Shown here: piece by piece, positions 1 through 64,000 of the stretch
Layout of the letters: every line of letters begins with the position of its first letter
How positions within the stretch are numbered: the stretch's first letter is position 1
From: a virus
Length of the DNA: 64,000 bases
Virus record (IMG/VR): IMGVR_UViG_3300020421_001669
Coordinates: 32,001-96,000 of that record
Reading direction: 5' to 3' (one strand)
Translations under genes and position numbers: made by a program
Notes under the pieces: model-generated
Told to the model about the DNA's origin: nothing
The model's database searches: none
The model's input: the letters and a program-made list of their open reading frames with translations, nothing else

Positions 1-1
1 C

Positions 2-1567
2 GGAAGAAATTATAATTTTGTACCAGAAAAAGATTACAGTGTAGACAAATCGATTGTCAATGGTGTTTCAGCTTTTAGATTTACTGATATTGTTGTCGTG
101 GAAGGAACAAGAGTACAAACATCCGAAGTAATTAGTTCTACAAATCGTTCTGGCCCAGTAGTACTACCAAATGATAATGTTGATACCACAACACTTTCTG
201 TTAAGGTTCAGACCTCTACAACTAATTTAAACGCGACCACATTTGCTAAATCAGAAACAATTACAACCGCTAAATCAACTTCAGCGATATATTATCTTGA
301 AGAGAGAACGGATGGATACTACCAAGTTGTATTTGGTGATGGTGTTTTAGGTAAACAATTAGATGTTGGAAATATAGTTATATGTGACTACATCATTTCT
401 AATACCACAGAAGGTAATGGTGCAAGAACATTTAGTCCACCCACGAATATTACAGGAACAGGAGAACAAATAACAGGACAAACGAAAAGTGCCTCCAGTG
501 GTGGATTTGATTTAGAAACTGTAGACAGTATTCGATTTAACGCACCGCGATTCAACTCTGCGAAAGGTAGGGTTGTTACTGCAACTGACTACGAAACAGC
601 AATCAAACAGTCCAACCCCAATATTAAATCCGTAACTGTGTGGGGTGGAGAAGACAATGTGCCTCCAGTTTACGGTAGAGTTTACATATCATTACAACCT
701 CAAAGTGGGTTTGTTATAACAGAATCAGAAAAAGATGATTTAGTTAAAAATGTTATTAATCCAAAACTACCAGTATCTTTGGTTACAGAGTTTGTTGATT
801 CAGAAAACTTGTTTATCGGATTTAATATCGCGGTTACTTATGACCCGAAATTAACCACACAGAGTTCAGATGCAATCAAGACAGATATTTTAAATAAAAT
901 TTCACAACACTTTGAAACAAATGTTAATGAGTTGAAGAAAAACTTCTTCTTCTCAAAACTAAGTAGAGAACTTGATTTAGTAAATGATTCTATTATTGGT
1001 AACAATATAGAAATGAGATTAATGAAAAAAATAGCACCTACTATTGGTGAAGATACTAGGTATGAATTAAAATACAATAATAAATTATTAGCTAGTTCTG
1101 TAAGAACAAATTATTTTACTGCTAATATTAACGGTTCCCAAGATGAGGTCTATATAACTGATAGACCAGATGAAACCTTTACTGCGTCACAACAATACAA
1201 CGGACAAAGATTTAATCTCGCAAAAGGTGACCTTATCTTAAAATTAAAAACAACCAACGCTGTTGTCGGTGGAACTGTGGGTACTATTGATTATGATACT
1301 GGGTCATTAGATATAAAATCTTTGAGAGTAGACGCGGTTAGTGGAGCATCAAACAATAATATCAGAGTTTATATAACTCCGCATGAAAGCGCGAAAAATA
1401 TTTCTACAGATGATTTGGTTCGTGCAACCGAAGAACAATCATATGCTGTTACTGCTTTACCAGCAAGAAATATAATACTGTCCCTTGATGACTCTCAGAT
1501 AGACACCACAAACAATGTTAAACAGGGTGTTGCTGTTACAATGATATCAAGGGTACAGGATGACTAA
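2..1567 (+). CDS. gp6: Baseplate wedge subunit gp6 (5'-truncated by the window edge)
   Basis: Frame is open from nt 2. T4 gp6-like motifs YQVVFGDGVLGK, ETVDSIRFNAP, RVVTATDY and VWGGEDNVPPVYGRVYIS. Confidence 0.9.
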   Translation, partial: GRNYNFVPEKDYSVDKSIVNGVSAFRFTDIVVVEGTRVQTSEVISSTNRSGPVVLPNDNVDTTTLSVKVQTSTTNLNATTFAKSETITTAKSTSAIYYLEERTDGYYQVVFGDGVLGKQLDVGNIVICDYIISNTTEGNGARTFSPPTNITGTGEQITGQTKSASSGGFDLETVDSIRFNAPRFNSAKGRVVTATDYETAIKQSNPNIKSVTVWGGEDNVPPVYGRVYISLQPQSGFVITESEKDDLVKNVINPKLPVSLVTEFVDSENLFIGFNIAVTYDPKLTTQSSDAIKTDILNKISQHFETNVNELKKNFFFSKLSRELDLVNDSIIGNNIEMRLMKKIAPTIGEDTRYELKYNNKLLASSVRTNYFTANINGSQDEVYITDRPDETFTASQQYNGQRFNLAKGDLILKLKTTNAVVGGTVGTIDYDTGSLDIKSLRVDAVSGASNNNIRVYITPHESAKNISTDDLVRATEEQSYAVTALPARNIILSLDDSQIDTTNNVKQGVAVTMISRVQDD

Positions 1568-4500
1568 TAGAATACCATCATATCTTGAGTATGTAAAAAA
1601 TATCACTGTAACAAGCGGTGGTACTGGATATAATAGCTCAAGCTTAACAGTAAAGATTAGTGCTCCCACTGGTGATAACCCAATTCAAGCAACCGCAACT
1701 GCTACTATTGATTTTGCTGGTGCTGGTGACATCACCGCGATTAATGTTACTAATGCTGGTGATGGATATGAAGGAACTCCTAATGCTATAGTTCAAGGTG
1801 GTGCTACTAGTGTAGGCATAACATCTGGTAATTTAAATACTGGACTTGATGCTGGAACATATACTGGAGTTGCCCCTACTTCTACAAGTCAAGATGGTGT
1901 CCTTGCTACATTCAATATTGTTATTGATGCAAATGGTGATGTAACATCTATATCAACCAATGCAAAGGGTAATGGATTTGCACAGGGAGATACTATATCA
2001 TTTCTTCCTACAGCACTCGGTGGTACAGGTTCAGAAAAAACAATTGTTGCCACTGTAACTCATATTGAAGGTGGCCAGAACGCTGTACTTGCAGTAGAGA
2101 TTGATAAGATTGCAAAATCTGACATATATTCTCAACCAAAAATTTCTAAGATGATTGGGAATCAATTACCAGAATTTATTAGAGATGACCATCAACTTTT
2201 TGTAACTTTCATTGAAAAGTATTTTGATTTTTTAGAATCTACAAATACAACAGATTCAACCAAACACGGCCCATTAAAAGTACTACAGGATTTTCTATCT
2301 AAATTAGATGTAGACTTTAACGATGACGGAAGTATAAACACAGATGATAACTTCCTTAAAGAATTTTATAAAGACTATGCAAAAGATTTACCTTTAGGTC
2401 AGACTGCTAAATTAAGTCTTGTACTAAAAAGAATCAACGACTTCTATACCGCAAAAGGTAGTAAAGAAGCAATAAAACTTTTATTTAGAATACTTTACGA
2501 TGAGGATGTAGAGTTATTTAATGCACAAGAATTCGTACTTAGACCATCTTCAAGTAAATGGCAACAAGATTATGTTGTTAAGGTATACGAAAGGTCAACA
2601 TATATCAATGCAACCACACCCGATTATGACCCACAGGATTTTTCTGGTCAACAAGTAGACCTTCATTATTATCAGTCAACTGGTTCGGTTACAAATTCTT
2701 TTACTAAAAGAGCAAGTGTTCAATCTGTTAAGAAGATTGCTTACACTAACCCACAAGCATATGAACTCGTTTTAACTGGGATTGATAATACATTCTCATT
2801 GCCCGGCGGTGGTGCTGCCAGTGTTTCATATGATGAAATATTACAACCAGAAATAGCTGGTGACATAGGAACAATTGTAGGAACAGGAAGTGGTGGTGTT
2901 TATGAAAACCCAGATGTTTCAGTAGTTGATGGCACATATAGTATTGGTGCTTCAGATTACAGTTCTTACATTGACATACCTTATTCAAATAATCTTGTTG
3001 TATCAAAAGGCACTTATGTAAAGACAGCTGGAAACAAAATATACCTTGCTGTTAATAGTGGAACAACAAGTAATAGTGGAAGTGGCCCAACTCACGAATC
3101 GGGTGAAAATACAGATGGTAGTGTTAAATTTAGATTTATTCAACTAACAACTGCTACAGGTCATTATAGTACAGGAAGTTCTGGTGCTACATTTACTGTC
3201 GTTATTGCTGGTAACGCGGTATCTAGTGTCACAGTTACAGATGATGGTACAGATTACTATCCGAATGAAGTTATAGAAATTCCTGCTACTAAGTTTGGTG
3301 GAACAGGAACAGGTGTTAAAATAAAAGTTGCCACTATCACCAATGGTAAAATTAAAAAGGCAATTATTATAGATGGTGGTTCTGGTTTTGCTGCTAATCC
3401 AGATGTTCTCATAACTCCAAATAGTTCAGATACAATTGCTACTACTGCTCTTTTAGAAACAAGAACTACGGATGGTGCAATAACAGATATAGTATTTACT
3501 AACAATACAAGTGGTGTTGGATATAATAATTTACCAGCTTTAAGAATATCTGTAGGTCTGACACTCACCTTTGTTAGTTTAGCAGGAGAGACTTTCCCAT
3601 CTGGCGGAACAGATGTTTTCAGTGCCATGAAAGGTATTGTAACAAGAGTGTTAAACTCTGCAAAATTTAATTCTATAAAGACAGGTTCAAGTGCAACTGC
3701 TGGTGGATTTAAAATTGGTGATTCATATGTTATCAATGAAACTGGTGGTATTCTGGGAGTGTATGCTACTGATTACTTCCTTGAAGATTATACAATAACT
3801 GGTATATCGAATAATGCATATATTAGAATTACCTCTCTTGATGCAAATGGATACCCTGCTACATTTGAAGTACTCGCGGTAGGACAGGGATTCAATAGAG
3901 AAGATTTTACAATAGAACTAACTTCCCCAACAGGAAATATTGCTCTTGTAGATTTTGAAACAGGATATAATGCAGTACTCGGTGGAGTTGCTGGAGATGC
4001 TGGTGGATTCTTATCAGACGCGAACAAGTTATTTGATAATTTAGTTTATCAACCATTTGCTTATCAAATACAATCAGAGTTACAAGCAAAAGAATGGAAA
4101 GAATATGTTAAGAGGTCTGCTCACCCAGCTGGATTTGCTGTATTTGGTGACTTGCAGATTAAACAAGATATCGATTTCTCTAGTGGATTCACAGTTGAAA
4201 CAGATGTTTACATGTTCTTCAAGTATCCAGATGTAGAAGAATTACTAGTCGCTGAAACAGTTGTCAAAGATATTAGTATTACAGAAGCAGGGCCTGACGA
4301 AATATTCCCAGGCGATGCAATCAATAATTTTGATATAGGAATTGCTTCTGCTGATTCAGTTGGTGTTTCAGACGAAGATGGCCCGTATACATTTACTGGT
4401 ACATCCGTAAGAATTTACTACGCGACTTCAGATGGAACTGAAACTGGTGACCCATACTTTGTACAACATGGAACAGCATCGGATGACTATGTAGAAAGAT

Positions 4501-5363
4501 TTGGTGTTGGTGACTACTTCTTAAATGATGGTGGTGCATATGTAGAACTCGGTAATCCACAAAAACTAGTAGAAATCAACTTTAACTCTACTGATACTGG
4601 AGAGTACGCGACAGATTACTTCTTAAATGATGCTGGTAGATATACAGTTCTCATCGCAGACGATGCTGAAAGAAGTACAGAATTCTACTTTGCTGGAGAT
4701 GTATTAACATCACTCGAAGTTCAGACTGTCGCAACCGATAGTGTAGACATGGGTGAGACTGTATTGATATCATTCGTATTCTTCAGAGAACCTACTGATA
4801 CATTCGATACTGCTGATAGTGTTGTTGTAGAAGCTCAACCAAGACCTACTGACACATTTGACATCGCTGACGCGGTGAACAAGTTTGATATCGGAGTCAA
4901 CCCAACAGATACACCAAATGCTGATGAGTCAACAGTATTTGATGTAACTGCTGCTAGAGCTGATACATTTACAAGTGATGATACTATATCAATAGAACCA
5001 CAATTGATTGGTACTGACACTACCGCGATGCAAGACTCACCATCTTTAGAACACGGTGGTGTATATGCAGATACATTTAACATCGCTGATGCGGTGACCA
5101 AGTTTGATATTGGTGTAAATCCATCTGATACAGGCGCTACTGCTGACAGTATAAATAACTTTGATATCACAACTGCGCCGACAGATACTTCAAATACTGC
5201 TGATTCGCTTACCACTTTAAACATAGAAATCGACTTAACAGGTTCTTCTGTAGACGAAGATGTTGCTATGGGAGATAGTGGTAGTCTTATATCACAGTCA
5301 TATACAGTCGATTTAACTTATTTTGCCGAAGATTATGTCGCTGATACTGTAGTGAATTTTTAA
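1560..5363 (+). CDS. Baseplate wedge protein, gp7-like, with Gly/Thr-rich insertions and acidic C-terminal repeats
   Basis: Lies between gp6 and gp8. Motifs QLPEFIRDDHQLFVTFIEKYF, FYTAKGSKEAIKLLFRILY and YQPFAYQIQS...HPAGFAVFG are typical of this gene in marine T4-like phages. Confidence 0.75.
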   Translation: MTNRIPSYLEYVKNITVTSGGTGYNSSSLTVKISAPTGDNPIQATATATIDFAGAGDITAINVTNAGDGYEGTPNAIVQGGATSVGITSGNLNTGLDAGTYTGVAPTSTSQDGVLATFNIVIDANGDVTSISTNAKGNGFAQGDTISFLPTALGGTGSEKTIVATVTHIEGGQNAVLAVEIDKIAKSDIYSQPKISKMIGNQLPEFIRDDHQLFVTFIEKYFDFLESTNTTDSTKHGPLKVLQDFLSKLDVDFNDDGSINTDDNFLKEFYKDYAKDLPLGQTAKLSLVLKRINDFYTAKGSKEAIKLLFRILYDEDVELFNAQEFVLRPSSSKWQQDYVVKVYERSTYINATTPDYDPQDFSGQQVDLHYYQSTGSVTNSFTKRASVQSVKKIAYTNPQAYELVLTGIDNTFSLPGGGAASVSYDEILQPEIAGDIGTIVGTGSGGVYENPDVSVVDGTYSIGASDYSSYIDIPYSNNLVVSKGTYVKTAGNKIYLAVNSGTTSNSGSGPTHESGENTDGSVKFRFIQLTTATGHYSTGSSGATFTVVIAGNAVSSVTVTDDGTDYYPNEVIEIPATKFGGTGTGVKIKVATITNGKIKKAIIIDGGSGFAANPDVLITPNSSDTIATTALLETRTTDGAITDIVFTNNTSGVGYNNLPALRISVGLTLTFVSLAGETFPSGGTDVFSAMKGIVTRVLNSAKFNSIKTGSSATAGGFKIGDSYVINETGGILGVYATDYFLEDYTITGISNNAYIRITSLDANGYPATFEVLAVGQGFNREDFTIELTSPTGNIALVDFETGYNAVLGGVAGDAGGFLSDANKLFDNLVYQPFAYQIQSELQAKEWKEYVKRSAHPAGFAVFGDLQIKQDIDFSSGFTVETDVYMFFKYPDVEELLVAETVVKDISITEAGPDEIFPGDAINNFDIGIASADSVGVSDEDGPYTFTGTSVRIYYATSDGTETGDPYFVQHGTASDDYVERFGVGDYFLNDGGAYVELGNPQKLVEINFNSTDTGEYATDYFLNDAGRYTVLIADDAERSTEFYFAGDVLTSLEVQTVATDSVDMGETVLISFVFFREPTDTFDTADSVVVEAQPRPTDTFDIADAVNKFDIGVNPTDTPNADESTVFDVTAARADTFTSDDTISIEPQLIGTDTTAMQDSPSLEHGGVYADTFNIADAVTKFDIGVNPSDTGATADSINNFDITTAPTDTSNTADSLTTLNIEIDLTGSSVDEDVAMGDSGSLISQSYTVDLTYFAEDYVADTVVNF

Positions 5364-5380
5364 AAACTAATTTTAATTCT

Positions 5381-5388
5381 TATAAATA
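5381..5388 (+). promoter_or_regulatory. T4-type late promoter TATAAATA
   Basis: Exact gp55 consensus, intergenic, upstream of 5429. Confidence 0.85.
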
Positions 5389-5428
5389 AGGAATAACAAG
5401 GCAATAACTAATATTAGAGGAGATAAAC

Positions 5429-5878
5429 ATGTTGCAAAATAATGCCTTAAGCGCCAAGGGTCGATTGACCGTTGAGCTCTTTGACAAAAGGGGTACTCTT
5501 CTTGAGACCCAAGAAGTAAAGAATGTTGTTGTAAACAACGGTCTTAATTATATCGCATCTCGTATGAAAGATGCCACTGCCACTGCGATGTCACATATGG
5601 CAATCGGTTCAGATAATACTGCTGCCGCTGCTGGTAACACCGCACTAGGTACAGAACTTGGTAGGGTCGCTTTGACTTCTACTACTGTAACTTCAAACTC
5701 AGTCGCTTATGTTGGGGACTTCCCCGCTGGTACTGGTACTGGAGCAGTAGTTGAGGCAGCTATCTTAAATGCCAGTTCGGGTGGAACACTACTATGTAGA
5801 ACCGTATTCAGTGTGGTGAATAAAGCCGCTGCTGATACGCTAAAAATCACTTGGACGGTTACTGTATCTGACTCCTAA
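5429..5878 (+). CDS. Small virion/baseplate-associated structural protein
   Basis: AGGAG RBS and late promoter upstream. NVVVNNG...MAIGS...LGTELGR pattern is common in phage tail proteins. Confidence 0.6.
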   Translation: MLQNNALSAKGRLTVELFDKRGTLLETQEVKNVVVNNGLNYIASRMKDATATAMSHMAIGSDNTAAAAGNTALGTELGRVALTSTTVTSNSVAYVGDFPAGTGTGAVVEAAILNASSGGTLLCRTVFSVVNKAAADTLKITWTVTVSDS

Positions 5879-5901
5879 GAGTTAAACTAAGGAGTTAGTA
5901 C

Positions 5902-7500
5902 ATGGCCATTCTGTTACTAGAACAGGCAAGGTTTCATCAGGCGAGGTCTTTCTATAGAGATATCTATAACGGCAATGATAAATTTTATCTTGCGGCCTCG
6001 CGTACTGAAACATGGACGGATGATACTGCGCCTGATACATCGGTAGATAATCGTATTGATGTACAGAATTTCAGAGATAAGATACTTTTTGTAAAGAAAG
6101 TACAATCTGCTGACACGGCTATGTTAGCTCGAAGGATTGATTGGGTAACTGGGACAGTATATGATAGGTATGATGATAACTATTCATCTACGAATGCCTC
6201 TTATTCTGGTGCGACTTCATTACAGACTGCTAATTTTTACATTTTAACAGACAATTTTAATGTCTATAAATGTATTGACAATAACAATAGTGGACAAAGT
6301 ACTGTAAAACCAAATAGTACTGGTACTGAAATATTTACAACCTCAGATGGTTATAAATGGAAGTTTCTATTTCAAATAGGTGCTTCTGATAGAACTAAGT
6401 TTTTATCTACAGCATTTATGCCAGTCAGAAAAGTATCTGGTGCTGGTCAACCATCGTTTGATGTAAACGGTGAGATTGATAGTATTACAGTTAGTGCTGG
6501 AGGAAGTGGATATACTTCTGTTCCTACCATTACTATAAACGGTGATGGAACTGGTGCTACTGCTGTTGCTACTCTTTCTGGTGGTGCTGTATCGTCAATA
6601 ACCGTTACCACTGCTGGTACTGGATACACATTTGCAGATATAGTAATAACTGGTGGTGGAGGTGCTAACGCAAAAGCAGATGCTGTTTTAGGTAGTACTG
6701 ATACTGCAACACTACAAACGAATGTAGAAGGTACTGCGGTAAAAGGTACTATTGATAATATACTTGTAACCAATCAAGGAACAGATTATACTGCCGGAGA
6801 TGTAACACTCAAAATTACTGGCGATGGAGCTGGGGCAACCTGTGCTGCTGTAGTAAATACAAACGGAAATATTACAGGTGTTACTATTACAAATCCAGGC
6901 TCTGGATATACAAACGCAACAATAACATTAACACAAAGTTCTGGTTCTGGTATTAATGCTAGTTTTAGAGTTATTATATCACCGATTGACGGACATGGTG
7001 CTCACCCACAAAAAGAATTGTTTTGTAAAAGAGTGGGAGTAACAGTATCATTTGATAATGACTCAAGAGATTTAATTACTGGTAATGATTATAGACAAGT
7101 AGGATTGGTAAAAAACATTACTAAATATGGGTTAAGTAGTCTATTCGATGATGCAACTGGTTCTCCTCATTTTATTATCGGAGTCACAGACCCAAATAAT
7201 TATGGCGCGGATGATATTGTAGAATCAACAACTGGAGGTAACTTTACAGTAGCTCAGTTGAGGGATACGACAGGAAACGGAACAGACGATAGTGTATATC
7301 TGCAAGAAAATACTGCTGGTATTGGTTCTTCAGACACTATTAATAATTTAACAAAAGGACTCTCTAATTTGACTATAAATAGTCTTACAAATCCAGAAAT
7401 AGACCACAATTCTGGAGATGTTATTTACTTTGACAATAGAAAACCTATTACAAGGGAAGAGGGTCAAGTAGAGACAGTAAAAATAATATTTACTTTCTAA
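5902..7500 (+). CDS. gp8: Baseplate wedge subunit gp8
   Basis: [42 protein letters not shown] and C-terminal [15 protein letters not shown] match gp8. Confidence 0.88.
7374..7381 (+). promoter_or_regulatory. Late promoter TATAAATA inside the 3' end of gp8
   Basis: Exact consensus about 130 nt upstream of the 7513 start. Confidence 0.6.
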
Positions 7501-7512
7501 AAGGGATAAAAG

Positions 7513-10500
7513 ATGGCGATTGATTTAAATGTAACACCATATTATAATGACTTTTCAGCGGCTAAGAAATTTAATCGCGTGGTCTTTAAGCCTGGTGTTG
7601 CTGTACAAGCAAGGGAACTAACACAACTCCAAGATTACATGCTGAACACTTTTAAGGAGTTTGGTGATTTTGTATTTAAAGATGGTGCTACTGTAAGAGG
7701 TGGTTTTGGATATCCTGTTCTTATCCCATTTATAAAAATCAATGACCTAGATGCTGATTCTACAGCCATATCAAATGATACTCTTGCAAATTATGTTGGC
7801 GATACTATAGTAGGTGGTACAACAGGAATAGAAGCAGTAATTAAATCTGTAAGAACTGGTACTGATACAGAAGCGGTTGAAAAGAAAACTCTTTATTTAA
7901 ACTATACCAAAGGTAACGAAAAAAGTGCTGGAACTATTGCTTCTAATGTCAGATTTGATGCTGGTGAAACTTTAACAGTTACCAGTACTAATGTTGAGAG
8001 AAATGGTGATACATTTGTTGTAGATAACAATACAGATATAAACAGTTTTACAAAAAATTTCTATGGATATGCTATTGATTTTGTATTAGAAGAAGGTATA
8101 ATTTATGCACAGGGTAAATTTGTCTCTCATGATACTCAAATAATTAGACTTGATAACTATAATCCAAATGTTAATTATTTTGTTGGTGTCAAAGTTAACG
8201 AAACAATTGTTTCATCGGATGATGATACAAGTCTTTTAGACCCAGCTACAGGCGCTTACAATTTCAATGCGCCTGGCGCCGACAGAACAAAAGTAGACAC
8301 AGTAATTACTAAAGTACCTTTTGGTAAAAATCACGAACTCAATAAAACATATGAACTGGGTGAGTTTATATCAAATGGTGATAACATTTATGAAGTAACT
8401 ACTGCTGGTACGACTTCCTCTTCTGGTACTGGGCCAAATCATACGACAGGAAATGCTACAGATGGTAGTGTTGTATTTAAGTATTTTGAATTCCCCGAAG
8501 GATTCACTGCCCTGTATAAAATTAACAAAGGTCAAATTGAAAAAAGATATGACGGTGATTTAACCGAACTCGCGGAACTGGGTAAACAGTTGGCTGCTGA
8601 ACAAAGAGAAAGTGATGGTGATTATGTTGTAGAACCTTTCACCATTAAAATTAGAGAACATTTAAAAACCGTAAAGGGTGTTACATTTGACACATCTACA
8701 AATACAAATTACGGTCAAGGACAATTTGTAAATCACTTAGGAAAACTTTACGAAGTGGTTTTAGCTGGTACTTCCGATTCATCTACTCCGCCAACCCACT
8801 CCAGTGGTGATGTTTTAAGTGGTACTGTTAAGTTTGGTGCTAGAGGTGCTTCATACAGGTTTGATAACGATGGAACAAACTTTACAACAGATAGTGACCC
8901 TGGCGATGCTGATAGACTATCGGTGACCGTATCGCCTGGCGTAGCATATGTAAATGGTTTCCGCAGACAATTTTATAAAAATACTGCTCTTAAAGTCAGA
9001 AAAGGAACATCTACGGAAATAAAGGAAGCGAGAGATGTTACATTGGGATATGGTAACTTTTTCGATGTCAAAGAAGTTTGTGGTACATTCGATATAGAGA
9101 ATGGTGCTTTATGTAACATTGGTTATTATGGTACTATAGGTTCACAGACAGGTGCAGCCGCAGTTTCAGATGGAACTTTTGGTACTCATGCTTCTTTAGG
9201 AACAGTTATTGGTACATGTAGAGTTCGCGCTATGAAAAGAGCATCTGGAAATCCAGGCGCTGCTACTACTCAATACAGACTTTTTGTATACGATGTAAGA
9301 ATAAAAGATGGTAAACTATCTGACGCGAGAACAATTCAATTTCCAAACTCTACCGACAGTGGATTCGCTGATATTTTATTAGAAGACCTTAATGGAAATG
9401 GAACAAAAGATTCTGCTGTACTTAGTGGTACAATGTATAACAAGATGGTGTATCATACACCTTGGAACTTTACTAAAACACTTGCAGCTGCTGGTGGTGG
9501 TTCATATGATACTCAATATTATTATACTGAAGAATTCAATGTAAGTGTTGCCGCTAATGGTACATTTAGTATTAGTACTTCCTCGCTTGGGTCTGAAGTT
9601 ATATTCCCATATTCTGTCTCTGGACTTACACAAACCATATTAGATAATAGATTTTACATGGTTTGTAAAACGCCAGGCATCACAGATTTTGGTGATGGAA
9701 CTACCATATCTGGTTCCGAGGGTAGAGTTATCCGACTCACACCTAGTCAAGTAACTGCAGCTGCTAATGGACAAAGTATGTCGTTTGACATGGGAGCTCC
9801 TAGTGCTGGATACGATGCTTACATACAAATGGAAGTAAAAGTAGTAGACGCTGTACCAGTACCAAAATCTTATAATACTGGTAGATATGTGACCATCGAC
9901 ACCAATGATAACGCTGGAGGCAGTGACGGGCCTTGGAATCTTGGTATCACGGATGTTAAATCAATTGAAGCAATATACATTCAACCATCATCAACAAATG
10001 TATACTTGGATGATGCAGATGGCAAAACAAATTACAAAGACGATTTTATTTTAGATAATGGACAAAGAGATAATTTTTATGGTCACGCGAAACTCATTAA
10101 GAAACTTGGAAGTCCAGTAAGCACCACTGCAGCTTATATAACTGTTAAGTTAAGTCACTTTACCGCTAACTATGGTGGTTCCAACGGAACATATTTTGCA
10201 AAAGATTCCTATCCAGTAGACGATACTGGTGCCACTGGTATTTACACTTTTGAAATTCCAAATTATATATCAAACCAATCGGGACAGTTTATTTTAAGAG
10301 ATTCCATTGATTTTAGACCTATGGTTAAAAATACAGCTGTTTCTGCTACAACATTGGCGACAGCAACTAACAATCCATATAGAACAGAGGAATTTGATTT
10401 ACCTTCTAATGGTATTCAATTCCCAACTCCAAATACTAGTTTTACTACAGATGTAGAATATTACTTACCTAGAGTTGACAACATTATTATTGATAGGTCT

Positions 10501-13500
10501 GGGTCATTCCGAGTTATAGAAGGTATTTCAAAAATACCAGCTAAACCCCCAATTGAAGATGCAGACTCTATGCAAGTAGCAGAAGTTTTTGTTGCGCCTT
10601 TCCCATCGGTTGCGCCAAGTGTTGCAACTAAATTTGATGCCCCAGAATCACAGGTCAGACATCAATTGAAGGGACAGAACAGACGATATACAATGGAAGA
10701 TATTGGTCAAATTGAACAAAGAATTAATCGACTAGAATATTATCTTGCTTTATCTCTTTTAGAAATGCAAGCAAAAGACCAACAAATACTAGATGCAAAC
10801 GGAAATGACAGATTTAAAAACGGTATCTATGTAAATTCTTTTGATAGTGACTCACTAAGTGATTTGGATGACCCAAATTATTCTGCTTCCTATAATTCAT
10901 CTAAGAAAAGATTAGGCCCAGCTTTTAATGATTATCAAGCAGATTTAATATTAAACGAAACACATGGTACTTCTGGTTGGACAAGACAGGGTTCTGTCAT
11001 AACCAGACCATTTATCTTAGAGTCTGGTACTGAAAACCGATACGCTACTAAAGTAAGAAATTGCGTAGGTGAGTTACAATTTAATTACGAAGGAGAAATG
11101 GAAATTTTCCCTCGTTCAGATAACCAACCAAGTTCAACACAAGATGACCCAAATCCACAGTTTATTGGTATATCAAATGCACAAGCGACTCAGAATGCTG
11201 CCTCTGCGATTAATGCCTCAAGAAATGTAGTTGGATTTGAGACTTCATTTGAAAGAGGTCTTTATGACGCAGCTACTGACACAGTAGACCCAACTGGGTA
11301 CTTTGACCATAACACAAGAGAAGTTACAATTGAAACTGGTTCTGAAGCTGGAGCGTTTACTGGAGATGTTACGGGCACGGTTGGAACAAACACCCAATTT
11401 AATGAGGTTTTTGGCACATTGTTTGAACAAACTGGTGCTGGTGCTGTTAGTGGACAGATAACTGGAAATGTTTCGGGTTCTGTCTCATTGACTCCAACTA
11501 TGAAAGTTCAACATATTGTTGAAACATCTGTTCCAATTATACAAACTGCTTCATCTCAACTTCAACATACTCAAAAATTTAAAATAGACGATGTAGTTAG
11601 GGATGTTTCACTGTTACCTAATATGCGACAAAATAGAATCGCTGTTAGGGTTCGTAGAATGAAACCAAATACTAGATTGTATTTTTACTTTGATGACCAA
11701 CCACAGAGTAATAGATGTTGTCCTTGTGATGTCGAAAGATTTGATGCACATATTCCAGTATGGCAGGCTTCTGGTGCAAGAACAGGTCACTCATTCCTTC
11801 AGACTAGACTAATAAACACTCCATTGGGTGTGGCAGAAGACCCAGACTTAAATTACCTTTACACTGGTTCAGCTCCTGCTGATATGGGAGACCCAGTTGT
11901 TACTGACCAAAATGGTGACGCTGCTTTTGTTTATTTCTTGCCTGCTGGTAATGGTGCTGCTGAAGGTTCTGGATTTGATAACATTACTTTCCCTGTGGGT
12001 ACTCGTAGAATGAGAGTTACAGATGACCTAACAGATAGGTATAATTTTGTAACCACACAAGCTGAAACAGATTACTCTGCTTTCGCATTACATCAATATA
12101 GAAAAAGTGTAGATTTAACCGTTGAACATCATGTCATGAGTACATCTACTACAAAAGATTTTTCGGGTGCCACAAAAAATGTTACGGGCGAACATATTCT
12201 TGATGTTGGTATTCAGCCTGGCGAAATGGAAATATCCATTAATGACTTGAAAGCTGACCTAGATGTTACACAACCAAGTTTCATAGTTCATCCACCGAGA
12301 TTTGTCGGTGACCCAATTGGACAAACTTTTGGAATAGGAGATGCTCCAAATGGAGCCTTTGTTAAAAAAGTAAGAGTTTTCTTCAGAGACAGGCCAGGCC
12401 AAAGTGCTAATGTTGCAAATCCGGCTACTGATACTGGACAAGGTATCACTATGCAAATAAGAAAAGTTGTCAATGGATATCCAGGCCAAATGATAATGGC
12501 TTCAACTTTCAAGCAAGCTAGTGAAGTAAAAACTACAGAATCTTTATCAATTACTGGTGGCGTAGATTTAGGAACAAATTATAATTTTGCTGCCTCGCAA
12601 GCTACAGATTTTGAATTTGATGAACCAGTATATGTTGCACCAAACGAAGAGTATGCATTTGTTCTTCTACCAGAAAGAAATGACCCTAATTATAATATAT
12701 GGATTTCTAAGTTGGGTGAAAATAAACTTGGAACTACACAAAGAGTTACTGCTGAAGAAACAAATATTGCTGGAATGTTATTTACATCTTCAAACAGTAG
12801 GGCTTGGAGTGCTCATCAAACAGAAGATATAAAATTTAGTATATTCTATTGTCAGTTTACTCTCGGAGAAGGAACTGTAGAGTTTGTTAACGAAGACGCG
12901 GAATATATTACTGGTTCAGATTATACTGCTGGTAGACCACAAGAGGGACAAAATGTTCATGGGTTTGATGTAACTATTTCTGGTGGCGGTTCTGGATACA
13001 GTGTCAATGATGTTATTCAACTGAACCAAATCAATACTACCTCTAATAATAACACTATTGCTGGTAGTGGAGTAAAATTAAAAGTTACTAGTGTAAGTTC
13101 TGGTGCTGTAACTGGTGTAGAGGTTCTTGATACTGGAACAGGTTTCCAACCAATTAGAGGTTTGACCCCAGCATTGGTACATCCCGGCAGCGTAGGACAA
13201 TTAGCTGTTGTTCCTACTGGTGGTTCTGGTGCTAACTTTACATTAAAAATAAAACATGGTATAGTAGAACAAGTTGACCCTCGCACAGAAAAAATTGAAA
13301 TAACTTACGATAAGGTTGTTGCTGACCAAGCCATAACCGATAGTTCATTGTACTTTAAAGTCGGTGAAGTTATAGGAACTGGTGCTACTGAATTGGAGGG
13401 TGGTTTAAGAAAAACAGAATTTAAAGTTGCTAGTATTTCTAACAAAGTATTCAACAACTTTAGAACAAACACTACCATAAAAGATTTCCCACGGGCTAAA

Positions 13501-14616
13501 CTGACTTACAGTGCTGCTGTAACAAATTCTACTGGTGCAACTGCGCCTGGCGGAACTTATGTAGATGTCCAACCAGTAGATAGAAGATTTACTACAGAAG
13601 AGGCTGCTATATATTCTGCTTCCAATGAGTTCGCACTTACTGGTAGTGGTAGATATGGTAAGAAAACTTTTAGACAAAGATATACCATGTCAACGGATAC
13701 CGAAGACTTATCACCTATAATACCTCTTTATAGAAACGCGGTTATTACTAGGGCATTTGAAATTAATAATGATTCTACAGGTGAGGAAGCAAACGGTGGT
13801 GCTGCTAAATCTAAATTTATTTCCAGAAAGGTTAGACTTGATGATGGACAGGAAGCAGAAGATGTCAGACTTTCTGTTGCTTTGAAACAACCCGCTGGTT
13901 CTGAGTTCAAGGTATACTTTAAAGGTCAATCCCCAGAGGATGACGGTGATTTTTATGAAGATTTGCCTTGGACAGAAATGGAATTAGTAACTGGACAAAA
14001 TCAAGGTAATTCTGCATCGCGGAATCAGTTTATTGACTTTGACTTCCAGTTACCAAGTACTGTTCTTGACGGAAATGGTGTATTTAACTATACTACTAAG
14101 CGTGTAAACGCACTTACAATAGGAACTGCTGGTTCTGGTTATGCCAATACTAGTTCAGTGGACTTTATTGTAACTGGTGGTGGTACACCTACAAGACCTG
14201 CCGCTATTAAGGCAACTGCCTTAGCTGGTGGTGGTTTGGGAACTATTGAAATTGTAGACCCAGGCCGAGGATATAGTAGTGCTCCTACAATAACTGTGGC
14301 AAAAAACCACGCGGTAAGTACATTTATTGCAGGCGGAACATTTGTAGGTAACGGTTCAAACTTATATGAAGCTACTGTGGGTGGTACAACTGGTGCTGCT
14401 TCAGCTTCATCCGCACCAGTACATACAAGTGGTACTGCTACAGACGGTGATGTTACTTGGACTTATAGAGGAGTAAGACCTGTAGTAACTTGCACAGTTG
14501 CGGATACTACATTTGAGAGGTTTAAAACCTTCTCCACTAAATTAGTTATGCTTACATCCAATACTTCTTCTATACCAGAAGCTAAACAATTGAGGATTAT
14601 CGCCTTACAGGCGTAA
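7513..14616 (+). CDS. Large virion structural protein, VrlC/DUF4815 family
   Basis: N-terminal DLNVTPYYNDF...FKPGVAVQARELTQLQ, NFNAPGADR, RRYTMEDIGQIEQRINRLEYYLALSLLE and C-terminal LRIIAL. Confidence 0.85.
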   Translation: MAIDLNVTPYYNDFSAAKKFNRVVFKPGVAVQARELTQLQDYMLNTFKEFGDFVFKDGATVRGGFGYPVLIPFIKINDLDADSTAISNDTLANYVGDTIVGGTTGIEAVIKSVRTGTDTEAVEKKTLYLNYTKGNEKSAGTIASNVRFDAGETLTVTSTNVERNGDTFVVDNNTDINSFTKNFYGYAIDFVLEEGIIYAQGKFVSHDTQIIRLDNYNPNVNYFVGVKVNETIVSSDDDTSLLDPATGAYNFNAPGADRTKVDTVITKVPFGKNHELNKTYELGEFISNGDNIYEVTTAGTTSSSGTGPNHTTGNATDGSVVFKYFEFPEGFTALYKINKGQIEKRYDGDLTELAELGKQLAAEQRESDGDYVVEPFTIKIREHLKTVKGVTFDTSTNTNYGQGQFVNHLGKLYEVVLAGTSDSSTPPTHSSGDVLSGTVKFGARGASYRFDNDGTNFTTDSDPGDADRLSVTVSPGVAYVNGFRRQFYKNTALKVRKGTSTEIKEARDVTLGYGNFFDVKEVCGTFDIENGALCNIGYYGTIGSQTGAAAVSDGTFGTHASLGTVIGTCRVRAMKRASGNPGAATTQYRLFVYDVRIKDGKLSDARTIQFPNSTDSGFADILLEDLNGNGTKDSAVLSGTMYNKMVYHTPWNFTKTLAAAGGGSYDTQYYYTEEFNVSVAANGTFSISTSSLGSEVIFPYSVSGLTQTILDNRFYMVCKTPGITDFGDGTTISGSEGRVIRLTPSQVTAAANGQSMSFDMGAPSAGYDAYIQMEVKVVDAVPVPKSYNTGRYVTIDTNDNAGGSDGPWNLGITDVKSIEAIYIQPSSTNVYLDDADGKTNYKDDFILDNGQRDNFYGHAKLIKKLGSPVSTTAAYITVKLSHFTANYGGSNGTYFAKDSYPVDDTGATGIYTFEIPNYISNQSGQFILRDSIDFRPMVKNTAVSATTLATATNNPYRTEEFDLPSNGIQFPTPNTSFTTDVEYYLPRVDNIIIDRSGSFRVIEGISKIPAKPPIEDADSMQVAEVFVAPFPSVAPSVATKFDAPESQVRHQLKGQNRRYTMEDIGQIEQRINRLEYYLALSLLEMQAKDQQILDANGNDRFKNGIYVNSFDSDSLSDLDDPNYSASYNSSKKRLGPAFNDYQADLILNETHGTSGWTRQGSVITRPFILESGTENRYATKVRNCVGELQFNYEGEMEIFPRSDNQPSSTQDDPNPQFIGISNAQATQNAASAINASRNVVGFETSFERGLYDAATDTVDPTGYFDHNTREVTIETGSEAGAFTGDVTGTVGTNTQFNEVFGTLFEQTGAGAVSGQITGNVSGSVSLTPTMKVQHIVETSVPIIQTASSQLQHTQKFKIDDVVRDVSLLPNMRQNRIAVRVRRMKPNTRLYFYFDDQPQSNRCCPCDVERFDAHIPVWQASGARTGHSFLQTRLINTPLGVAEDPDLNYLYTGSAPADMGDPVVTDQNGDAAFVYFLPAGNGAAEGSGFDNITFPVGTRRMRVTDDLTDRYNFVTTQAETDYSAFALHQYRKSVDLTVEHHVMSTSTTKDFSGATKNVTGEHILDVGIQPGEMEISINDLKADLDVTQPSFIVHPPRFVGDPIGQTFGIGDAPNGAFVKKVRVFFRDRPGQSANVANPATDTGQGITMQIRKVVNGYPGQMIMASTFKQASEVKTTESLSITGGVDLGTNYNFAASQATDFEFDEPVYVAPNEEYAFVLLPERNDPNYNIWISKLGENKLGTTQRVTAEETNIAGMLFTSSNSRAWSAHQTEDIKFSIFYCQFTLGEGTVEFVNEDAEYITGSDYTAGRPQEGQNVHGFDVTISGGGSGYSVNDVIQLNQINTTSNNNTIAGSGVKLKVTSVSSGAVTGVEVLDTGTGFQPIRGLTPALVHPGSVGQLAVVPTGGSGANFTLKIKHGIVEQVDPRTEKIEITYDKVVADQAITDSSLYFKVGEVIGTGATELEGGLRKTEFKVASISNKVFNNFRTNTTIKDFPRAKLTYSAAVTNSTGATAPGGTYVDVQPVDRRFTTEEAAIYSASNEFALTGSGRYGKKTFRQRYTMSTDTEDLSPIIPLYRNAVITRAFEINNDSTGEEANGGAAKSKFISRKVRLDDGQEAEDVRLSVALKQPAGSEFKVYFKGQSPEDDGDFYEDLPWTEMELVTGQNQGNSASRNQFIDFDFQLPSTVLDGNGVFNYTTKRVNALTIGTAGSGYANTSSVDFIVTGGGTPTRPAAIKATALAGGGLGTIEIVDPGRGYSSAPTITVAKNHAVSTFIAGGTFVGNGSNLYEATVGGTTGAASASSAPVHTSGTATDGDVTWTYRGVRPVVTCTVADTTFERFKTFSTKLVMLTSNTSSIPEAKQLRIIALQA

Positions 14617-14626
14617 TAAATAGAGT

Positions 14627-14851
14627 ATGGAAAACAAGGTTTCAAGTTTAGAGTATAGAAGAGATGATGAATCTGGTGCATTATTAAATGTTGACCATAA
14701 TTCATTGGCTGCATACAAAAGGAGGAAACATCTTGCTAACCAAAAAACAGTTCAGATTAATGAAATGTCAAATGATATAAATAGTCTAAAGCAAGATTTC
14801 CAAGAAATCAAAAGCATTTTAATGCAACTTGTTAATAACATTGATAAATAA
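14627..14851 (+). CDS. Conserved small protein downstream of the VrlC-like gene
   Basis: RDDESGALLN plus a C-terminal coiled coil; syntenic in T4-like marine phages. Confidence 0.7.
   Translation: MENKVSSLEYRRDDESGALLNVDHNSLAAYKRRKHLANQKTVQINEMSNDINSLKQDFQEIKSILMQLVNNIDK
14776..14783 (+). promoter_or_regulatory. Late promoter TATAAATA
   Basis: Exact consensus about 85 nt before 14868. Confidence 0.7.
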
Positions 14852-14867
14852 AAGATAGGGAAGAGAC

Positions 14868-15713
14868 ATGTCAACTATAACACTAAGAGCATCTAAGGGT
14901 TCACCCCTCACTAATACTGAGGTGGATACTAACTTTAGTAACCTCAACAACGACAAGTATGAGTCGGGTAATAATGTGTCAGTTGGTACTCTTACTGCTA
15001 GTGGCAATGTTACTTTCGGCATCGCTGCCACTGTATCTGCTGCTGGAAGTACACAGGGTACTGCTACTGCATTAACCAAAACATACAACATTGTATCTAC
15101 TGCATCTGCGAACCAAGGTATTATTTTACCTTCTGCAGCTGCTGGTCTGGTAATCAACATATATAACATTAGTGGCAATACTATTAAAGTATATCCCGCT
15201 TCTACAGAAACCATCGATGGTGGTTCTGCAAACGCACCAGTTGAAGTAGTAACTGCAAACGGTGCTGAGTTAGTTGGTGTTAGTACTGGTGGTTGGAGAC
15301 AAGTTGGTTCTGGCGGTAGTAATTTAGCTTCAATAACAGTAAACGATTCCGCAGAACTATTGGGAGACTTGAAGTATGGAATTAATGCTTCACTTTCAAC
15401 TTCTGGTTCTGGACAAGGTGATGCAACTGCAATAACTGAAACAATCAATGTGGTTGGTACAGTTGGTGGTAGTTCAGAGGGTGTGGTTTTACCAACCGCA
15501 GCTGCTGGATTACATGTAGTTGTTGCTAATATCACTACGACTGATTGCAAATTGTATCCCGCTACATCGGATACTATTGAAAGTGGTTCCGCAAACGCAG
15601 CTGTAACACTGCCCGCGAAAACTACATTTACTTTAACATGTCAAGACGCGACCAATTGGGTGAAACATAGAGGACTTGCAGTCTACAATTCATCTGGTTC
15701 GTTGCTAAACTAA
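14868..15713 (+). CDS. Tail fibre-like virion protein with an internal two-fold repeat
   Basis: N-terminal ITLRASKGSPLTNTEVDTNF fibre-attachment-like motif and two copies of a G..QG.ATA.T...LP.AAAGL...YPA...TI..GSANA unit. Confidence 0.65.
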   Translation: MSTITLRASKGSPLTNTEVDTNFSNLNNDKYESGNNVSVGTLTASGNVTFGIAATVSAAGSTQGTATALTKTYNIVSTASANQGIILPSAAAGLVINIYNISGNTIKVYPASTETIDGGSANAPVEVVTANGAELVGVSTGGWRQVGSGGSNLASITVNDSAELLGDLKYGINASLSTSGSGQGDATAITETINVVGTVGGSSEGVVLPTAAAGLHVVVANITTTDCKLYPATSDTIESGSANAAVTLPAKTTFTLTCQDATNWVKHRGLAVYNSSGSLLN

Positions 15714-15724
15714 GGAGAAATTGA

Positions 15725-16699
15725 ATGGCAGGGCCAGTTACACTTAAAGCAGGGTCATATCCGGCGCCCGTTGGGGGATTACAAGGTCTCAGAGAATTAT
15801 CAGCCACTGAGATTAAAGACCAAGTAGCCGGCGTGCTTACTTTGAAATTTGCCGCTGACACGGATGGTTCTGGGACAGGAGAACTAAATGTTGTTACTGG
15901 TGGTTCTGCTGGTAGTGATGAAATCGGAACATTTACAAACAGAGAGAGAACTGAATCTGTAGGTGACCACCCTGCTGGTGGTGGAACTACGGATACTATC
16001 TACCGATTTAATCAACCAGTTGCTGCTGTAAGTGAGTCTGGACAAATTAATCCTATGCGATGGACAGGAACAGCTTTAGAACAATCAACAGATACAGAAT
16101 TAGACACTGAAGTATTAGATTTAGTTTTAACTGCAATGGCTGCTGAAGACGCAAATACAGTCGGACAATATAAAATTGGAACATCTTCACCTTCTGGTGG
16201 AACATGGACTTCAAGATATACTATTACAGAGACACAAGTTGACGGAACAGATGTAAACTACTACCTCTATCAAAAAACTGCACCAACTACAGATGCTGGA
16301 ACAGACCAAAATTTACTTTTAAAACTTGGTGACGAAGGTCAACCAAACGAAATGTCAACTGCAAACTTACAAACATTAGTGCCTGCAATGAGAAACAGAA
16401 TTGTTTCTAGTGGAGTAGGAACTTATCTACTTCAAACAGGTTCACCATCTGCTACTGGAACATGGGTACAGATGGGGTCAACGATGACTGACCAATTAAA
16501 AGACATCTCATCACAGAACTATGCTGGAGACTACACAGGGTCATACACTGGGTACTATGACCGATTCTTTGCTGGATTCTTAAATGGTGCATACGCTGGT
16601 TCATATTCTGGTACATATACTGGATATTATGCTGGTAACACTGTACAATCAACAAGTTCCACGCAAGAAACAAAACAGCTGTTTATTAGAACCGCTTAA
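15725..16699 (+). CDS. Putative virion protein with C-terminal YxG repeats
   Basis: AAGGAG RBS; Thr/Gly-rich; NYAGDYTGSYTGYY...YAGSYSGTYTGYYAG tract. Confidence 0.6.
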   Translation: MAGPVTLKAGSYPAPVGGLQGLRELSATEIKDQVAGVLTLKFAADTDGSGTGELNVVTGGSAGSDEIGTFTNRERTESVGDHPAGGGTTDTIYRFNQPVAAVSESGQINPMRWTGTALEQSTDTELDTEVLDLVLTAMAAEDANTVGQYKIGTSSPSGGTWTSRYTITETQVDGTDVNYYLYQKTAPTTDAGTDQNLLLKLGDEGQPNEMSTANLQTLVPAMRNRIVSSGVGTYLLQTGSPSATGTWVQMGSTMTDQLKDISSQNYAGDYTGSYTGYYDRFFAGFLNGAYAGSYSGTYTGYYAGNTVQSTSSTQETKQLFIRTA

Positions 16700-16702
16700 G
16701 AC

Positions 16703-16745
16703 TTGACATATATAGTGGGGTAGGTGTATAATAAACCTACCCATT
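16703..16745 (+). promoter_or_regulatory. sigma70-type promoter TTGACA-18-TATAAT with the -10 inside an inverted repeat
   Basis: TTGACA 16703-16708 and TATAAT 16727-16732; arms GGGTAGGT (16718-16725) and ACCTACCC (16735-16742). Confidence 0.75.
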
Positions 16746-16763
16746 TAATCATGAGGAAATATT

Positions 16764-17276
16764 ATGACCGAAGAAAAGGCGAAATATCGCAACCCCCGAT
16801 GGATAGATAAAGAAAACCGATCGCTATTCTGCGAGATTTTGGTTGGGCAAAATTATCGTCCAGCACAAATTAATGTTGGTAATATCAAAGAAGGTCTTGT
16901 TAACGAAGACTTTAATGCCGTCATGGAAATCTTCACCGAAGAAGACATCGATGCAAACACAGAAGCACATAAGAATGTTGTCATTGAACAGGAAGAGAAA
17001 GACGCAGAACAACGCGAGGTTCATAGAAATAGAGTAATGCAAGAAGCATTGTTCAATATGAAACTAGAAGCTTTTGAAATTCCTGCCATCAAAAACTCAG
17101 ATGATAAACGAATCAAAAAACTAATTCGTAAAGCAAAAACTCAATTAGAAGTACAGGCATGGGTAACTACATTACTTCAAATGGAAGCATTGTATCAAGT
17201 TCCCAACATGTTTAAGCCAGATGGTACACATCCAGAGTTTGCTCCAGATATACCAGAACCCCCAACGGAACCGTAA
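16764..17276 (+). CDS. Hypothetical protein; N-terminus weakly resembles tail-fibre assembly chaperones
   Basis: GAGG RBS; YRNPRWIDKENRSLFCEI motif; first gene of the GT island. Confidence 0.55.
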   Translation: MTEEKAKYRNPRWIDKENRSLFCEILVGQNYRPAQINVGNIKEGLVNEDFNAVMEIFTEEDIDANTEAHKNVVIEQEEKDAEQREVHRNRVMQEALFNMKLEAFEIPAIKNSDDKRIKKLIRKAKTQLEVQAWVTTLLQMEALYQVPNMFKPDGTHPEFAPDIPEPPTEP

Positions 17277-17980
17277 TGAACGGATATCTTTATGTCGCAT
17301 CTCGTGATGAAAGATATCTAAAAGCTGCTGTCCAATCTGCTGAATCATTATTAGATTTTCATCCCAATGCAAAGATAACACTCTTCACAGAAGAAAGGTG
17401 GGATGGAACATACGACAGAAAACTTTTTGATAATATCATTTATTGTGATGACCATGTGAGAGCAAAACTATGGGCGTTATCCAGAACTCCATATGATAAA
17501 ACAATGTATATAGATTGTGACACCTATATTCAACACGAAGATATAAAAAAGGTCTTTACTTTACTAGGAAAAGATGATATAATATTCACGCGGAATAGAC
17601 CCTACAATGCAAAAATAACTAAACTAAGCGATACTGAAGAGATGATATATCATTGTGGTATCTTTGCATATAAGAAGAAACCTATTGTGATGGATTTAAT
17701 GATGGATTGGTTTCAGCAATACTGTGACCAGATTAGACCAGAATATGACCCCTCACCATATCCAAGGGAAGTATGTAAGTGGGATACATTTAGTATGTGG
17801 TATCTCTTAGAGAAAAAATACAAGGATAAAATTAAAGTTGGAGACTTCCCATGGCCAGATGCTAGATGGAACTTCTGCATGGGACAACGACCAGAAGAGT
17901 TGGCGGGGATGCCGATTATTATAACACATTATACTTTGAATAGAGTATACAAAGAACAGGAATCATTTCAGTTAAGATGA
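17276..17980 (+). CDS. GT-A fold glycosyltransferase (GT8-like)
   Basis: RAKLWALSRTPYDKTMYIDCD (DxD motif), HCGIFAY and a C-terminal ITHYT. Confidence 0.75.
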   Translation: MNGYLYVASRDERYLKAAVQSAESLLDFHPNAKITLFTEERWDGTYDRKLFDNIIYCDDHVRAKLWALSRTPYDKTMYIDCDTYIQHEDIKKVFTLLGKDDIIFTRNRPYNAKITKLSDTEEMIYHCGIFAYKKKPIVMDLMMDWFQQYCDQIRPEYDPSPYPREVCKWDTFSMWYLLEKKYKDKIKVGDFPWPDARWNFCMGQRPEELAGMPIIITHYTLNRVYKEQESFQLR

Positions 17981-18603
17981 AAACTATAGAATTGAAAAAT
18001 CCAGATGTTTTAGACATCCTTGACAGGTGGATGGATTTTTATAATAACAATGTAAAAGAACCTTTACCAATGGATGAAAGAAGGTTTGGTAACAGGGATA
18101 TGGATTACTATTGTTCAGAAGAGTATCTTAGAGAAGTTCAAGCAAAAGGTGAAGACCACAAAGGCCCACCAGAGTATGCGAAGGTATGTGATTTCCACTT
18201 GACACACGGAGTTGATAAAGAACTTAGAAGAGAGTCCTTGAAGACTTGTGCTGAATTATCCGCGTGGTTGTGTGCTAAATTTAATGCGGTACATGTTTAC
18301 TATCCAGCTGGTGGTTTCATGTCGTGGCATAATAACTGGGATTGTCCCGGCTACAATATTTTATTATCACATAGTGATGGTTGTGGATTCTTTAAACACT
18401 TAGATGAAGATGGAAATGTTGTGACTATCCATGACCCAATTGGTTGGAACTGTAAGATAGGATATTATGGTGGTAAAGATGAACAACCATATTGGCATAC
18501 CGCTGGGAGTCGAGGCCCAAGACAAACATTTGGTTTCGTTGTTCCAGATAAAGATTTGTGGCAAGATATGGTTGAAGATATCTCTACTATAGATGTAGTC
18601 TAA
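17977..18603 (+). CDS. Putative 2OG-Fe(II) oxygenase / cupin-fold protein
   Basis: YPAGGFMSWHNNWD ... YWHTAGS..PRQTFGF: two His and a distal Arg pattern of double-stranded beta-helix oxygenases. Confidence 0.6.
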   Translation: MKTIELKNPDVLDILDRWMDFYNNNVKEPLPMDERRFGNRDMDYYCSEEYLREVQAKGEDHKGPPEYAKVCDFHLTHGVDKELRRESLKTCAELSAWLCAKFNAVHVYYPAGGFMSWHNNWDCPGYNILLSHSDGCGFFKHLDEDGNVVTIHDPIGWNCKIGYYGGKDEQPYWHTAGSRGPRQTFGFVVPDKDLWQDMVEDISTIDVV

Positions 18604-19283
18604 AAGAATCCTTCCCTTTGTCCTATGACCATGAATCGGTCAAACTCTTTCTTACCATCCCAAGAATAATATATTTGTTGTTTGGTTCCCTCATATCCAC
18701 ACTCTTCTATTCCTATTTGTTCTTTTAGTGCCTCTATTGAGTTCACACAATTGATACCATACATCTCTTCAACTACATTTGAGTTTTGCATCGCGTAGAC
18801 GGCATTAGGATTCTTACCCACTAGTTCTGTTAGAGGATACATTTGTTCGGTGTGAATACAGATTACTACATCAACATCAATCTTGTTTAGATTCTCAAAC
18901 TCAAATGGTATGTCCAGATTCCAATGACGAATGTTTACAAATTTTTCTTGGGCGTAATACTTGTGAAATGATTTAGAAAGATTGATACTCTCTTCATCCA
19001 TGTCCACCAAATGAATCTGAGAGACATCTAGGTTCTCACATAAAAGTGGAACCATAGGAAGACCTAACCAAGAATTAAGAATTAATATTCTAAGGTTACC
19101 TTGTTTGGTATAATATTCTTCCAAGTATTCTTTTAGTTCTTCAACCAACCAGATTGAAGCATCCATATTATTTTCCTGTAGAGATTGCCTAAAATCTACA
19201 AGTTTGTGAGGCATTTTGTTTTCTATAACATGTAGCGCCTCACCCCAGTATTTAAAGTTATTTAAAAAATTAAAATTTAACAT
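18600..19283 (-). CDS. Class I SAM-dependent methyltransferase-like protein (possibly degenerate)
   Basis: ILILNSWLG motif I variant, IHLVDMD motif II, VVICIHTEQM, QNSN and C-terminal RFMVIG. Start placed at ATG 19283. Confidence 0.6.
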   Translation of the reverse strand: MLNFNFLNNFKYWGEALHVIENKMPHKLVDFRQSLQENNMDASIWLVEELKEYLEEYYTKQGNLRILILNSWLGLPMVPLLCENLDVSQIHLVDMDEESINLSKSFHKYYAQEKFVNIRHWNLDIPFEFENLNKIDVDVVICIHTEQMYPLTELVGKNPNAVYAMQNSNVVEEMYGINCVNSIEALKEQIGIEECGYEGTKQQIYYSWDGKKEFDRFMVIGQREGFF

Positions 19284-19944
19284 CTTCACCTTTTCCCATT
19301 GAGTCAAAAATACAAACATAAGGTAGTTCGCGGTATGTATGTTTATCTATATCGTGTGGGAAGATATAGCCTTGGTTAAAACTATATACCCAACCTATAG
19401 GAAACAATTTGATTTTGGTTATTCTTCTGTTATAAAAGAAGTTATCAAGACCACGATAGTACCATAGTATTTGTTTCTGATATTTATTAAAATATTCTGT
19501 AATCTCTTCTGTGTTTAAGTTATCATTCCACCTCAGAACCGAAGAGTTTAGATCTGTATATTTATGTGGAATGTGTCTAGTGTTTTTAAATTGAGTTTCT
19601 AAATCGTGCCAGTATGTCTTTACAAAACAAAGACAGTCTTCTGGGTCATAGTCTGCGATGGAACTTATATCTTTCTGAATGATAGTATCAATATCAAAGA
19701 ACATCTTTTCACCCTTCTGTGTAACAATAGTTTCATCGAAGAGATACATTTTATTCCACCACTTTACTAACTTGTTTCCGCCCGGCAATGCGAGTGGCGT
19801 AATGTTCTCATCTAGTCCCTTTGGATTTTCTGTTAAGCAATAGAAACTAAAATCTTGTGGGAGATATTGTAGACAAGCCTCATAGATATTATTTACATGT
19901 TGGTGGTTGTATTTGTCACCCCACTTTACTGTGTAGATATTCAA
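19270..19944 (-). CDS. GT-A glycosyltransferase (KWGxKY family)
   Basis: VKWGDKY, WWNKMYLF, FFDID and NSSVLRW; TTG start overlaps the upstream TGA. Confidence 0.8.
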   Translation of the reverse strand: MNIYTVKWGDKYNHQHVNNIYEACLQYLPQDFSFYCLTENPKGLDENITPLALPGGNKLVKWWNKMYLFDETIVTQKGEKMFFDIDTIIQKDISSIADYDPEDCLCFVKTYWHDLETQFKNTRHIPHKYTDLNSSVLRWNDNLNTEEITEYFNKYQKQILWYYRGLDNFFYNRRITKIKLFPIGWVYSFNQGYIFPHDIDKHTYRELPYVCIFDSMGKGEDVKF

Positions 19945-20573
19945 AATGGTTCCCTCACATAAACTACATTACCAGACGCGGTAATTCTTTCTTCATCTGA
20001 AGTGTAAAAAGGATAAACCATATGTGGTAGTTTCGCATCAAACAAAATCATCTTTCCTTCAAATCCTTTATCAACTGGTATCGCTACTTCTTCTGGGACA
20101 CCCATTGGAGAGTTCATCACAAAACAAAGTCTTGATGTTTTAGGGTCTTTCTTTTCTGGAAAGAATTTGTCTTCCTCCTCTAAATCATATGGTACATTTA
20201 TAAAGATAACAAATGAAAACAATCCGCCATGATTATGCATGGGATTGAATTCATGTTTCTTCTGATAGTTTATCCACACACTTTCTAATCCTATTGGAAG
20301 TAGAGGGTGACTAGTATCTTTTTGCACTTTCATATAGTGTTCTATTTCTGGTCTGTAGAAGTTATTCATGATATCTACTTTTACAGATGAAGGCATGTCT
20401 TCTATTCTTATTTGCCTTTCCAGATGCCCTGCTAAATTATAATTGTTTGAAGTATTACCAACAAAGTTTCTATAATACTCCAAGGTTTCGGGACTCACCT
20501 CACCTGTCCATATGCAGTTATGTTTTGATATTAGTTCTTCTGCTATGAACCAGTTGGGACTCATCATTGCCAT
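19941..20573 (-). CDS. 2OG-Fe(II) oxygenase (phage TIGR02466-like)
   Basis: WINYQKKHEFNPMHNH, LPHMVYPF and ERITASGN. Start placed at ATG 20573. Confidence 0.8.
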   Translation of the reverse strand: MAMMSPNWFIAEELISKHNCIWTGEVSPETLEYYRNFVGNTSNNYNLAGHLERQIRIEDMPSSVKVDIMNNFYRPEIEHYMKVQKDTSHPLLPIGLESVWINYQKKHEFNPMHNHGGLFSFVIFINVPYDLEEEDKFFPEKKDPKTSRLCFVMNSPMGVPEEVAIPVDKGFEGKMILFDAKLPHMVYPFYTSDEERITASGNVVYVREPF

Positions 20574-20578
20574 GTATC

Positions 20579-20737
20579 CTACCAATGTCTTAATACTCCC
20601 GATATAATAAAGAAACAGGTGAAGAAGTTTACCAAGACAACTACGGTTCTCATTATTGCAACCATATCAGCCTCGTGTGAATCATCCGATGCCTTTTCCC
20701 CTAAAGACATGCACCATAGTTTCCAAAGTTTTTTCAT
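20579..20737 (-). CDS. Small conserved phage membrane protein, 52 aa (not in ORF track)
   Basis: GGAGG RBS; MKKLWKLWCMSLGEKASDDSHEADMVAIMRTVVVLVNFFTCFFIISGVLRHW; exactly fills the gap. Confidence 0.75.
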   Translation of the reverse strand: MKKLWKLWCMSLGEKASDDSHEADMVAIMRTVVVLVNFFTCFFIISGVLRHW

Positions 20738-20739
20738 TC

Positions 20740-21552
20740 CTACCTCCAATGTTCTAATAGTTTGGGGTCTGCAAGTTCGTCTTGTTTAGTATGTCCTCTA
20801 CTTTCATCCTCAAACGGTAATAAATCTACATTAAATACACACAAAATACAATTGGGTCTGTATATACCCACATTCAAATCATCTTCATCCCATGACCTAC
20901 CTCTATTATATGAATATGCCATATGTGATGGAAAGTAATCCCATAGTTTAGCACCATACTCACCCCATCTCCATGAGTGATAGTTATCTGTTCCGTCTGT
21001 ATATGTGAACCATATCTTTTCTTGATTCTCTAATACATCTTCCCATATAGGTTCACATTGGTCATCACTCCATACTTGACAACTTCCATTCGTGTACGCG
21101 CCATGTGCTAGTTTAAATTGTCTAGTCTGCATGGGTTTCGGGTCTTGCCACCAAGACCGCATTTTAGTTGGTTGTTCTGTGTTGTAAGTTAGAAGTGGTG
21201 TAATATCATTCTGGATAATTACATCCAAATCAAAGAAGATGAAGCGTCCTGTCGGCTTATCTGGGCCGAAATTGTGAGTATTAAAAACGAAAGTTTTAGG
21301 CCTGTCCCAACAGCGAGCCATGCCGTACTTAAACTCGTCAGCGCCGAACCAGTATTTAGGATGGATGGTAGGGATATCGGGAAATGGTATAACCTTAATA
21401 TCTGGTAATAGTCCCTTATCATTGTCGGTATAACAGTAGAAATGAAAATCCATTGTCGAAGGTGTATTGCGCTTAGACATGTTATAAAGACGGTTAACAA
21501 AGTGCGGGCCATATTTTTCTCCCCATTTACTACAAACTACATTAACTCGCAT
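20740..21552 (-). CDS. GT-A glycosyltransferase (KWGxKY family)
   Basis: CSKWGEKY, CYTDN, CWDRPK, FFDLDVII and YSYNRG. Confidence 0.8.
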   Translation of the reverse strand: MRVNVVCSKWGEKYGPHFVNRLYNMSKRNTPSTMDFHFYCYTDNDKGLLPDIKVIPFPDIPTIHPKYWFGADEFKYGMARCWDRPKTFVFNTHNFGPDKPTGRFIFFDLDVIIQNDITPLLTYNTEQPTKMRSWWQDPKPMQTRQFKLAHGAYTNGSCQVWSDDQCEPIWEDVLENQEKIWFTYTDGTDNYHSWRWGEYGAKLWDYFPSHMAYSYNRGRSWDEDDLNVGIYRPNCILCVFNVDLLPFEDESRGHTKQDELADPKLLEHWR

Positions 21553-24058
21553 GGCAATCTCCACAATTTCTGGTACAAACGCTGAGGGGTTTCCTCTTCA
21601 AGTGTTGACTTATATTCTCAAAGTCATGGTTATAAATTATCTCACCGATATTAAATTTCGTCCCATCATTATACTTGAAATTGTATGTATAGTCAATAGG
21701 ATGATAAGGAAATAATTTGTGTTCCATTACATCTCTAGCAATGTACGCACACGGAAAAAGGTTGCCTTGCGAATTCACATAAAAATATTCACTTTTCCTC
21801 GCGTCACACCATACTGGTTCCTTCTCTTTCATCTTAGGTTTCTTGGTTCGTACTTCCTCATCCTTCTTAAACCGTTTCAATGTTTCCAGACTCACTGGAA
21901 TATCACTAGCAATACTATCATTTACCTTTATTTCGTTTTCGGTTGGTTGTGTAGGAAGTACATGTTCAACCCTATCAACAAAAGGTAGGTCTTTTATATA
22001 TGCCTTGAATGTTTGAACGGTGACTGTACAACCTAATTTTTCTTTAAAATACCGACAAATGGACTCAATTTGGTCACAATTGGTTGGGTCAGTAATTTCA
22101 CACATAAATGTAACCCATTGTAACTTAAAGTTTTCAACTACAGTCTTGAGAGAATCTAGTGTATGTTCCTTTCCATTAACAAAAATATCATTAAATTCAT
22201 TCCCAGTATCATTTTGTTTGGTAGATAGTTGTATTAATGCACCTTCTGGATTGCCATCATCATATAATCCTGTGTATAAGTCACTATATTGTTCTCCATG
22301 CATTTGGAAATACTTGACAAGAGTGTCATTATCTTTTACACTATCTTGATTTATAATGGATATGAGTTCTTGTTTGGGCATGATGTTGTATAGTCGCTCA
22401 AATACTTTCTCATAATCTTCTTTATAAAATAATTCTTTTAGGTTTTGCAGATAGTATTTTTTGTACAGGGATTGAACATCCTCAATTGATGCATCCCAGA
22501 ACACTCTTTGCATCCCATGTTCTTTAATGTTATCCATAACATCTTTTTTGATTTGTGGTAGTGTGTTCTTATCCCATAGTCTTTTGTACAACGCAAAACA
22601 TTGTAGAAAACTTATGTTCCAGAAATATCTAACAGGCCCCAGTTCTTTCGCTTCATCAAACGCGGTTAGGTGAGACTTGTATATGTACCTTTGTTTGTAT
22701 AAGTCATATATCTCATTTGCATCTTTATTCCAATACAAAGACTCATCACCCTGTAATAGTACAGGGTCATCTGGATAGTCAGCGAGAAACTTTTTATGCA
22801 TTGAAATCATATCACCAGAGTCATATAGTTCTTTGATAATATCCTTGTGGTGCGGTTCTATTTGTCGTATAAAGATAAGGTCAGATATCTCTCTTTCTAA
22901 TTCTGGTACATGTACCTTCACTTCAGAAATTGTACCTTTAAAATATTCCTCCAACTCTGGGAAGTCATTAATCATTTTCTCTGAGAGGGATTGCAAATCA
23001 TTTGTTTCAATAAGTTCTTTAATGTCTGATATTGTATTCTTATCCATATAGTTTTCTTGTAGCATACTATCTGTTAGAGATTCAAATCCAATCCACTCGC
23101 GTAGTGTTTCAAACTCTTTTGAATATTGTTCCCAATCTTGTTTTAGTTGTGGTAAGTCTTTGAGGAATTTTTCTTCTAGTGTGTCGTAGTCCTTGGTACG
23201 CAACAATTGAGATATCTTGTTGGTATGTTTATTTTTATCAAAGAAGTTATCTGGGAACTTGGGTAACCACAATCTTTCAAATTCTGTTTTGCCGTGCCAA
23301 TGCGTGAGTAGATTGTAATCTCTCAACTCGTGTGGTTTAAGATTGTTTTTGTTTCTACCACCAACGGATGCTTCAAAGATACAGAACTTTGCATCTTCTC
23401 TATACAGGTGTTGCGTGACATCATTTGGATGTTGTCTCCCTCTATTGTAGGAGTATACCCAATCACTAGGTAAGAACGACCAATAGTTATCGCCTACTGC
23501 TTGATGTTCTCTGTATGGGTAGTAGTTATCGGTTCCTTTCCAAAAGGTTTTAAACACCGTGTCCTTGTGTTTCATTACATCATTGTAAATCTTTTCCCCT
23601 TGGTCAGTACACCATAACATGACACTAGAGTTATATAATGTGCCACGCATATCTGTAAATCTTCTGTCATTGAGAACTTTTGGATTTTCCCAATTGGAAT
23701 AAATCATGTGCGGAGTTTTCGATAGTTCAAATATGTCATCGATGTTATTTTGAATGATAACATCTAAATCCAAATAACAAAAAGGCCCTTTGGTTTTTAA
23801 CCAGTGGTGAGAATTTAGTACGAGAAATTTTGACCTATCCCAACAGAAGTTTTCTTGACCAAACCAATGCCGTGGATGGAGAGGGTCTACATTGGGTATA
23901 GACCGAATCTTAATATCCTTGTGTATATCTTCTGGTTCGTCTGTGTAGCATATGAACTTAAACCTTTTGGTGTAGTTCTGCTGAACCATTCTGTATAAAT
24001 TGTTTACATATTCTGGAGAGTACTTATTGCCCCATTTCATGCAAAGAAAGTGCATCAT
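21542..24058 (-). CDS. Fusion: GT-A glycosyltransferase + helical region + degenerate radical SAM/SPASM-like domain
   Basis: N-terminal CMKWGNKY/YLDLD; C-terminal WCDAR...GNLFPCAY...CTRNCGDC; CxxxCxxC motif absent. Confidence 0.7.
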   Translation of the reverse strand: MMHFLCMKWGNKYSPEYVNNLYRMVQQNYTKRFKFICYTDEPEDIHKDIKIRSIPNVDPLHPRHWFGQENFCWDRSKFLVLNSHHWLKTKGPFCYLDLDVIIQNNIDDIFELSKTPHMIYSNWENPKVLNDRRFTDMRGTLYNSSVMLWCTDQGEKIYNDVMKHKDTVFKTFWKGTDNYYPYREHQAVGDNYWSFLPSDWVYSYNRGRQHPNDVTQHLYREDAKFCIFEASVGGRNKNNLKPHELRDYNLLTHWHGKTEFERLWLPKFPDNFFDKNKHTNKISQLLRTKDYDTLEEKFLKDLPQLKQDWEQYSKEFETLREWIGFESLTDSMLQENYMDKNTISDIKELIETNDLQSLSEKMINDFPELEEYFKGTISEVKVHVPELEREISDLIFIRQIEPHHKDIIKELYDSGDMISMHKKFLADYPDDPVLLQGDESLYWNKDANEIYDLYKQRYIYKSHLTAFDEAKELGPVRYFWNISFLQCFALYKRLWDKNTLPQIKKDVMDNIKEHGMQRVFWDASIEDVQSLYKKYYLQNLKELFYKEDYEKVFERLYNIMPKQELISIINQDSVKDNDTLVKYFQMHGEQYSDLYTGLYDDGNPEGALIQLSTKQNDTGNEFNDIFVNGKEHTLDSLKTVVENFKLQWVTFMCEITDPTNCDQIESICRYFKEKLGCTVTVQTFKAYIKDLPFVDRVEHVLPTQPTENEIKVNDSIASDIPVSLETLKRFKKDEEVRTKKPKMKEKEPVWCDARKSEYFYVNSQGNLFPCAYIARDVMEHKLFPYHPIDYTYNFKYNDGTKFNIGEIIYNHDFENISQHLKRKPLSVCTRNCGDCHAS

Positions 24059-24677
24059 AATATTTTTGTCTCAAATTGTAATTGACTTCATTTTGTCCGT
24101 TTAGTAGAACAATTGGATAATCTTTTTTTATTTGATGAGCTCTTGGTGAAGTATCTGTTTCCATATCTACCCCAGCAAGAAAAGAATATATCAATCCTTT
24201 TGGGAATGTTCTTTTGAAAAACCTTCCATCATATAAAAAATTATCATCCTTACCATCGTATTTATGCAAGTTAAAATCAAAGTTTTTGAAAAACGACTCT
24301 GTTATATAGGCGGCATTATCACAGTGCCACGCCATGACACTAGAGTTCCACGCACCGCCAAAGTCTTTCCAGTAAGTTTCACATATAGTGGGTTCATCAC
24401 AATACCCAAACAGTGGCTCAAGGTCTCCCTGTACGATTAAATCTAAGTCTAAATATAAAGTTGGGCCACCAAAATCTTTACCAAGAAGTAAAATTTTTTC
24501 CCAGTTGCCCAGACCAGTAGACTTCTGTGTAAGTATTCCTTGTTGTAATCCTTCTGGGTCATCGGTGCGACACCAAAAGTTACCACCCTGTAGATAAGGT
24601 TTACACATATTATAAATAGTGTTTACATCATTGGAAGAGTATTTGTTTCCGTATTTTAGCGTAACAATTGTTCTCAT
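24024..24677 (-). CDS. GT-A glycosyltransferase (KYGxKY variant)
   Basis: LKYGNKY, CRTDD, WEKILL, YLDLD and WNSSVMAW. Confidence 0.8.
   Translation of the reverse strand: MRTIVTLKYGNKYSSNDVNTIYNMCKPYLQGGNFWCRTDDPEGLQQGILTQKSTGLGNWEKILLLGKDFGGPTLYLDLDLIVQGDLEPLFGYCDEPTICETYWKDFGGAWNSSVMAWHCDNAAYITESFFKNFDFNLHKYDGKDDNFLYDGRFFKRTFPKGLIYSFLAGVDMETDTSPRAHQIKKDYPIVLLNGQNEVNYNLRQKYYDALSLHEMGQ
24611..24618 (+). promoter_or_regulatory. Late promoter TATAAATA for 24696, embedded in the antisense GT gene
   Basis: Exact consensus about 80 nt upstream of 24696. Confidence 0.65.
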
Positions 24678-24695
24678 AATTTAAAGGTATATTCC

Positions 24696-25031
24696 ATGGC
24701 AAAAAAAGTAATTAAAAATTTAACGATAGACCAAGGTGCAACCTTTAGCGAGACCTTAACTGTAACTACAGATGGGTCAACCGCTAAAAATCTTACTGGC
24801 TATACAACAACATCACAGTTCAGAAAAAGCTATGACAGTACTACTTATACAAGTTTTACAACCGCTCAAGTTGACGCTACTGGAGTTATAACTTTATCTC
24901 TGACTGCTACACAAACTACCGCGTTAAAGTCTGGTAGATATGTATATGATGTTGAAATTGCAAATTCGCCAGAAGTACTTAGAGTACAAGAAGGTATCAT
25001 AACAGTAACACCACAAGTAACTAAATCATAA
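24696..25031 (+). CDS. Conserved small virion protein
   Basis: NLTIDQGATF...GRYVYDVEI...RVQEGIITVTPQVT family, common in T4-like marine phages. Confidence 0.7.
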   Translation: MAKKVIKNLTIDQGATFSETLTVTTDGSTAKNLTGYTTTSQFRKSYDSTTYTSFTTAQVDATGVITLSLTATQTTALKSGRYVYDVEIANSPEVLRVQEGIITVTPQVTKS

Positions 25032-25040
25032 GGAAGAACA

Positions 25041-25184
25041 GTGACAAAAGATTTTCGTAGTGTACAACAGGACTTGACCGAATTAAATGGGGATGGTAAC
25101 CGCGATAGGGGTAGGTATGGTGAAGACGAACCTAAAGAAAACCTAGAGGAAAAACCTAATTCGGAGACCCAAAAGGAAGAATAA
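25041..25184 (+). CDS. Small acidic hypothetical protein, 47 aa (not in ORF track)
   Basis: AAGGA RBS, GTG start, TAATG stop/start overlap with the next gene. Confidence 0.5.
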   Translation: MTKDFRSVQQDLTELNGDGNRDRGRYGEDEPKENLEEKPNSETQKEE

Positions 25185-26698
25185 TGGACGAGCTAAAAAA
25201 ACTCTTTGAAGCAGTTGCAAAAGAAAAAACTAGAAACCAGCAATTGCAAAAAGAAGAAATTCTCAAAGAAGTAGAGAAGTCTCAAAAGAAGAAAACCCAC
25301 AGTAAAAAAGTCCAAGAGGATTTCTGGGGGGTGTTTAAGAGCGAGTTAAATAAACTTTCAGAAGTTGAAGAACAAAACAAAAATAAGTTACAAAAGTTAG
25401 AAGAAATCAGAGATGAATTTAAAGATGTAACTCCAATCATATATGAAGAAGAGGTTGAAGAGGTACAGGAACAAGTTGTTCCAGATTTCTTTGCAGACAT
25501 TGACCCACAAAAAATGGCATCAGAGTTTGATATTCGACCAGTGAGTCAGATATCAGAAAATGATATGTCTCAATCTGAACCATATGAATTAAAAGACCAT
25601 CCTACTACACTTGTAGAAATGCCAGATAAAACAGTAGACCCAGACATTTCTATATTAGAAGCAAAAGTTAATAAGTTAGAATTGAAATATGCTGGTTTAG
25701 TGGATGAAGAACCAGAAGAGATAACAGAAGAATCACAACCAGAGTCATTCAATGTAAGTAAGGATGCCTATAGTGCGGTCATGGATGTCCTTAATCTCAA
25801 ACCTGTAGAGAAGAAAGACAAGGACGAAAGACAATTACAAGAACTCGCGGTACAATATCTTGCTGATAAGAAACAGTCTGTACAGGAACAAGTTGATGAG
25901 ACTGCAAGTGTACAGAAACAAATAAACGAAATCAATACAAACATCCGACAATTGATATTGGGTATGCAAGGTATCGGTGGCGGTGGTGAAGTTAGATTAG
26001 AATTCCTAGATGATGTTGACCGTTCATCCGCTACAACAGATGGTAGGTTCTTACGCTATAGTTCTTCCACTAAGAAGTGGGAAGGCATTGCAATTGATAC
26101 AGGTGACCAAGCTGCAATACTGGATAATTCTGGAACACCATCACTTGCATCTGGTGTAACAGCAGCTGAAATTAGAACATTAATTGATGCCCAACCAACT
26201 GGTTCTTATGTAACTCTTAGTTCATTATCTGTGGGTAGTGAAGCATCTGCATCTGGTGACGGAGGAATTGCATATAATAATTCTACTGGTGTATTCACAT
26301 ACACACCACCAGATTTAAGTTCATTTGCGACACTCGCTAGTCCAGCACTTACTGGTAATCCTACTGCGCCAACACAATCCGCGAGTGATAATAGTACAAA
26401 GATTGCTACTACTGCTTATGTTGAAACAGCTACTGCAAATCTTGTTGACTCTGCTCCCTCAACTTTAAACACTTTAAATGAACTTGCGGCTGCTTTGGGA
26501 GATGATGAAAACTTTTCTACTACAGTAACAAATAATATTGCTACTAAAGCACCACTTGCTAGTCCATCATTAACAGGAACACCAACTGCTCCAACCGCGT
26601 CTACTGGTACAGATACAACACAAATCGCCACTACAGCATTTGTAAAACAGGAAATTGATGCGCTCAAGGCCTTGTTATACGCTTACGACCAATCCTAA
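25184..26698 (+). CDS. Fibre/collar-like protein at the wac (fibritin) position
   Basis: Acidic coiled N-terminal half, GGGGEVRLEFLDDVD, and two ASP.LTG.PTAPT...T.IATTA.V tail-fibre repeats flanking APSTLNTLNELAAALGDD. Confidence 0.6.
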   Translation: MDELKKLFEAVAKEKTRNQQLQKEEILKEVEKSQKKKTHSKKVQEDFWGVFKSELNKLSEVEEQNKNKLQKLEEIRDEFKDVTPIIYEEEVEEVQEQVVPDFFADIDPQKMASEFDIRPVSQISENDMSQSEPYELKDHPTTLVEMPDKTVDPDISILEAKVNKLELKYAGLVDEEPEEITEESQPESFNVSKDAYSAVMDVLNLKPVEKKDKDERQLQELAVQYLADKKQSVQEQVDETASVQKQINEINTNIRQLILGMQGIGGGGEVRLEFLDDVDRSSATTDGRFLRYSSSTKKWEGIAIDTGDQAAILDNSGTPSLASGVTAAEIRTLIDAQPTGSYVTLSSLSVGSEASASGDGGIAYNNSTGVFTYTPPDLSSFATLASPALTGNPTAPTQSASDNSTKIATTAYVETATANLVDSAPSTLNTLNELAAALGDDENFSTTVTNNIATKAPLASPSLTGTPTAPTASTGTDTTQIATTAFVKQEIDALKALLYAYDQS

Positions 26699-26702
26699 GT
26701 CT

Positions 26703-26710
26703 TATAAATA
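26703..26710 (+). promoter_or_regulatory. Late promoter TATAAATA
   Basis: Exact consensus upstream of gp13. Confidence 0.85.
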
Positions 26711-26745
26711 GTCAAAGTATTAAAACTATTTAAATAGGGGTTCAC

Positions 26746-27702
26746 ATGGCTTTATCCACAAGACAAGGACTCATTGACTATTGTTTACGAAGGTTGGGAC
26801 ACCCTGTAATAGAAATCAATGTCGATGAAGACCAAATATCAGATAGAATCGATGACGCCTTTCAACATTGGAATGAGTACCATTTCGATGGTGTCGAAAG
26901 GGCATACATCAAACATAAACTAACTGGTTCAACATTAACCTTAACTGGTAGCGCTACTTTTGAAACTGGAGAAACCATTACTGGTGGAACATCTGGTGCA
27001 AAATCAACGGTACACGAATCAAGTTCTGGTACTTCAGTAGTATATGAAAAATCAAGTACAGCAGCTGCATTTGAGGCGAATGAGGTTATTACTGGTTCAA
27101 ATTCTGGTACAACTGCTACGATACAAAGTATATCAAAGGGAGATATAGAAAACGGATACATCCCAATAGGTAACGAAGTATTAAATATAGTTAGAGTATT
27201 TAAGTTTGGTGCATTAGTTGGTAGTAAATCAGATGGACTATTTGATGTAGATTATCAATTTGCATTGAATGACTTATATAATCTACTTTCTGCTGATATT
27301 ACATACTACTCAATGGTCAAGACACACATGAATTTATTGGAAAACATTTTCAGAAATGAAAGACCCATTAGGTTCAATAGAAAAACAAACAGACTATATC
27401 TTGATACAGATATGGATGGAACATTTGACATTGATAATTACATTGTCGCGGAGGCATATTCAATTATAGACCCCGCTACATTTACAGAAGTCTACGATGA
27501 TATGTTCTTAAAAAGATATGCGACTGCTCTTATCAAGAGGCAGTGGGGCGAGAATATGAAAAAGTTTGGGGGAATCGCGTTGCCAGGCGGTGTAACACTG
27601 AATGGTGACCAGATATATGGAGAGGCAATTCAAGAAGTTTCTATTATAGAAGATGAAATGCAAATGAAATATGAATTACCCCCAATGATGATGACAGGGT
27701 AG
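26746..27702 (+). CDS. gp13: Neck protein gp13
   Basis: YCLRRLGHPVIEINV, YHFDG and KRQWGENMKKFGGIALPGGVTLNG. Confidence 0.93.
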   Translation: MALSTRQGLIDYCLRRLGHPVIEINVDEDQISDRIDDAFQHWNEYHFDGVERAYIKHKLTGSTLTLTGSATFETGETITGGTSGAKSTVHESSSGTSVVYEKSSTAAAFEANEVITGSNSGTTATIQSISKGDIENGYIPIGNEVLNIVRVFKFGALVGSKSDGLFDVDYQFALNDLYNLLSADITYYSMVKTHMNLLENIFRNERPIRFNRKTNRLYLDTDMDGTFDIDNYIVAEAYSIIDPATFTEVYDDMFLKRYATALIKRQWGENMKKFGGIALPGGVTLNGDQIYGEAIQEVSIIEDEMQMKYELPPMMMTG

Positions 27703-27706
27703 ATAA

Positions 27707-28459
27707 ATGGCTACAAATGTTTACTTCCAATCAGGCAATACAAGTGGTACTACTAATGAACAACGATTAGTAGAGGACTTGGTTATTGAAAGTCTAAAGA
27801 TATATGGACACGATGTTCACTATATGCCTAGGACTTTGGTAAACAGGGACACCATCTTTGATGAAGATGAGTTATCTAAGTTCACGCAACAGTATCCACT
27901 CGAAATGTATATGGAAAATGTCGAGGGATATGAGGGTGAAGGAGAACTATTTACTAGGTTTGGAATAGAAATCAGAGACCAAGCAACATTTGTTCTTTCC
28001 AAGAGAAGGTGGGAACAGATGGTTGATAGAGAAGAAGATGCTGGCGGTACATTCCAGTTGACGGCAAGACCCGCTGAGGGAGACTTGTTATACTTTCCTA
28101 AAACCAAATCTCTCTTTGAGATTAAACTAGTAGAGTTTCAAAATCCATTCTATCAACTAGGAAAGATTTACACATTCAGACTTCAATGCGAACTCTTTGA
28201 GTACAGTTCAGAAAGATTGGATACTGGTGATACTGATATTGATGGAATAGAAGACCTACAAAGTCTTGACATTCTACAGTTCCAGTTCCAGTTAGAGAAC
28301 GGAGACTTGTTGAAACAGGAAAATAATGATACTCTAATATTAGAGAGTTTCCAAACTAGTAGAGGAAATGTTGGTGTTGACAACAAAGACTTTGATGACT
28401 GGCAGTCAGCATCGAACATACTTGATTTTACGGAAAGTAATCCATTTGGTGAGATATAA
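27707..28459 (+). CDS. gp14: Neck protein gp14
   Basis: EQRLVEDLVIESLKIYG, RPAEGDLLYFP, PFYQLGK and FTESNPFG. Confidence 0.93.
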   Translation: MATNVYFQSGNTSGTTNEQRLVEDLVIESLKIYGHDVHYMPRTLVNRDTIFDEDELSKFTQQYPLEMYMENVEGYEGEGELFTRFGIEIRDQATFVLSKRRWEQMVDREEDAGGTFQLTARPAEGDLLYFPKTKSLFEIKLVEFQNPFYQLGKIYTFRLQCELFEYSSERLDTGDTDIDGIEDLQSLDILQFQFQLENGDLLKQENNDTLILESFQTSRGNVGVDNKDFDDWQSASNILDFTESNPFGEI

Positions 28460-29454
28460 TGTTTAAAAATAAACAATTTTACAATCAACATACACGCAAA
28501 GCCATCATTGCATTTGGTACTATTTTTAATAATATCCAAATAAACAGGGTGAACGCGAGTAGTGTTACTGAACAAGTAGTTAGGGTTCCACTTTCTTATT
28601 CTACAAAACAAAAGTTTTTGACTAGGATTGAGGCAATTCCAGACACGGAATCGCGTGGAGAGGTTGCAATTAGTTTGCCTCGCATGGGGTTTGAGATAGT
28701 TGGGTTTCAATATGACCCATCCAGAAAAGTCTCACCTATACAGAAAAACATAACTACATCTGGTGCAGCCACAAACTCATACAAAACAAGTTTTGTTTCC
28801 ACTCCATATGACATGAACATGTCTTTGTATGTGTTCGCAAAAAATCAAGAGGATGCATTACAAATAGTAGAACAGATTTTCCCATACTTCAACCCAGACT
28901 TTAATGTGACGATAAATGATTTGCCTGAGTTGGGTATTAAAAGAGATATAAAAATAACTTTGGATAGTGTTAGTTATGAAGATACCTTTGAAGGTTCTTT
29001 TGCAGATAGACAAAGTATCAACTGGACACTAAATTTTACAATGAAATTAAATTATTATGGATTTGTAGATAAACAGTCCTTCATTAAGAAAGCAATAGCA
29101 AATGTGTTTGAAAATGAAAACCTAGAAGGGCCTAAAGTACAACTTGGATACTCAGTTGGAACAACACTACCAACCGCAACCGCTACTATAGGTAGTGGTT
29201 CGGTAACAGGATTTACTATAACATATGGTGGGTCTGGATATACTAGTCCACCAAATATTACTCTTACTGGTAATGCCAGAGCTCACGCGGAACTTACAGA
29301 TGGAGTAGTTACCAGTATTGTTATAGATGACGCTGGAAGTGGTTATTCAGAAGCACCTACTGTGACATTTGAGGAACCACCTAATTATAATGCAGACCCC
29401 TATAAGGATGACCCATATAGGTTCGTGGAGGAGTTTGACCAAACTTATGTATAA
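28459..29454 (+). CDS. gp15: Tail terminator / sheath stabiliser gp15
   Basis: IIAFGTIFNNI, LPRMGFEI and QIVEQIFPYFNP; extra C-terminal GGSGY module. Confidence 0.92.
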   Translation: MFKNKQFYNQHTRKAIIAFGTIFNNIQINRVNASSVTEQVVRVPLSYSTKQKFLTRIEAIPDTESRGEVAISLPRMGFEIVGFQYDPSRKVSPIQKNITTSGAATNSYKTSFVSTPYDMNMSLYVFAKNQEDALQIVEQIFPYFNPDFNVTINDLPELGIKRDIKITLDSVSYEDTFEGSFADRQSINWTLNFTMKLNYYGFVDKQSFIKKAIANVFENENLEGPKVQLGYSVGTTLPTATATIGSGSVTGFTITYGGSGYTSPPNITLTGNARAHAELTDGVVTSIVIDDAGSGYSEAPTVTFEEPPNYNADPYKDDPYRFVEEFDQTYV

Positions 29455-29456
29455 CT

Positions 29457-29900
29457 ATGCCAAAAAATAAAGTATTTGATGCACTTGATAAAACATTCAA
29501 CACCGTAACTACAGAACTTGCTGAAAAGAAAGGTGGTGCTATCACTGTGCCCGAAAAAGAGGATGAGAAACTAGATAAAGATTTTGAGGAAGCAAGAAAT
29601 CTTTTGAAACGCTCTGCTGAGTATGCGGAAGAAGCTGCTCAAGGTATTTTAAATGTTGCTACCAACAGTGACAACCCTCGTGCCTATGAAGTTGCTGGAC
29701 AAATTATCAAGACTATGGGTGAACAAGCCAAAGACATGATGGAAGTCCAAGAAAAGAAACACCGAATAGAAAAGAATTCGGATACACCAAAGACTATTAG
29801 TAGAACAACTAACAACTTGGTGTTTACAGGAACAACTTCAGAACTTATGAAACAATTGAAGAAAGAAAACGAAAAAATTATAGACCATGAATCAGATTGA
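29457..29900 (+). CDS. gp16: Terminase small subunit gp16
   Basis: PRAYEVAGQIIK and NNLVFTGTTSEL; synteny. Confidence 0.92.
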   Translation: MPKNKVFDALDKTFNTVTTELAEKKGGAITVPEKEDEKLDKDFEEARNLLKRSAEYAEEAAQGILNVATNSDNPRAYEVAGQIIKTMGEQAKDMMEVQEKKHRIEKNSDTPKTISRTTNNLVFTGTTSELMKQLKKENEKIIDHESD

Positions 29901-31515
29901 GGCATCATATCACGGTAATCCCAACCTAAAATCAATTGGATATGAACATGATTTTTCTAAGGAACAATTAGAAGAATTAATTAAATGTGAAAGTGACCCA
30001 GTTTATTTTATAGAGAACTACTGTCAAATTGTAACCTTGGATAAAGGTCTACAACCTTTTAAACTGTACGACTGTCAGAAAAGAAAGGTAGATTTCATTA
30101 TGAATAATCGAAAGACTATTCTTATGGAAGGTAGACAGCAAGGTAAAACAGTAACAGCAGCTGCGTGTATATTACATTATTCTATATTCAATGCAGATAA
30201 AAACATTGCTATCATGGCGAACAAAACTGCTGCTGCTCGTGAAGTATTAAACAGATATCAAACTATGTATGAGAACCTTCCTGTCTGGATGCAACAGGGT
30301 GTCAAGACATGGAACAAGGGGGATGTGGACTTAGAGAATGGTTCTCGCGTGTTTACATCTGCAACCACATCATCTGGTATTCGGGGTAAATCAGTTAACT
30401 GGTTGTACATTGATGAGGCTGCAATCATACCAAATAACATAGCAGAAGAGTTTTTTGCATCTGTATATCCTACTATCTCTGCTGGTGAGACCACGAAGAT
30501 TCTTCTTACATCTACACCACTGGGATACAATCACTTCTGGAAGTTCTGGAATGAATCAGAAAAGGGTACGAATGGATTTCAAAATATGTTCATTCCCCAT
30601 ACTGAAATCCCAGGCCGAGATGATAACTGGGTAGAAGAACAGTTCAAGTTATTAGGTGAAGTGAAGTTTAACCAAGAGGTGTTGTGTGACTTCTTGGGGT
30701 CAACGAATACTTTGATTAGTGGTAAATCTCTTGCTACTATGTCATCAACAGACCCAGTATATAAGAAGGATGGTCTGGATATTTATGAAGAACCTCAAGA
30801 AGATAAATATTATGTGATAGCGGCTGACACTGCGAGAGGAATAGGGGGAGATTTTTCTGCCTTTATTGTTATCGACATAACAGCGATGCCGTTTAAAGTT
30901 GTTGGTAAGTATAGAGATAATAAAGTTTCACCTTTATTGTATCCAGACTTCATAGGAAAAGTTGCAAGAGACTACAACGATGCTTATGTTTTACTTGAGA
31001 CAAATGATATAGGACAACAAGTTGTAGATATACTTCACCAAGAACTAGAGTATGAGAACATTTTTAGTACAGTACAGGAAAAAACTAAACAATATGTTTC
31101 GCCTGGCTTCGGAAAACAAAGTACTCTAGGGGTGCGAACATCAAAAGCAGTAAAAAGACAGGGATGTTTGGCACTAAAAAGTTTGATTGAGGAACAGAAG
31201 TTCTTAATATTTGATGCTGAGTGTATAAGTGAACTGTCAACTTTTGTTGAGAGGAGTGGTACATTTGCTGCTGATGAAGGATACCACGATGACCTTGCCA
31301 TGTGTATGGTACTATTTGCATGGTTATCAACCAATACATTCTTTAAGGATTTGACTAATGTCGATATTCGTGACAATTTATACAATTCACAAATGAGAAT
31401 GATAGAAAATGATTTAACACCATTTGGGCTTGTGGTAGACGGACATGAACCAGAAGCAGAAGTTATGGATGGTGACTACTGGATGTTTGGTGATGAGAAA
31501 GAAAAATTTTTATAA
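29887..31515 (+). CDS. gp17: Terminase large subunit gp17
   Basis: YHGNPNLK, Walker A GRQQGKT, Walker B YIDEAA and nuclease motif HDDLAM. Confidence 0.97.
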   Translation: MNQIEASYHGNPNLKSIGYEHDFSKEQLEELIKCESDPVYFIENYCQIVTLDKGLQPFKLYDCQKRKVDFIMNNRKTILMEGRQQGKTVTAAACILHYSIFNADKNIAIMANKTAAAREVLNRYQTMYENLPVWMQQGVKTWNKGDVDLENGSRVFTSATTSSGIRGKSVNWLYIDEAAIIPNNIAEEFFASVYPTISAGETTKILLTSTPLGYNHFWKFWNESEKGTNGFQNMFIPHTEIPGRDDNWVEEQFKLLGEVKFNQEVLCDFLGSTNTLISGKSLATMSSTDPVYKKDGLDIYEEPQEDKYYVIAADTARGIGGDFSAFIVIDITAMPFKVVGKYRDNKVSPLLYPDFIGKVARDYNDAYVLLETNDIGQQVVDILHQELEYENIFSTVQEKTKQYVSPGFGKQSTLGVRTSKAVKRQGCLALKSLIEEQKFLIFDAECISELSTFVERSGTFAADEGYHDDLAMCMVLFAWLSTNTFFKDLTNVDIRDNLYNSQMRMIENDLTPFGLVVDGHEPEAEVMDGDYWMFGDEKEKFL

Positions 31516-31518
31516 ATA
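31511..31518 (+). promoter_or_regulatory. Late promoter TATAAATA
   Basis: Exact consensus upstream of gp18. Confidence 0.85.
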
Positions 31519-31579
31519 ATTGTCAAGGAATAACTATTTAGTCAAGATAGATTAAAAACGAAATACGAAGGAGAACAAA

Positions 31580-33517
31580 ATGGCTTTCCAATTATCGCCT
31601 GGCGTCTTAACGAAAGAACAAGACCTTACTAATGTTGTCCCCGCTGTAGCCACTACTATTGGTGGAATCGTGGGAGACTTCCAGTGGGGCCCTGCTCATG
31701 AGATTGTTGCTATAACTAGTGAAAATAATCTCGTAGAGAGGTACGGCAAACCCACATCAAGTGTATATTATGACCACATGGTAGCATCAAGTTTCTTGGC
31801 TTACGGTTCACAATTGTTAACTGTCCGAGAAGTAGGAGCTGCTGCTAGAAACGCAGTTGGTACTGGTACTGCTGTAATAATCAAAAACAGAGAAGCATAT
31901 AATGAAAACTATGCTGCTGGAGAAGGTGCTGTTGGCCCTTGGGCTGCAAAATACCCCGGCACTAGAGGTAACGCGCTTAAAGTAGAAATCGCTGATATTA
32001 CTTCTGCTTCTGCTTTATCAGTAGGTTCCACAACAATAACCGCTGCTGGTTCTGGATATTCATCCGCAACAGTAACATTTTCCGACCCAACAGGTGTAAC
32101 TCCTGCTAATGGTGGTATTACTGCTACTGGAACAGTGGCTTTATCTGGTAACAATGTTGCATCAATCACAATTACAAATCCAGGCTACGGATATACATCT
32201 GCGCCTACATTGACAATTGCTGGTGATGGTTCATCTGCAACTGCTACAGCTGCATTACAAACCGCGTGGACATACAAAGACAATTTTGATTTCACACCTA
32301 CTACAACTACATGGGCAAAGAACAATGGTGCTTCACGCGACATGGTTCATGTTATTGTTGTTGATGAAACTGGAGAAATCACTGGAACTGCTGGAACAGT
32401 CCTAGAAAAATTCGCTGGACTATCCAAGGCATCTGACGCTAAAGATGACCTAAACCAGACAAACTTTTACAAAAATGTAATCAATGACCGTTCAGAATGG
32501 ATATACTGGATGGATCATCCTACAAACGGAAGCAACTGGGGTAACTCATCTGCTGGTGGAACTACTTTTGCTACATTGCTAGGTTCCTCAGATGGTGATG
32601 TTTCAACTTCACTTGGAAGTGGTGTTGACGCCTCTCCTGCTACTGCTGACCTACAATCTGGATACGGACTATTCGCAAATGACGAATTAGTAGATGTAAA
32701 CCTAATCTTAGGTTCCGCACACGCAACTGCCGTAGGTGATTACATTATCGATAATGTTGCAGAAATTCGTAAAGATGCTATGGTATTTATTTCTCCACAG
32801 AGAAGTGCCGTAGTAAACAACGAAGGTTCAGAAACAACATCAATCATTTCAACAACTGACCTTAACGCATATACTCGTTCATCTTATGCAGTATATGATT
32901 CTGGTTGGAAATATATGTACGACAAGTACAATGACAGATATGTCTACATTCCTCTGAATGGAGATATTGCTGGTACTTGTGTTGTTACAGACAAAGCTGA
33001 TGACCCTTGGTTCTCGCCAGGCGGACTTAATAGAGGACAGATTAAAAATGCAATCAAACTCGCATGGTCACCTAATAAGTCACAAAGAGATACACTTTAC
33101 ACTAAAGGTGTAAACCCTGTAATCTCAACACCAGGCTCTGGTATTGTATTGTTTGGAGACAAGACAATGCTTGATACACCAAGTGCATTTAACAGAATTA
33201 ATGTTCGTAGGTTGTTTATTGTCCTTGAGAAGGCAATCGCAACCGCTGCTAAATTCCAATTATTCGAGTTCAATGATGCATTTACAAGGGCACAATTTGT
33301 TGCTCTAGTAGAACCTTTCTTGAGAGATGTTCAAGGAAGAAGGGGTATCTTTGATTTCCGCGTAGTATGTGACGAAACAAACAATACTGCTGCTGTGATA
33401 GACGCTAATGAGTTTAGGGCTGACATATTTGTCAAACCTGCTAAGTCTATCAACTTCATAACGCTAACATTTGTTGCGACAAGAAGCGGAATATCTTTTG
33501 AAGAACTTGGCGGTTAA
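31580..33517 (+). CDS. gp18: Tail sheath protein gp18
   Basis: MAFQLSPGV, PWFSPGG, RINVRRLF and KPAKSINFITLTFVATR. Confidence 0.97.
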   Translation: MAFQLSPGVLTKEQDLTNVVPAVATTIGGIVGDFQWGPAHEIVAITSENNLVERYGKPTSSVYYDHMVASSFLAYGSQLLTVREVGAAARNAVGTGTAVIIKNREAYNENYAAGEGAVGPWAAKYPGTRGNALKVEIADITSASALSVGSTTITAAGSGYSSATVTFSDPTGVTPANGGITATGTVALSGNNVASITITNPGYGYTSAPTLTIAGDGSSATATAALQTAWTYKDNFDFTPTTTTWAKNNGASRDMVHVIVVDETGEITGTAGTVLEKFAGLSKASDAKDDLNQTNFYKNVINDRSEWIYWMDHPTNGSNWGNSSAGGTTFATLLGSSDGDVSTSLGSGVDASPATADLQSGYGLFANDELVDVNLILGSAHATAVGDYIIDNVAEIRKDAMVFISPQRSAVVNNEGSETTSIISTTDLNAYTRSSYAVYDSGWKYMYDKYNDRYVYIPLNGDIAGTCVVTDKADDPWFSPGGLNRGQIKNAIKLAWSPNKSQRDTLYTKGVNPVISTPGSGIVLFGDKTMLDTPSAFNRINVRRLFIVLEKAIATAAKFQLFEFNDAFTRAQFVALVEPFLRDVQGRRGIFDFRVVCDETNNTAAVIDANEFRADIFVKPAKSINFITLTFVATRSGISFEELGG

Positions 33518-33553
33518 TAGAGATAAATAAAATAAAGTTAGGAGAAAAAACAG

Positions 33554-34072
33554 ATGAATATTGAAGAGTTTAAGGCCAGACTAGGTGCTGGTGGAGCAAG
33601 ACCTAATCAGTTTAGGGTTAAGCTTGCCTTCCCTTCTTATGTTACTGGTGTTGACCCATCTTACAGTCTGCTCGTAACTGGGGCCGCCCTTCCCGCTTCC
33701 AATGTTAACCCTGCTATCATCCAATATAGAGGTAGGGAAATTAAACTTGCAGGCGAAAGGATATTCGACCCTTGGACTATTACAGTAGTTAACGACTCAG
33801 ATTTTAGTCTACGAGCACCATTTGAAGCTTGGATGAACGGTATGAATGACCGTGAAACCAACGAAGCGATTACTTTGGAACCATCAAGTTACCAAAGTGA
33901 TATCGTTGTGGAACATTTAGATAGGAATGACCGTGTGTTAGAGAATGGAACTTACACACTTAGAAACGCATTTCCTATTCAGATGTCAGAAATTGCATTG
34001 AACTATGCTCAGAATGACATCTTTGAAGAATTTACGGTGACATGGCAATACACACATTATGATGTAGAATAA
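33554..34072 (+). CDS. gp19: Tail tube protein gp19
   Basis: GGARPNQF, RGREIKLAGER.FDPWTITV.ND. Confidence 0.96.
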   Translation: MNIEEFKARLGAGGARPNQFRVKLAFPSYVTGVDPSYSLLVTGAALPASNVNPAIIQYRGREIKLAGERIFDPWTITVVNDSDFSLRAPFEAWMNGMNDRETNEAITLEPSSYQSDIVVEHLDRNDRVLENGTYTLRNAFPIQMSEIALNYAQNDIFEEFTVTWQYTHYDVE

Positions 34073-34098
34073 TCTACGAGTTGAAGAAGGTATAAATT

Positions 34099-35616
34099 AT
34101 GGAATTATTTGGATTAGAAATAACTAGATCCAAGTCAAAGACGGAAAAATCATTCGTTCCGCCTCATGACGATGGGTCTTTAGAAAGTATAAGGGCGGGT
34201 GGATACTACGGTACTTACTTTGATATAGAAGGTACTGCTAATAGTGAAACCCAACTTATCAAAAGATATAGAGATATATCAATGATGGGCGATGTTGACG
34301 CAGCCATTGAGGATGTTGTCAACGATGCCATCGCAAACTTAGATGATGAGAAACCAGTTAAGTTAAATCTTGACAAGGTTCAACAATCTGCCACAGTTAA
34401 AAAGGCGATTGTAAATGAGTTTGACGGTGTTCTTAGAATGTTAGATTTTAACACTAGGGCACAAGATTATTTCAGACGGTGGTATATTGATGGAAGGATT
34501 TTCTTTCACAAAGTCATCGATACTGAAAAACCAAAAGAAGGTTTAAAGGATGTTCGGTATGTAGACCCAAGGAAAATCCGAAAGGTCAGAGAAGTTAAGA
34601 AAGAGAAAGATAAAAAATCTCAAGTAACTCTCGTGAAAGATGTACTAGAATATTTTGTGTTTGATGAGAAGGGGATTGCCACCAACTCACAAATGTCGTA
34701 CAGGACAGATGTAGTTAACGACAAGGCAATAAAGGTTAGCAAAGACGCCGTAACATACTGTACATCGGGTCTAGTTGACCAAGATAGGAACATACCACTT
34801 TCCTATCTTCACAAGGCGATACGCCCTGCTAACCAATTGAGAATGATGGAGAACGCAGTGGTGATTTATCGTATCACGCGAGCTCCAGAAAGAAGAATTT
34901 TTTATATAGATGTTGGAAATCTGCCAACAGGAAAGGCAGAACAATATCTAAAAGATGTTATGAGTCGCTACAGAAACAAACTTGTTTATGATAGTGATAC
35001 TGGTGAGATAAGAGATGACAAGAAGTTTATGTCAATGCTTGAAGACTTCTGGTTACCGAGGAAAGAAGGTGGCAGAGGAACAGAGATTCAAACATTGCCA
35101 GGCGGGTCTAACTTGGGTGAGATTGAAGATGTAGTTTACTTCCAAAAGAAACTATATCAGGCACTCAATGTTCCGATTTCTCGTCTGGAACAACAAAGTG
35201 GACTGAATTTTGGTAGGTCTGCTGAGATTACCAGAGATGAACTTAAATTTACAAAGTTCGTTTCTAAGTTGAGAAATAGATTTAGTGGGATATTTGATGA
35301 CCTACTAAAAACTCAACTTGTACTGAAAGGGGTCATTAACGAAGAAGAATGGCCAGAGATTAGAAATGACCTACAGTATATGTACGCTCAAGATGCCTAC
35401 TATACTGAGTCTAAGGAACAAGAAATTCTTAGAAGTAGGTTAGAGATACTAAACGGTGTGGTGCCATTTATAGGTCAATTGTTTAGTAAAGAGTATGTAC
35501 AAAAGAATATTATGCGATTCTCCGATGAGGAGATAAGTATTATAGACGGGCAAATTGCAGCTAGTCAAGAAGGAGGGGAAGAACCTCAAATAACTAATGG
35601 AGAAGATAATGAGTGA
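34099..35616 (+). CDS. gp20: Portal protein gp20
   Basis: RAPERRIFYIDVGNLP, EDFWLPRKEGGRGTEI and EITRDELKF. Confidence 0.97.
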   Translation: MELFGLEITRSKSKTEKSFVPPHDDGSLESIRAGGYYGTYFDIEGTANSETQLIKRYRDISMMGDVDAAIEDVVNDAIANLDDEKPVKLNLDKVQQSATVKKAIVNEFDGVLRMLDFNTRAQDYFRRWYIDGRIFFHKVIDTEKPKEGLKDVRYVDPRKIRKVREVKKEKDKKSQVTLVKDVLEYFVFDEKGIATNSQMSYRTDVVNDKAIKVSKDAVTYCTSGLVDQDRNIPLSYLHKAIRPANQLRMMENAVVIYRITRAPERRIFYIDVGNLPTGKAEQYLKDVMSRYRNKLVYDSDTGEIRDDKKFMSMLEDFWLPRKEGGRGTEIQTLPGGSNLGEIEDVVYFQKKLYQALNVPISRLEQQSGLNFGRSAEITRDELKFTKFVSKLRNRFSGIFDDLLKTQLVLKGVINEEEWPEIRNDLQYMYAQDAYYTESKEQEILRSRLEILNGVVPFIGQLFSKEYVQKNIMRFSDEEISIIDGQIAASQEGGEEPQITNGEDNE

Positions 35617-35896
35617 AGTAGAAAATAAAGAAGTGGAAGTGACTGACCAAGTAACACCACAAGATGCTGTCAGAAACATGATGGATAAGTGGGCAGATGG
35701 TGACTACACAGGCGCAAACGATGACTTTGCGAAGGCGATGGGTACAAGGGCGGATGAATTAGTTTCCGCGAGAAAGGAAGAAATTGCAAATGCAATCTTT
35801 AATGACCCAGAACTACAAAAGATGGGACTTGAGGCTGCATCCGAAGAAGAATTAGAACAAACAGAAACCGAAGGGGAAACAAATGAAGACATTTAA
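35609..35896 (+). CDS. Prohead core protein, gp67-like
   Basis: Small acidic protein immediately after the portal gene; GGAG RBS before ATG 35609. Confidence 0.6.
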   Translation: MSEVENKEVEVTDQVTPQDAVRNMMDKWADGDYTGANDDFAKAMGTRADELVSARKEEIANAIFNDPELQKMGLEAASEEELEQTETEGETNEDI

Positions 35897-36236
35897 AGAG
35901 TTACGCGAGGAAGCGCAACCAGTAGAGAAACCTAAGAAGGAAGTCTCTGCTGCCAATGTTCCTGCTGAAAAAGGAACAGAAGGTCATGTCGTTCCCCCAA
36001 AACAGGGAAGTTCGGAAGACCCGAAACTAACACATATGTGTGCTACTAAGGTTGTCCATCCCAAATTCGGTGAGGGTAAACCCATAGTAGGAGAGCATGC
36101 TGAACCAGACTCAGAAGGTAGCATTGCTTGGTATAGGGTTATGTTTGAACACGGTGTGGAAATGTGTGAAACCTATGCTTTGGAAATCTTAGCAGAAGGG
36201 CCACATGGTAACCACTCCAAGAAAAAAGGATATTAG
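35883..36236 (+). CDS. Conserved hypothetical head-module protein
   Basis: MKTFKELREE start; HMCATKVVHPKFGEG...WYRVMFEHG. Confidence 0.6.
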   Translation: MKTFKELREEAQPVEKPKKEVSAANVPAEKGTEGHVVPPKQGSSEDPKLTHMCATKVVHPKFGEGKPIVGEHAEPDSEGSIAWYRVMFEHGVEMCETYALEILAEGPHGNHSKKKGY

Positions 36237-36246
36237 GAGAAACTAA

Positions 36247-36636
36247 ATGGCAGTCGTAGTCGATGTTTTAAAACTTACTCAAGTTCAAGGAGTATGTGCC
36301 GTTCGTGGGACAGCTGCGACAGGCACCATTGCTCTTGCAACCACTCTGAAGAAGAGTACTGAAACTCAGAGTTCACCAAAGGCAGATATTAAAGCAATTC
36401 ATTGGACATTATCTGCAAGTGCAAGTGCTAAGATACAAAGGAATAGTGATATTCTCTATGAATTAACAGAGAGTGGTTCACTAGATTTTTACGGATTCAA
36501 TGACAATCACCAGAATGACCAAGATATAGAAGTAGTTATCGCTGGTGGTGCAGGCGGAACTGTAATAGTAGAGACTGCTAAGGTTAGTGGATACGGTTCA
36601 CAACAACACCAAGGCGCAGATGGGAGTTTAGGATAA
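36247..36636 (+). CDS. Hypothetical head-module protein
   Basis: AGGAG RBS; lies between gp67-like and gp21. Confidence 0.6.
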   Translation: MAVVVDVLKLTQVQGVCAVRGTAATGTIALATTLKKSTETQSSPKADIKAIHWTLSASASAKIQRNSDILYELTESGSLDFYGFNDNHQNDQDIEVVIAGGAGGTVIVETAKVSGYGSQQHQGADGSLG

Positions 36637-36637
36637 A

Positions 36638-37291
36638 ATGAAACTTATAACAGAAACAACAGAAGATATTCAATATATCAAAGAAGATAAAGACGGTAAG
36701 ACAAACCTTTTCATTGAGGGTGTCTTTCTCCAATCTGACCTTAAAAACAGAAACGGTAGAGTATACCCTAAAGAAATCATGCAAAGGGAAGTAGACCGTT
36801 ATGTAAAAGAAAGTATCGATAAGAAAAGGGCAATGGGTGAGTTAGGACATCCAGATGGCCCTACAATTAATTTAGACCGCGTGTCACACATGATTACTTC
36901 TTTGAGAGAAGACGGTTCCAATTACATTGGAAAAGCAAAAATTCTTGATACACCTATGGGAAATATCGTAAAGAACCTTATAGACGAAGGTGCCTCCCTT
37001 GGTGTTAGTTCCAGAGGACTAGGAACTTTAAAAGAAAAGAATGGCATCAACGAGGTACAAGATGACTTTGTACTATCAACTGCTGCTGATATAGTTGCAG
37101 ACCCATCTGCTCCAGACGCCTTTGTTAGAGGTATCATGGAACATAAAGAGTGGGTAATGGTTGAAGGTACTTGGATGGAACAGGACATCGACTTAGCTGT
37201 AAGGCGAATCAAGAAGGCTGGTTCTCGTGAACTAGAGGAAGCGAAGATGGAAGTGTTCAGTTCATTCATGGATAAGCTGTCAAAAATCTAA
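36638..37291 (+). CDS. gp21: Prohead protease gp21
   Basis: KNRNGRVYP, GELGHP, GVSSRGLG and DIVADPSAPDAFV. Confidence 0.96.
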   Translation: MKLITETTEDIQYIKEDKDGKTNLFIEGVFLQSDLKNRNGRVYPKEIMQREVDRYVKESIDKKRAMGELGHPDGPTINLDRVSHMITSLREDGSNYIGKAKILDTPMGNIVKNLIDEGASLGVSSRGLGTLKEKNGINEVQDDFVLSTAADIVADPSAPDAFVRGIMEHKEWVMVEGTWMEQDIDLAVRRIKKAGSRELEEAKMEVFSSFMDKLSKI

Positions 37292-37296
37292 AGATT

Positions 37297-37304
37297 TATA
37301 AATA
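37297..37304 (+). promoter_or_regulatory. Late promoter TATAAATA
   Basis: Exact consensus upstream of gp22. Confidence 0.85.
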
Positions 37305-37341
37305 AATACAGTATAACGCAAATCTCAAAGGAGAAATTAAC

Positions 37342-38580
37342 ATGGGCGTAGAAAGCAAAATAAGAGAAATGCTCGCTAAGGGTAAGGAAGTAGAATCCGC
37401 TCTTAATGAGGAGACTCAAGAACTGGATGAGGCAGGAGCTGCTGAAAATCTAAAGCCAAATGCAACGGCTGGTGACTCAAGTAATCCAACTCAAGGGAAC
37501 TCAAACCCTAATCCAGAAATTCAAGACCTTAGTGGAACTGGAGACAAGCATGGTGGTTTAACATCTGCAATTGGCCCCGCTTCCGCATCTAAAGTCGGTG
37601 ATGCACCAAGACCTGCTAATTCAGGCGCTGGTCAGGCACCAAACTACGATGGTGGTGAAGACACCGCATCTGTAGTTGCTCAACCATCTTCAGAGGGTAT
37701 TCGTACTCAGAAAGAAGAAGAAGAGGTTGAAGACGAGGTAATCGCTGAAGATGAAGTAGAGAACGAAGAAGAAGTTGTCTCTGAGTCTGAAGTAGAAGAA
37801 GTAGAATCAGAAGAGGAGGACGCAGAGGTGTCACAAGAAACAGAAGAAGAAACATTGTTTGAAAATGACATCCAAAACCTTTTCGCTGACGAGGAACACC
37901 TCTCAGAAGAGTTTAAAGTAAAGGCTGCAGAACTTTTTGAAACTGTAGTCACTGCAAGACTCGCTAACGAAATAGAATCCATTCAGAAAGAACTTGAAGA
38001 ACAGTCTCAAATTGAAAGAGAAACCTTCAAAGAGGAAATGGTAGGTAAAATCGATCAATACCTTAACTATGTCGCTGAAAACTGGATGAAAGAGAACGAG
38101 CTTGCTATCGAGCGCGGTCTTAGGACTGAAATAACAGAAGACTTTATTAAGTCGCTGAAAACTGTTTTCGCAGAACACTACATTGAAGTACCACAAGACA
38201 AGTACGATGTGTTAGGTGAAATGCAAGACGAAATTGAGGAACTTAAAAAGAAACTCAATGAGTCAGTCGAAGCACAAATTAATCTTACTACTGATAGAGA
38301 GTCGCTAATGCGTTCTAAAATTATCGGTGAGATTTCTGAAGACTTAACACTTACTGAACAAGAGAAACTTACTTCTCTAGTTGAAGATGTTGCCTTTGGA
38401 ACTAGTGAGATGTTTGCTGAAAAAGTAACTGTTGTTAAAGAGAACTATTTCCCTAAACAGGAAACTGTTAAGGAAGAGTCCGAGTCCGTAATGACTGACA
38501 CTGTACCCGAAGAACTAATTGAAGAGGGTTCAGCCGTTAGTAGGTACGCTCAAGCGATTTCACGACAAGTTAAAAAATAA
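37342..38580 (+). CDS. gp22: Prohead scaffold protein gp22
   Basis: LSEEFKVKAAELFE and YLNYVAENWMKENELAIERGLRTEITEDF; acidic. Confidence 0.93.
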   Translation: MGVESKIREMLAKGKEVESALNEETQELDEAGAAENLKPNATAGDSSNPTQGNSNPNPEIQDLSGTGDKHGGLTSAIGPASASKVGDAPRPANSGAGQAPNYDGGEDTASVVAQPSSEGIRTQKEEEEVEDEVIAEDEVENEEEVVSESEVEEVESEEEDAEVSQETEEETLFENDIQNLFADEEHLSEEFKVKAAELFETVVTARLANEIESIQKELEEQSQIERETFKEEMVGKIDQYLNYVAENWMKENELAIERGLRTEITEDFIKSLKTVFAEHYIEVPQDKYDVLGEMQDEIEELKKKLNESVEAQINLTTDRESLMRSKIIGEISEDLTLTEQEKLTSLVEDVAFGTSEMFAEKVTVVKENYFPKQETVKEESESVMTDTVPEELIEEGSAVSRYAQAISRQVKK

Positions 38581-38586
38581 CTTTTA

Positions 38587-38594
38587 TATAAATA
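38587..38594 (+). promoter_or_regulatory. Late promoter TATAAATA
   Basis: Exact consensus upstream of gp23. Confidence 0.88.
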
Positions 38595-38636
38595 ATACCA
38601 ATAGGTAAATAACCAGAAAGAAAATAGGAGACTACA

Positions 38637-39899
38637 ATGTATCTTTCAGAAGAAATCCAAAAAAAGTGGAGTCCAGTATTGGAACATCCCGACCTTGGCG
38701 AAATCAAGGATAGTTATCGTAAAGCGGTAACAGCTGTTATTCTTGAGAACCAAGAGAAGGCTCTTGCCGAAGAGAAAAATATCACTGAGGCAGTCCACGC
38801 AAATAATATGTCATCTGCGATTGACACTTATGACCCCATCCTTATCTCATTAGTAAGACGAGCTCTTCCTAATTTGATGGCGTATGATGTCTGTGGTGTT
38901 CAACCAATGACTGGCCCAACAGGTCTTATCTTTGCCATGAAGTCACATTACACCTCACAAACAGGTACAGAAGCTCTGTACAATGAGGCTGATACTGACT
39001 TTGCTGGTACAGGTACTCACGCTGGGTCTAATCCAGTTGACGGTTCATACACAACTGGTACTGGTATCACTAGAGACAACGCTGAGTTGTTAGGTGACAC
39101 AGTTACTTTGAACCAAATGGCGTTCTCAATCGAGAAAACAACTGTAACCGCTAAGTCAAGAGCACTTAAAGCAGAATATACTGTGGAACTTGCTCAAGAC
39201 CTTAAAGCAGTTCACGGTCTTGACGCTGAGTCAGAATTGTCAAACATTCTTTCTCAAGAAATTCTCGCTGAGATTAACAGAGAAGTAATTAGAACTATCT
39301 ACAAAGTTGCTAAGACAGGTGCTGCTTCGACTGCATCTGCTGGTACTTTCGACCTTGATGTTGATTCAAATGGTCGTTGGTCTGTAGAAAGATTCAAGGG
39401 TCTCTTGTTCAACATTGAACGAGATGCTAATGTTATCGCTCAAGATACTCGTAGAGGAAAAGGTAACTTCATCATCTGTTCTTCAGATGTTGCCTCTGCA
39501 CTTTCAATGGCTGGTGTACTAGACTACACTCCTGCTCTTGATACTAACTTGAATGTTGATGACACTGGTAACACTTTCGCCGGTACGCTTAATGGCCGAT
39601 ACAAAGTGTATGTTGACCCTTATTCTGCTAACACAGGTGCTGCTTCTCAGTTCTATGTTGTTGGTTATAAAGGAACTTCACCTTATGACGCTGGTCTGTT
39701 CTACTGTCCGTATGTTCCATTACAAATGGTTCGTGCAATTGACCCATCTACTTTCCAACCGAAAATCGGTTTCAAAACTAGATATGGTATGATTGCTAAC
39801 CCATTCGTAACACAATCAGATGGTACAACTGACGCAGATACCTTTACTGCTGATAGAAACCAGTACTACAGGTCTGTTAAGGTTTCCAACCTTATGTAA
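38637..39899 (+). CDS. gp23: Major capsid protein gp23
   Basis: GVQPMTGPTGLIFAM, KSRALKAEYTVELAQDLKAVHGLDAE and FQPKIGFKTRYG. Confidence 0.98.
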   Translation: MYLSEEIQKKWSPVLEHPDLGEIKDSYRKAVTAVILENQEKALAEEKNITEAVHANNMSSAIDTYDPILISLVRRALPNLMAYDVCGVQPMTGPTGLIFAMKSHYTSQTGTEALYNEADTDFAGTGTHAGSNPVDGSYTTGTGITRDNAELLGDTVTLNQMAFSIEKTTVTAKSRALKAEYTVELAQDLKAVHGLDAESELSNILSQEILAEINREVIRTIYKVAKTGAASTASAGTFDLDVDSNGRWSVERFKGLLFNIERDANVIAQDTRRGKGNFIICSSDVASALSMAGVLDYTPALDTNLNVDDTGNTFAGTLNGRYKVYVDPYSANTGAASQFYVVGYKGTSPYDAGLFYCPYVPLQMVRAIDPSTFQPKIGFKTRYGMIANPFVTQSDGTTDADTFTADRNQYYRSVKVSNLM

Positions 39900-39928
39900 T
39901 AAGAGTTGAGTTAATCAACCAAGTTTAG

Positions 39929-39957
39929 AGGGAGTCTTTCGAGACTCCCTTTTTTTT
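39929..39957 (+). terminator. Rho-independent terminator with a UUCG tetraloop
   Basis: AGGGAGTCT-TTCG-AGACTCCCT followed by a T run. Confidence 0.92.
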
Positions 39958-39961
39958 GGGC

Positions 39962-39990
39962 TTGACATTTGTTATAAATAGCAGTATAAT
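39962..39990 (+). promoter_or_regulatory. Nested promoters: sigma70 TTGACA-17-TATAAT with late TATAAATA in the spacer
   Basis: TTGACA 39962-39967, TATAAATA 39973-39980, TATAAT 39985-39990. Confidence 0.85.
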
Positions 39991-40014
39991 ATTAATCATT
40001 TTAGGTTTAGAACT

Positions 40015-40602
40015 ATGGCATACACAGTAAATCCATCGGTATCAGAAGGTAATTTTGCAGCCCAATCTGGCTCAGAACTTGATTACCTACGCCCTAATGG
40101 ATTCAAATTTCAAGTCCATAACATTCCAAATGTATCTTTCTTTTGTCAAGGTGCAAACATTCCCGATATGACTATTGGGTTTCCTGTACAAACAACACCA
40201 CTACAGGACATACCATTTCCCGGCGATAAGATTACTTTTGGTGACCTAAATATAAGATTCTTAATACAGGAAGATATGACAAACTATATCGAACTGTATA
40301 ACTGGTTGGTTGGATTAGGATTCCCAGAAAAACATTCTCAGTTCACAGAGTTTGTCAAGTCACAATCTTGGAGAACTGGTGGTCAAAAGACTGCAAAGAA
40401 TGAGGCAATAGGACAAGTGAGTGACGCGAGTCTATTTGTTTTGGATTCTAATAACAACCCCAACATGGAAATATTATTCAGAGATGCTTTTCCAATTGCA
40501 CTGAGTGGACTAGATTTTGATATATCTGGTGGAGACTCACCATACTTTACTGGACTTGCATCTTTCAAATATAGGATATTTAATATTAAATCTGTAACTT
40601 AA
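40015..40602 (+). CDS. gp3: Tail completion / tube terminator gp3
   Basis: YLRPNGFKF, FFCQGANIP, PGDKITFGDL..RFLIQEDMTNY.ELYNW and FRDAFP..LS. Confidence 0.9.
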   Translation: MAYTVNPSVSEGNFAAQSGSELDYLRPNGFKFQVHNIPNVSFFCQGANIPDMTIGFPVQTTPLQDIPFPGDKITFGDLNIRFLIQEDMTNYIELYNWLVGLGFPEKHSQFTEFVKSQSWRTGGQKTAKNEAIGQVSDASLFVLDSNNNPNMEILFRDAFPIALSGLDFDISGGDSPYFTGLASFKYRIFNIKSVT

Positions 40603-40618
40603 CATTGAAGGATATATT

Positions 40619-41062
40619 ATGGCTACATTGAATGAACTTCAAGATATGTGGGCTGAAGATTGTAAAATCGATGAACTAGACCTTGGTTCAGCATCTACTA
40701 ACACACCAAATCTTCACGCAAAATATGTAACCCATCTCGCTAACTTTAAATTACAATTAAGAAAAGCGCAGTCGGACTTGGCAAGACTTGAAAGAGTTAA
40801 GTCAGAATACTTTCGTGGAGAACTATCCAAAGAGGAACTTGACCAATTAGGTTGGGAACCTTGGTACAAAAATTCCGTACTTAAATCTGACATGAGGTCA
40901 GTATTAGATGGAGATGGAGATATCATAAAACAACAAGATAAAATTTGGTACTTAGAAACAACGGTAGACTTTTTGGACAGGGTATTGCGTAGTTTAAATT
41001 CGAGGACTTGGGACATCAAGAATGCTGTTGAATGGAACAAGACACAATCTGGCCTATTATGA
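40619..41062 (+). CDS. uvsY: Recombination mediator UvsY
   Basis: WAEDCKIDE, LHAKY and RTWDIKNAVEW; synteny. Confidence 0.9.
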   Translation: MATLNELQDMWAEDCKIDELDLGSASTNTPNLHAKYVTHLANFKLQLRKAQSDLARLERVKSEYFRGELSKEELDQLGWEPWYKNSVLKSDMRSVLDGDGDIIKQQDKIWYLETTVDFLDRVLRSLNSRTWDIKNAVEWNKTQSGLL

Positions 41063-42543
41063 TCTTTATAAAACAGAAAGACCATGTGCATATGCATGTG
41101 GAAGCCTCAGATGAAGGTATAACAAAGGAGATATCAGACTTCTTTACCTTTGAAGTGCCTGGCGCTTCCTTTATGCCGTCATATAGAAACCGTCATTGGG
41201 ATGGTAAGATTCGCCTGTACAATTTGTCCAGACGCGAACTGTATGTTGGTCTTTTGCCTTACCTATTAGAGTTTGCAAAACAACTTGACTATCCAGTTAG
41301 GGTAGAGATGGGTGAGATTGGTGAAGAGATGTCACGCGATGAGGTCAAAGAATTCGCCAGTAAATTAAAACTTCATAGTAACTGGAAACCTATTCAGATA
41401 AGAGACTACCAAGAAGACGCGGTGTTCGATGCAATCAACGGTGGCAGAACTCTTTTACTTTCCCCTACCGCTAGTGGTAAGTCCCTCATAATATACAATC
41501 TGGCGCGATATCATCACGCCTTAGGACGAAAACAACTTATTGTAGTCCCTACTACCAGTTTGGTTGAACAAATGTACGGAGACTTCGCTGATTACTCCAC
41601 ACACAATGGTTTTGATGTATCAAAGTACTGTCATAGGATATATGGTGGTAAAGAGAAAACAAACAAAGCGGACATTGTTATATCTACATGGCAATCTATT
41701 TACAAGTATCCAAAGAAATGGTTTGAAGAATTTGATGTAGTGTATGGTGATGAAGCACACCTATTTAAAGCAAAGTCTTTGATGACTCTTATGGATAAAT
41801 GTACCAACGCCAGATTTAGAATAGGTACTACTGGTACACTAGATGGTACACAGACGCATAGATTAGTCCTAGAAGGAGTCTTTGGTAAAGTATATAAGGT
41901 TACTACCACAAAGAAACTTATGGACAAGAAGGAACTTGCAGACCTTAAAATTATATGTATGTTAATAGACTATCCAGATGAAGAAAGAAAACTTGTATCT
42001 AAGATGCCTTATAAAGAAGAGATGGATTTTATAGTAGGACACGCGGGCAGAAATGATATTATAAGTAAACTTACCGTAGCACAGAAGGGCAACACACTTT
42101 TATTATATCAGTATGTAGAAAAACATGGCGCGGTACTACATAAAATGATATCTGAAATGACTAATCGCCCAGTTCATTTTGTATATGGTGGTACGGAAAC
42201 AGACCAAAGAGAACAGATTAGAGCATTGACAGAAAAATCTGACGATACCATTATCATTGCCAGTTACGGAACCTTTTCTACAGGTATAAATATTAGAAAC
42301 CTTAACAATATTGTATTTGCCTCACCTAGTAAGAGTAGAATCAGAAACTTACAGTCTATTGGTAGAGGTCTTAGAAAAAGTGAAGTCAAGACAAAGTGTA
42401 ACTTGTTTGACATAGGTGATGACCTTTCTTGGAAACAAAGAAAAAATTATACACTCAATCACCTTTTAGAAAGAATTAAAATGTACAATGAAGAATCCTT
42501 TGATTATAAAGTGGTTAAATTAGATTCAAGAGGAAAGATATGA
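41059..42543 (+). CDS. uvsW: DNA helicase UvsW
   Basis: WDGKIRL, SPTASGKS, DEAH and LQSIGRGLR; ATGA overlap with uvsY. Confidence 0.95.
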   Translation: MIFIKQKDHVHMHVEASDEGITKEISDFFTFEVPGASFMPSYRNRHWDGKIRLYNLSRRELYVGLLPYLLEFAKQLDYPVRVEMGEIGEEMSRDEVKEFASKLKLHSNWKPIQIRDYQEDAVFDAINGGRTLLLSPTASGKSLIIYNLARYHHALGRKQLIVVPTTSLVEQMYGDFADYSTHNGFDVSKYCHRIYGGKEKTNKADIVISTWQSIYKYPKKWFEEFDVVYGDEAHLFKAKSLMTLMDKCTNARFRIGTTGTLDGTQTHRLVLEGVFGKVYKVTTTKKLMDKKELADLKIICMLIDYPDEERKLVSKMPYKEEMDFIVGHAGRNDIISKLTVAQKGNTLLLYQYVEKHGAVLHKMISEMTNRPVHFVYGGTETDQREQIRALTEKSDDTIIIASYGTFSTGINIRNLNNIVFASPSKSRIRNLQSIGRGLRKSEVKTKCNLFDIGDDLSWKQRKNYTLNHLLERIKMYNEESFDYKVVKLDSRGKI

Positions 42544-42962
42544 TAAGCGAACCAAAAATAATTATCTTTGATAGTGGACTACAGATAGTCGCTGATGTAG
42601 AAGAGACAGATAATCTTGATGCTCTCGGAAAACTTAAAGTTCATTTCCCTATGGAAATTATGAGAATGCCTGTGTCCATGACACATGAAGCATATTCTAT
42701 CAGACCGTGGATGTCATTCTCAGACGGAACTGAATTTGAAATTAATAAAAATAATATAGTTGCAATCGCGCCTTTAAGTGAGGGATATCGAGAAGGGTAT
42801 TATAATCTTAAAGATGGGTATTTCAACAAACCAGAAGGTTTGCCCTCCCCAGAATTAATTGATGAGTATGAAGAAGAGTGGGAAGAAAACCGAATGGATG
42901 AAGATACTATCAAAGAAATGATAGACGATATTATTGGAAGAAAGAAAAGGATATTACACTAG
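42540..42962 (+). CDS. Conserved hypothetical protein between uvsW and gp55 (Sm-like fold likely)
   Basis: Synteny; PWMSFS motif; C-terminal KKRILH. Confidence 0.65.
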   Translation: MISEPKIIIFDSGLQIVADVEETDNLDALGKLKVHFPMEIMRMPVSMTHEAYSIRPWMSFSDGTEFEINKNNIVAIAPLSEGYREGYYNLKDGYFNKPEGLPSPELIDEYEEEWEENRMDEDTIKEMIDDIIGRKKRILH

Positions 42963-42988
42963 ATATAGCTATCCTTAGAGGACAACCA

Positions 42989-43018
42989 ATTATACACAAA
43001 ATTCCAAGCAGATGTCAA
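42989..43018 (-). promoter_or_regulatory. Antisense sigma70 promoter TTGACA-18-TATAAT
   Basis: Minus strand reads TTGACAtctgcttggaattttgtgTATAAT; no minus-strand gene downstream. Confidence 0.7.
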
Positions 43019-43041
43019 GTAAAATTTTATCTTTTTTTCGC

Positions 43042-43070
43042 TTGACTTTTGCATAACTTTACTATAGAAT
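43042..43070 (+). promoter_or_regulatory. sigma70-type promoter TTGACT-17-TAGAAT for gp55
   Basis: TTGACT 43042-43047 and TAGAAT 43065-43070. Confidence 0.7.
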
Positions 43071-43080
43071 GGGTAACATT

Positions 43081-43689
43081 ATGACTAAAAAATCAGAAAC
43101 TAATAGACACTATGTCAACAACAAGGAATTTCTTGCCGCTATGACCGAGTATCGGGAGTCCCGATTGGCCGCAGAGGAGAAGGGAGAATCCAAACCGCGT
43201 GTGACAGAGTACATTGGGGAGTGTTTTGTAAAAATCGCAAATCACTTGGCATACAAATCAAATTTTGTAAACTATACATTCAGAGAAGAAATGATTTTGG
43301 ATGGTATAGAAAACTGTATCACATACATTGATAACTTCAATCCAGAAAAGTCAAAGAATCCGTTTGCATATTTTACGCAGATTACATACTATGCTTTTCT
43401 AAGAAGGATACAAAAAGAAAAGAAACAACTTGACACTAAGTACAAGTACATCCAGAACCTTGACATGCAATCTATCATAGATGGTGAAGAGGGACAGGGT
43501 GGTGGTTCTGCTGATTTCATTGAATACATGAAGAAACAAATCGATGAAGCGGAAAAACATAATGCTCAATACGCAGAACAAGATAAGAAGGTTCCTAAAA
43601 GGCGTCCAAAATATCTGGATGACAAAGAAGCAATGAAGATGGCAAAGGAGAAAATACCAGAGTTGAAAGATGCAGAAAAAAGTACTTGA
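43081..43689 (+). CDS. gp55: Late-transcription sigma factor gp55
   Basis: HYVNNKEFL, NFVNYTFREEMILDGIENC and NPFAYFTQITYYAFLRRIQKEKKQ. ATG 43081 preferred because ATG 43069 overlaps the -10. Confidence 0.95.
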   Translation: MTKKSETNRHYVNNKEFLAAMTEYRESRLAAEEKGESKPRVTEYIGECFVKIANHLAYKSNFVNYTFREEMILDGIENCITYIDNFNPEKSKNPFAYFTQITYYAFLRRIQKEKKQLDTKYKYIQNLDMQSIIDGEEGQGGGSADFIEYMKKQIDEAEKHNAQYAEQDKKVPKRRPKYLDDKEAMKMAKEKIPELKDAEKST

Positions 43690-43714
43690 CTTTTGCCCTC
43701 AGATAGCGTATAAT
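43686..43714 (+). promoter_or_regulatory. sigma70-type promoter TTGACT-17-TATAAT
   Basis: TTGACT 43686-43691 and TATAAT 43709-43714. Confidence 0.8.
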
Positions 43715-43752
43715 GTTTAGTTATATAAAGTTTAATTGGAGTTTTCTTTATC

Positions 43753-44292
43753 ATGAACATATTTTATTTACATAAAACCCCTACCGTATCAGTAAAAATG
43801 CATTGCGACAAACATGTCGTGAAGATGGTTATTGAGTACGCTCAGTTATTGTCTACTGCCCATAGGATGTTGGATGGTACACAATGGATTGATGCATCTA
43901 GTGGTAGGAGAATCAAACGGTGGCGACTAGACAATTCCAACATGGATGGTGTCCTATACAAAGCGTCACATATCAATCACCCATCTGCTATATGGGTTCG
44001 TCAAAACAATTCCCAGTATCAATACATGTACAACATGTTTACTAATCTTTGTGATGAGTACACATACAGGTACGGTAAAATACACATGACTGATTCTAAG
44101 TTGCGTGAATTGTTATCCGAGACACCAAAGAACATACCAACTGGTTCTTGGGTTGAACCACCACAATGTATGCCAGATTACTGTAAACAGTCCAACGCTC
44201 TTGATGGGTACAGAACCTATTACAGAGAAGAGAAAAAGGGTTTCGCTAAGTGGACTAACCGCGATGTACCAGAGTTTATGAATGTCGCATGA
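43753..44292 (+). CDS. Pyrimidine dimer DNA glycosylase / DenV-like family protein
   Basis: MNIFYL, HCDKHVVKM..EYAQLLSTAH, H.NHPSAIW, EYTYRYGK.H and PPQCMPD. Confidence 0.8.
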   Translation: MNIFYLHKTPTVSVKMHCDKHVVKMVIEYAQLLSTAHRMLDGTQWIDASSGRRIKRWRLDNSNMDGVLYKASHINHPSAIWVRQNNSQYQYMYNMFTNLCDEYTYRYGKIHMTDSKLRELLSETPKNIPTGSWVEPPQCMPDYCKQSNALDGYRTYYREEKKGFAKWTNRDVPEFMNVA

Positions 44293-45401
44293 TATTATCA
44301 AAAGAAGATACGATATATGCTAGTAAGATAGTTGTTGATTACTTCTCAAAGTTTGAGAGGATTGACGATTACTTTCGTGCAAGAAAAATCGAAAGGGTGA
44401 AGGCATTGCCTCCACCCCTTTTTGGTATGAGCGTAGAGGATGACATGTTCCAGAGTTGGGATATGCATCCAGAAGAAATGAATTTTGAAGTTGTTCAAAT
44501 GAACAACGAGGTGTTTGACCAGATGTTAGAGATGACTGCATCTTTTTCACCAGACCAAGCGCCAGGCAAAGAATTAAAACTGATTGTGAAGGAAACGAAT
44601 ACAAACACAGCAGTTGGTTTTATCAAGTTGGGGTCACCGTTAATAAACTCCAAACCAAGGAATGATTTTCTTGGTGGTGTCCCCGACTTGCCTATCTTCA
44701 ACAAGAGGGCAATCATGGGGTTTAATATAGTTCCAGTACAACCATTTGGATTTAATTATCTAGGTGGTAAGTTACTGGCTGCCATTTGTTGTTCACATGA
44801 AGTACGAAGGATGTTGAACAAGAAATATAATACAGAGTTCTGTTTGTTTGAGACTACATCTTTATATGGTAACATAAAGGGTGCTAGTATGTACGATGGT
44901 ATGAAACCCTTCCTAAGATACAAGGGAGATACCATGTCATCATTCTTACTGACTATGGGTGAAGAGATTTATTTTCATCTACGCGATTGGTTTGAAGAAA
45001 AGAATGGTGGTGAAGTTCTTATTCATAAAGGTGCATCTAGTAGAAAACTAAAATACCAAACAAAGATGATTCAAGTTCTCAAGGCAAATCTAAAAGAACA
45101 TGATACAAAAGCATATGAGATGTTTGATAGTGTAATCAAAAAGTCAACCGATGTGACCACACAAAAAAGATTTTATATGTCAGAGTACGGATACAAAAAT
45201 GTACGCGAAGTTCTTTTAGGTAAGACAGAAACACTAGAAAAGGCAGAAAACTTTGACAGGTTTGAACTAGAAAATGTCATTGATTGGTGGAGAAAGAAAG
45301 CCGTCAAAAGATATGACAACTTGGTATCAGATGGAAGAATACGAAAAGATTTGGAAGTCTGGAATTCTGAAACAATTGACAAAATAGATATAATAAGATG
45401 A
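44289..45401 (+). CDS. DUF4338 / Druantia DruA-like protein
   Basis: IVPVQPFGFNYLGGKLLAAICCS and FETTSLYG...SMYDG family motifs. Confidence 0.7.
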   Translation: MILSKEDTIYASKIVVDYFSKFERIDDYFRARKIERVKALPPPLFGMSVEDDMFQSWDMHPEEMNFEVVQMNNEVFDQMLEMTASFSPDQAPGKELKLIVKETNTNTAVGFIKLGSPLINSKPRNDFLGGVPDLPIFNKRAIMGFNIVPVQPFGFNYLGGKLLAAICCSHEVRRMLNKKYNTEFCLFETTSLYGNIKGASMYDGMKPFLRYKGDTMSSFLLTMGEEIYFHLRDWFEEKNGGEVLIHKGASSRKLKYQTKMIQVLKANLKEHDTKAYEMFDSVIKKSTDVTTQKRFYMSEYGYKNVREVLLGKTETLEKAENFDRFELENVIDWWRKKAVKRYDNLVSDGRIRKDLEVWNSETIDKIDIIR

Positions 45402-45649
45402 ACATAGAAATTTATTCAAAACCAGATTGTCCCTACTGTGACAGGGCAGTGTTTATTGCACAACAAATAATTCAAGAAACAACACACATCAAGTATGAAA
45501 AGAAAATGTTAGATGAAGATTTTACATTTGACGAATTACTTGAGAAATCACCCAACGCGAAAACCTTCCCACAGATATTTGTGGATGGTGAACTCATTGG
45601 TGGATTTAATGAATTTGAAAAAATGGAATGGTGGGCAGACAGACAATGA
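45398..45649 (+). CDS. nrdC: Glutaredoxin
   Basis: CPYC active site and TFPQIFVDGELIGGF. Confidence 0.9.
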   Translation: MNIEIYSKPDCPYCDRAVFIAQQIIQETTHIKYEKKMLDEDFTFDELLEKSPNAKTFPQIFVDGELIGGFNEFEKMEWWADRQ

Positions 45650-46053
45650 AAATAGGATTCACTTGCGGTGCATTTGATTTACTACACGCTGGTCATGTTG
45701 TTATGCTTCAAGAAGCAAAAAACAATTGTGACTTTTTAATTGTGGGATTACAAACAGACCCCACACTGGATAGGTCAGACAAAAACAAACCTGTTCAAAG
45801 TATATACGAAAGATATATTCAGTTGCATGGTATAGAAGCTGTAGATGAAGTTATACCATATGACAGAGAAGCATCTTTGATGGATATACTAACCACAAAA
45901 CCAATTGATATAAGATTTGTAGGCGAAGAATATAAAGATAAACAATTTACAGGACAACACTTGGATATAGAAATTTATTATACAAGTAGGACACACACTT
46001 TTTCTTCTACAGATTTGAGGAAACGAGTACAGAATGCTCCTAAACCAAAATGA
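45646..46053 (+). CDS. Cytidylyltransferase (TagD/glycerol-3-phosphate CT-like)
   Basis: GAFDLLHAGH (HxGH motif), VGLQTDP and RTHTFSSTDLR. Confidence 0.85.
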   Translation: MKIGFTCGAFDLLHAGHVVMLQEAKNNCDFLIVGLQTDPTLDRSDKNKPVQSIYERYIQLHGIEAVDEVIPYDREASLMDILTTKPIDIRFVGEEYKDKQFTGQHLDIEIYYTSRTHTFSSTDLRKRVQNAPKPK

Positions 46054-46366
46054 TATTGGTGGATATGTTGCTAAGGAAGACGATAGGTATATCGTCAAGG
46101 ACAATCCTTTTGGCAACACACTAGTAATTAGTAGTACGCGACTGCATGGTGGACAGGAAACCACTGGACACGAACATGATGGTCAAGAAGAGGTATATTT
46201 TTTTATTGAAGGTGAAGGTATCATAGAATTGGATTCTTTATACACCCATGTTAAGGCTGGTGATATAGTTCCAATCCAAGATGGTGTCTTTCACAAAGTT
46301 TATAATAGTTCAGATGACAATGATTTATATTTCATTTGTGTGTTTGACGGAAAGAGAAGAGTATGA
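46034..46366 (+). CDS. Cupin domain protein
   Basis: GHEHDGQEEVYFFIEGEG...GDIVPI.DGVFHKV. Confidence 0.85.
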   Translation: MLLNQNDIGGYVAKEDDRYIVKDNPFGNTLVISSTRLHGGQETTGHEHDGQEEVYFFIEGEGIIELDSLYTHVKAGDIVPIQDGVFHKVYNSSDDNDLYFICVFDGKRRV

Positions 46367-47349
46367 AAATAACATGTGCTAGATTGCGGTCTAATGTAAA
46401 GTATGAAGGCCCACTACAAACGGTACTAGATAGTTTCTTAGAGAACTATGTAAAGTGGATGAGGGCAAACCCCCAACACCAGTACGATACATATAACATA
46501 TCCTTTGATGGTACAAGACCTAAAAGAACACCAGAGACAATAGAATGGGCTGACGCGATAGTAATCCCTAGTGATAGTGAGTTTAGATATCATGGTGAGT
46601 TACAAATGAATCCAAAAGACTTGGCGAAGTCACAGTCTCACATGGATAACATTATACCATTCTTCAAGGACAAACATGTCATTGTCATGAGAAGTGATAG
46701 GGGTGATACTGAACAACTATATAGAGAAGAGACACTACAGAATGTTCCAATAAAATCTTACACAGAGATTGATGAGATTGATTTTCCAGGCAACATTCAT
46801 GGAATGAAGTATCACTTTATAAGAAACAAATTTGGTAACCCACTATTCACTACGGCAAAGAGAACTGACTTTGGATATTGGGGGCGCATGAAGACAGGAT
46901 GTGACCGCGATAAAATTATTAGAAAGATTTACCGTGACCCAGATTTAACCACTTGTTTGATTGGTGGATTTCCATCTGGTATTCAAAGACAATCATCGTG
47001 GATAAAGGATTGGAACCAATTGTATCCCATGTTAGAACCATGTAGATGGACACTGTGTTTCAATTGGAAGGATGAGACTGCTACCACCTCTAGGTATGTA
47101 GAGGCACTTGCAATTGGAATGATACCATTTGTCTGGCAACAATACGACAAGAACAATACATACAACATAGACCCTTGGCAAAGAATAGAAGACTTTGATG
47201 ATTTAAAATCTAAGGTCATGGAACTGAGGGATGAAAGTGTACTAGAGAGAAAACTTGAATTGTATAGAATGAACTATAATGAGAAACTATTATCCCTTGG
47301 TGGATACTACGATATTTTTAAAGGAAAAATGAACAAGGTTATTACATGA
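46363..47349 (+). CDS. GT-B glycosyltransferase resembling T4 DNA beta-glucosyltransferase
   Basis: DFGYWGRMKTG vs T4 BGT DVIYGGSFRSG; TSRYVEALA...YDKNN vs TLRVWETMA...FDTKH (T4 sequence recalled from memory). Adjacent to gp47, the alpha-gt locus in T4. Confidence 0.65.
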   Translation: MKITCARLRSNVKYEGPLQTVLDSFLENYVKWMRANPQHQYDTYNISFDGTRPKRTPETIEWADAIVIPSDSEFRYHGELQMNPKDLAKSQSHMDNIIPFFKDKHVIVMRSDRGDTEQLYREETLQNVPIKSYTEIDEIDFPGNIHGMKYHFIRNKFGNPLFTTAKRTDFGYWGRMKTGCDRDKIIRKIYRDPDLTTCLIGGFPSGIQRQSSWIKDWNQLYPMLEPCRWTLCFNWKDETATTSRYVEALAIGMIPFVWQQYDKNNTYNIDPWQRIEDFDDLKSKVMELRDESVLERKLELYRMNYNEKLLSLGGYYDIFKGKMNKVIT

Positions 47350-48398
47350 AGATTGCTCTAGTTAACGATACACACTTTGGTGCGAGGTCAGACAGTTTAC
47401 CGTTTGATGCGTACTTTAAGAAATTCTATGATGAGTTTTTCTTTCCCACTCTCGCGGAAAAAGAAATCAAGACTGTCATGCATTTGGGTGATATCTTTGA
47501 TAGAAGAAAGTATATGAATTATAACACACTTAAAAGTTGTAAGGAGTATTTCTTTGACCAAGCAAAAGACCTAAATATAGATATGCATGTGGTGCCTGGC
47601 AACCACGATACATATTTTAAAAACACTAACAATGTCAACGCGCCAGAACTTCTACTGCAAGAGTATGAAAATGTCAAAGTATATCCCGAAATTACTGAAC
47701 TGGAATTCGATAACAGAAAGATTCTATTCGTTCCTTGGATATGTAGCGATAACTATAGTAGTACTATGGAAATGGTCGGCAGAACAGACGCAAAAGTTTG
47801 TTTCGGACATTTCGAGTTTTCTGGGTTCCAAATGTACGCAGGCATGCCGAATGAGCATGGAATGGATCATACTGCCTTTGAGCACTTTGATTTGGTTTGC
47901 AGTGGTCATTACCACCATCGTAGTAGCAGGGATAATGTGGTCTATCTTGGTAATCCTTATGAAATTACATGGTCGGATTTTAATGATGCACGAGGGTTTA
48001 ATATCTATGACACAGAAACGAATGAATTAGAGTTCATGCAAAATCCTTATAGAATGTTTCATAAGATATTCTATAATGATGTTGACGATAATGTTGAGTA
48101 TGATTTGACAGGATTAGTTGGGGGATGTGTAAAGGTCATCGTAGTAAAGAAAGAAAACTTTACAAAGTTTGATAAACTTATTGACTCTTTGTATAGTTGT
48201 AATCTAGTAGAACTGAAAATTATCGAAGACTTCTCAGAGTTTGAGGATAATGCTGTTGGGGATATAGATTTAAAACTGGATGATACCATTACATTGTTAA
48301 ATGATTATGTTGATAACACTGTCACTGATTTAGATAAGGACAGGTTAAAGTCTCTACTACAAACGCTGTATGTAGAGGCACAACATCACGAGAATTAA
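47346..48398 (+). CDS. gp47: Recombination endonuclease subunit gp47 (Mre11-like)
   Basis: DTHFG, HLGDIFDRRK, GNHD and SGHYH. Confidence 0.95.
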   Translation: MKIALVNDTHFGARSDSLPFDAYFKKFYDEFFFPTLAEKEIKTVMHLGDIFDRRKYMNYNTLKSCKEYFFDQAKDLNIDMHVVPGNHDTYFKNTNNVNAPELLLQEYENVKVYPEITELEFDNRKILFVPWICSDNYSSTMEMVGRTDAKVCFGHFEFSGFQMYAGMPNEHGMDHTAFEHFDLVCSGHYHHRSSRDNVVYLGNPYEITWSDFNDARGFNIYDTETNELEFMQNPYRMFHKIFYNDVDDNVEYDLTGLVGGCVKVIVVKKENFTKFDKLIDSLYSCNLVELKIIEDFSEFEDNAVGDIDLKLDDTITLLNDYVDNTVTDLDKDRLKSLLQTLYVEAQHHEN

Positions 48399-48401
48399 TT
48401 T

Positions 48402-50072
48402 ATGATTTTATTTGAAAAGATAAGATGGAAAAACTTTCTGTCTACAGGGAATAGTTTTACCGAAATAGAGTTTAATCGAAGTCCAAGTACATTGGTAGTT
48501 GGTGAGAATGGAAGTGGTAAATCCACAATGCTTGATGCTGTTTGTTTTGCATTGTTCAATAAACCATTTCGTAAGATTAGTAAGACACAACTAATCAACT
48601 CTATCAATAACAAAAAACTGATAGTTGAGATTGAGTTCAGAGTAGGACAGAAAGAATTCAAAGTCATTCGCGGTGTAAAACCAAGTGTGTTTGAATTGTA
48701 TTGTGACGGACAGATGTTAGACCAAGATGCTGCTGTAAGAGATACACAAAAATATCTTGAAGAAAGTATTCTCAAGATGAACTTTAAATCTTTTACACAG
48801 ATTGTTATACTGGGTAGTGCTTCATTTACACCATTCATGCAGTTGCCTACAGCATCTCGCCGTGAAATTATTGAAGACATCCTAGACATTGAAATATTTA
48901 CAACGATGAATCAAGTCTTGAGAGATAAGATTGCTGTTCTAAGGGATGAGATTAGAGATGTAGAAACAGAAGTAGAGGTAGCAAAGTCGAAGGCCAATGT
49001 TCAAAGAAAATATATTGACCAGTTGGAACGCGACAAAAAAATTAAAGTCGATAAAATTAAGGAGAAAATAGATGAAATCATCGAGGCGTCTACTGAACTT
49101 GAAATCAAACTTTCAGAGGCAACAGCAGAGAAGGAGAGTTATGATGATCCAAAGCAACGCAAACAAAAACTGGATACTCTCAAAGACAAACTCGACTCCA
49201 ATCTCAGAAAGGCAAGAAAAGAACTCGACTTCTACCACAACACAGAAGAGTGTCCAACCTGTAAACAAGGACTAACTCACGATTTCAAAGAAGAAAAACA
49301 AAAAGAAAAGTCTGATAGGATAGGTGAGTTAGAGGAAGGATTAGAAAATATGAATTCCGAATATGATTCTGTTTATGAGGCAATGGAAAAGTATGACTCT
49401 ATATCTACGGTAATACAAGAAACACAAAGTGAAATTATTACACAGGAAAGATATCGAAATAGAATGACGCTGGAATTGAATGAAGCAGAAACTAATGTTG
49501 CAGACATCGATGAAGAAAAAAGTAAACTTAAAGATTTAGCAGTTGACTTGACAACAAAAAATAAATTGAAAACTGATAAGGGTGAGGAACAACATTACAA
49601 TACTGCTGCTACTAGTCTGCTCAAGGATACAGGAATTAAGACTAGAGTTATAAGACAGTATCTACCAATCATCAATCAGTTGGTAAATAAATATTTGGCC
49701 GCGATGGATTTCTTTGTTCACTTTGACTTGGATGAAAAGTTCAATGAGACAATAAAGTCCAGACATAGAGACAAGTTTTCTTACTCTAGTTTTAGTGAGG
49801 GTGAGAAACAAAGAATAGACTTGGCATTACTATTCACATGGCGAACAATTGCTAAGATGAAGAACAGTGCCAGTACCAACCTGTTATTACTTGATGAAGT
49901 ATTTGACAGTTCCTTGGATAACAATGGTGTTGATTATGTAATGAACCTATTGAGTACCATAGGAGAGGAAACCAATGTGTTTGTGATTTCTCACAAAGGT
50001 GACCAGTTGTTTGATAAATTTAGAAATCAGATTAAATTTGAAAAGATTAGAAACTATAGTGTGATGTCATGA
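48402..50072 (+). CDS. gp46: Recombination ATPase subunit gp46 (Rad50-like)
   Basis: WKNFLSTGN, GENGSGKST, CPTC hook, FSEGEK and LLDEVFD. Confidence 0.96.
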   Translation: MILFEKIRWKNFLSTGNSFTEIEFNRSPSTLVVGENGSGKSTMLDAVCFALFNKPFRKISKTQLINSINNKKLIVEIEFRVGQKEFKVIRGVKPSVFELYCDGQMLDQDAAVRDTQKYLEESILKMNFKSFTQIVILGSASFTPFMQLPTASRREIIEDILDIEIFTTMNQVLRDKIAVLRDEIRDVETEVEVAKSKANVQRKYIDQLERDKKIKVDKIKEKIDEIIEASTELEIKLSEATAEKESYDDPKQRKQKLDTLKDKLDSNLRKARKELDFYHNTEECPTCKQGLTHDFKEEKQKEKSDRIGELEEGLENMNSEYDSVYEAMEKYDSISTVIQETQSEIITQERYRNRMTLELNEAETNVADIDEEKSKLKDLAVDLTTKNKLKTDKGEEQHYNTAATSLLKDTGIKTRVIRQYLPIINQLVNKYLAAMDFFVHFDLDEKFNETIKSRHRDKFSYSSFSEGEKQRIDLALLFTWRTIAKMKNSASTNLLLLDEVFDSSLDNNGVDYVMNLLSTIGEETNVFVISHKGDQLFDKFRNQIKFEKIRNYSVMS

Positions 50073-50602
50073 GTGAATTAGAATTATTACCATTAAACCA
50101 TCCAATGATGAAGGTTCCACCAAATGAGTTTGATTTTGAAAAAGAAGATGCAAAGGAACTCGCTGACCTAATTTGGAAGAGACAAAGAGAACTTGGTGGG
50201 GCAGGATTGTCAGCAAACCAAGTGGGACGCAATGCAAAAATGTTTACTATGGGTGTAGACAGGGGTGAAGACTATAACTATAAAAGAGTATTGTTTAATC
50301 CACAGTTAACCGCGTATAGTGAAGAGACCGATGTCATGGAAGAAGGGTGTCTCTCGGCGCCTGGCATCACGCTGATGGTGCGTAGACCTATCAAGTGTAC
50401 CATGAGTTACAAAAACGAAGACAATGAAATGGTGTTGGAAGAGTTCGATGGTCTGTGGGCCAGAGTTGCATTACACGAGTATGACCACATGTTAGGTCAA
50501 AACTTTACTCAAAGAGTATCTAAAATTAAATTGGACAGAGCCATAAAAAAGGCAAAAAAATTCCACAAAAAATTAAAACGAGCTATTGAAAATAATAAAT
50601 AG
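50069..50602 (+). CDS. def: Peptide deformylase
   Basis: GAGLSANQVG, EGCLS and HEYDH motifs. Confidence 0.93.
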   Translation: MSELELLPLNHPMMKVPPNEFDFEKEDAKELADLIWKRQRELGGAGLSANQVGRNAKMFTMGVDRGEDYNYKRVLFNPQLTAYSEETDVMEEGCLSAPGITLMVRRPIKCTMSYKNEDNEMVLEEFDGLWARVALHEYDHMLGQNFTQRVSKIKLDRAIKKAKKFHKKLKRAIENNK

Positions 50603-50629
50603 TATCACATATGAATAGAGACTGTAACT

Positions 50630-51106
50630 ATGGCCTATAGTAAGGAAGTAGTAAAAAGGTTTGAAGAAGTAACCAATAATCCACAAGCACATGGCGTAGG
50701 TAGATTTGACCCTAACGACCCACATGTTGCTACAGGACTCACTGGAGCGCCTGCCTGTGGTGATGTTATGAAGTTAGATTTAAAACTTGACCCAGAAACA
50801 GATGAAATTTTAGATGTCAAGTTTAAAACATATGGATGTGGTAGTGCTATTGCTAGTTCTAGTATGTTTGTTGAAATGCTAACAGGACTTACAATCCAAC
50901 AGGCAAAAGAAATAAAGGATAAAGATATTGCGGATGCACTTGAATTACCACCCATTAAAATACATTGTTCTGTATTAGCAGAAGATAGTATTAAAAGAGC
51001 TATTCAAGATTGGGAAGAAAAGAAAGCAGGCCGTAACTCTACTTGGTTAGAGAAAATGGGTGCTAAACCTAGAGAGGGAGAAAAAATTGCGGATAACATT
51101 AACTGA
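50630..51106 (+). CDS. iscU: Fe-S cluster scaffold IscU
   Basis: GAPACGDVMK, FKTYGCGSAIASSS and LPPIKIHCSVLAE. Confidence 0.95.
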   Translation: MAYSKEVVKRFEEVTNNPQAHGVGRFDPNDPHVATGLTGAPACGDVMKLDLKLDPETDEILDVKFKTYGCGSAIASSSMFVEMLTGLTIQQAKEIKDKDIADALELPPIKIHCSVLAEDSIKRAIQDWEEKKAGRNSTWLEKMGAKPREGEKIADNIN

Positions 51107-51410
51107 AGATGCTAAGAAATATTGGACAAGACTTTTAGATGAGAAACCTAGTGCAAAGTATGTACGGTTGGGCGTCAAAGGTGGCGGCTGTGCCGGATTC
51201 TCATATACATGGGACTATACTGATAATTCTGATCGTGGTGTTTTAATTGATGATATCTTAGTTGTAGATGACTACGCGGAAATGTTCTTGCATGGTAGTG
51301 AGATAGTATTTGAAAAAGACCTAGGCGGGTCTCACATTCAAGTAACCAATCCAAATGAAGTAAGTGCCTGTGGTTGTGGAGAGAGTATACAATTCTCAAC
51401 CGCAGTATAG
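51087..51410 (+). CDS. iscA: A-type Fe-S carrier IscA/HesB
   Basis: GGGCAGFSY and NPNEVSACGCGES; TTG start at 51087 after GAGGGAG. Confidence 0.9.
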   Translation: MRITLTEDAKKYWTRLLDEKPSAKYVRLGVKGGGCAGFSYTWDYTDNSDRGVLIDDILVVDDYAEMFLHGSEIVFEKDLGGSHIQVTNPNEVSACGCGESIQFSTAV

Positions 51411-51419
51411 GAGCGAATT

Positions 51420-51569
51420 ATTAACGAGAAAGAACTTGAACAATGGGTAAAAGATAATCCCATTCTAGCCAATGCTGTATTTCCATCATGTGTAGTCTTA
51501 GGGGCAGTGACAATACAGGCTGGTTTAATATTATTAATTGATTGGATGTTATATATCCATTCATTCTAG
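51420..51569 (+). CDS. Putative small membrane protein with a non-canonical ATT start
   Basis: AGGAG 6 nt upstream; 49 codons fill the gap; one hydrophobic helix. Confidence 0.4.
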   Translation: MNEKELEQWVKDNPILANAVFPSCVVLGAVTIQAGLILLIDWMLYIHSF

Positions 51570-51578
51570 GAGAGAAAC

Positions 51579-51944
51579 ATGGCAGATGATTTTGATTTTG
51601 GGTTTACCGCAGTAGACGATATACCAGCAGGAGAAAGACAAGAAGCTCCTGTACAGGCGGAAATCCCTTCAGACCAGATAGATAAGATAATGGATAAACT
51701 AGAACAGTTAGAGTCTAGGATTTTATCAGCAGACAATTCTGGTATGATAAATGAACACAGAGCTTTGGTAGAAAGTGATGTCGCTAATAAACTACGCGAT
51801 GCAGAAGACTTGATACTACCATTGTTGAAAAATCTCAAAAGAAATCCAGAGAAAGATTACATCCACTGGCCGAACAGGGATGTAATTATCGATAAACAAA
51901 TCGAAAGGATACAGGCAGTCACGCGATACTTTGAGCGTATATAA
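51579..51944 (+). CDS. Conserved hypothetical protein of T4-like phages
   Basis: FDFGFTAVD and ILPLLKNLKRNPEKDYIHWPNR. Confidence 0.75.
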   Translation: MADDFDFGFTAVDDIPAGERQEAPVQAEIPSDQIDKIMDKLEQLESRILSADNSGMINEHRALVESDVANKLRDAEDLILPLLKNLKRNPEKDYIHWPNRDVIIDKQIERIQAVTRYFERI

Positions 51945-52087
51945 TGGGTAAATTCTATCGAAGAAAACGCACAGCTGAACACCAGAAACACGAGATAAAA
52001 TTCCAAGAAAAACGGATAGAAGACCAACAAAAAGCGATAAAAGAACAGCAAAAAGCGATAGAAAAGTTGATTTCAGAGAAAAAATAA
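51944..52087 (+). CDS. Small basic coiled-coil protein, 47 aa (not in ORF track)
   Basis: TAATG overlap with the previous gene; MGKFYRRKR...EQQKAIEKL. Confidence 0.5.
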   Translation: MGKFYRRKRTAEHQKHEIKFQEKRIEDQQKAIKEQQKAIEKLISEKK

Positions 52088-52113
52088 TTCAACTTTTTTG
52101 CTTTTTTGTGTTA

Positions 52114-52171
52114 AATCAATGACTTAGAGAGGCAGCTTTTACTTGACTTCTGCTATGGGATATGCGATCAT
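52114..52171 (+). promoter_or_regulatory. Early promoter A: IHF-like site + TTGACT-17-(TGn)GATCAT
   Basis: AATCAATGACTTA 52114-52126 matches WATCAANNNNTTR; TTGACT 52143-52148; GATCAT 52166-52171. Confidence 0.7.
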
Positions 52172-52197
52172 AGTATTGTAATTGAGAGTGAGAGACT

Positions 52198-54633
52198 ATG
52201 GATATAACTTCTAAATCATACCTTGCGAAACTCCTCGCCACTGAGGATGTTTCGATTGAACATAGGAATGTACCTACCGCGTATTTCGACTTGAAGTCTA
52301 GGAAAATTGTACTTCCCAATTGGAAGGACATGCCTGATTTCTTGTATGATTTATTGATTGGTCATGAAGTTGGTCACGCTCTCGTAACTCCCGCTGAAGG
52401 TTGGCACTCTGCCTCTTCTAGTAAGGGTGCAAATTTCAAATCATTCTTGAATGTTGTAGAAGATGTTAGGAATGAGAGACTAGTTAAAATCAGATATCCA
52501 GGCTTGGTCAAGTCATTCTATAAGGGATATCAAATGCTTTACAAGAAAGACTTTTTCGGTCTTTCAAAATTACAAAAGACTCCCCAAGAATTACCACTAA
52601 TTGATAGAATCAATCTTCACGCTAAGGTTGGTGCTTTCCTTACTCTACAATTCACTGCTGAGGAACAGGTCATACTTGACAAGTGTTTCGCTGCTGAGAC
52701 TTGGGATGAGGTTGTCGCCATTGCTGAGGAGTTGTATGACTTCTCTAAGACTGAAGACGCGATGCAAGATCTTTTAGATGAACAAATGGGTATGCCCCAG
52801 TTCGGTGAAGGTGAAGATGAAGATGAAGATGACTTCGCCCAAGATGAGAATGGCGAATGGTCAGAATCACCATACGGTGAAGAAGAGTCAGATGAAGGTG
52901 AGTCCGAGTCTGGTGAAGATACTGAAGAAACTGAAGAAGGTGAAGATAGTGGCGCTCAGTCTGGTGAAGGTGAAGAGACTGAAGAAGAAACTGAAGAGAC
53001 TACTCCTTCTAAAGAAGAGTCAAAAGATACTGAAGATTCTGCTGAGTCTGGTGATAGACCAGAAGATGGCGATATCATGGAAGGTTCTGATAATACTGAA
53101 GGGTACAATCCCCACGATTTCGATGACGCGGAACCTAAGTCATTTACCGATGAAGCGTTTAGAGATGCTGAATCAAACCTAGTAGAGTCTGGTAAGACCA
53201 ATGGTGTTGTTACCGCTACTATGCCTAAGTTCAAGTCTAAGTACTTTGTTTTCCCAACTACCGATGTTTGGCCTGCCCAAGATTTCAAGTATGTTTGTGG
53301 TGGAAGGTATGATGACATTCCTGCTGGTTCTGCTACGGATGTAGAGAAAACTTTGCTTGATGAATTCATGCAAAGAAACAAGGGTTCAATCAATCAACTA
53401 GTTATGCAGTTTGAGATGAAGAAAAAAGCCACCCTATTGAGGAAGGCTCAAGTCAACAAAACTGGTAAGTTGAATGAAGATAAGTTGTGGGCATACAAGT
53501 TGACTGAAGACTTGTTCCTATCAAGTACTACTGTGCCAGATGGTCAGAACCATGGCATGATGATGTTTGTAGACTTCTCTGGTTCAATGGGTAGACACAT
53601 GGCTGGTACTATTGAACAAACACTAATTCAAGTTGCCTTCTGCAAAAAAGTTGGTATCCCATTTGATGTGTACGGTTTTTCAAACTGCGCTAACTCTCTC
53701 CAAAGTGAGAAGTTCGGAAATGCTTCTAGGGGTTCTGCTTTTCAATCTGCTAATGATGGTGAGTTGTTTATTGAGTCTGGTGGGTTCGCTCTGCTTCAGT
53801 TGATATCTTCTGAATTGCCTCAGAGTGAGTACAATAGATGTTTCAAAAAGTTACTTGGTTACAAAACTTCATTTGAGTGGAGAGATATGAAACCAAGAAT
53901 GGAAAGATATGATGTTCCTTACCATCTTTATCTTGGGTCTACTCCGCTGTCAAGTTGTATGATAGTTGGTGCTAAGATTGCTAAACAGTTCAAGGAAAGA
54001 AACAGAATTGAAGTTATGAACACGATTGTTCTTTCCGATGGTGGAAACACTTCTGACTTAGAAGTAATCTCTGAAGGTCAATATGAAGAGAGTGGTAGGT
54101 TCAGATATGAAAATGCCATCTCAAAAGAGTTTGGTTATGGATACGGTGAAGAGAAAACCGAGATTGGTAAGTTCCAATTGAAAGGCAACGGTTTGTCAGT
54201 TACCACTAACATCAAAGGGATGTATGGAACAAACTACGGTAGGGTCTCTTATGAAAGTGCTACTGCTGTTACTTTCGACTACTACAAAAAGTTTGTTGGT
54301 TCCAGAATAGTTCACTTCTTCCTAGTTGATAACAACATTAGAGAAGCGAGACAGGCATGGACTGATATGACAGGAACCTTTGCCGAGTATGATGAAAACT
54401 TTGATAAAGAAAAGTCAACTAACTGGAAGCACAATAACTTCATGTCTTGCCAGTCTAAGTTGGGAAGTGATGCTTGTTTCATTCTGAAGGGTGCTAAGTC
54501 TCTTAATGAAGAAGCAGAGTTTGAAGTCAGTTCTGATAGTAAGGCTGACATTTTGAGAGGGTTCAAGAAATTCCAGAAAGGCAAGTCCAATTCCAGACAG
54601 TTCTTGAACAGATTTATTGATGAGGTCGCGTAA
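52198..54633 (+). CDS. Metallopeptidase-like + acidic linker + VWA protein (CobT-like partner of MoxR/CobS)
   Basis: HEVGH zincin motif, Glu/Asp-rich linker, VWA MIDAS DFSGSM, TPL and LSDG. Confidence 0.8.
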   Translation: MDITSKSYLAKLLATEDVSIEHRNVPTAYFDLKSRKIVLPNWKDMPDFLYDLLIGHEVGHALVTPAEGWHSASSSKGANFKSFLNVVEDVRNERLVKIRYPGLVKSFYKGYQMLYKKDFFGLSKLQKTPQELPLIDRINLHAKVGAFLTLQFTAEEQVILDKCFAAETWDEVVAIAEELYDFSKTEDAMQDLLDEQMGMPQFGEGEDEDEDDFAQDENGEWSESPYGEEESDEGESESGEDTEETEEGEDSGAQSGEGEETEEETEETTPSKEESKDTEDSAESGDRPEDGDIMEGSDNTEGYNPHDFDDAEPKSFTDEAFRDAESNLVESGKTNGVVTATMPKFKSKYFVFPTTDVWPAQDFKYVCGGRYDDIPAGSATDVEKTLLDEFMQRNKGSINQLVMQFEMKKKATLLRKAQVNKTGKLNEDKLWAYKLTEDLFLSSTTVPDGQNHGMMMFVDFSGSMGRHMAGTIEQTLIQVAFCKKVGIPFDVYGFSNCANSLQSEKFGNASRGSAFQSANDGELFIESGGFALLQLISSELPQSEYNRCFKKLLGYKTSFEWRDMKPRMERYDVPYHLYLGSTPLSSCMIVGAKIAKQFKERNRIEVMNTIVLSDGGNTSDLEVISEGQYEESGRFRYENAISKEFGYGYGEEKTEIGKFQLKGNGLSVTTNIKGMYGTNYGRVSYESATAVTFDYYKKFVGSRIVHFFLVDNNIREARQAWTDMTGTFAEYDENFDKEKSTNWKHNNFMSCQSKLGSDACFILKGAKSLNEEAEFEVSSDSKADILRGFKKFQKGKSNSRQFLNRFIDEVA

Positions 54634-54711
54634 GTGGTTGAATTTAAAGGGAAAGAAAATGAAAAAAAATTCATTTTGGCCCTTGACTTCTGCCCCCAAA
54701 TATGGGATCAT
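54631..54711 (+). promoter_or_regulatory. Early promoter B: near-IHF site + TTGACT-17-(TGn)GATCAT
   Basis: TTGACT 54683-54688 and GATCAT 54706-54711; near copy of promoter A. Confidence 0.7.
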
Positions 54712-54745
54712 GATCAAGTAATTGAGAAAAAGTGAGAGGTAAATT

Positions 54746-55981
54746 ATGAGTGTAAAACAGAAAGAACAGTTCCTTCAGGCCCTTGCCGATGTGAACAATT
54801 CCGCGTCTGCTGTGTTCTCCAAGGCGGAGGCAATGCAGATTGCAAAATCAAATGGGTTGAAAAATCCCATGTGGTTTTTTAAAGAGTGTAAAGTTGGTAG
54901 GAACCAATTTTCGCCAAACATGGCAACTCTAATGACAGTGGGTAATACTGCTCTCAAACCTGTCGCCGCTGAGGCGACTGCCCTTGAAGAGTCAGTATCT
55001 ACCCTTGAACCAATTGAGACAATTCAGTCTCAAGCATTGGATGCCAAGATTGTAAAACAGGCAAAACTTGCGGTGGAAATAGAAAACTTAGTTCCAGATT
55101 CAGATAGTACTTATGTCCCATTTGGGTTCCATAAAGATTTGGTGAACATCATCAAGTCTGGTATGTTCTATCCTACTTTCATTTGTGGTCTATCTGGTAA
55201 CGGTAAGACTATGATGGTGGAACAGGTTTGTGCCAAACTCAAGAAAGAAGCCATTAGGGTTAACATCTCTATCGAAACCGATGAAGATGACTTGATTGGT
55301 GGTAACACTCTCGTGGATGGTAATGTGGTTTACAGGGAAGGCCCTGTGCTGACTGCCATGAAGAGAGGTGCGATTCTCATTCTGGATGAGATTGATAGGG
55401 GTTCTAACAAGTTGATGTGCCTTCAGGCAATCCTTGAAGGGAAACCTTACTTCAATAAGAAGTCTGGTGAGGTTGTCACGCCTGCTACTGGTTTCAATGT
55501 GATTGCTACTGCAAACACAAAAGGTAGGGGTTCCGATGATGGTAAGTTCATGGGTGCTCAAGTTCTGGATGAGGCGTTCCTAGAAAGGTTCGCTATCACG
55601 GTTGAACAGGAATATCCTTCTAGTGTTCAAGAGAAGAAAATTGTCATGAACAAAATGGGTGTTGCTGAGTGTGTCGATGAAGACTTTGCTGATAAGTTGG
55701 TCATGTGGGCTGACATAATCAGAAAGACTTTCTACGAAGGTGGAATCGATGAGTTGGTTTCTACCAGAAGGTTGGAACACATTGTCAAGGCATACGCCAT
55801 GTTCTCTGATAGACTCAAGGCAATTCAGTTGTGTGTCAATAGGTTTGATACCGACACCAAGTCTGCCTTCATTGACCTTTACACTAAGGTTGATGCTGGT
55901 GCCACGGTTGAAGAAATCATGGACAATCCTACCGATGGTTCTGAAGATAACAACCCAGAGGCTGATGACTATGACTTTTAA
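54746..55981 (+). CDS. MoxR/CobS-like AAA+ ATPase
   Basis: GLSGNGKT, ILDEID, ATANTKG, LDEAFLERF and VSTRRL. Confidence 0.9.
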   Translation: MSVKQKEQFLQALADVNNSASAVFSKAEAMQIAKSNGLKNPMWFFKECKVGRNQFSPNMATLMTVGNTALKPVAAEATALEESVSTLEPIETIQSQALDAKIVKQAKLAVEIENLVPDSDSTYVPFGFHKDLVNIIKSGMFYPTFICGLSGNGKTMMVEQVCAKLKKEAIRVNISIETDEDDLIGGNTLVDGNVVYREGPVLTAMKRGAILILDEIDRGSNKLMCLQAILEGKPYFNKKSGEVVTPATGFNVIATANTKGRGSDDGKFMGAQVLDEAFLERFAITVEQEYPSSVQEKKIVMNKMGVAECVDEDFADKLVMWADIIRKTFYEGGIDELVSTRRLEHIVKAYAMFSDRLKAIQLCVNRFDTDTKSAFIDLYTKVDAGATVEEIMDNPTDGSEDNNPEADDYDF

Positions 55982-56249
55982 CCCAGACTACAAATACAAT
56001 GAAGGAGCTCTTATCAAAGAGCTCCAAACTTATATAGATGCCACTTATGGTGAGCACTACTCTATCAATAAGTATCAGGCAACCGAATTTATTATTGACG
56101 GTGGTCATGGTGAAGGATTTTGTATCGGGAATATTTTGAAGTACGCCCAGAGATACGGTAAGAAAGACGGTTACAACCGCAAAGATTTAATGAAAGTATT
56201 GCACTATGCAATAATCGCTCTTCATGTACACGATATGGAGCACGAATAA
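55965..56249 (+). CDS. DUF3310-like conserved phage protein
   Basis: HYS...GFCIGNILKYAQRYGKK...DLMKVLHYA; true start near 55965/55971. Confidence 0.75.
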   Translation: MTMTFNPDYKYNEGALIKELQTYIDATYGEHYSINKYQATEFIIDGGHGEGFCIGNILKYAQRYGKKDGYNRKDLMKVLHYAIIALHVHDMEHE

Positions 56250-56270
56250 TCAGTTTGCCCCCAGCGGGCA

Positions 56271-56327
56271 GTCGGGGCTTGGTACACCTCTCTCTTACTC
56301 TCTCACAAGAAGTATCAAGTTCCCGAC
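56271..56327 (+). other. Long RNA hairpin with a CU-rich (anti-SD-like) loop
   Basis: GTCGGGGCTTGGTAC pairs with GTATCAAGTTCCCGAC (G-U pairs, one bulge); loop ACCTCTCTCTTACTCTCTCACAAGAA. Confidence 0.65.
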
Positions 56328-56335
56328 AACTTTAT

Positions 56336-56343
56336 TATAAATA
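56336..56343 (+). promoter_or_regulatory. Late promoter TATAAATA
   Basis: Exact consensus upstream of 56375. Confidence 0.8.
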
Positions 56344-56374
56344 AGAGAGTAAGAATTTTTTAGAGGAATTAACA

Positions 56375-56725
56375 ATGGCATATAGATTAACATACAATTG
56401 CACAAGGCCCGATACCACAGCAGATTGGTACTTTTTTTACGAGTCAGCTGATTCTGGTTTTGAAACAAATGCAACCCACTTTAGAAACTGGCTTGACGCG
56501 AGAAGCGATGTAACAGTGACACTTACTGTAGCAGAAGATAATCTCTCATTCAAATGGGAATTAGACTTTGCTGATGAAGCAGCTTACGATGCGTTTGTAG
56601 TCGATAGAACAGCTTTATTTGCAGATGCTCCTTACAGCGGAACCGCTCACTTACAGGAGACTGCATATCTGGATTACTTGTCCGCTAACAACATGGTAGC
56701 AACTGAGACCACTGCGGAAGTATAA
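56375..56725 (+). CDS. Hypothetical late protein
   Basis: Late promoter plus GAGG RBS; acidic, 116 aa. Confidence 0.7.
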   Translation: MAYRLTYNCTRPDTTADWYFFYESADSGFETNATHFRNWLDARSDVTVTLTVAEDNLSFKWELDFADEAAYDAFVVDRTALFADAPYSGTAHLQETAYLDYLSANNMVATETTAEV

Positions 56726-56734
56726 AGAAAGGGG

Positions 56735-56764
56735 TTGACATTTGCCCCTAACAAATGTTAATAT
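56735..56764 (+). promoter_or_regulatory. sigma70-type promoter TTGACA-18-TAATAT for gp45
   Basis: TTGACA 56735-56740 lies inside an AGGGG...CCCCT inverted repeat. Confidence 0.55.
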
Positions 56765-56792
56765 GTGATGTTTAATTTGATTGAGGTATATT

Positions 56793-57443
56793 ATGAAACT
56801 ATCCAAAACTACTTTGGAGCTGTTGAAAAACTTTGCTACGATTAATACCAATTTATTGGTTAAGTCTGGTAGTAGTTTATCAACTGTGTCCGCTTCAAAG
56901 TCTATTCTTGCAAAGGGCACAATTGAGGAGAACTTCCCACAGGAGTTCGCAATCTATGACTTAAATCAATTTCTATCTTTGGTCACAATGAGTGAAGATA
57001 CTGAGATTGATTTTTCCGATGATTATCTGACATGCAAATCTAATGCTGGAAGGTTCAAGTTTTATTACGCGGAACCATCTATCATTGTGGCAGCTCCAGA
57101 TAAAGAAATTGAAATTGATTCTTTCTATCAATTCAATATTACCAAAGAACAACTCAACACTATCTACAGGGCAGCAAGTGTAATCTCTGCTCCTACTCTT
57201 AGTGTTGTCGCCAATGCTGGCAATGTGGTTCTGAGTGTGGGTGACCCGAATACTCCTAAGAGTAATTCATTCACCACTGACATTGGTAATGCTAATGTAG
57301 AGTTTGATGCTAGACTAGGAATTGAAAACCTAAAAGTAATCGCGGATGATTATGAGGTTACTGTTTCCCAGAAGAAAGTATTTAAATTTTCTAACGCTAA
57401 GAGAACCTACTTCTTGGCACTTGAACCGAGTTCAAATATCTAA
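56793..57443 (+). CDS. gp45: Sliding clamp gp45
   Basis: MKLSKTTLELLKNFATIN, FAIYDLNQFL and YFLALE. Confidence 0.95.
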   Translation: MKLSKTTLELLKNFATINTNLLVKSGSSLSTVSASKSILAKGTIEENFPQEFAIYDLNQFLSLVTMSEDTEIDFSDDYLTCKSNAGRFKFYYAEPSIIVAAPDKEIEIDSFYQFNITKEQLNTIYRAASVISAPTLSVVANAGNVVLSVGDPNTPKSNSFTTDIGNANVEFDARLGIENLKVIADDYEVTVSQKKVFKFSNAKRTYFLALEPSSNI

Positions 57444-57610
57444 TGTATTGGATTGAAGGAATGATTGCCGTCTATGGAATGATACTTTCTTTCATGGCCG
57501 GCTGGTTGATGCCTAGAGGCAATTTTATTAGAACTTCCCAGTTATGGTTAACCAAAAAAATATACAACTGGTTAGCACATGACAAGGAAAAATTGAAGGA
57601 GAAAAAATGA
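57443..57610 (+). CDS. Small membrane protein, 55 aa (not in ORF track)
   Basis: TAATG and ATGA overlaps on both sides; hydrophobic N-terminus. Confidence 0.6.
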   Translation: MYWIEGMIAVYGMILSFMAGWLMPRGNFIRTSQLWLTKKIYNWLAHDKEKLKEKK

Positions 57611-58230
57611 CAGATTTTAATATTGAAGTTGGTCAAAAACTACCAGAAGATATCACTTTCCACATGAGGGTAAGGGATGAAAAGATGGTAGAACAGGGGG
57701 ATGAGAATCCATATCAGTGGCAACTAGTAAACTCAACTGACTTGTTCAAGGACAAGAGGGTTGTATTGTTTGCTTTGCCTGGCGCGTTTACTCCGACTTG
57801 TTCAACCTATCAACTACCAGATTACGACAACAATTATGAGTTGTTCAAAAGGTCTGGTATCGATGAGGTATATTGTCTATCTGTTAATGACAGTTTTGTT
57901 ATGAACAAATGGGGCGATTGGTTGGACATTGATAGTGTAAAACTAATTCCAGATGGAAGTGGTTTCTTTACAGAGGCTATTGGTGCGTTGGTAAAGAAAG
58001 ACAACTTAGGATTCGGGCCAAGGTCTTGGAGATATTCAGTCCTAGTAAATGATGGTGTTGTAGAAAAGGCATTCATCGAAGAGGGATGTGAAGATGATTG
58101 TCCCGCTGACCCATACGAAGTTTCTGACCCATACACAATGATGCAATATATTCAAAACGAAAGTCCTGTAGGACAACAGTATGAGTTGAATCTTGAAGAT
58201 GGATTGGGAACAGAAGAACAGGTTGGATAA
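57607..58230 (+). CDS. Peroxiredoxin (Prx5/AhpC-TSA type)
   Basis: FALPGAFTPTCS, SVNDSFVM..W and GFGPRSWRYS. Confidence 0.92.
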   Translation: MTDFNIEVGQKLPEDITFHMRVRDEKMVEQGDENPYQWQLVNSTDLFKDKRVVLFALPGAFTPTCSTYQLPDYDNNYELFKRSGIDEVYCLSVNDSFVMNKWGDWLDIDSVKLIPDGSGFFTEAIGALVKKDNLGFGPRSWRYSVLVNDGVVEKAFIEEGCEDDCPADPYEVSDPYTMMQYIQNESPVGQQYELNLEDGLGTEEQVG

Positions 58231-59014
58231 AGTTGATTACGATATAAAACCTTTATCAAAGGAACTCGCAATCGATTTTATTCAGACGCATCATTATTCA
58301 CCAATGATGCCTAAACTGACAAAGCATTATCTAGGGTGCTTTCTCAATGGTGAACTTGTAGGTGTTTTGACTTTGGGCTGGGGTACTCAACCTAGACAAA
58401 CAATCAATAAGATGTTTACTGGTCTTGAGTCAAAACACTATTGGGAAATTGGTAAGATGTGCATGACAGATGACATGCCAACCAATTCAGAATCACAAAT
58501 GATATCCCAAACAGTCAAGTGGATAAAAGAAAATACACCCGATGTATTATTTCTTTACACAATGGCAGATGGTATCATGGGCAAATGTGGATATGTATAT
58601 CAGGCCAGTAATTTTTTATACGGTGGAAAATACTTCACTCAAGTCTACGAGATAAATGGAGAAAAGATTCACCCTAGAACGACAGGAAAACTATGTGAAG
58701 AGAACGCAAGGTTCTCTGGTAGAGATAAAATTTTTTGGTTGACTTCTGACTTTATGAAAGAAAAGGGAATCAAAAAAATTGAAGGGTATATGTTCAGATA
58801 TATCTTTCCACTAAATAAGAAAGCAAAAAGACTATTGAAAAAATCAAATATGGAATGGACTAGAAATTATCCAAAAGACCATGACTTAAAATGGTTTGAT
58901 AAAACTGGTAAACCCAAATTTGAAATTGAACAACCCCACTTTTCATATGATGAAGTATTACATAATTCTAAGAACATCGATGGTGGTGGTGCATCTTTAA
59001 GAGGTATATTATGA
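58193..59014 (+). CDS. Mom-family (GNAT-like) DNA modification protein
   Basis: FIQTHHYS, GVLTLG, EIGKMC, PTNSESQMIS and MADG..G.VYQASNFLYGG resemble Mu Mom-family motifs. Start may be TTG 58223. Confidence 0.65.
   Translation: MKMDWEQKNRLDKVDYDIKPLSKELAIDFIQTHHYSPMMPKLTKHYLGCFLNGELVGVLTLGWGTQPRQTINKMFTGLESKHYWEIGKMCMTDDMPTNSESQMISQTVKWIKENTPDVLFLYTMADGIMGKCGYVYQASNFLYGGKYFTQVYEINGEKIHPRTTGKLCEENARFSGRDKIFWLTSDFMKEKGIKKIEGYMFRYIFPLNKKAKRLLKKSNMEWTRNYPKDHDLKWFDKTGKPKFEIEQPHFSYDEVLHNSKNIDGGGASLRGIL

Positions 59015-64000: not shown

What the first reader, a model, noticed from the sequence alone, without database searches (positions are those of the whole stretch)
45646..47349. BGT-like DNA glycosyltransferase coupled to a TagD-like cytidylyltransferase and a cupin: candidate novel DNA sugar modification
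Seen: three overlapping, translationally coupled genes directly upstream of gp47, where T4 carries alpha-gt. The GT's C-terminal half aligns by eye to T4 beta-glucosyltransferase (Y.G..R/K.G; T.R..E..A; terminal helices). Known: BGT transfers glucose from host UDP-Glc to 5hmC. Inference: the linked HxGH nucleotidyltransferase and cupin (isomerase/epimerase) make a dedicated NDP-sugar or CDP-polyol donor, giving a non-glucose adduct on hmC. This would be the effector behind the GpC footprint.
Basis: partly seen in the sequence, partly recalled or inferred. Interest (0 to 1): 0.8.

Follow-up and report, generated by a model that had tools for sequence, protein, structure and literature searches.

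The report
BGT-like DNA sugar-transferase gene cassette
A marine T4-like phage carries, in the slot where T4 has its alpha-glucosyltransferase, a distant relative of T4's DNA beta-glucosyltransferase. It is coupled to a sugar-activating enzyme and, more constantly, to a Mom-like (DruA-family) enzyme, which points to an undescribed sugar decoration of phage DNA that does not start from hydroxymethylcytosine.

Summary
Window 45646-47349 encodes a HIGH-motif cytidylyltransferase-like enzyme (CT), a small cupin and a 328-aa protein, joined by 4- or 20-nt overlaps and ending on gp47.

The 328-aa protein has no Pfam, PHROG or NCBIfam match. A family profile hits only T4 beta-glucosyltransferase (BGT) in the PDB (E 1.8e-4). 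Its AlphaFold model (pLDDT 93.7) is closest to T4 BGT (Z 19.2), then T4 AGT (Z 16.5).

- The genome has no dCMP hydroxymethylase, C5-, N4/N6- or D12-methyltransferase, so "adduct on hmC" lacks a basis.
- The cupin is sporadic (5 of 55 related loci).
- CT is frequent (37 of 55).
- The constant partner is the upstream DruA/DUF4338-family GNAT-fold protein (53 of 55, both gene orders, several contexts). Its model is closest to phage Mu Mom.
- Relatives add a second glycosyltransferase (GT), either TAGT or GT1-family.

The restriction-site footprint is real (CCNGG 78/78, CCGG 29/29, GGNCC 96/96). It also occurs on contigs without GT or CT, and is absent from GT+CT genomes that carry a different DruA-like subtype. 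The trio is therefore not its writer.

Best reading: an accessory DNA-glycosylation step on an unknown acceptor. Other first-stage notes in this scan flagged the same DruA-like/BGT-like pair on other genomes.

The parts
43686..43714 (+). Promoter-like site (TTGACT-17-TATAAT, 11 of 12) ahead of the overlapping gene chain
   Evidence: This is a consensus match only.
43753..44292 (+). 179-aa protein (phrog_624, named 'DNA binding protein'), first gene of the ATGA-coupled chain; role unknown
   Evidence: (E 4.2e-51), and (upstream of the DruA-like gene in the closest relatives)
44289..45401 (+). DruA/DUF4338-family, GNAT-fold, Mom-like protein (370 aa); the constant partner of the GT
   Evidence: PF14236 E 1e-7. 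PADLOC DruA E 5.5e-5. Model pLDDT 80. VIA top match is Mu Mom 8bv8, Z 9.4, followed by GNATs at Z 8.6 or less. Present in 53 of 55 loci.
45398..45649 (+). Glutaredoxin (83 aa), found only in the closest relatives
   Evidence: PF00462 E 6.9e-12. Present in 7 of 55 loci.
45646..46053 (+). HxGH nucleotidyltransferase (135 aa) of the TagD / RfaE-domain-II / ECT type; presumed maker of the activated donor
   Evidence: PF01467 E 3.3e-15. TIGR02199 73.7 bits and TIGR01518 66.3 bits, both far below cut-off. PDB 1coz E 7.4e-14. Directly upstream of the GT in 34 of 55 loci.
46034..46366 (+). Small metal-site cupin (110 aa; HxH...E...H), a sporadic accessory
   Evidence: PF07883 E 2.9e-11. PDB 1o4t E 4e-7. 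Present in 5 of 55 loci. Falls in viral Cupin_2 clusters.
46363..47349 (+). GT-B glycosyltransferase (328 aa), a distant homologue of T4 beta-glucosyltransferase
47346..48398 (+). gp47 (SbcD-like) flanking gene; fixes the synteny with the T4 a-gt slot
57607..61681 (+). Second cassette: peroxiredoxin, bona fide Mom (PF25680), a CT fused to a PMI-type cupin, and a radical-SAM+SDR protein. Its CT is a paralogue of the first CT.
   Evidence: Mom E 3.9e-59; MannoseP_isomer E 1.6e-23; CTP_transf_like E 1.4e-15. (42% identity, E 6e-16).

Best explanation
The 328-aa protein is a GT-B glycosyltransferase of the T4 BGT lineage. It is expressed with the replication and recombination genes.

Most likely it transfers a sugar, or a sugar-like group, from a nucleotide-activated donor onto phage DNA after replication. 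The adjacent HxGH nucleotidyltransferase would make the donor from a host sugar- or polyol-phosphate. The small cupin is an optional helper: either a sugar-phosphate isomerase or, alternatively, an oxygenase.

The acceptor is not T4-type hmC. The best candidate is a base adduct written by the adjacent DruA-family, Mom-like GNAT enzyme. That would make the GT a secondary, dispensable decoration step, as glucosylation is for T4 hmC.

Shown: fold, homology, conserved donor-site residues, gene linkage, and absence of known acceptor pathways. Inferred: DNA as substrate, donor identity, and dependence on the DruA-like product.
For: Homology
- T4 BGT is the only PDB sequence hit of the family profile, and hhalign covers the whole C-terminal domain.
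- The best structural matches are T4 BGT (Z 19.2) and T4 AGT (Z 16.5), against 14.9 or less for generic GT-B enzymes. Foldseek's top hits are AGT and BGT at about 1e-7.
- Family-invariant or near-invariant G174, K177, R182, R244 and E247 align with BGT G188, R191, R195, R269 and E272.
- An always-acidic residue 112 and an invariant D115 follow beta-4, where BGT has D100 (by topology only).

Context
- The gene sits in the T4 a-gt slot between gp55 and gp47, within an ATGA-coupled chain behind an early-type promoter.

Linkage
- The DruA-like gene is present in 53 of 55 loci.
- Adjacency is kept in both orders (L155, L156).
- It is kept beside gp47, DNA polymerase or gp46.

DNA-directed company
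- TAGT (PF20691) lies downstream of the GT in 14 loci, and a GT1-family enzyme in 8.
- The family member P0189 is fused to ParB_N + an N6_N4 DNA methylase.
- The DruA-like model is nearest to Mu Mom.

Precedent
- CT + betaGT-like GT gives heptosyl-5hmC.
- Phage NDP-arabinose genes sit beside DNA arabinosyltransferases (PMC13326640).
Against: - No acceptor-making pathway is recognisable.
- The Tet_JBP search was uninformative because its control did not ring.
- The protein is near neutral (pI 7.6; family median 8.1), against 9.05 for BGT.
- The genome purges many restriction sites: ACGT 0 against 173 expected, GATC 34 against 555, and many hexamers at zero. Its DNA is therefore not blanket-protected.
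- The GCC/GGC footprint does not need GT or CT.
- The small CT is a stand-alone gene in many unrelated phages with no GT nearby.
- The phage has no PfkB kinase and no SIS isomerase, so it carries no heptose route of its own.
- A published view assigns pelagimyophage GTs and rfaE-like genes to host surface modification (PMC7029224).
- The Mom-likeness of the DruA-like protein is within 1 Z unit of ordinary GNATs, and there is no sequence similarity to the window's Mom.
Confidence: 0.5

Rival explanations
1. The acceptor is not DNA. CT makes CDP-glycerol, CDP-ribitol or an NDP-heptose. The GT decorates a host envelope polymer, a virion protein or a small molecule, for example to block superinfection. 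The DruA-like GNAT acylates the same non-DNA target or the sugar.
For: - Below BGT and AGT, the structural list is all cell-wall, thiol or lipid GT-B enzymes.
- The CT's best curated matches are RfaE domain II and TagD.
- Sugar-nucleotide GNATs (PseH, FdhC) are among the DruA-like model's matches.
- L066 carries UDP-sugar dehydrogenase and epimerase genes nearby.
- The published reading for pelagimyophages is surface modification (PMC7029224).
- The GT pI is neutral.
Against: - The only sequence-level relative in the PDB is the DNA enzyme BGT.
- The gene sits in the replication and recombination block at the T4 a-gt slot, not in the tail-fibre or LPS island.
- It is associated with TAGT, with a ParB-methylase fusion and with a Mom-like family.
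Confidence: 0.25
2. A classical route. The GT glycosylates 5hmC, 5hmU or 5hoC. The base is made by an enzyme that was not recognised, lies in the missing ~9% of the genome, or is supplied otherwise. The DruA-like protein is unrelated to the GT's chemistry.
For: - All characterised BGT-like enzymes act on a C5 hydroxymethyl or hydroxyl pyrimidine.
- The genome is estimated 91% complete.
- The Tet_JBP search had no working control.
- 2OG-Fe(II) oxygenases exist in the window and in HTVC008M.
Against: - No TS homologue was found by HMM or tblastn, and no C5-MT motif.
- The 100%- and 95%-complete relatives G005 and G004 were not checked for these families, so this point stays open.
- Strong genome-wide avoidance of C-containing sites argues against full cytosine replacement.
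Confidence: 0.12
3. There is no common pathway. CT, cupin and GT are independent accessory genes that accumulate in a plastic slot of the T4-like genome. The CT has a nucleotide-metabolism or counter-defence role of its own.
For: - CT homologues (45-58% identity) stand alone in Acinetobacter, Vibrio and Caulobacter phages.
- Streptomyces phages are the most frequent hit class for the CT (63 records). Their gene contexts were not examined.
- The cupin is sporadic.
- In T4 the gp55-gp47 slot holds mobile and accessory genes.
Against: - CT abuts the GT in 34 of 55 loci, often with overlapping codons, across GT identities of 63-94% and in different genomic contexts.
- A CT-cupin fusion lies next to Mom in the same genome.
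Confidence: 0.1

Closest known systems
T4 beta-glucosyltransferase (CAZy GT63; Pfam PF09198; PDB 1bgt, 1c3j, 1j39)
   Same: GT-B fold, similar length, and nearest solved structure (Z 19.2). The C-terminal donor-binding domain is alignable by profile, with counterparts of G188, R191, R195, R269 and E272. An acidic residue follows beta-4. It is a phage early gene in the replication block.
   Different: About 15% identity. It does not reach the Pfam model. No hmC pathway exists in the genome. It has a dedicated nucleotidyltransferase instead of using host UDP-glucose. It is linked to a GNAT-fold protein. It is less basic.
Subclass III phage hypermodification clusters of Pyle et al. 2023 (bioRxiv 10.1101/2023.12.21.572611), contig 53: C5-MT + 5mYOX/TET + HAD/APH + cytidylyltransferase + betaGT-like GT-B, giving mono- and di-heptosyl-5hmC
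   Same: A cytidylyltransferase-like enzyme is paired with a T4-betaGT-like GT-B enzyme in a phage. Foldseek E-values to BGT fall in the same range (1e-5 to 1e-7).
   Different: No C5-MT, no recognisable TET and no HAD/APH kinase-phosphatase. The partner is a DruA/Mom-like GNAT instead. Sequences of contig 53 were not available for comparison.
RB69/DLP3 arabosyl-5-hydroxycytosine clusters (PMC13326640)
   Same: Phage-encoded NDP-sugar synthesis genes are clustered with DNA glycosyltransferases in T4-like phages.
   Different: Those depend on a thymidylate-synthase homologue that makes 5hodCMP. Their nucleotidyltransferase has a different fold (MurU-like). None of this is present here.
Phage Mu Mom (PF25680; PDB 8bv8), a Gly-tRNA(Gly)-dependent GNAT that makes N6-carbamoylmethyl-dA (PMC13219725)
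   Same: The DruA-like partner has a GNAT core with helical insertions, and Mom is its best structural match (Z 9.4). A true Mom gene with a CT-cupin fusion lies 11 kb downstream.
   Different: There is no detectable sequence similarity between the DruA-like protein and Mom. The structural margin over ordinary GNATs is under 1 Z unit. No glycosylation step is known for Mom.
TagD (glycerol-3-phosphate cytidylyltransferase) and RfaE/HldE domain II (heptose-1-phosphate adenylyltransferase)
   Same: HxGH and RTxxxSST motifs, about 130 aa, and full-length alignment to TagD structures (1coz).
   Different: Scores are about 40% of either equivalog cut-off, so the substrate is unresolved.
Druantia type I DruA (PF14236, DUF4338)
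   Same: The Pfam and PADLOC DruA models match the 370-aa partner above the Pfam gathering score.
   Different: It is phage-encoded, with no DruB-E, and the match covers only the core (residues 67-192).

Membership tests
T4 beta-glucosyltransferase family (GT63 / PF09198) | Match to the curated family model | tested here: not met
   Pfam scan found 0 families at E<=0.1. Only the distant family member P0266 touches PF09198, and below cut-off (E 7.7e-4).
T4 beta-glucosyltransferase family (GT63 / PF09198) | GT-B two-Rossmann fold, with BGT as nearest structure | tested here: met
   Model pLDDT 93.7. 1c3j Z 19.2, rmsd 3.5, 284 aligned residues; the next non-T4 enzyme scores Z 14.9.
T4 beta-glucosyltransferase family (GT63 / PF09198) | UDP-sugar phosphate- and ribose-binding residues (BGT R191, R195, R269, E272) | tested here: met
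   K177, R182, R244 and E247 are invariant or near-invariant in 43 sequences and aligned by hmmsearch and hhalign. R182 is one column off in hhalign.
T4 beta-glucosyltransferase family (GT63 / PF09198) | Catalytic base Asp100 at the end of beta-4 | tested here: inconclusive
   Residue 112 is D or E in all sequences, and D115 is invariant after beta-4. No residue-level superposition was available, and MAFFT misaligns the N-terminal domain.
T4 beta-glucosyltransferase family (GT63 / PF09198) | 5-hydroxymethylcytosine DNA as acceptor (a dCMP hydroxymethylase in the genome) | tested here: not met
   PF00303 is absent while its control rang in 10 genomes. tblastn with T4 gp42 gave E>0.8.
MT/5mYOX-dependent glycosylation clusters (Pyle et al., subclass III) | C5 cytosine methyltransferase | tested here: not met
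   PF00145 is absent while its control rang in 9 genomes. No PCQ...ENV motif in six frames.
MT/5mYOX-dependent glycosylation clusters (Pyle et al., subclass III) | TET/JBP-type dioxygenase | tested here: inconclusive
   PF12851 found nothing, but nothing rang in any control genome either. Only a PF13759 oxygenase was seen, in the tail-fibre region.
MT/5mYOX-dependent glycosylation clusters (Pyle et al., subclass III) | betaGT-like GT-B enzyme with an adjacent cytidylyltransferase | tested here: met
TagD (TIGR01518) / RfaE domain II (TIGR02199) | Score above the equivalog cut-off | tested here: not met
   66.3 bits against 165.4, and 73.7 bits against 181.5. Only the superfamily models PF01467 and TIGR00125 are passed.
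Cupin_2 (PF07883) | Family model match and a metal-site motif | tested here: met
   43.4 bits against a cut-off of 27.2. The HxH...E...H motif was read in the translation. Its function is not defined by membership.
DruA / DUF4338 (PF14236), for the partner gene | Family model above gathering score | tested here: met
   31.9 bits against 27. The precomputed PF14236 label is on most homologues. PADLOC DruA E 5.5e-5.
Mom (PF25680), for the partner gene | Sequence membership | tested here: not met
   No Pfam Mom hit. hhalign against the window's own Mom gave probability 0.5%. There is fold-level likeness only.

The most novel reading that the evidence does not exclude
The DruA-family GNAT enzyme is a sequence-context-specific DNA writer related in fold to Mom. 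It may use an aminoacyl-tRNA or another acyl donor, and may act in a GCC/GGC context. The BGT-like enzyme then glycosylates that adduct with a donor made by the phage CT. The product would be a glycosylated DNA base that needs no thymidylate-synthase homologue, methyltransferase or TET. This would also give the first functional clue for Druantia DruA.
Probability: 0.2. Interest if true: 0.9.

Novelty: new variant of a known kind. Interest (0 to 1): 0.66.

Why it matters
All known glycosylated phage DNA bases start from a C5 hydroxymethyl or hydroxy pyrimidine, made either by a thymidylate-synthase homologue or by a methyltransferase plus TET. Here a BGT-lineage enzyme is widespread in marine T4-like phages: 902 clusters at 90% identity and 146 at 50%. 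These phages show none of those routes. Instead, the enzyme is tied to a Mom-like GNAT family that is also the signature protein of Druantia type I.

If the pair acts on DNA, it defines a new entry point to DNA glycosylation. It would also make DruA's biochemistry testable.

The variable accessory genes (CT, cupin, TAGT, GT1-family, epimerase, dehydrogenase) suggest glycan diversification under defence pressure in abundant ocean viruses. A cultured phage, HTVC008M, carries the pair, so the question is open to experiment.

Tried and rejected
- Complex prediction of the GT with the DruA-like protein returned no verdict (score 0.01). It counts neither for nor against binding.
- The search for homologous proteins with 'longer' found no fused forms. 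This is weak evidence only. The one fusion (P0189) came from the representative search.
- The search for related loci with alignment A1 failed for lack of conserved stretches, so the single protein was used instead.
Whole records were fetched and counted in Python instead.
- The genome search could not reach the ENA contigs behind L158 and L159. IMG/VR equivalents were used.
- hhalign of the DruA-like profile against the window's Mom found no similarity. BLASTP of cupin A against the cupin half of the CT-cupin fusion found none either.
- Foldseek of the DruA-like model against the PDB gave nothing at E<=0.001.
- MAFFT with T4 BGT misplaces the N-terminal domain, so the alignment of D115 with a BGT Asp there was not used.
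- A literature search for DruA biochemistry found only Druantia III/DruE papers.
- The idea that Mom (cassette B) writes the footprint was rejected. G004 and G005 lack Mom but have the footprint.
- The idea that HTVC008M gp105 and gp106 equal p179 and the DruA-like protein held only for gp106.
- A phage-encoded heptose pathway was rejected: no PfkB and no SIS.
Full report
**What is there**

The window belongs to a 161,406-bp IMG/VR virus record, estimated 91% complete, of a marine T4-like myovirus. Its nearest cultured relatives are Prochlorococcus, Synechococcus and Pelagibacter myophages.

Downstream of gp55 (43069-43689) lies a chain of co-directional genes:

| Coordinates | Gene |
|---|---|
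| 43753-44292 | 179-aa protein (phrog_624) |
| 44289-45401 | 370-aa DruA/DUF4338-family protein |
| 45398-45649 | glutaredoxin |
| 45646-46053 | HxGH nucleotidyltransferase (CT) |
| 46034-46366 | cupin |
| 46363-47349 | 328-aa protein (GT) |
| 47346-48398 | gp47 |

gp46 and a peptide deformylase follow. Five junctions are ATGA overlaps, and CT/cupin overlap by 20 nt. A near-consensus sigma-70-like site precedes the chain. In T4 the interval between gene 55 and gene 47 holds a-gt.

**The glycosyltransferase**

The 328-aa protein matches nothing in Pfam, PHROGs, NCBIfam or PADLOC. As a single sequence it matches nothing in the PDB even at E 10.

- It has 902 relatives at E<=0.001 in the 90%-clustered collection, and 146 clusters at 50% identity. 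All are unannotated and mostly marine.
- A 43-sequence alignment (A1) shows conserved motifs: DFxYWG, an invariant Arg, TLCFNW, T(S/A)RYxEAxAxGxxP and YD.
- The A1 profile finds only T4 BGT in the PDB (E 1.8e-4). hhalign extends the match over the whole C-terminal domain (E 7.6e-5).
- This places K177, R182, R244 and E247 at BGT's R191, R195, R269 and E272. From established BGT structural work, those are the UDP-binding residues.
- The AlphaFold model is confident (pLDDT 93.7, pTM 0.91).
- In an exhaustive comparison with 48,161 chains, the best match is T4 BGT (Z 19.2, rmsd 3.5 A, 284 residues) and the second is T4 AGT (Z 16.5). Generic GT-B enzymes start at Z 14.9.
- Foldseek agrees. In the viral library, uncharacterised phage proteins and one protein named 'DNA beta-glucosyltransferase' lead.
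- After beta-4, where BGT carries the catalytic Asp100, the family has an always-acidic residue 112 and an invariant D115. This equivalence rests on topology only.

That did not happen.

**CT and cupin**

The CT passes only superfamily models. RfaE domain II (73.7 bits) and TagD (66.3 bits) are both far below their cut-offs. TagD structures align end to end. The donor therefore cannot be named.

Close CT homologues stand alone in many unrelated phages. The cupin has a classical HxH...E...H metal site and belongs to small viral Cupin_2 clusters.

The genome has no PfkB kinase or SIS isomerase. Any sugar-phosphate must come from the host.

**Co-occurrence**

Eighty IMG/VR loci encoding the GT (65-94% identity) were fetched and scored with tblastn. 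Of the 55 with at least 2.5 kb of upstream sequence:

| Gene | Loci out of 55 |
|---|---|
| DruA-like | 53 |
| CT | 37 (34 directly before the GT) |
| Glutaredoxin | 7 |
| Cupin | 5 |

- The DruA-like/GT pair persists beside gp47, beside DNA polymerase, and after gp46 in HTVC008M. There the GT (39% identity) is followed by a JmjC-like cupin and a DruA-like paralogue.
- The pair occurs in both orders on two marine MAG contigs.
- Where CT is missing, a second glycosyltransferase often follows the GT: TAGT (PF20691) in 14 loci, or a GT1-family enzyme in 8.
- One locus adds a UDP-sugar dehydrogenase and an epimerase.
- A distant family member, P0189, is fused in frame to ParB_N plus an N6_N4 DNA methylase and is followed by an Asp/Arg-hydroxylase-type oxygenase. 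This rests on a single high-GC contig.

Many loci are near-duplicates, so these counts are not independent events.

**The partner**

The DruA-like protein passes PF14236 and has more than 6,000 relatives. These include copies in cultured Synechococcus myophages that lack the GT, where the gene usually lies between clamp-loader genes.

Its model (pLDDT 80) has a GNAT core. The best match is phage Mu Mom (Z 9.4), but ordinary GNATs follow within 1 Z unit, and Foldseek is weak. A published annotation of the S-SCSM2R homologue also calls it Mom-like (PMC12801897). Mom is a Gly-tRNA-dependent DNA adenine modifier (PMC13219725).

**Second cassette**

The two CTs are paralogues (42% identity). The fusion supports a functional CT-cupin link. 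However, cupin A is not detectably similar to the fused cupin.

**Acceptor**

The genome lacks:
- a thymidylate-synthase or hydroxymethylase homologue;
- C5-MT;
- N4/N6 and D12 methyltransferases.

The TET search was uninformative. "Adduct on hmC" is therefore unsupported.

**The footprint**

The genome avoids restriction sites on a large scale. ACGT occurs 0 times against 173 expected, and GATC 34 against 555. At least twelve C-containing hexamer palindromes with meaningful expectation are absent altogether.

- All 29 CCGG and all 78 CCNGG sites are flanked so as to form GCC or GGC. About 28% would be expected by chance.
- All 96 GGNCC sites have N = G or C.
- GCC-containing hexamer palindromes are not purged (p 0.008, n = 5).
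- Part of this pattern, the loss of GGWCC, could be plain site avoidance.

Across whole records the footprint is:

| Footprint | Records | Features |
|---|---|---|
| Present | G000, G001, G004, G005 | DruA-like 72% identity or more; CT in 3 of 4; Mom in 2 of 4 |
| Absent | G002, G003 | GT 67-68%, CT 62-63%, DruA-like 53% |
| Absent | HTVC008M, S-CAM9, P-HM2 | |

On loci, grouped by DruA-like identity and CT:

| Group | CCNGG flanked |
|---|---|
| DruA-like 64% or more, CT present | 192/192 |
| DruA-like 64% or more, CT absent | 82/84 |
| DruA-like 55% or less | 54/81 |

Loci with a 70-75% DruA-like gene but no GT within 3 kb still show the footprint (39/40). A 65.6-kb contig has gp55-gp47-gp46 contiguous and no GT or CT, yet shows 49/49 and 28/28.

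The trio is therefore not the writer of the footprint. The footprint tracks the DruA-like subtype. Two caveats apply: shared ancestry and host could explain the tracking, and the contigs are incomplete.

**Verdict**

The GT is a genuine, previously unannotated BGT-lineage enzyme. It is most plausibly a DNA glycosyltransferase acting as an accessory step (confidence about 0.5). CT is its likely donor supplier, and the cupin is optional.

The acceptor is unknown. The linked Mom-like GNAT is the leading candidate for making it (about 0.2 for the full two-step model). A non-DNA acceptor remains a serious rival (about 0.25).

The closest described system is the CT + betaGT-like heptosylation cluster of Pyle et al.. 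This cassette differs from it in lacking the methyltransferase/TET front end.

Noticed in passing
whole genome (G000), including window 1-64000: Extreme restriction-site avoidance. ACGT occurs 0 times (173 expected), GATC 34 (555) and CCGG 29 (124). Hexamers ACGCGT, GGTACC, TCTAGA, TTCGAA, TCGCGA, GTCGAC, GTGCAC and TGCGCA are all absent.
   Followed up: partly
whole genome and relatives G001, G004, G005, G007, G008: CCGG, CCNGG and GGNCC survive only where they overlap GCC/GGC. In this genome the counts are 29/29, 78/78 and 96/96. The pattern tracks the DruA-like subtype (64% identity or more), not GT, CT, cupin or Mom. GCC/GGC fits better than plain GpC, because GpC-containing hexamers without GCC are purged.
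   Followed up: yes
window 57607-61681: A second cassette next to the clamp loader: peroxiredoxin, a true Mom homologue (PF25680, E 3.9e-59), a CT fused to a PMI-type cupin, and a radical-SAM + short-chain dehydrogenase protein.
   Followed up: partly
L154:5525-8077 (JGI metagenome contig, 69% GC): A BGT-like family member is fused in frame to ParB_N + an N6_N4 DNA methylase and followed by an Asp/Arg-hydroxylase-type oxygenase. The GT's first ~22 codons lie in another frame, which suggests a frameshift or a sequencing error.
   Followed up: partly
S-CAM9 (NC_031922), whole record: All 37 CCGG sites are flanked by G or C (37/37), although CCNGG (49/269) and GGNCC show no such bias. This phage has a DruA-like gene (49% identity) but no GT.
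   Followed up: no
L001 (HTVC008M) 6001-8711 and record 99535-100656: HTVC008M has two DruA-like paralogues. One is 51% identical and lies next to DNA polymerase. The other is 32% identical and lies two genes after the GT, separated from it by a JmjC-like cupin.
   Followed up: partly
L039:8790-10001, L066:11045-12295, L062:7962-9389, L071:3908-5242: ORFs of 403-475 aa with no Pfam match sit between or beside the DruA-like gene and the GT in some loci. By eye, their N-termini look GIY-YIG-like, which suggests homing-endonuclease insertions. This was not confirmed.
   Followed up: no
window 16764-24677: In the island noted by another reader, Pfam recognises only a weak Glyco_transf_8 match (E 0.0023) and one PF13759 2OG-Fe(II) oxygenase. 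The other ORFs have no family, and none is TET-like.
   Followed up: partly
L155 (PBDY01000027.1) and L156 (NHJA01000011.1): The only GT hits in 185,579 species genomes are on contigs of marine MAGs (a Gammaproteobacteria bin and a Pelagibacter bin). Both carry the DruA-like/GT pair and are probably phage contigs binned with cellular genomes.
   Followed up: partly
L158:1-2578 (ENA contig k127_17141) and relatives: GT-less phages carrying a 74%-identical DruA-like gene encode two N6_N4 DNA methylases near the clamp genes, and an IMPDH-like gene plus MazG after the DruA-like gene.
   Followed up: no
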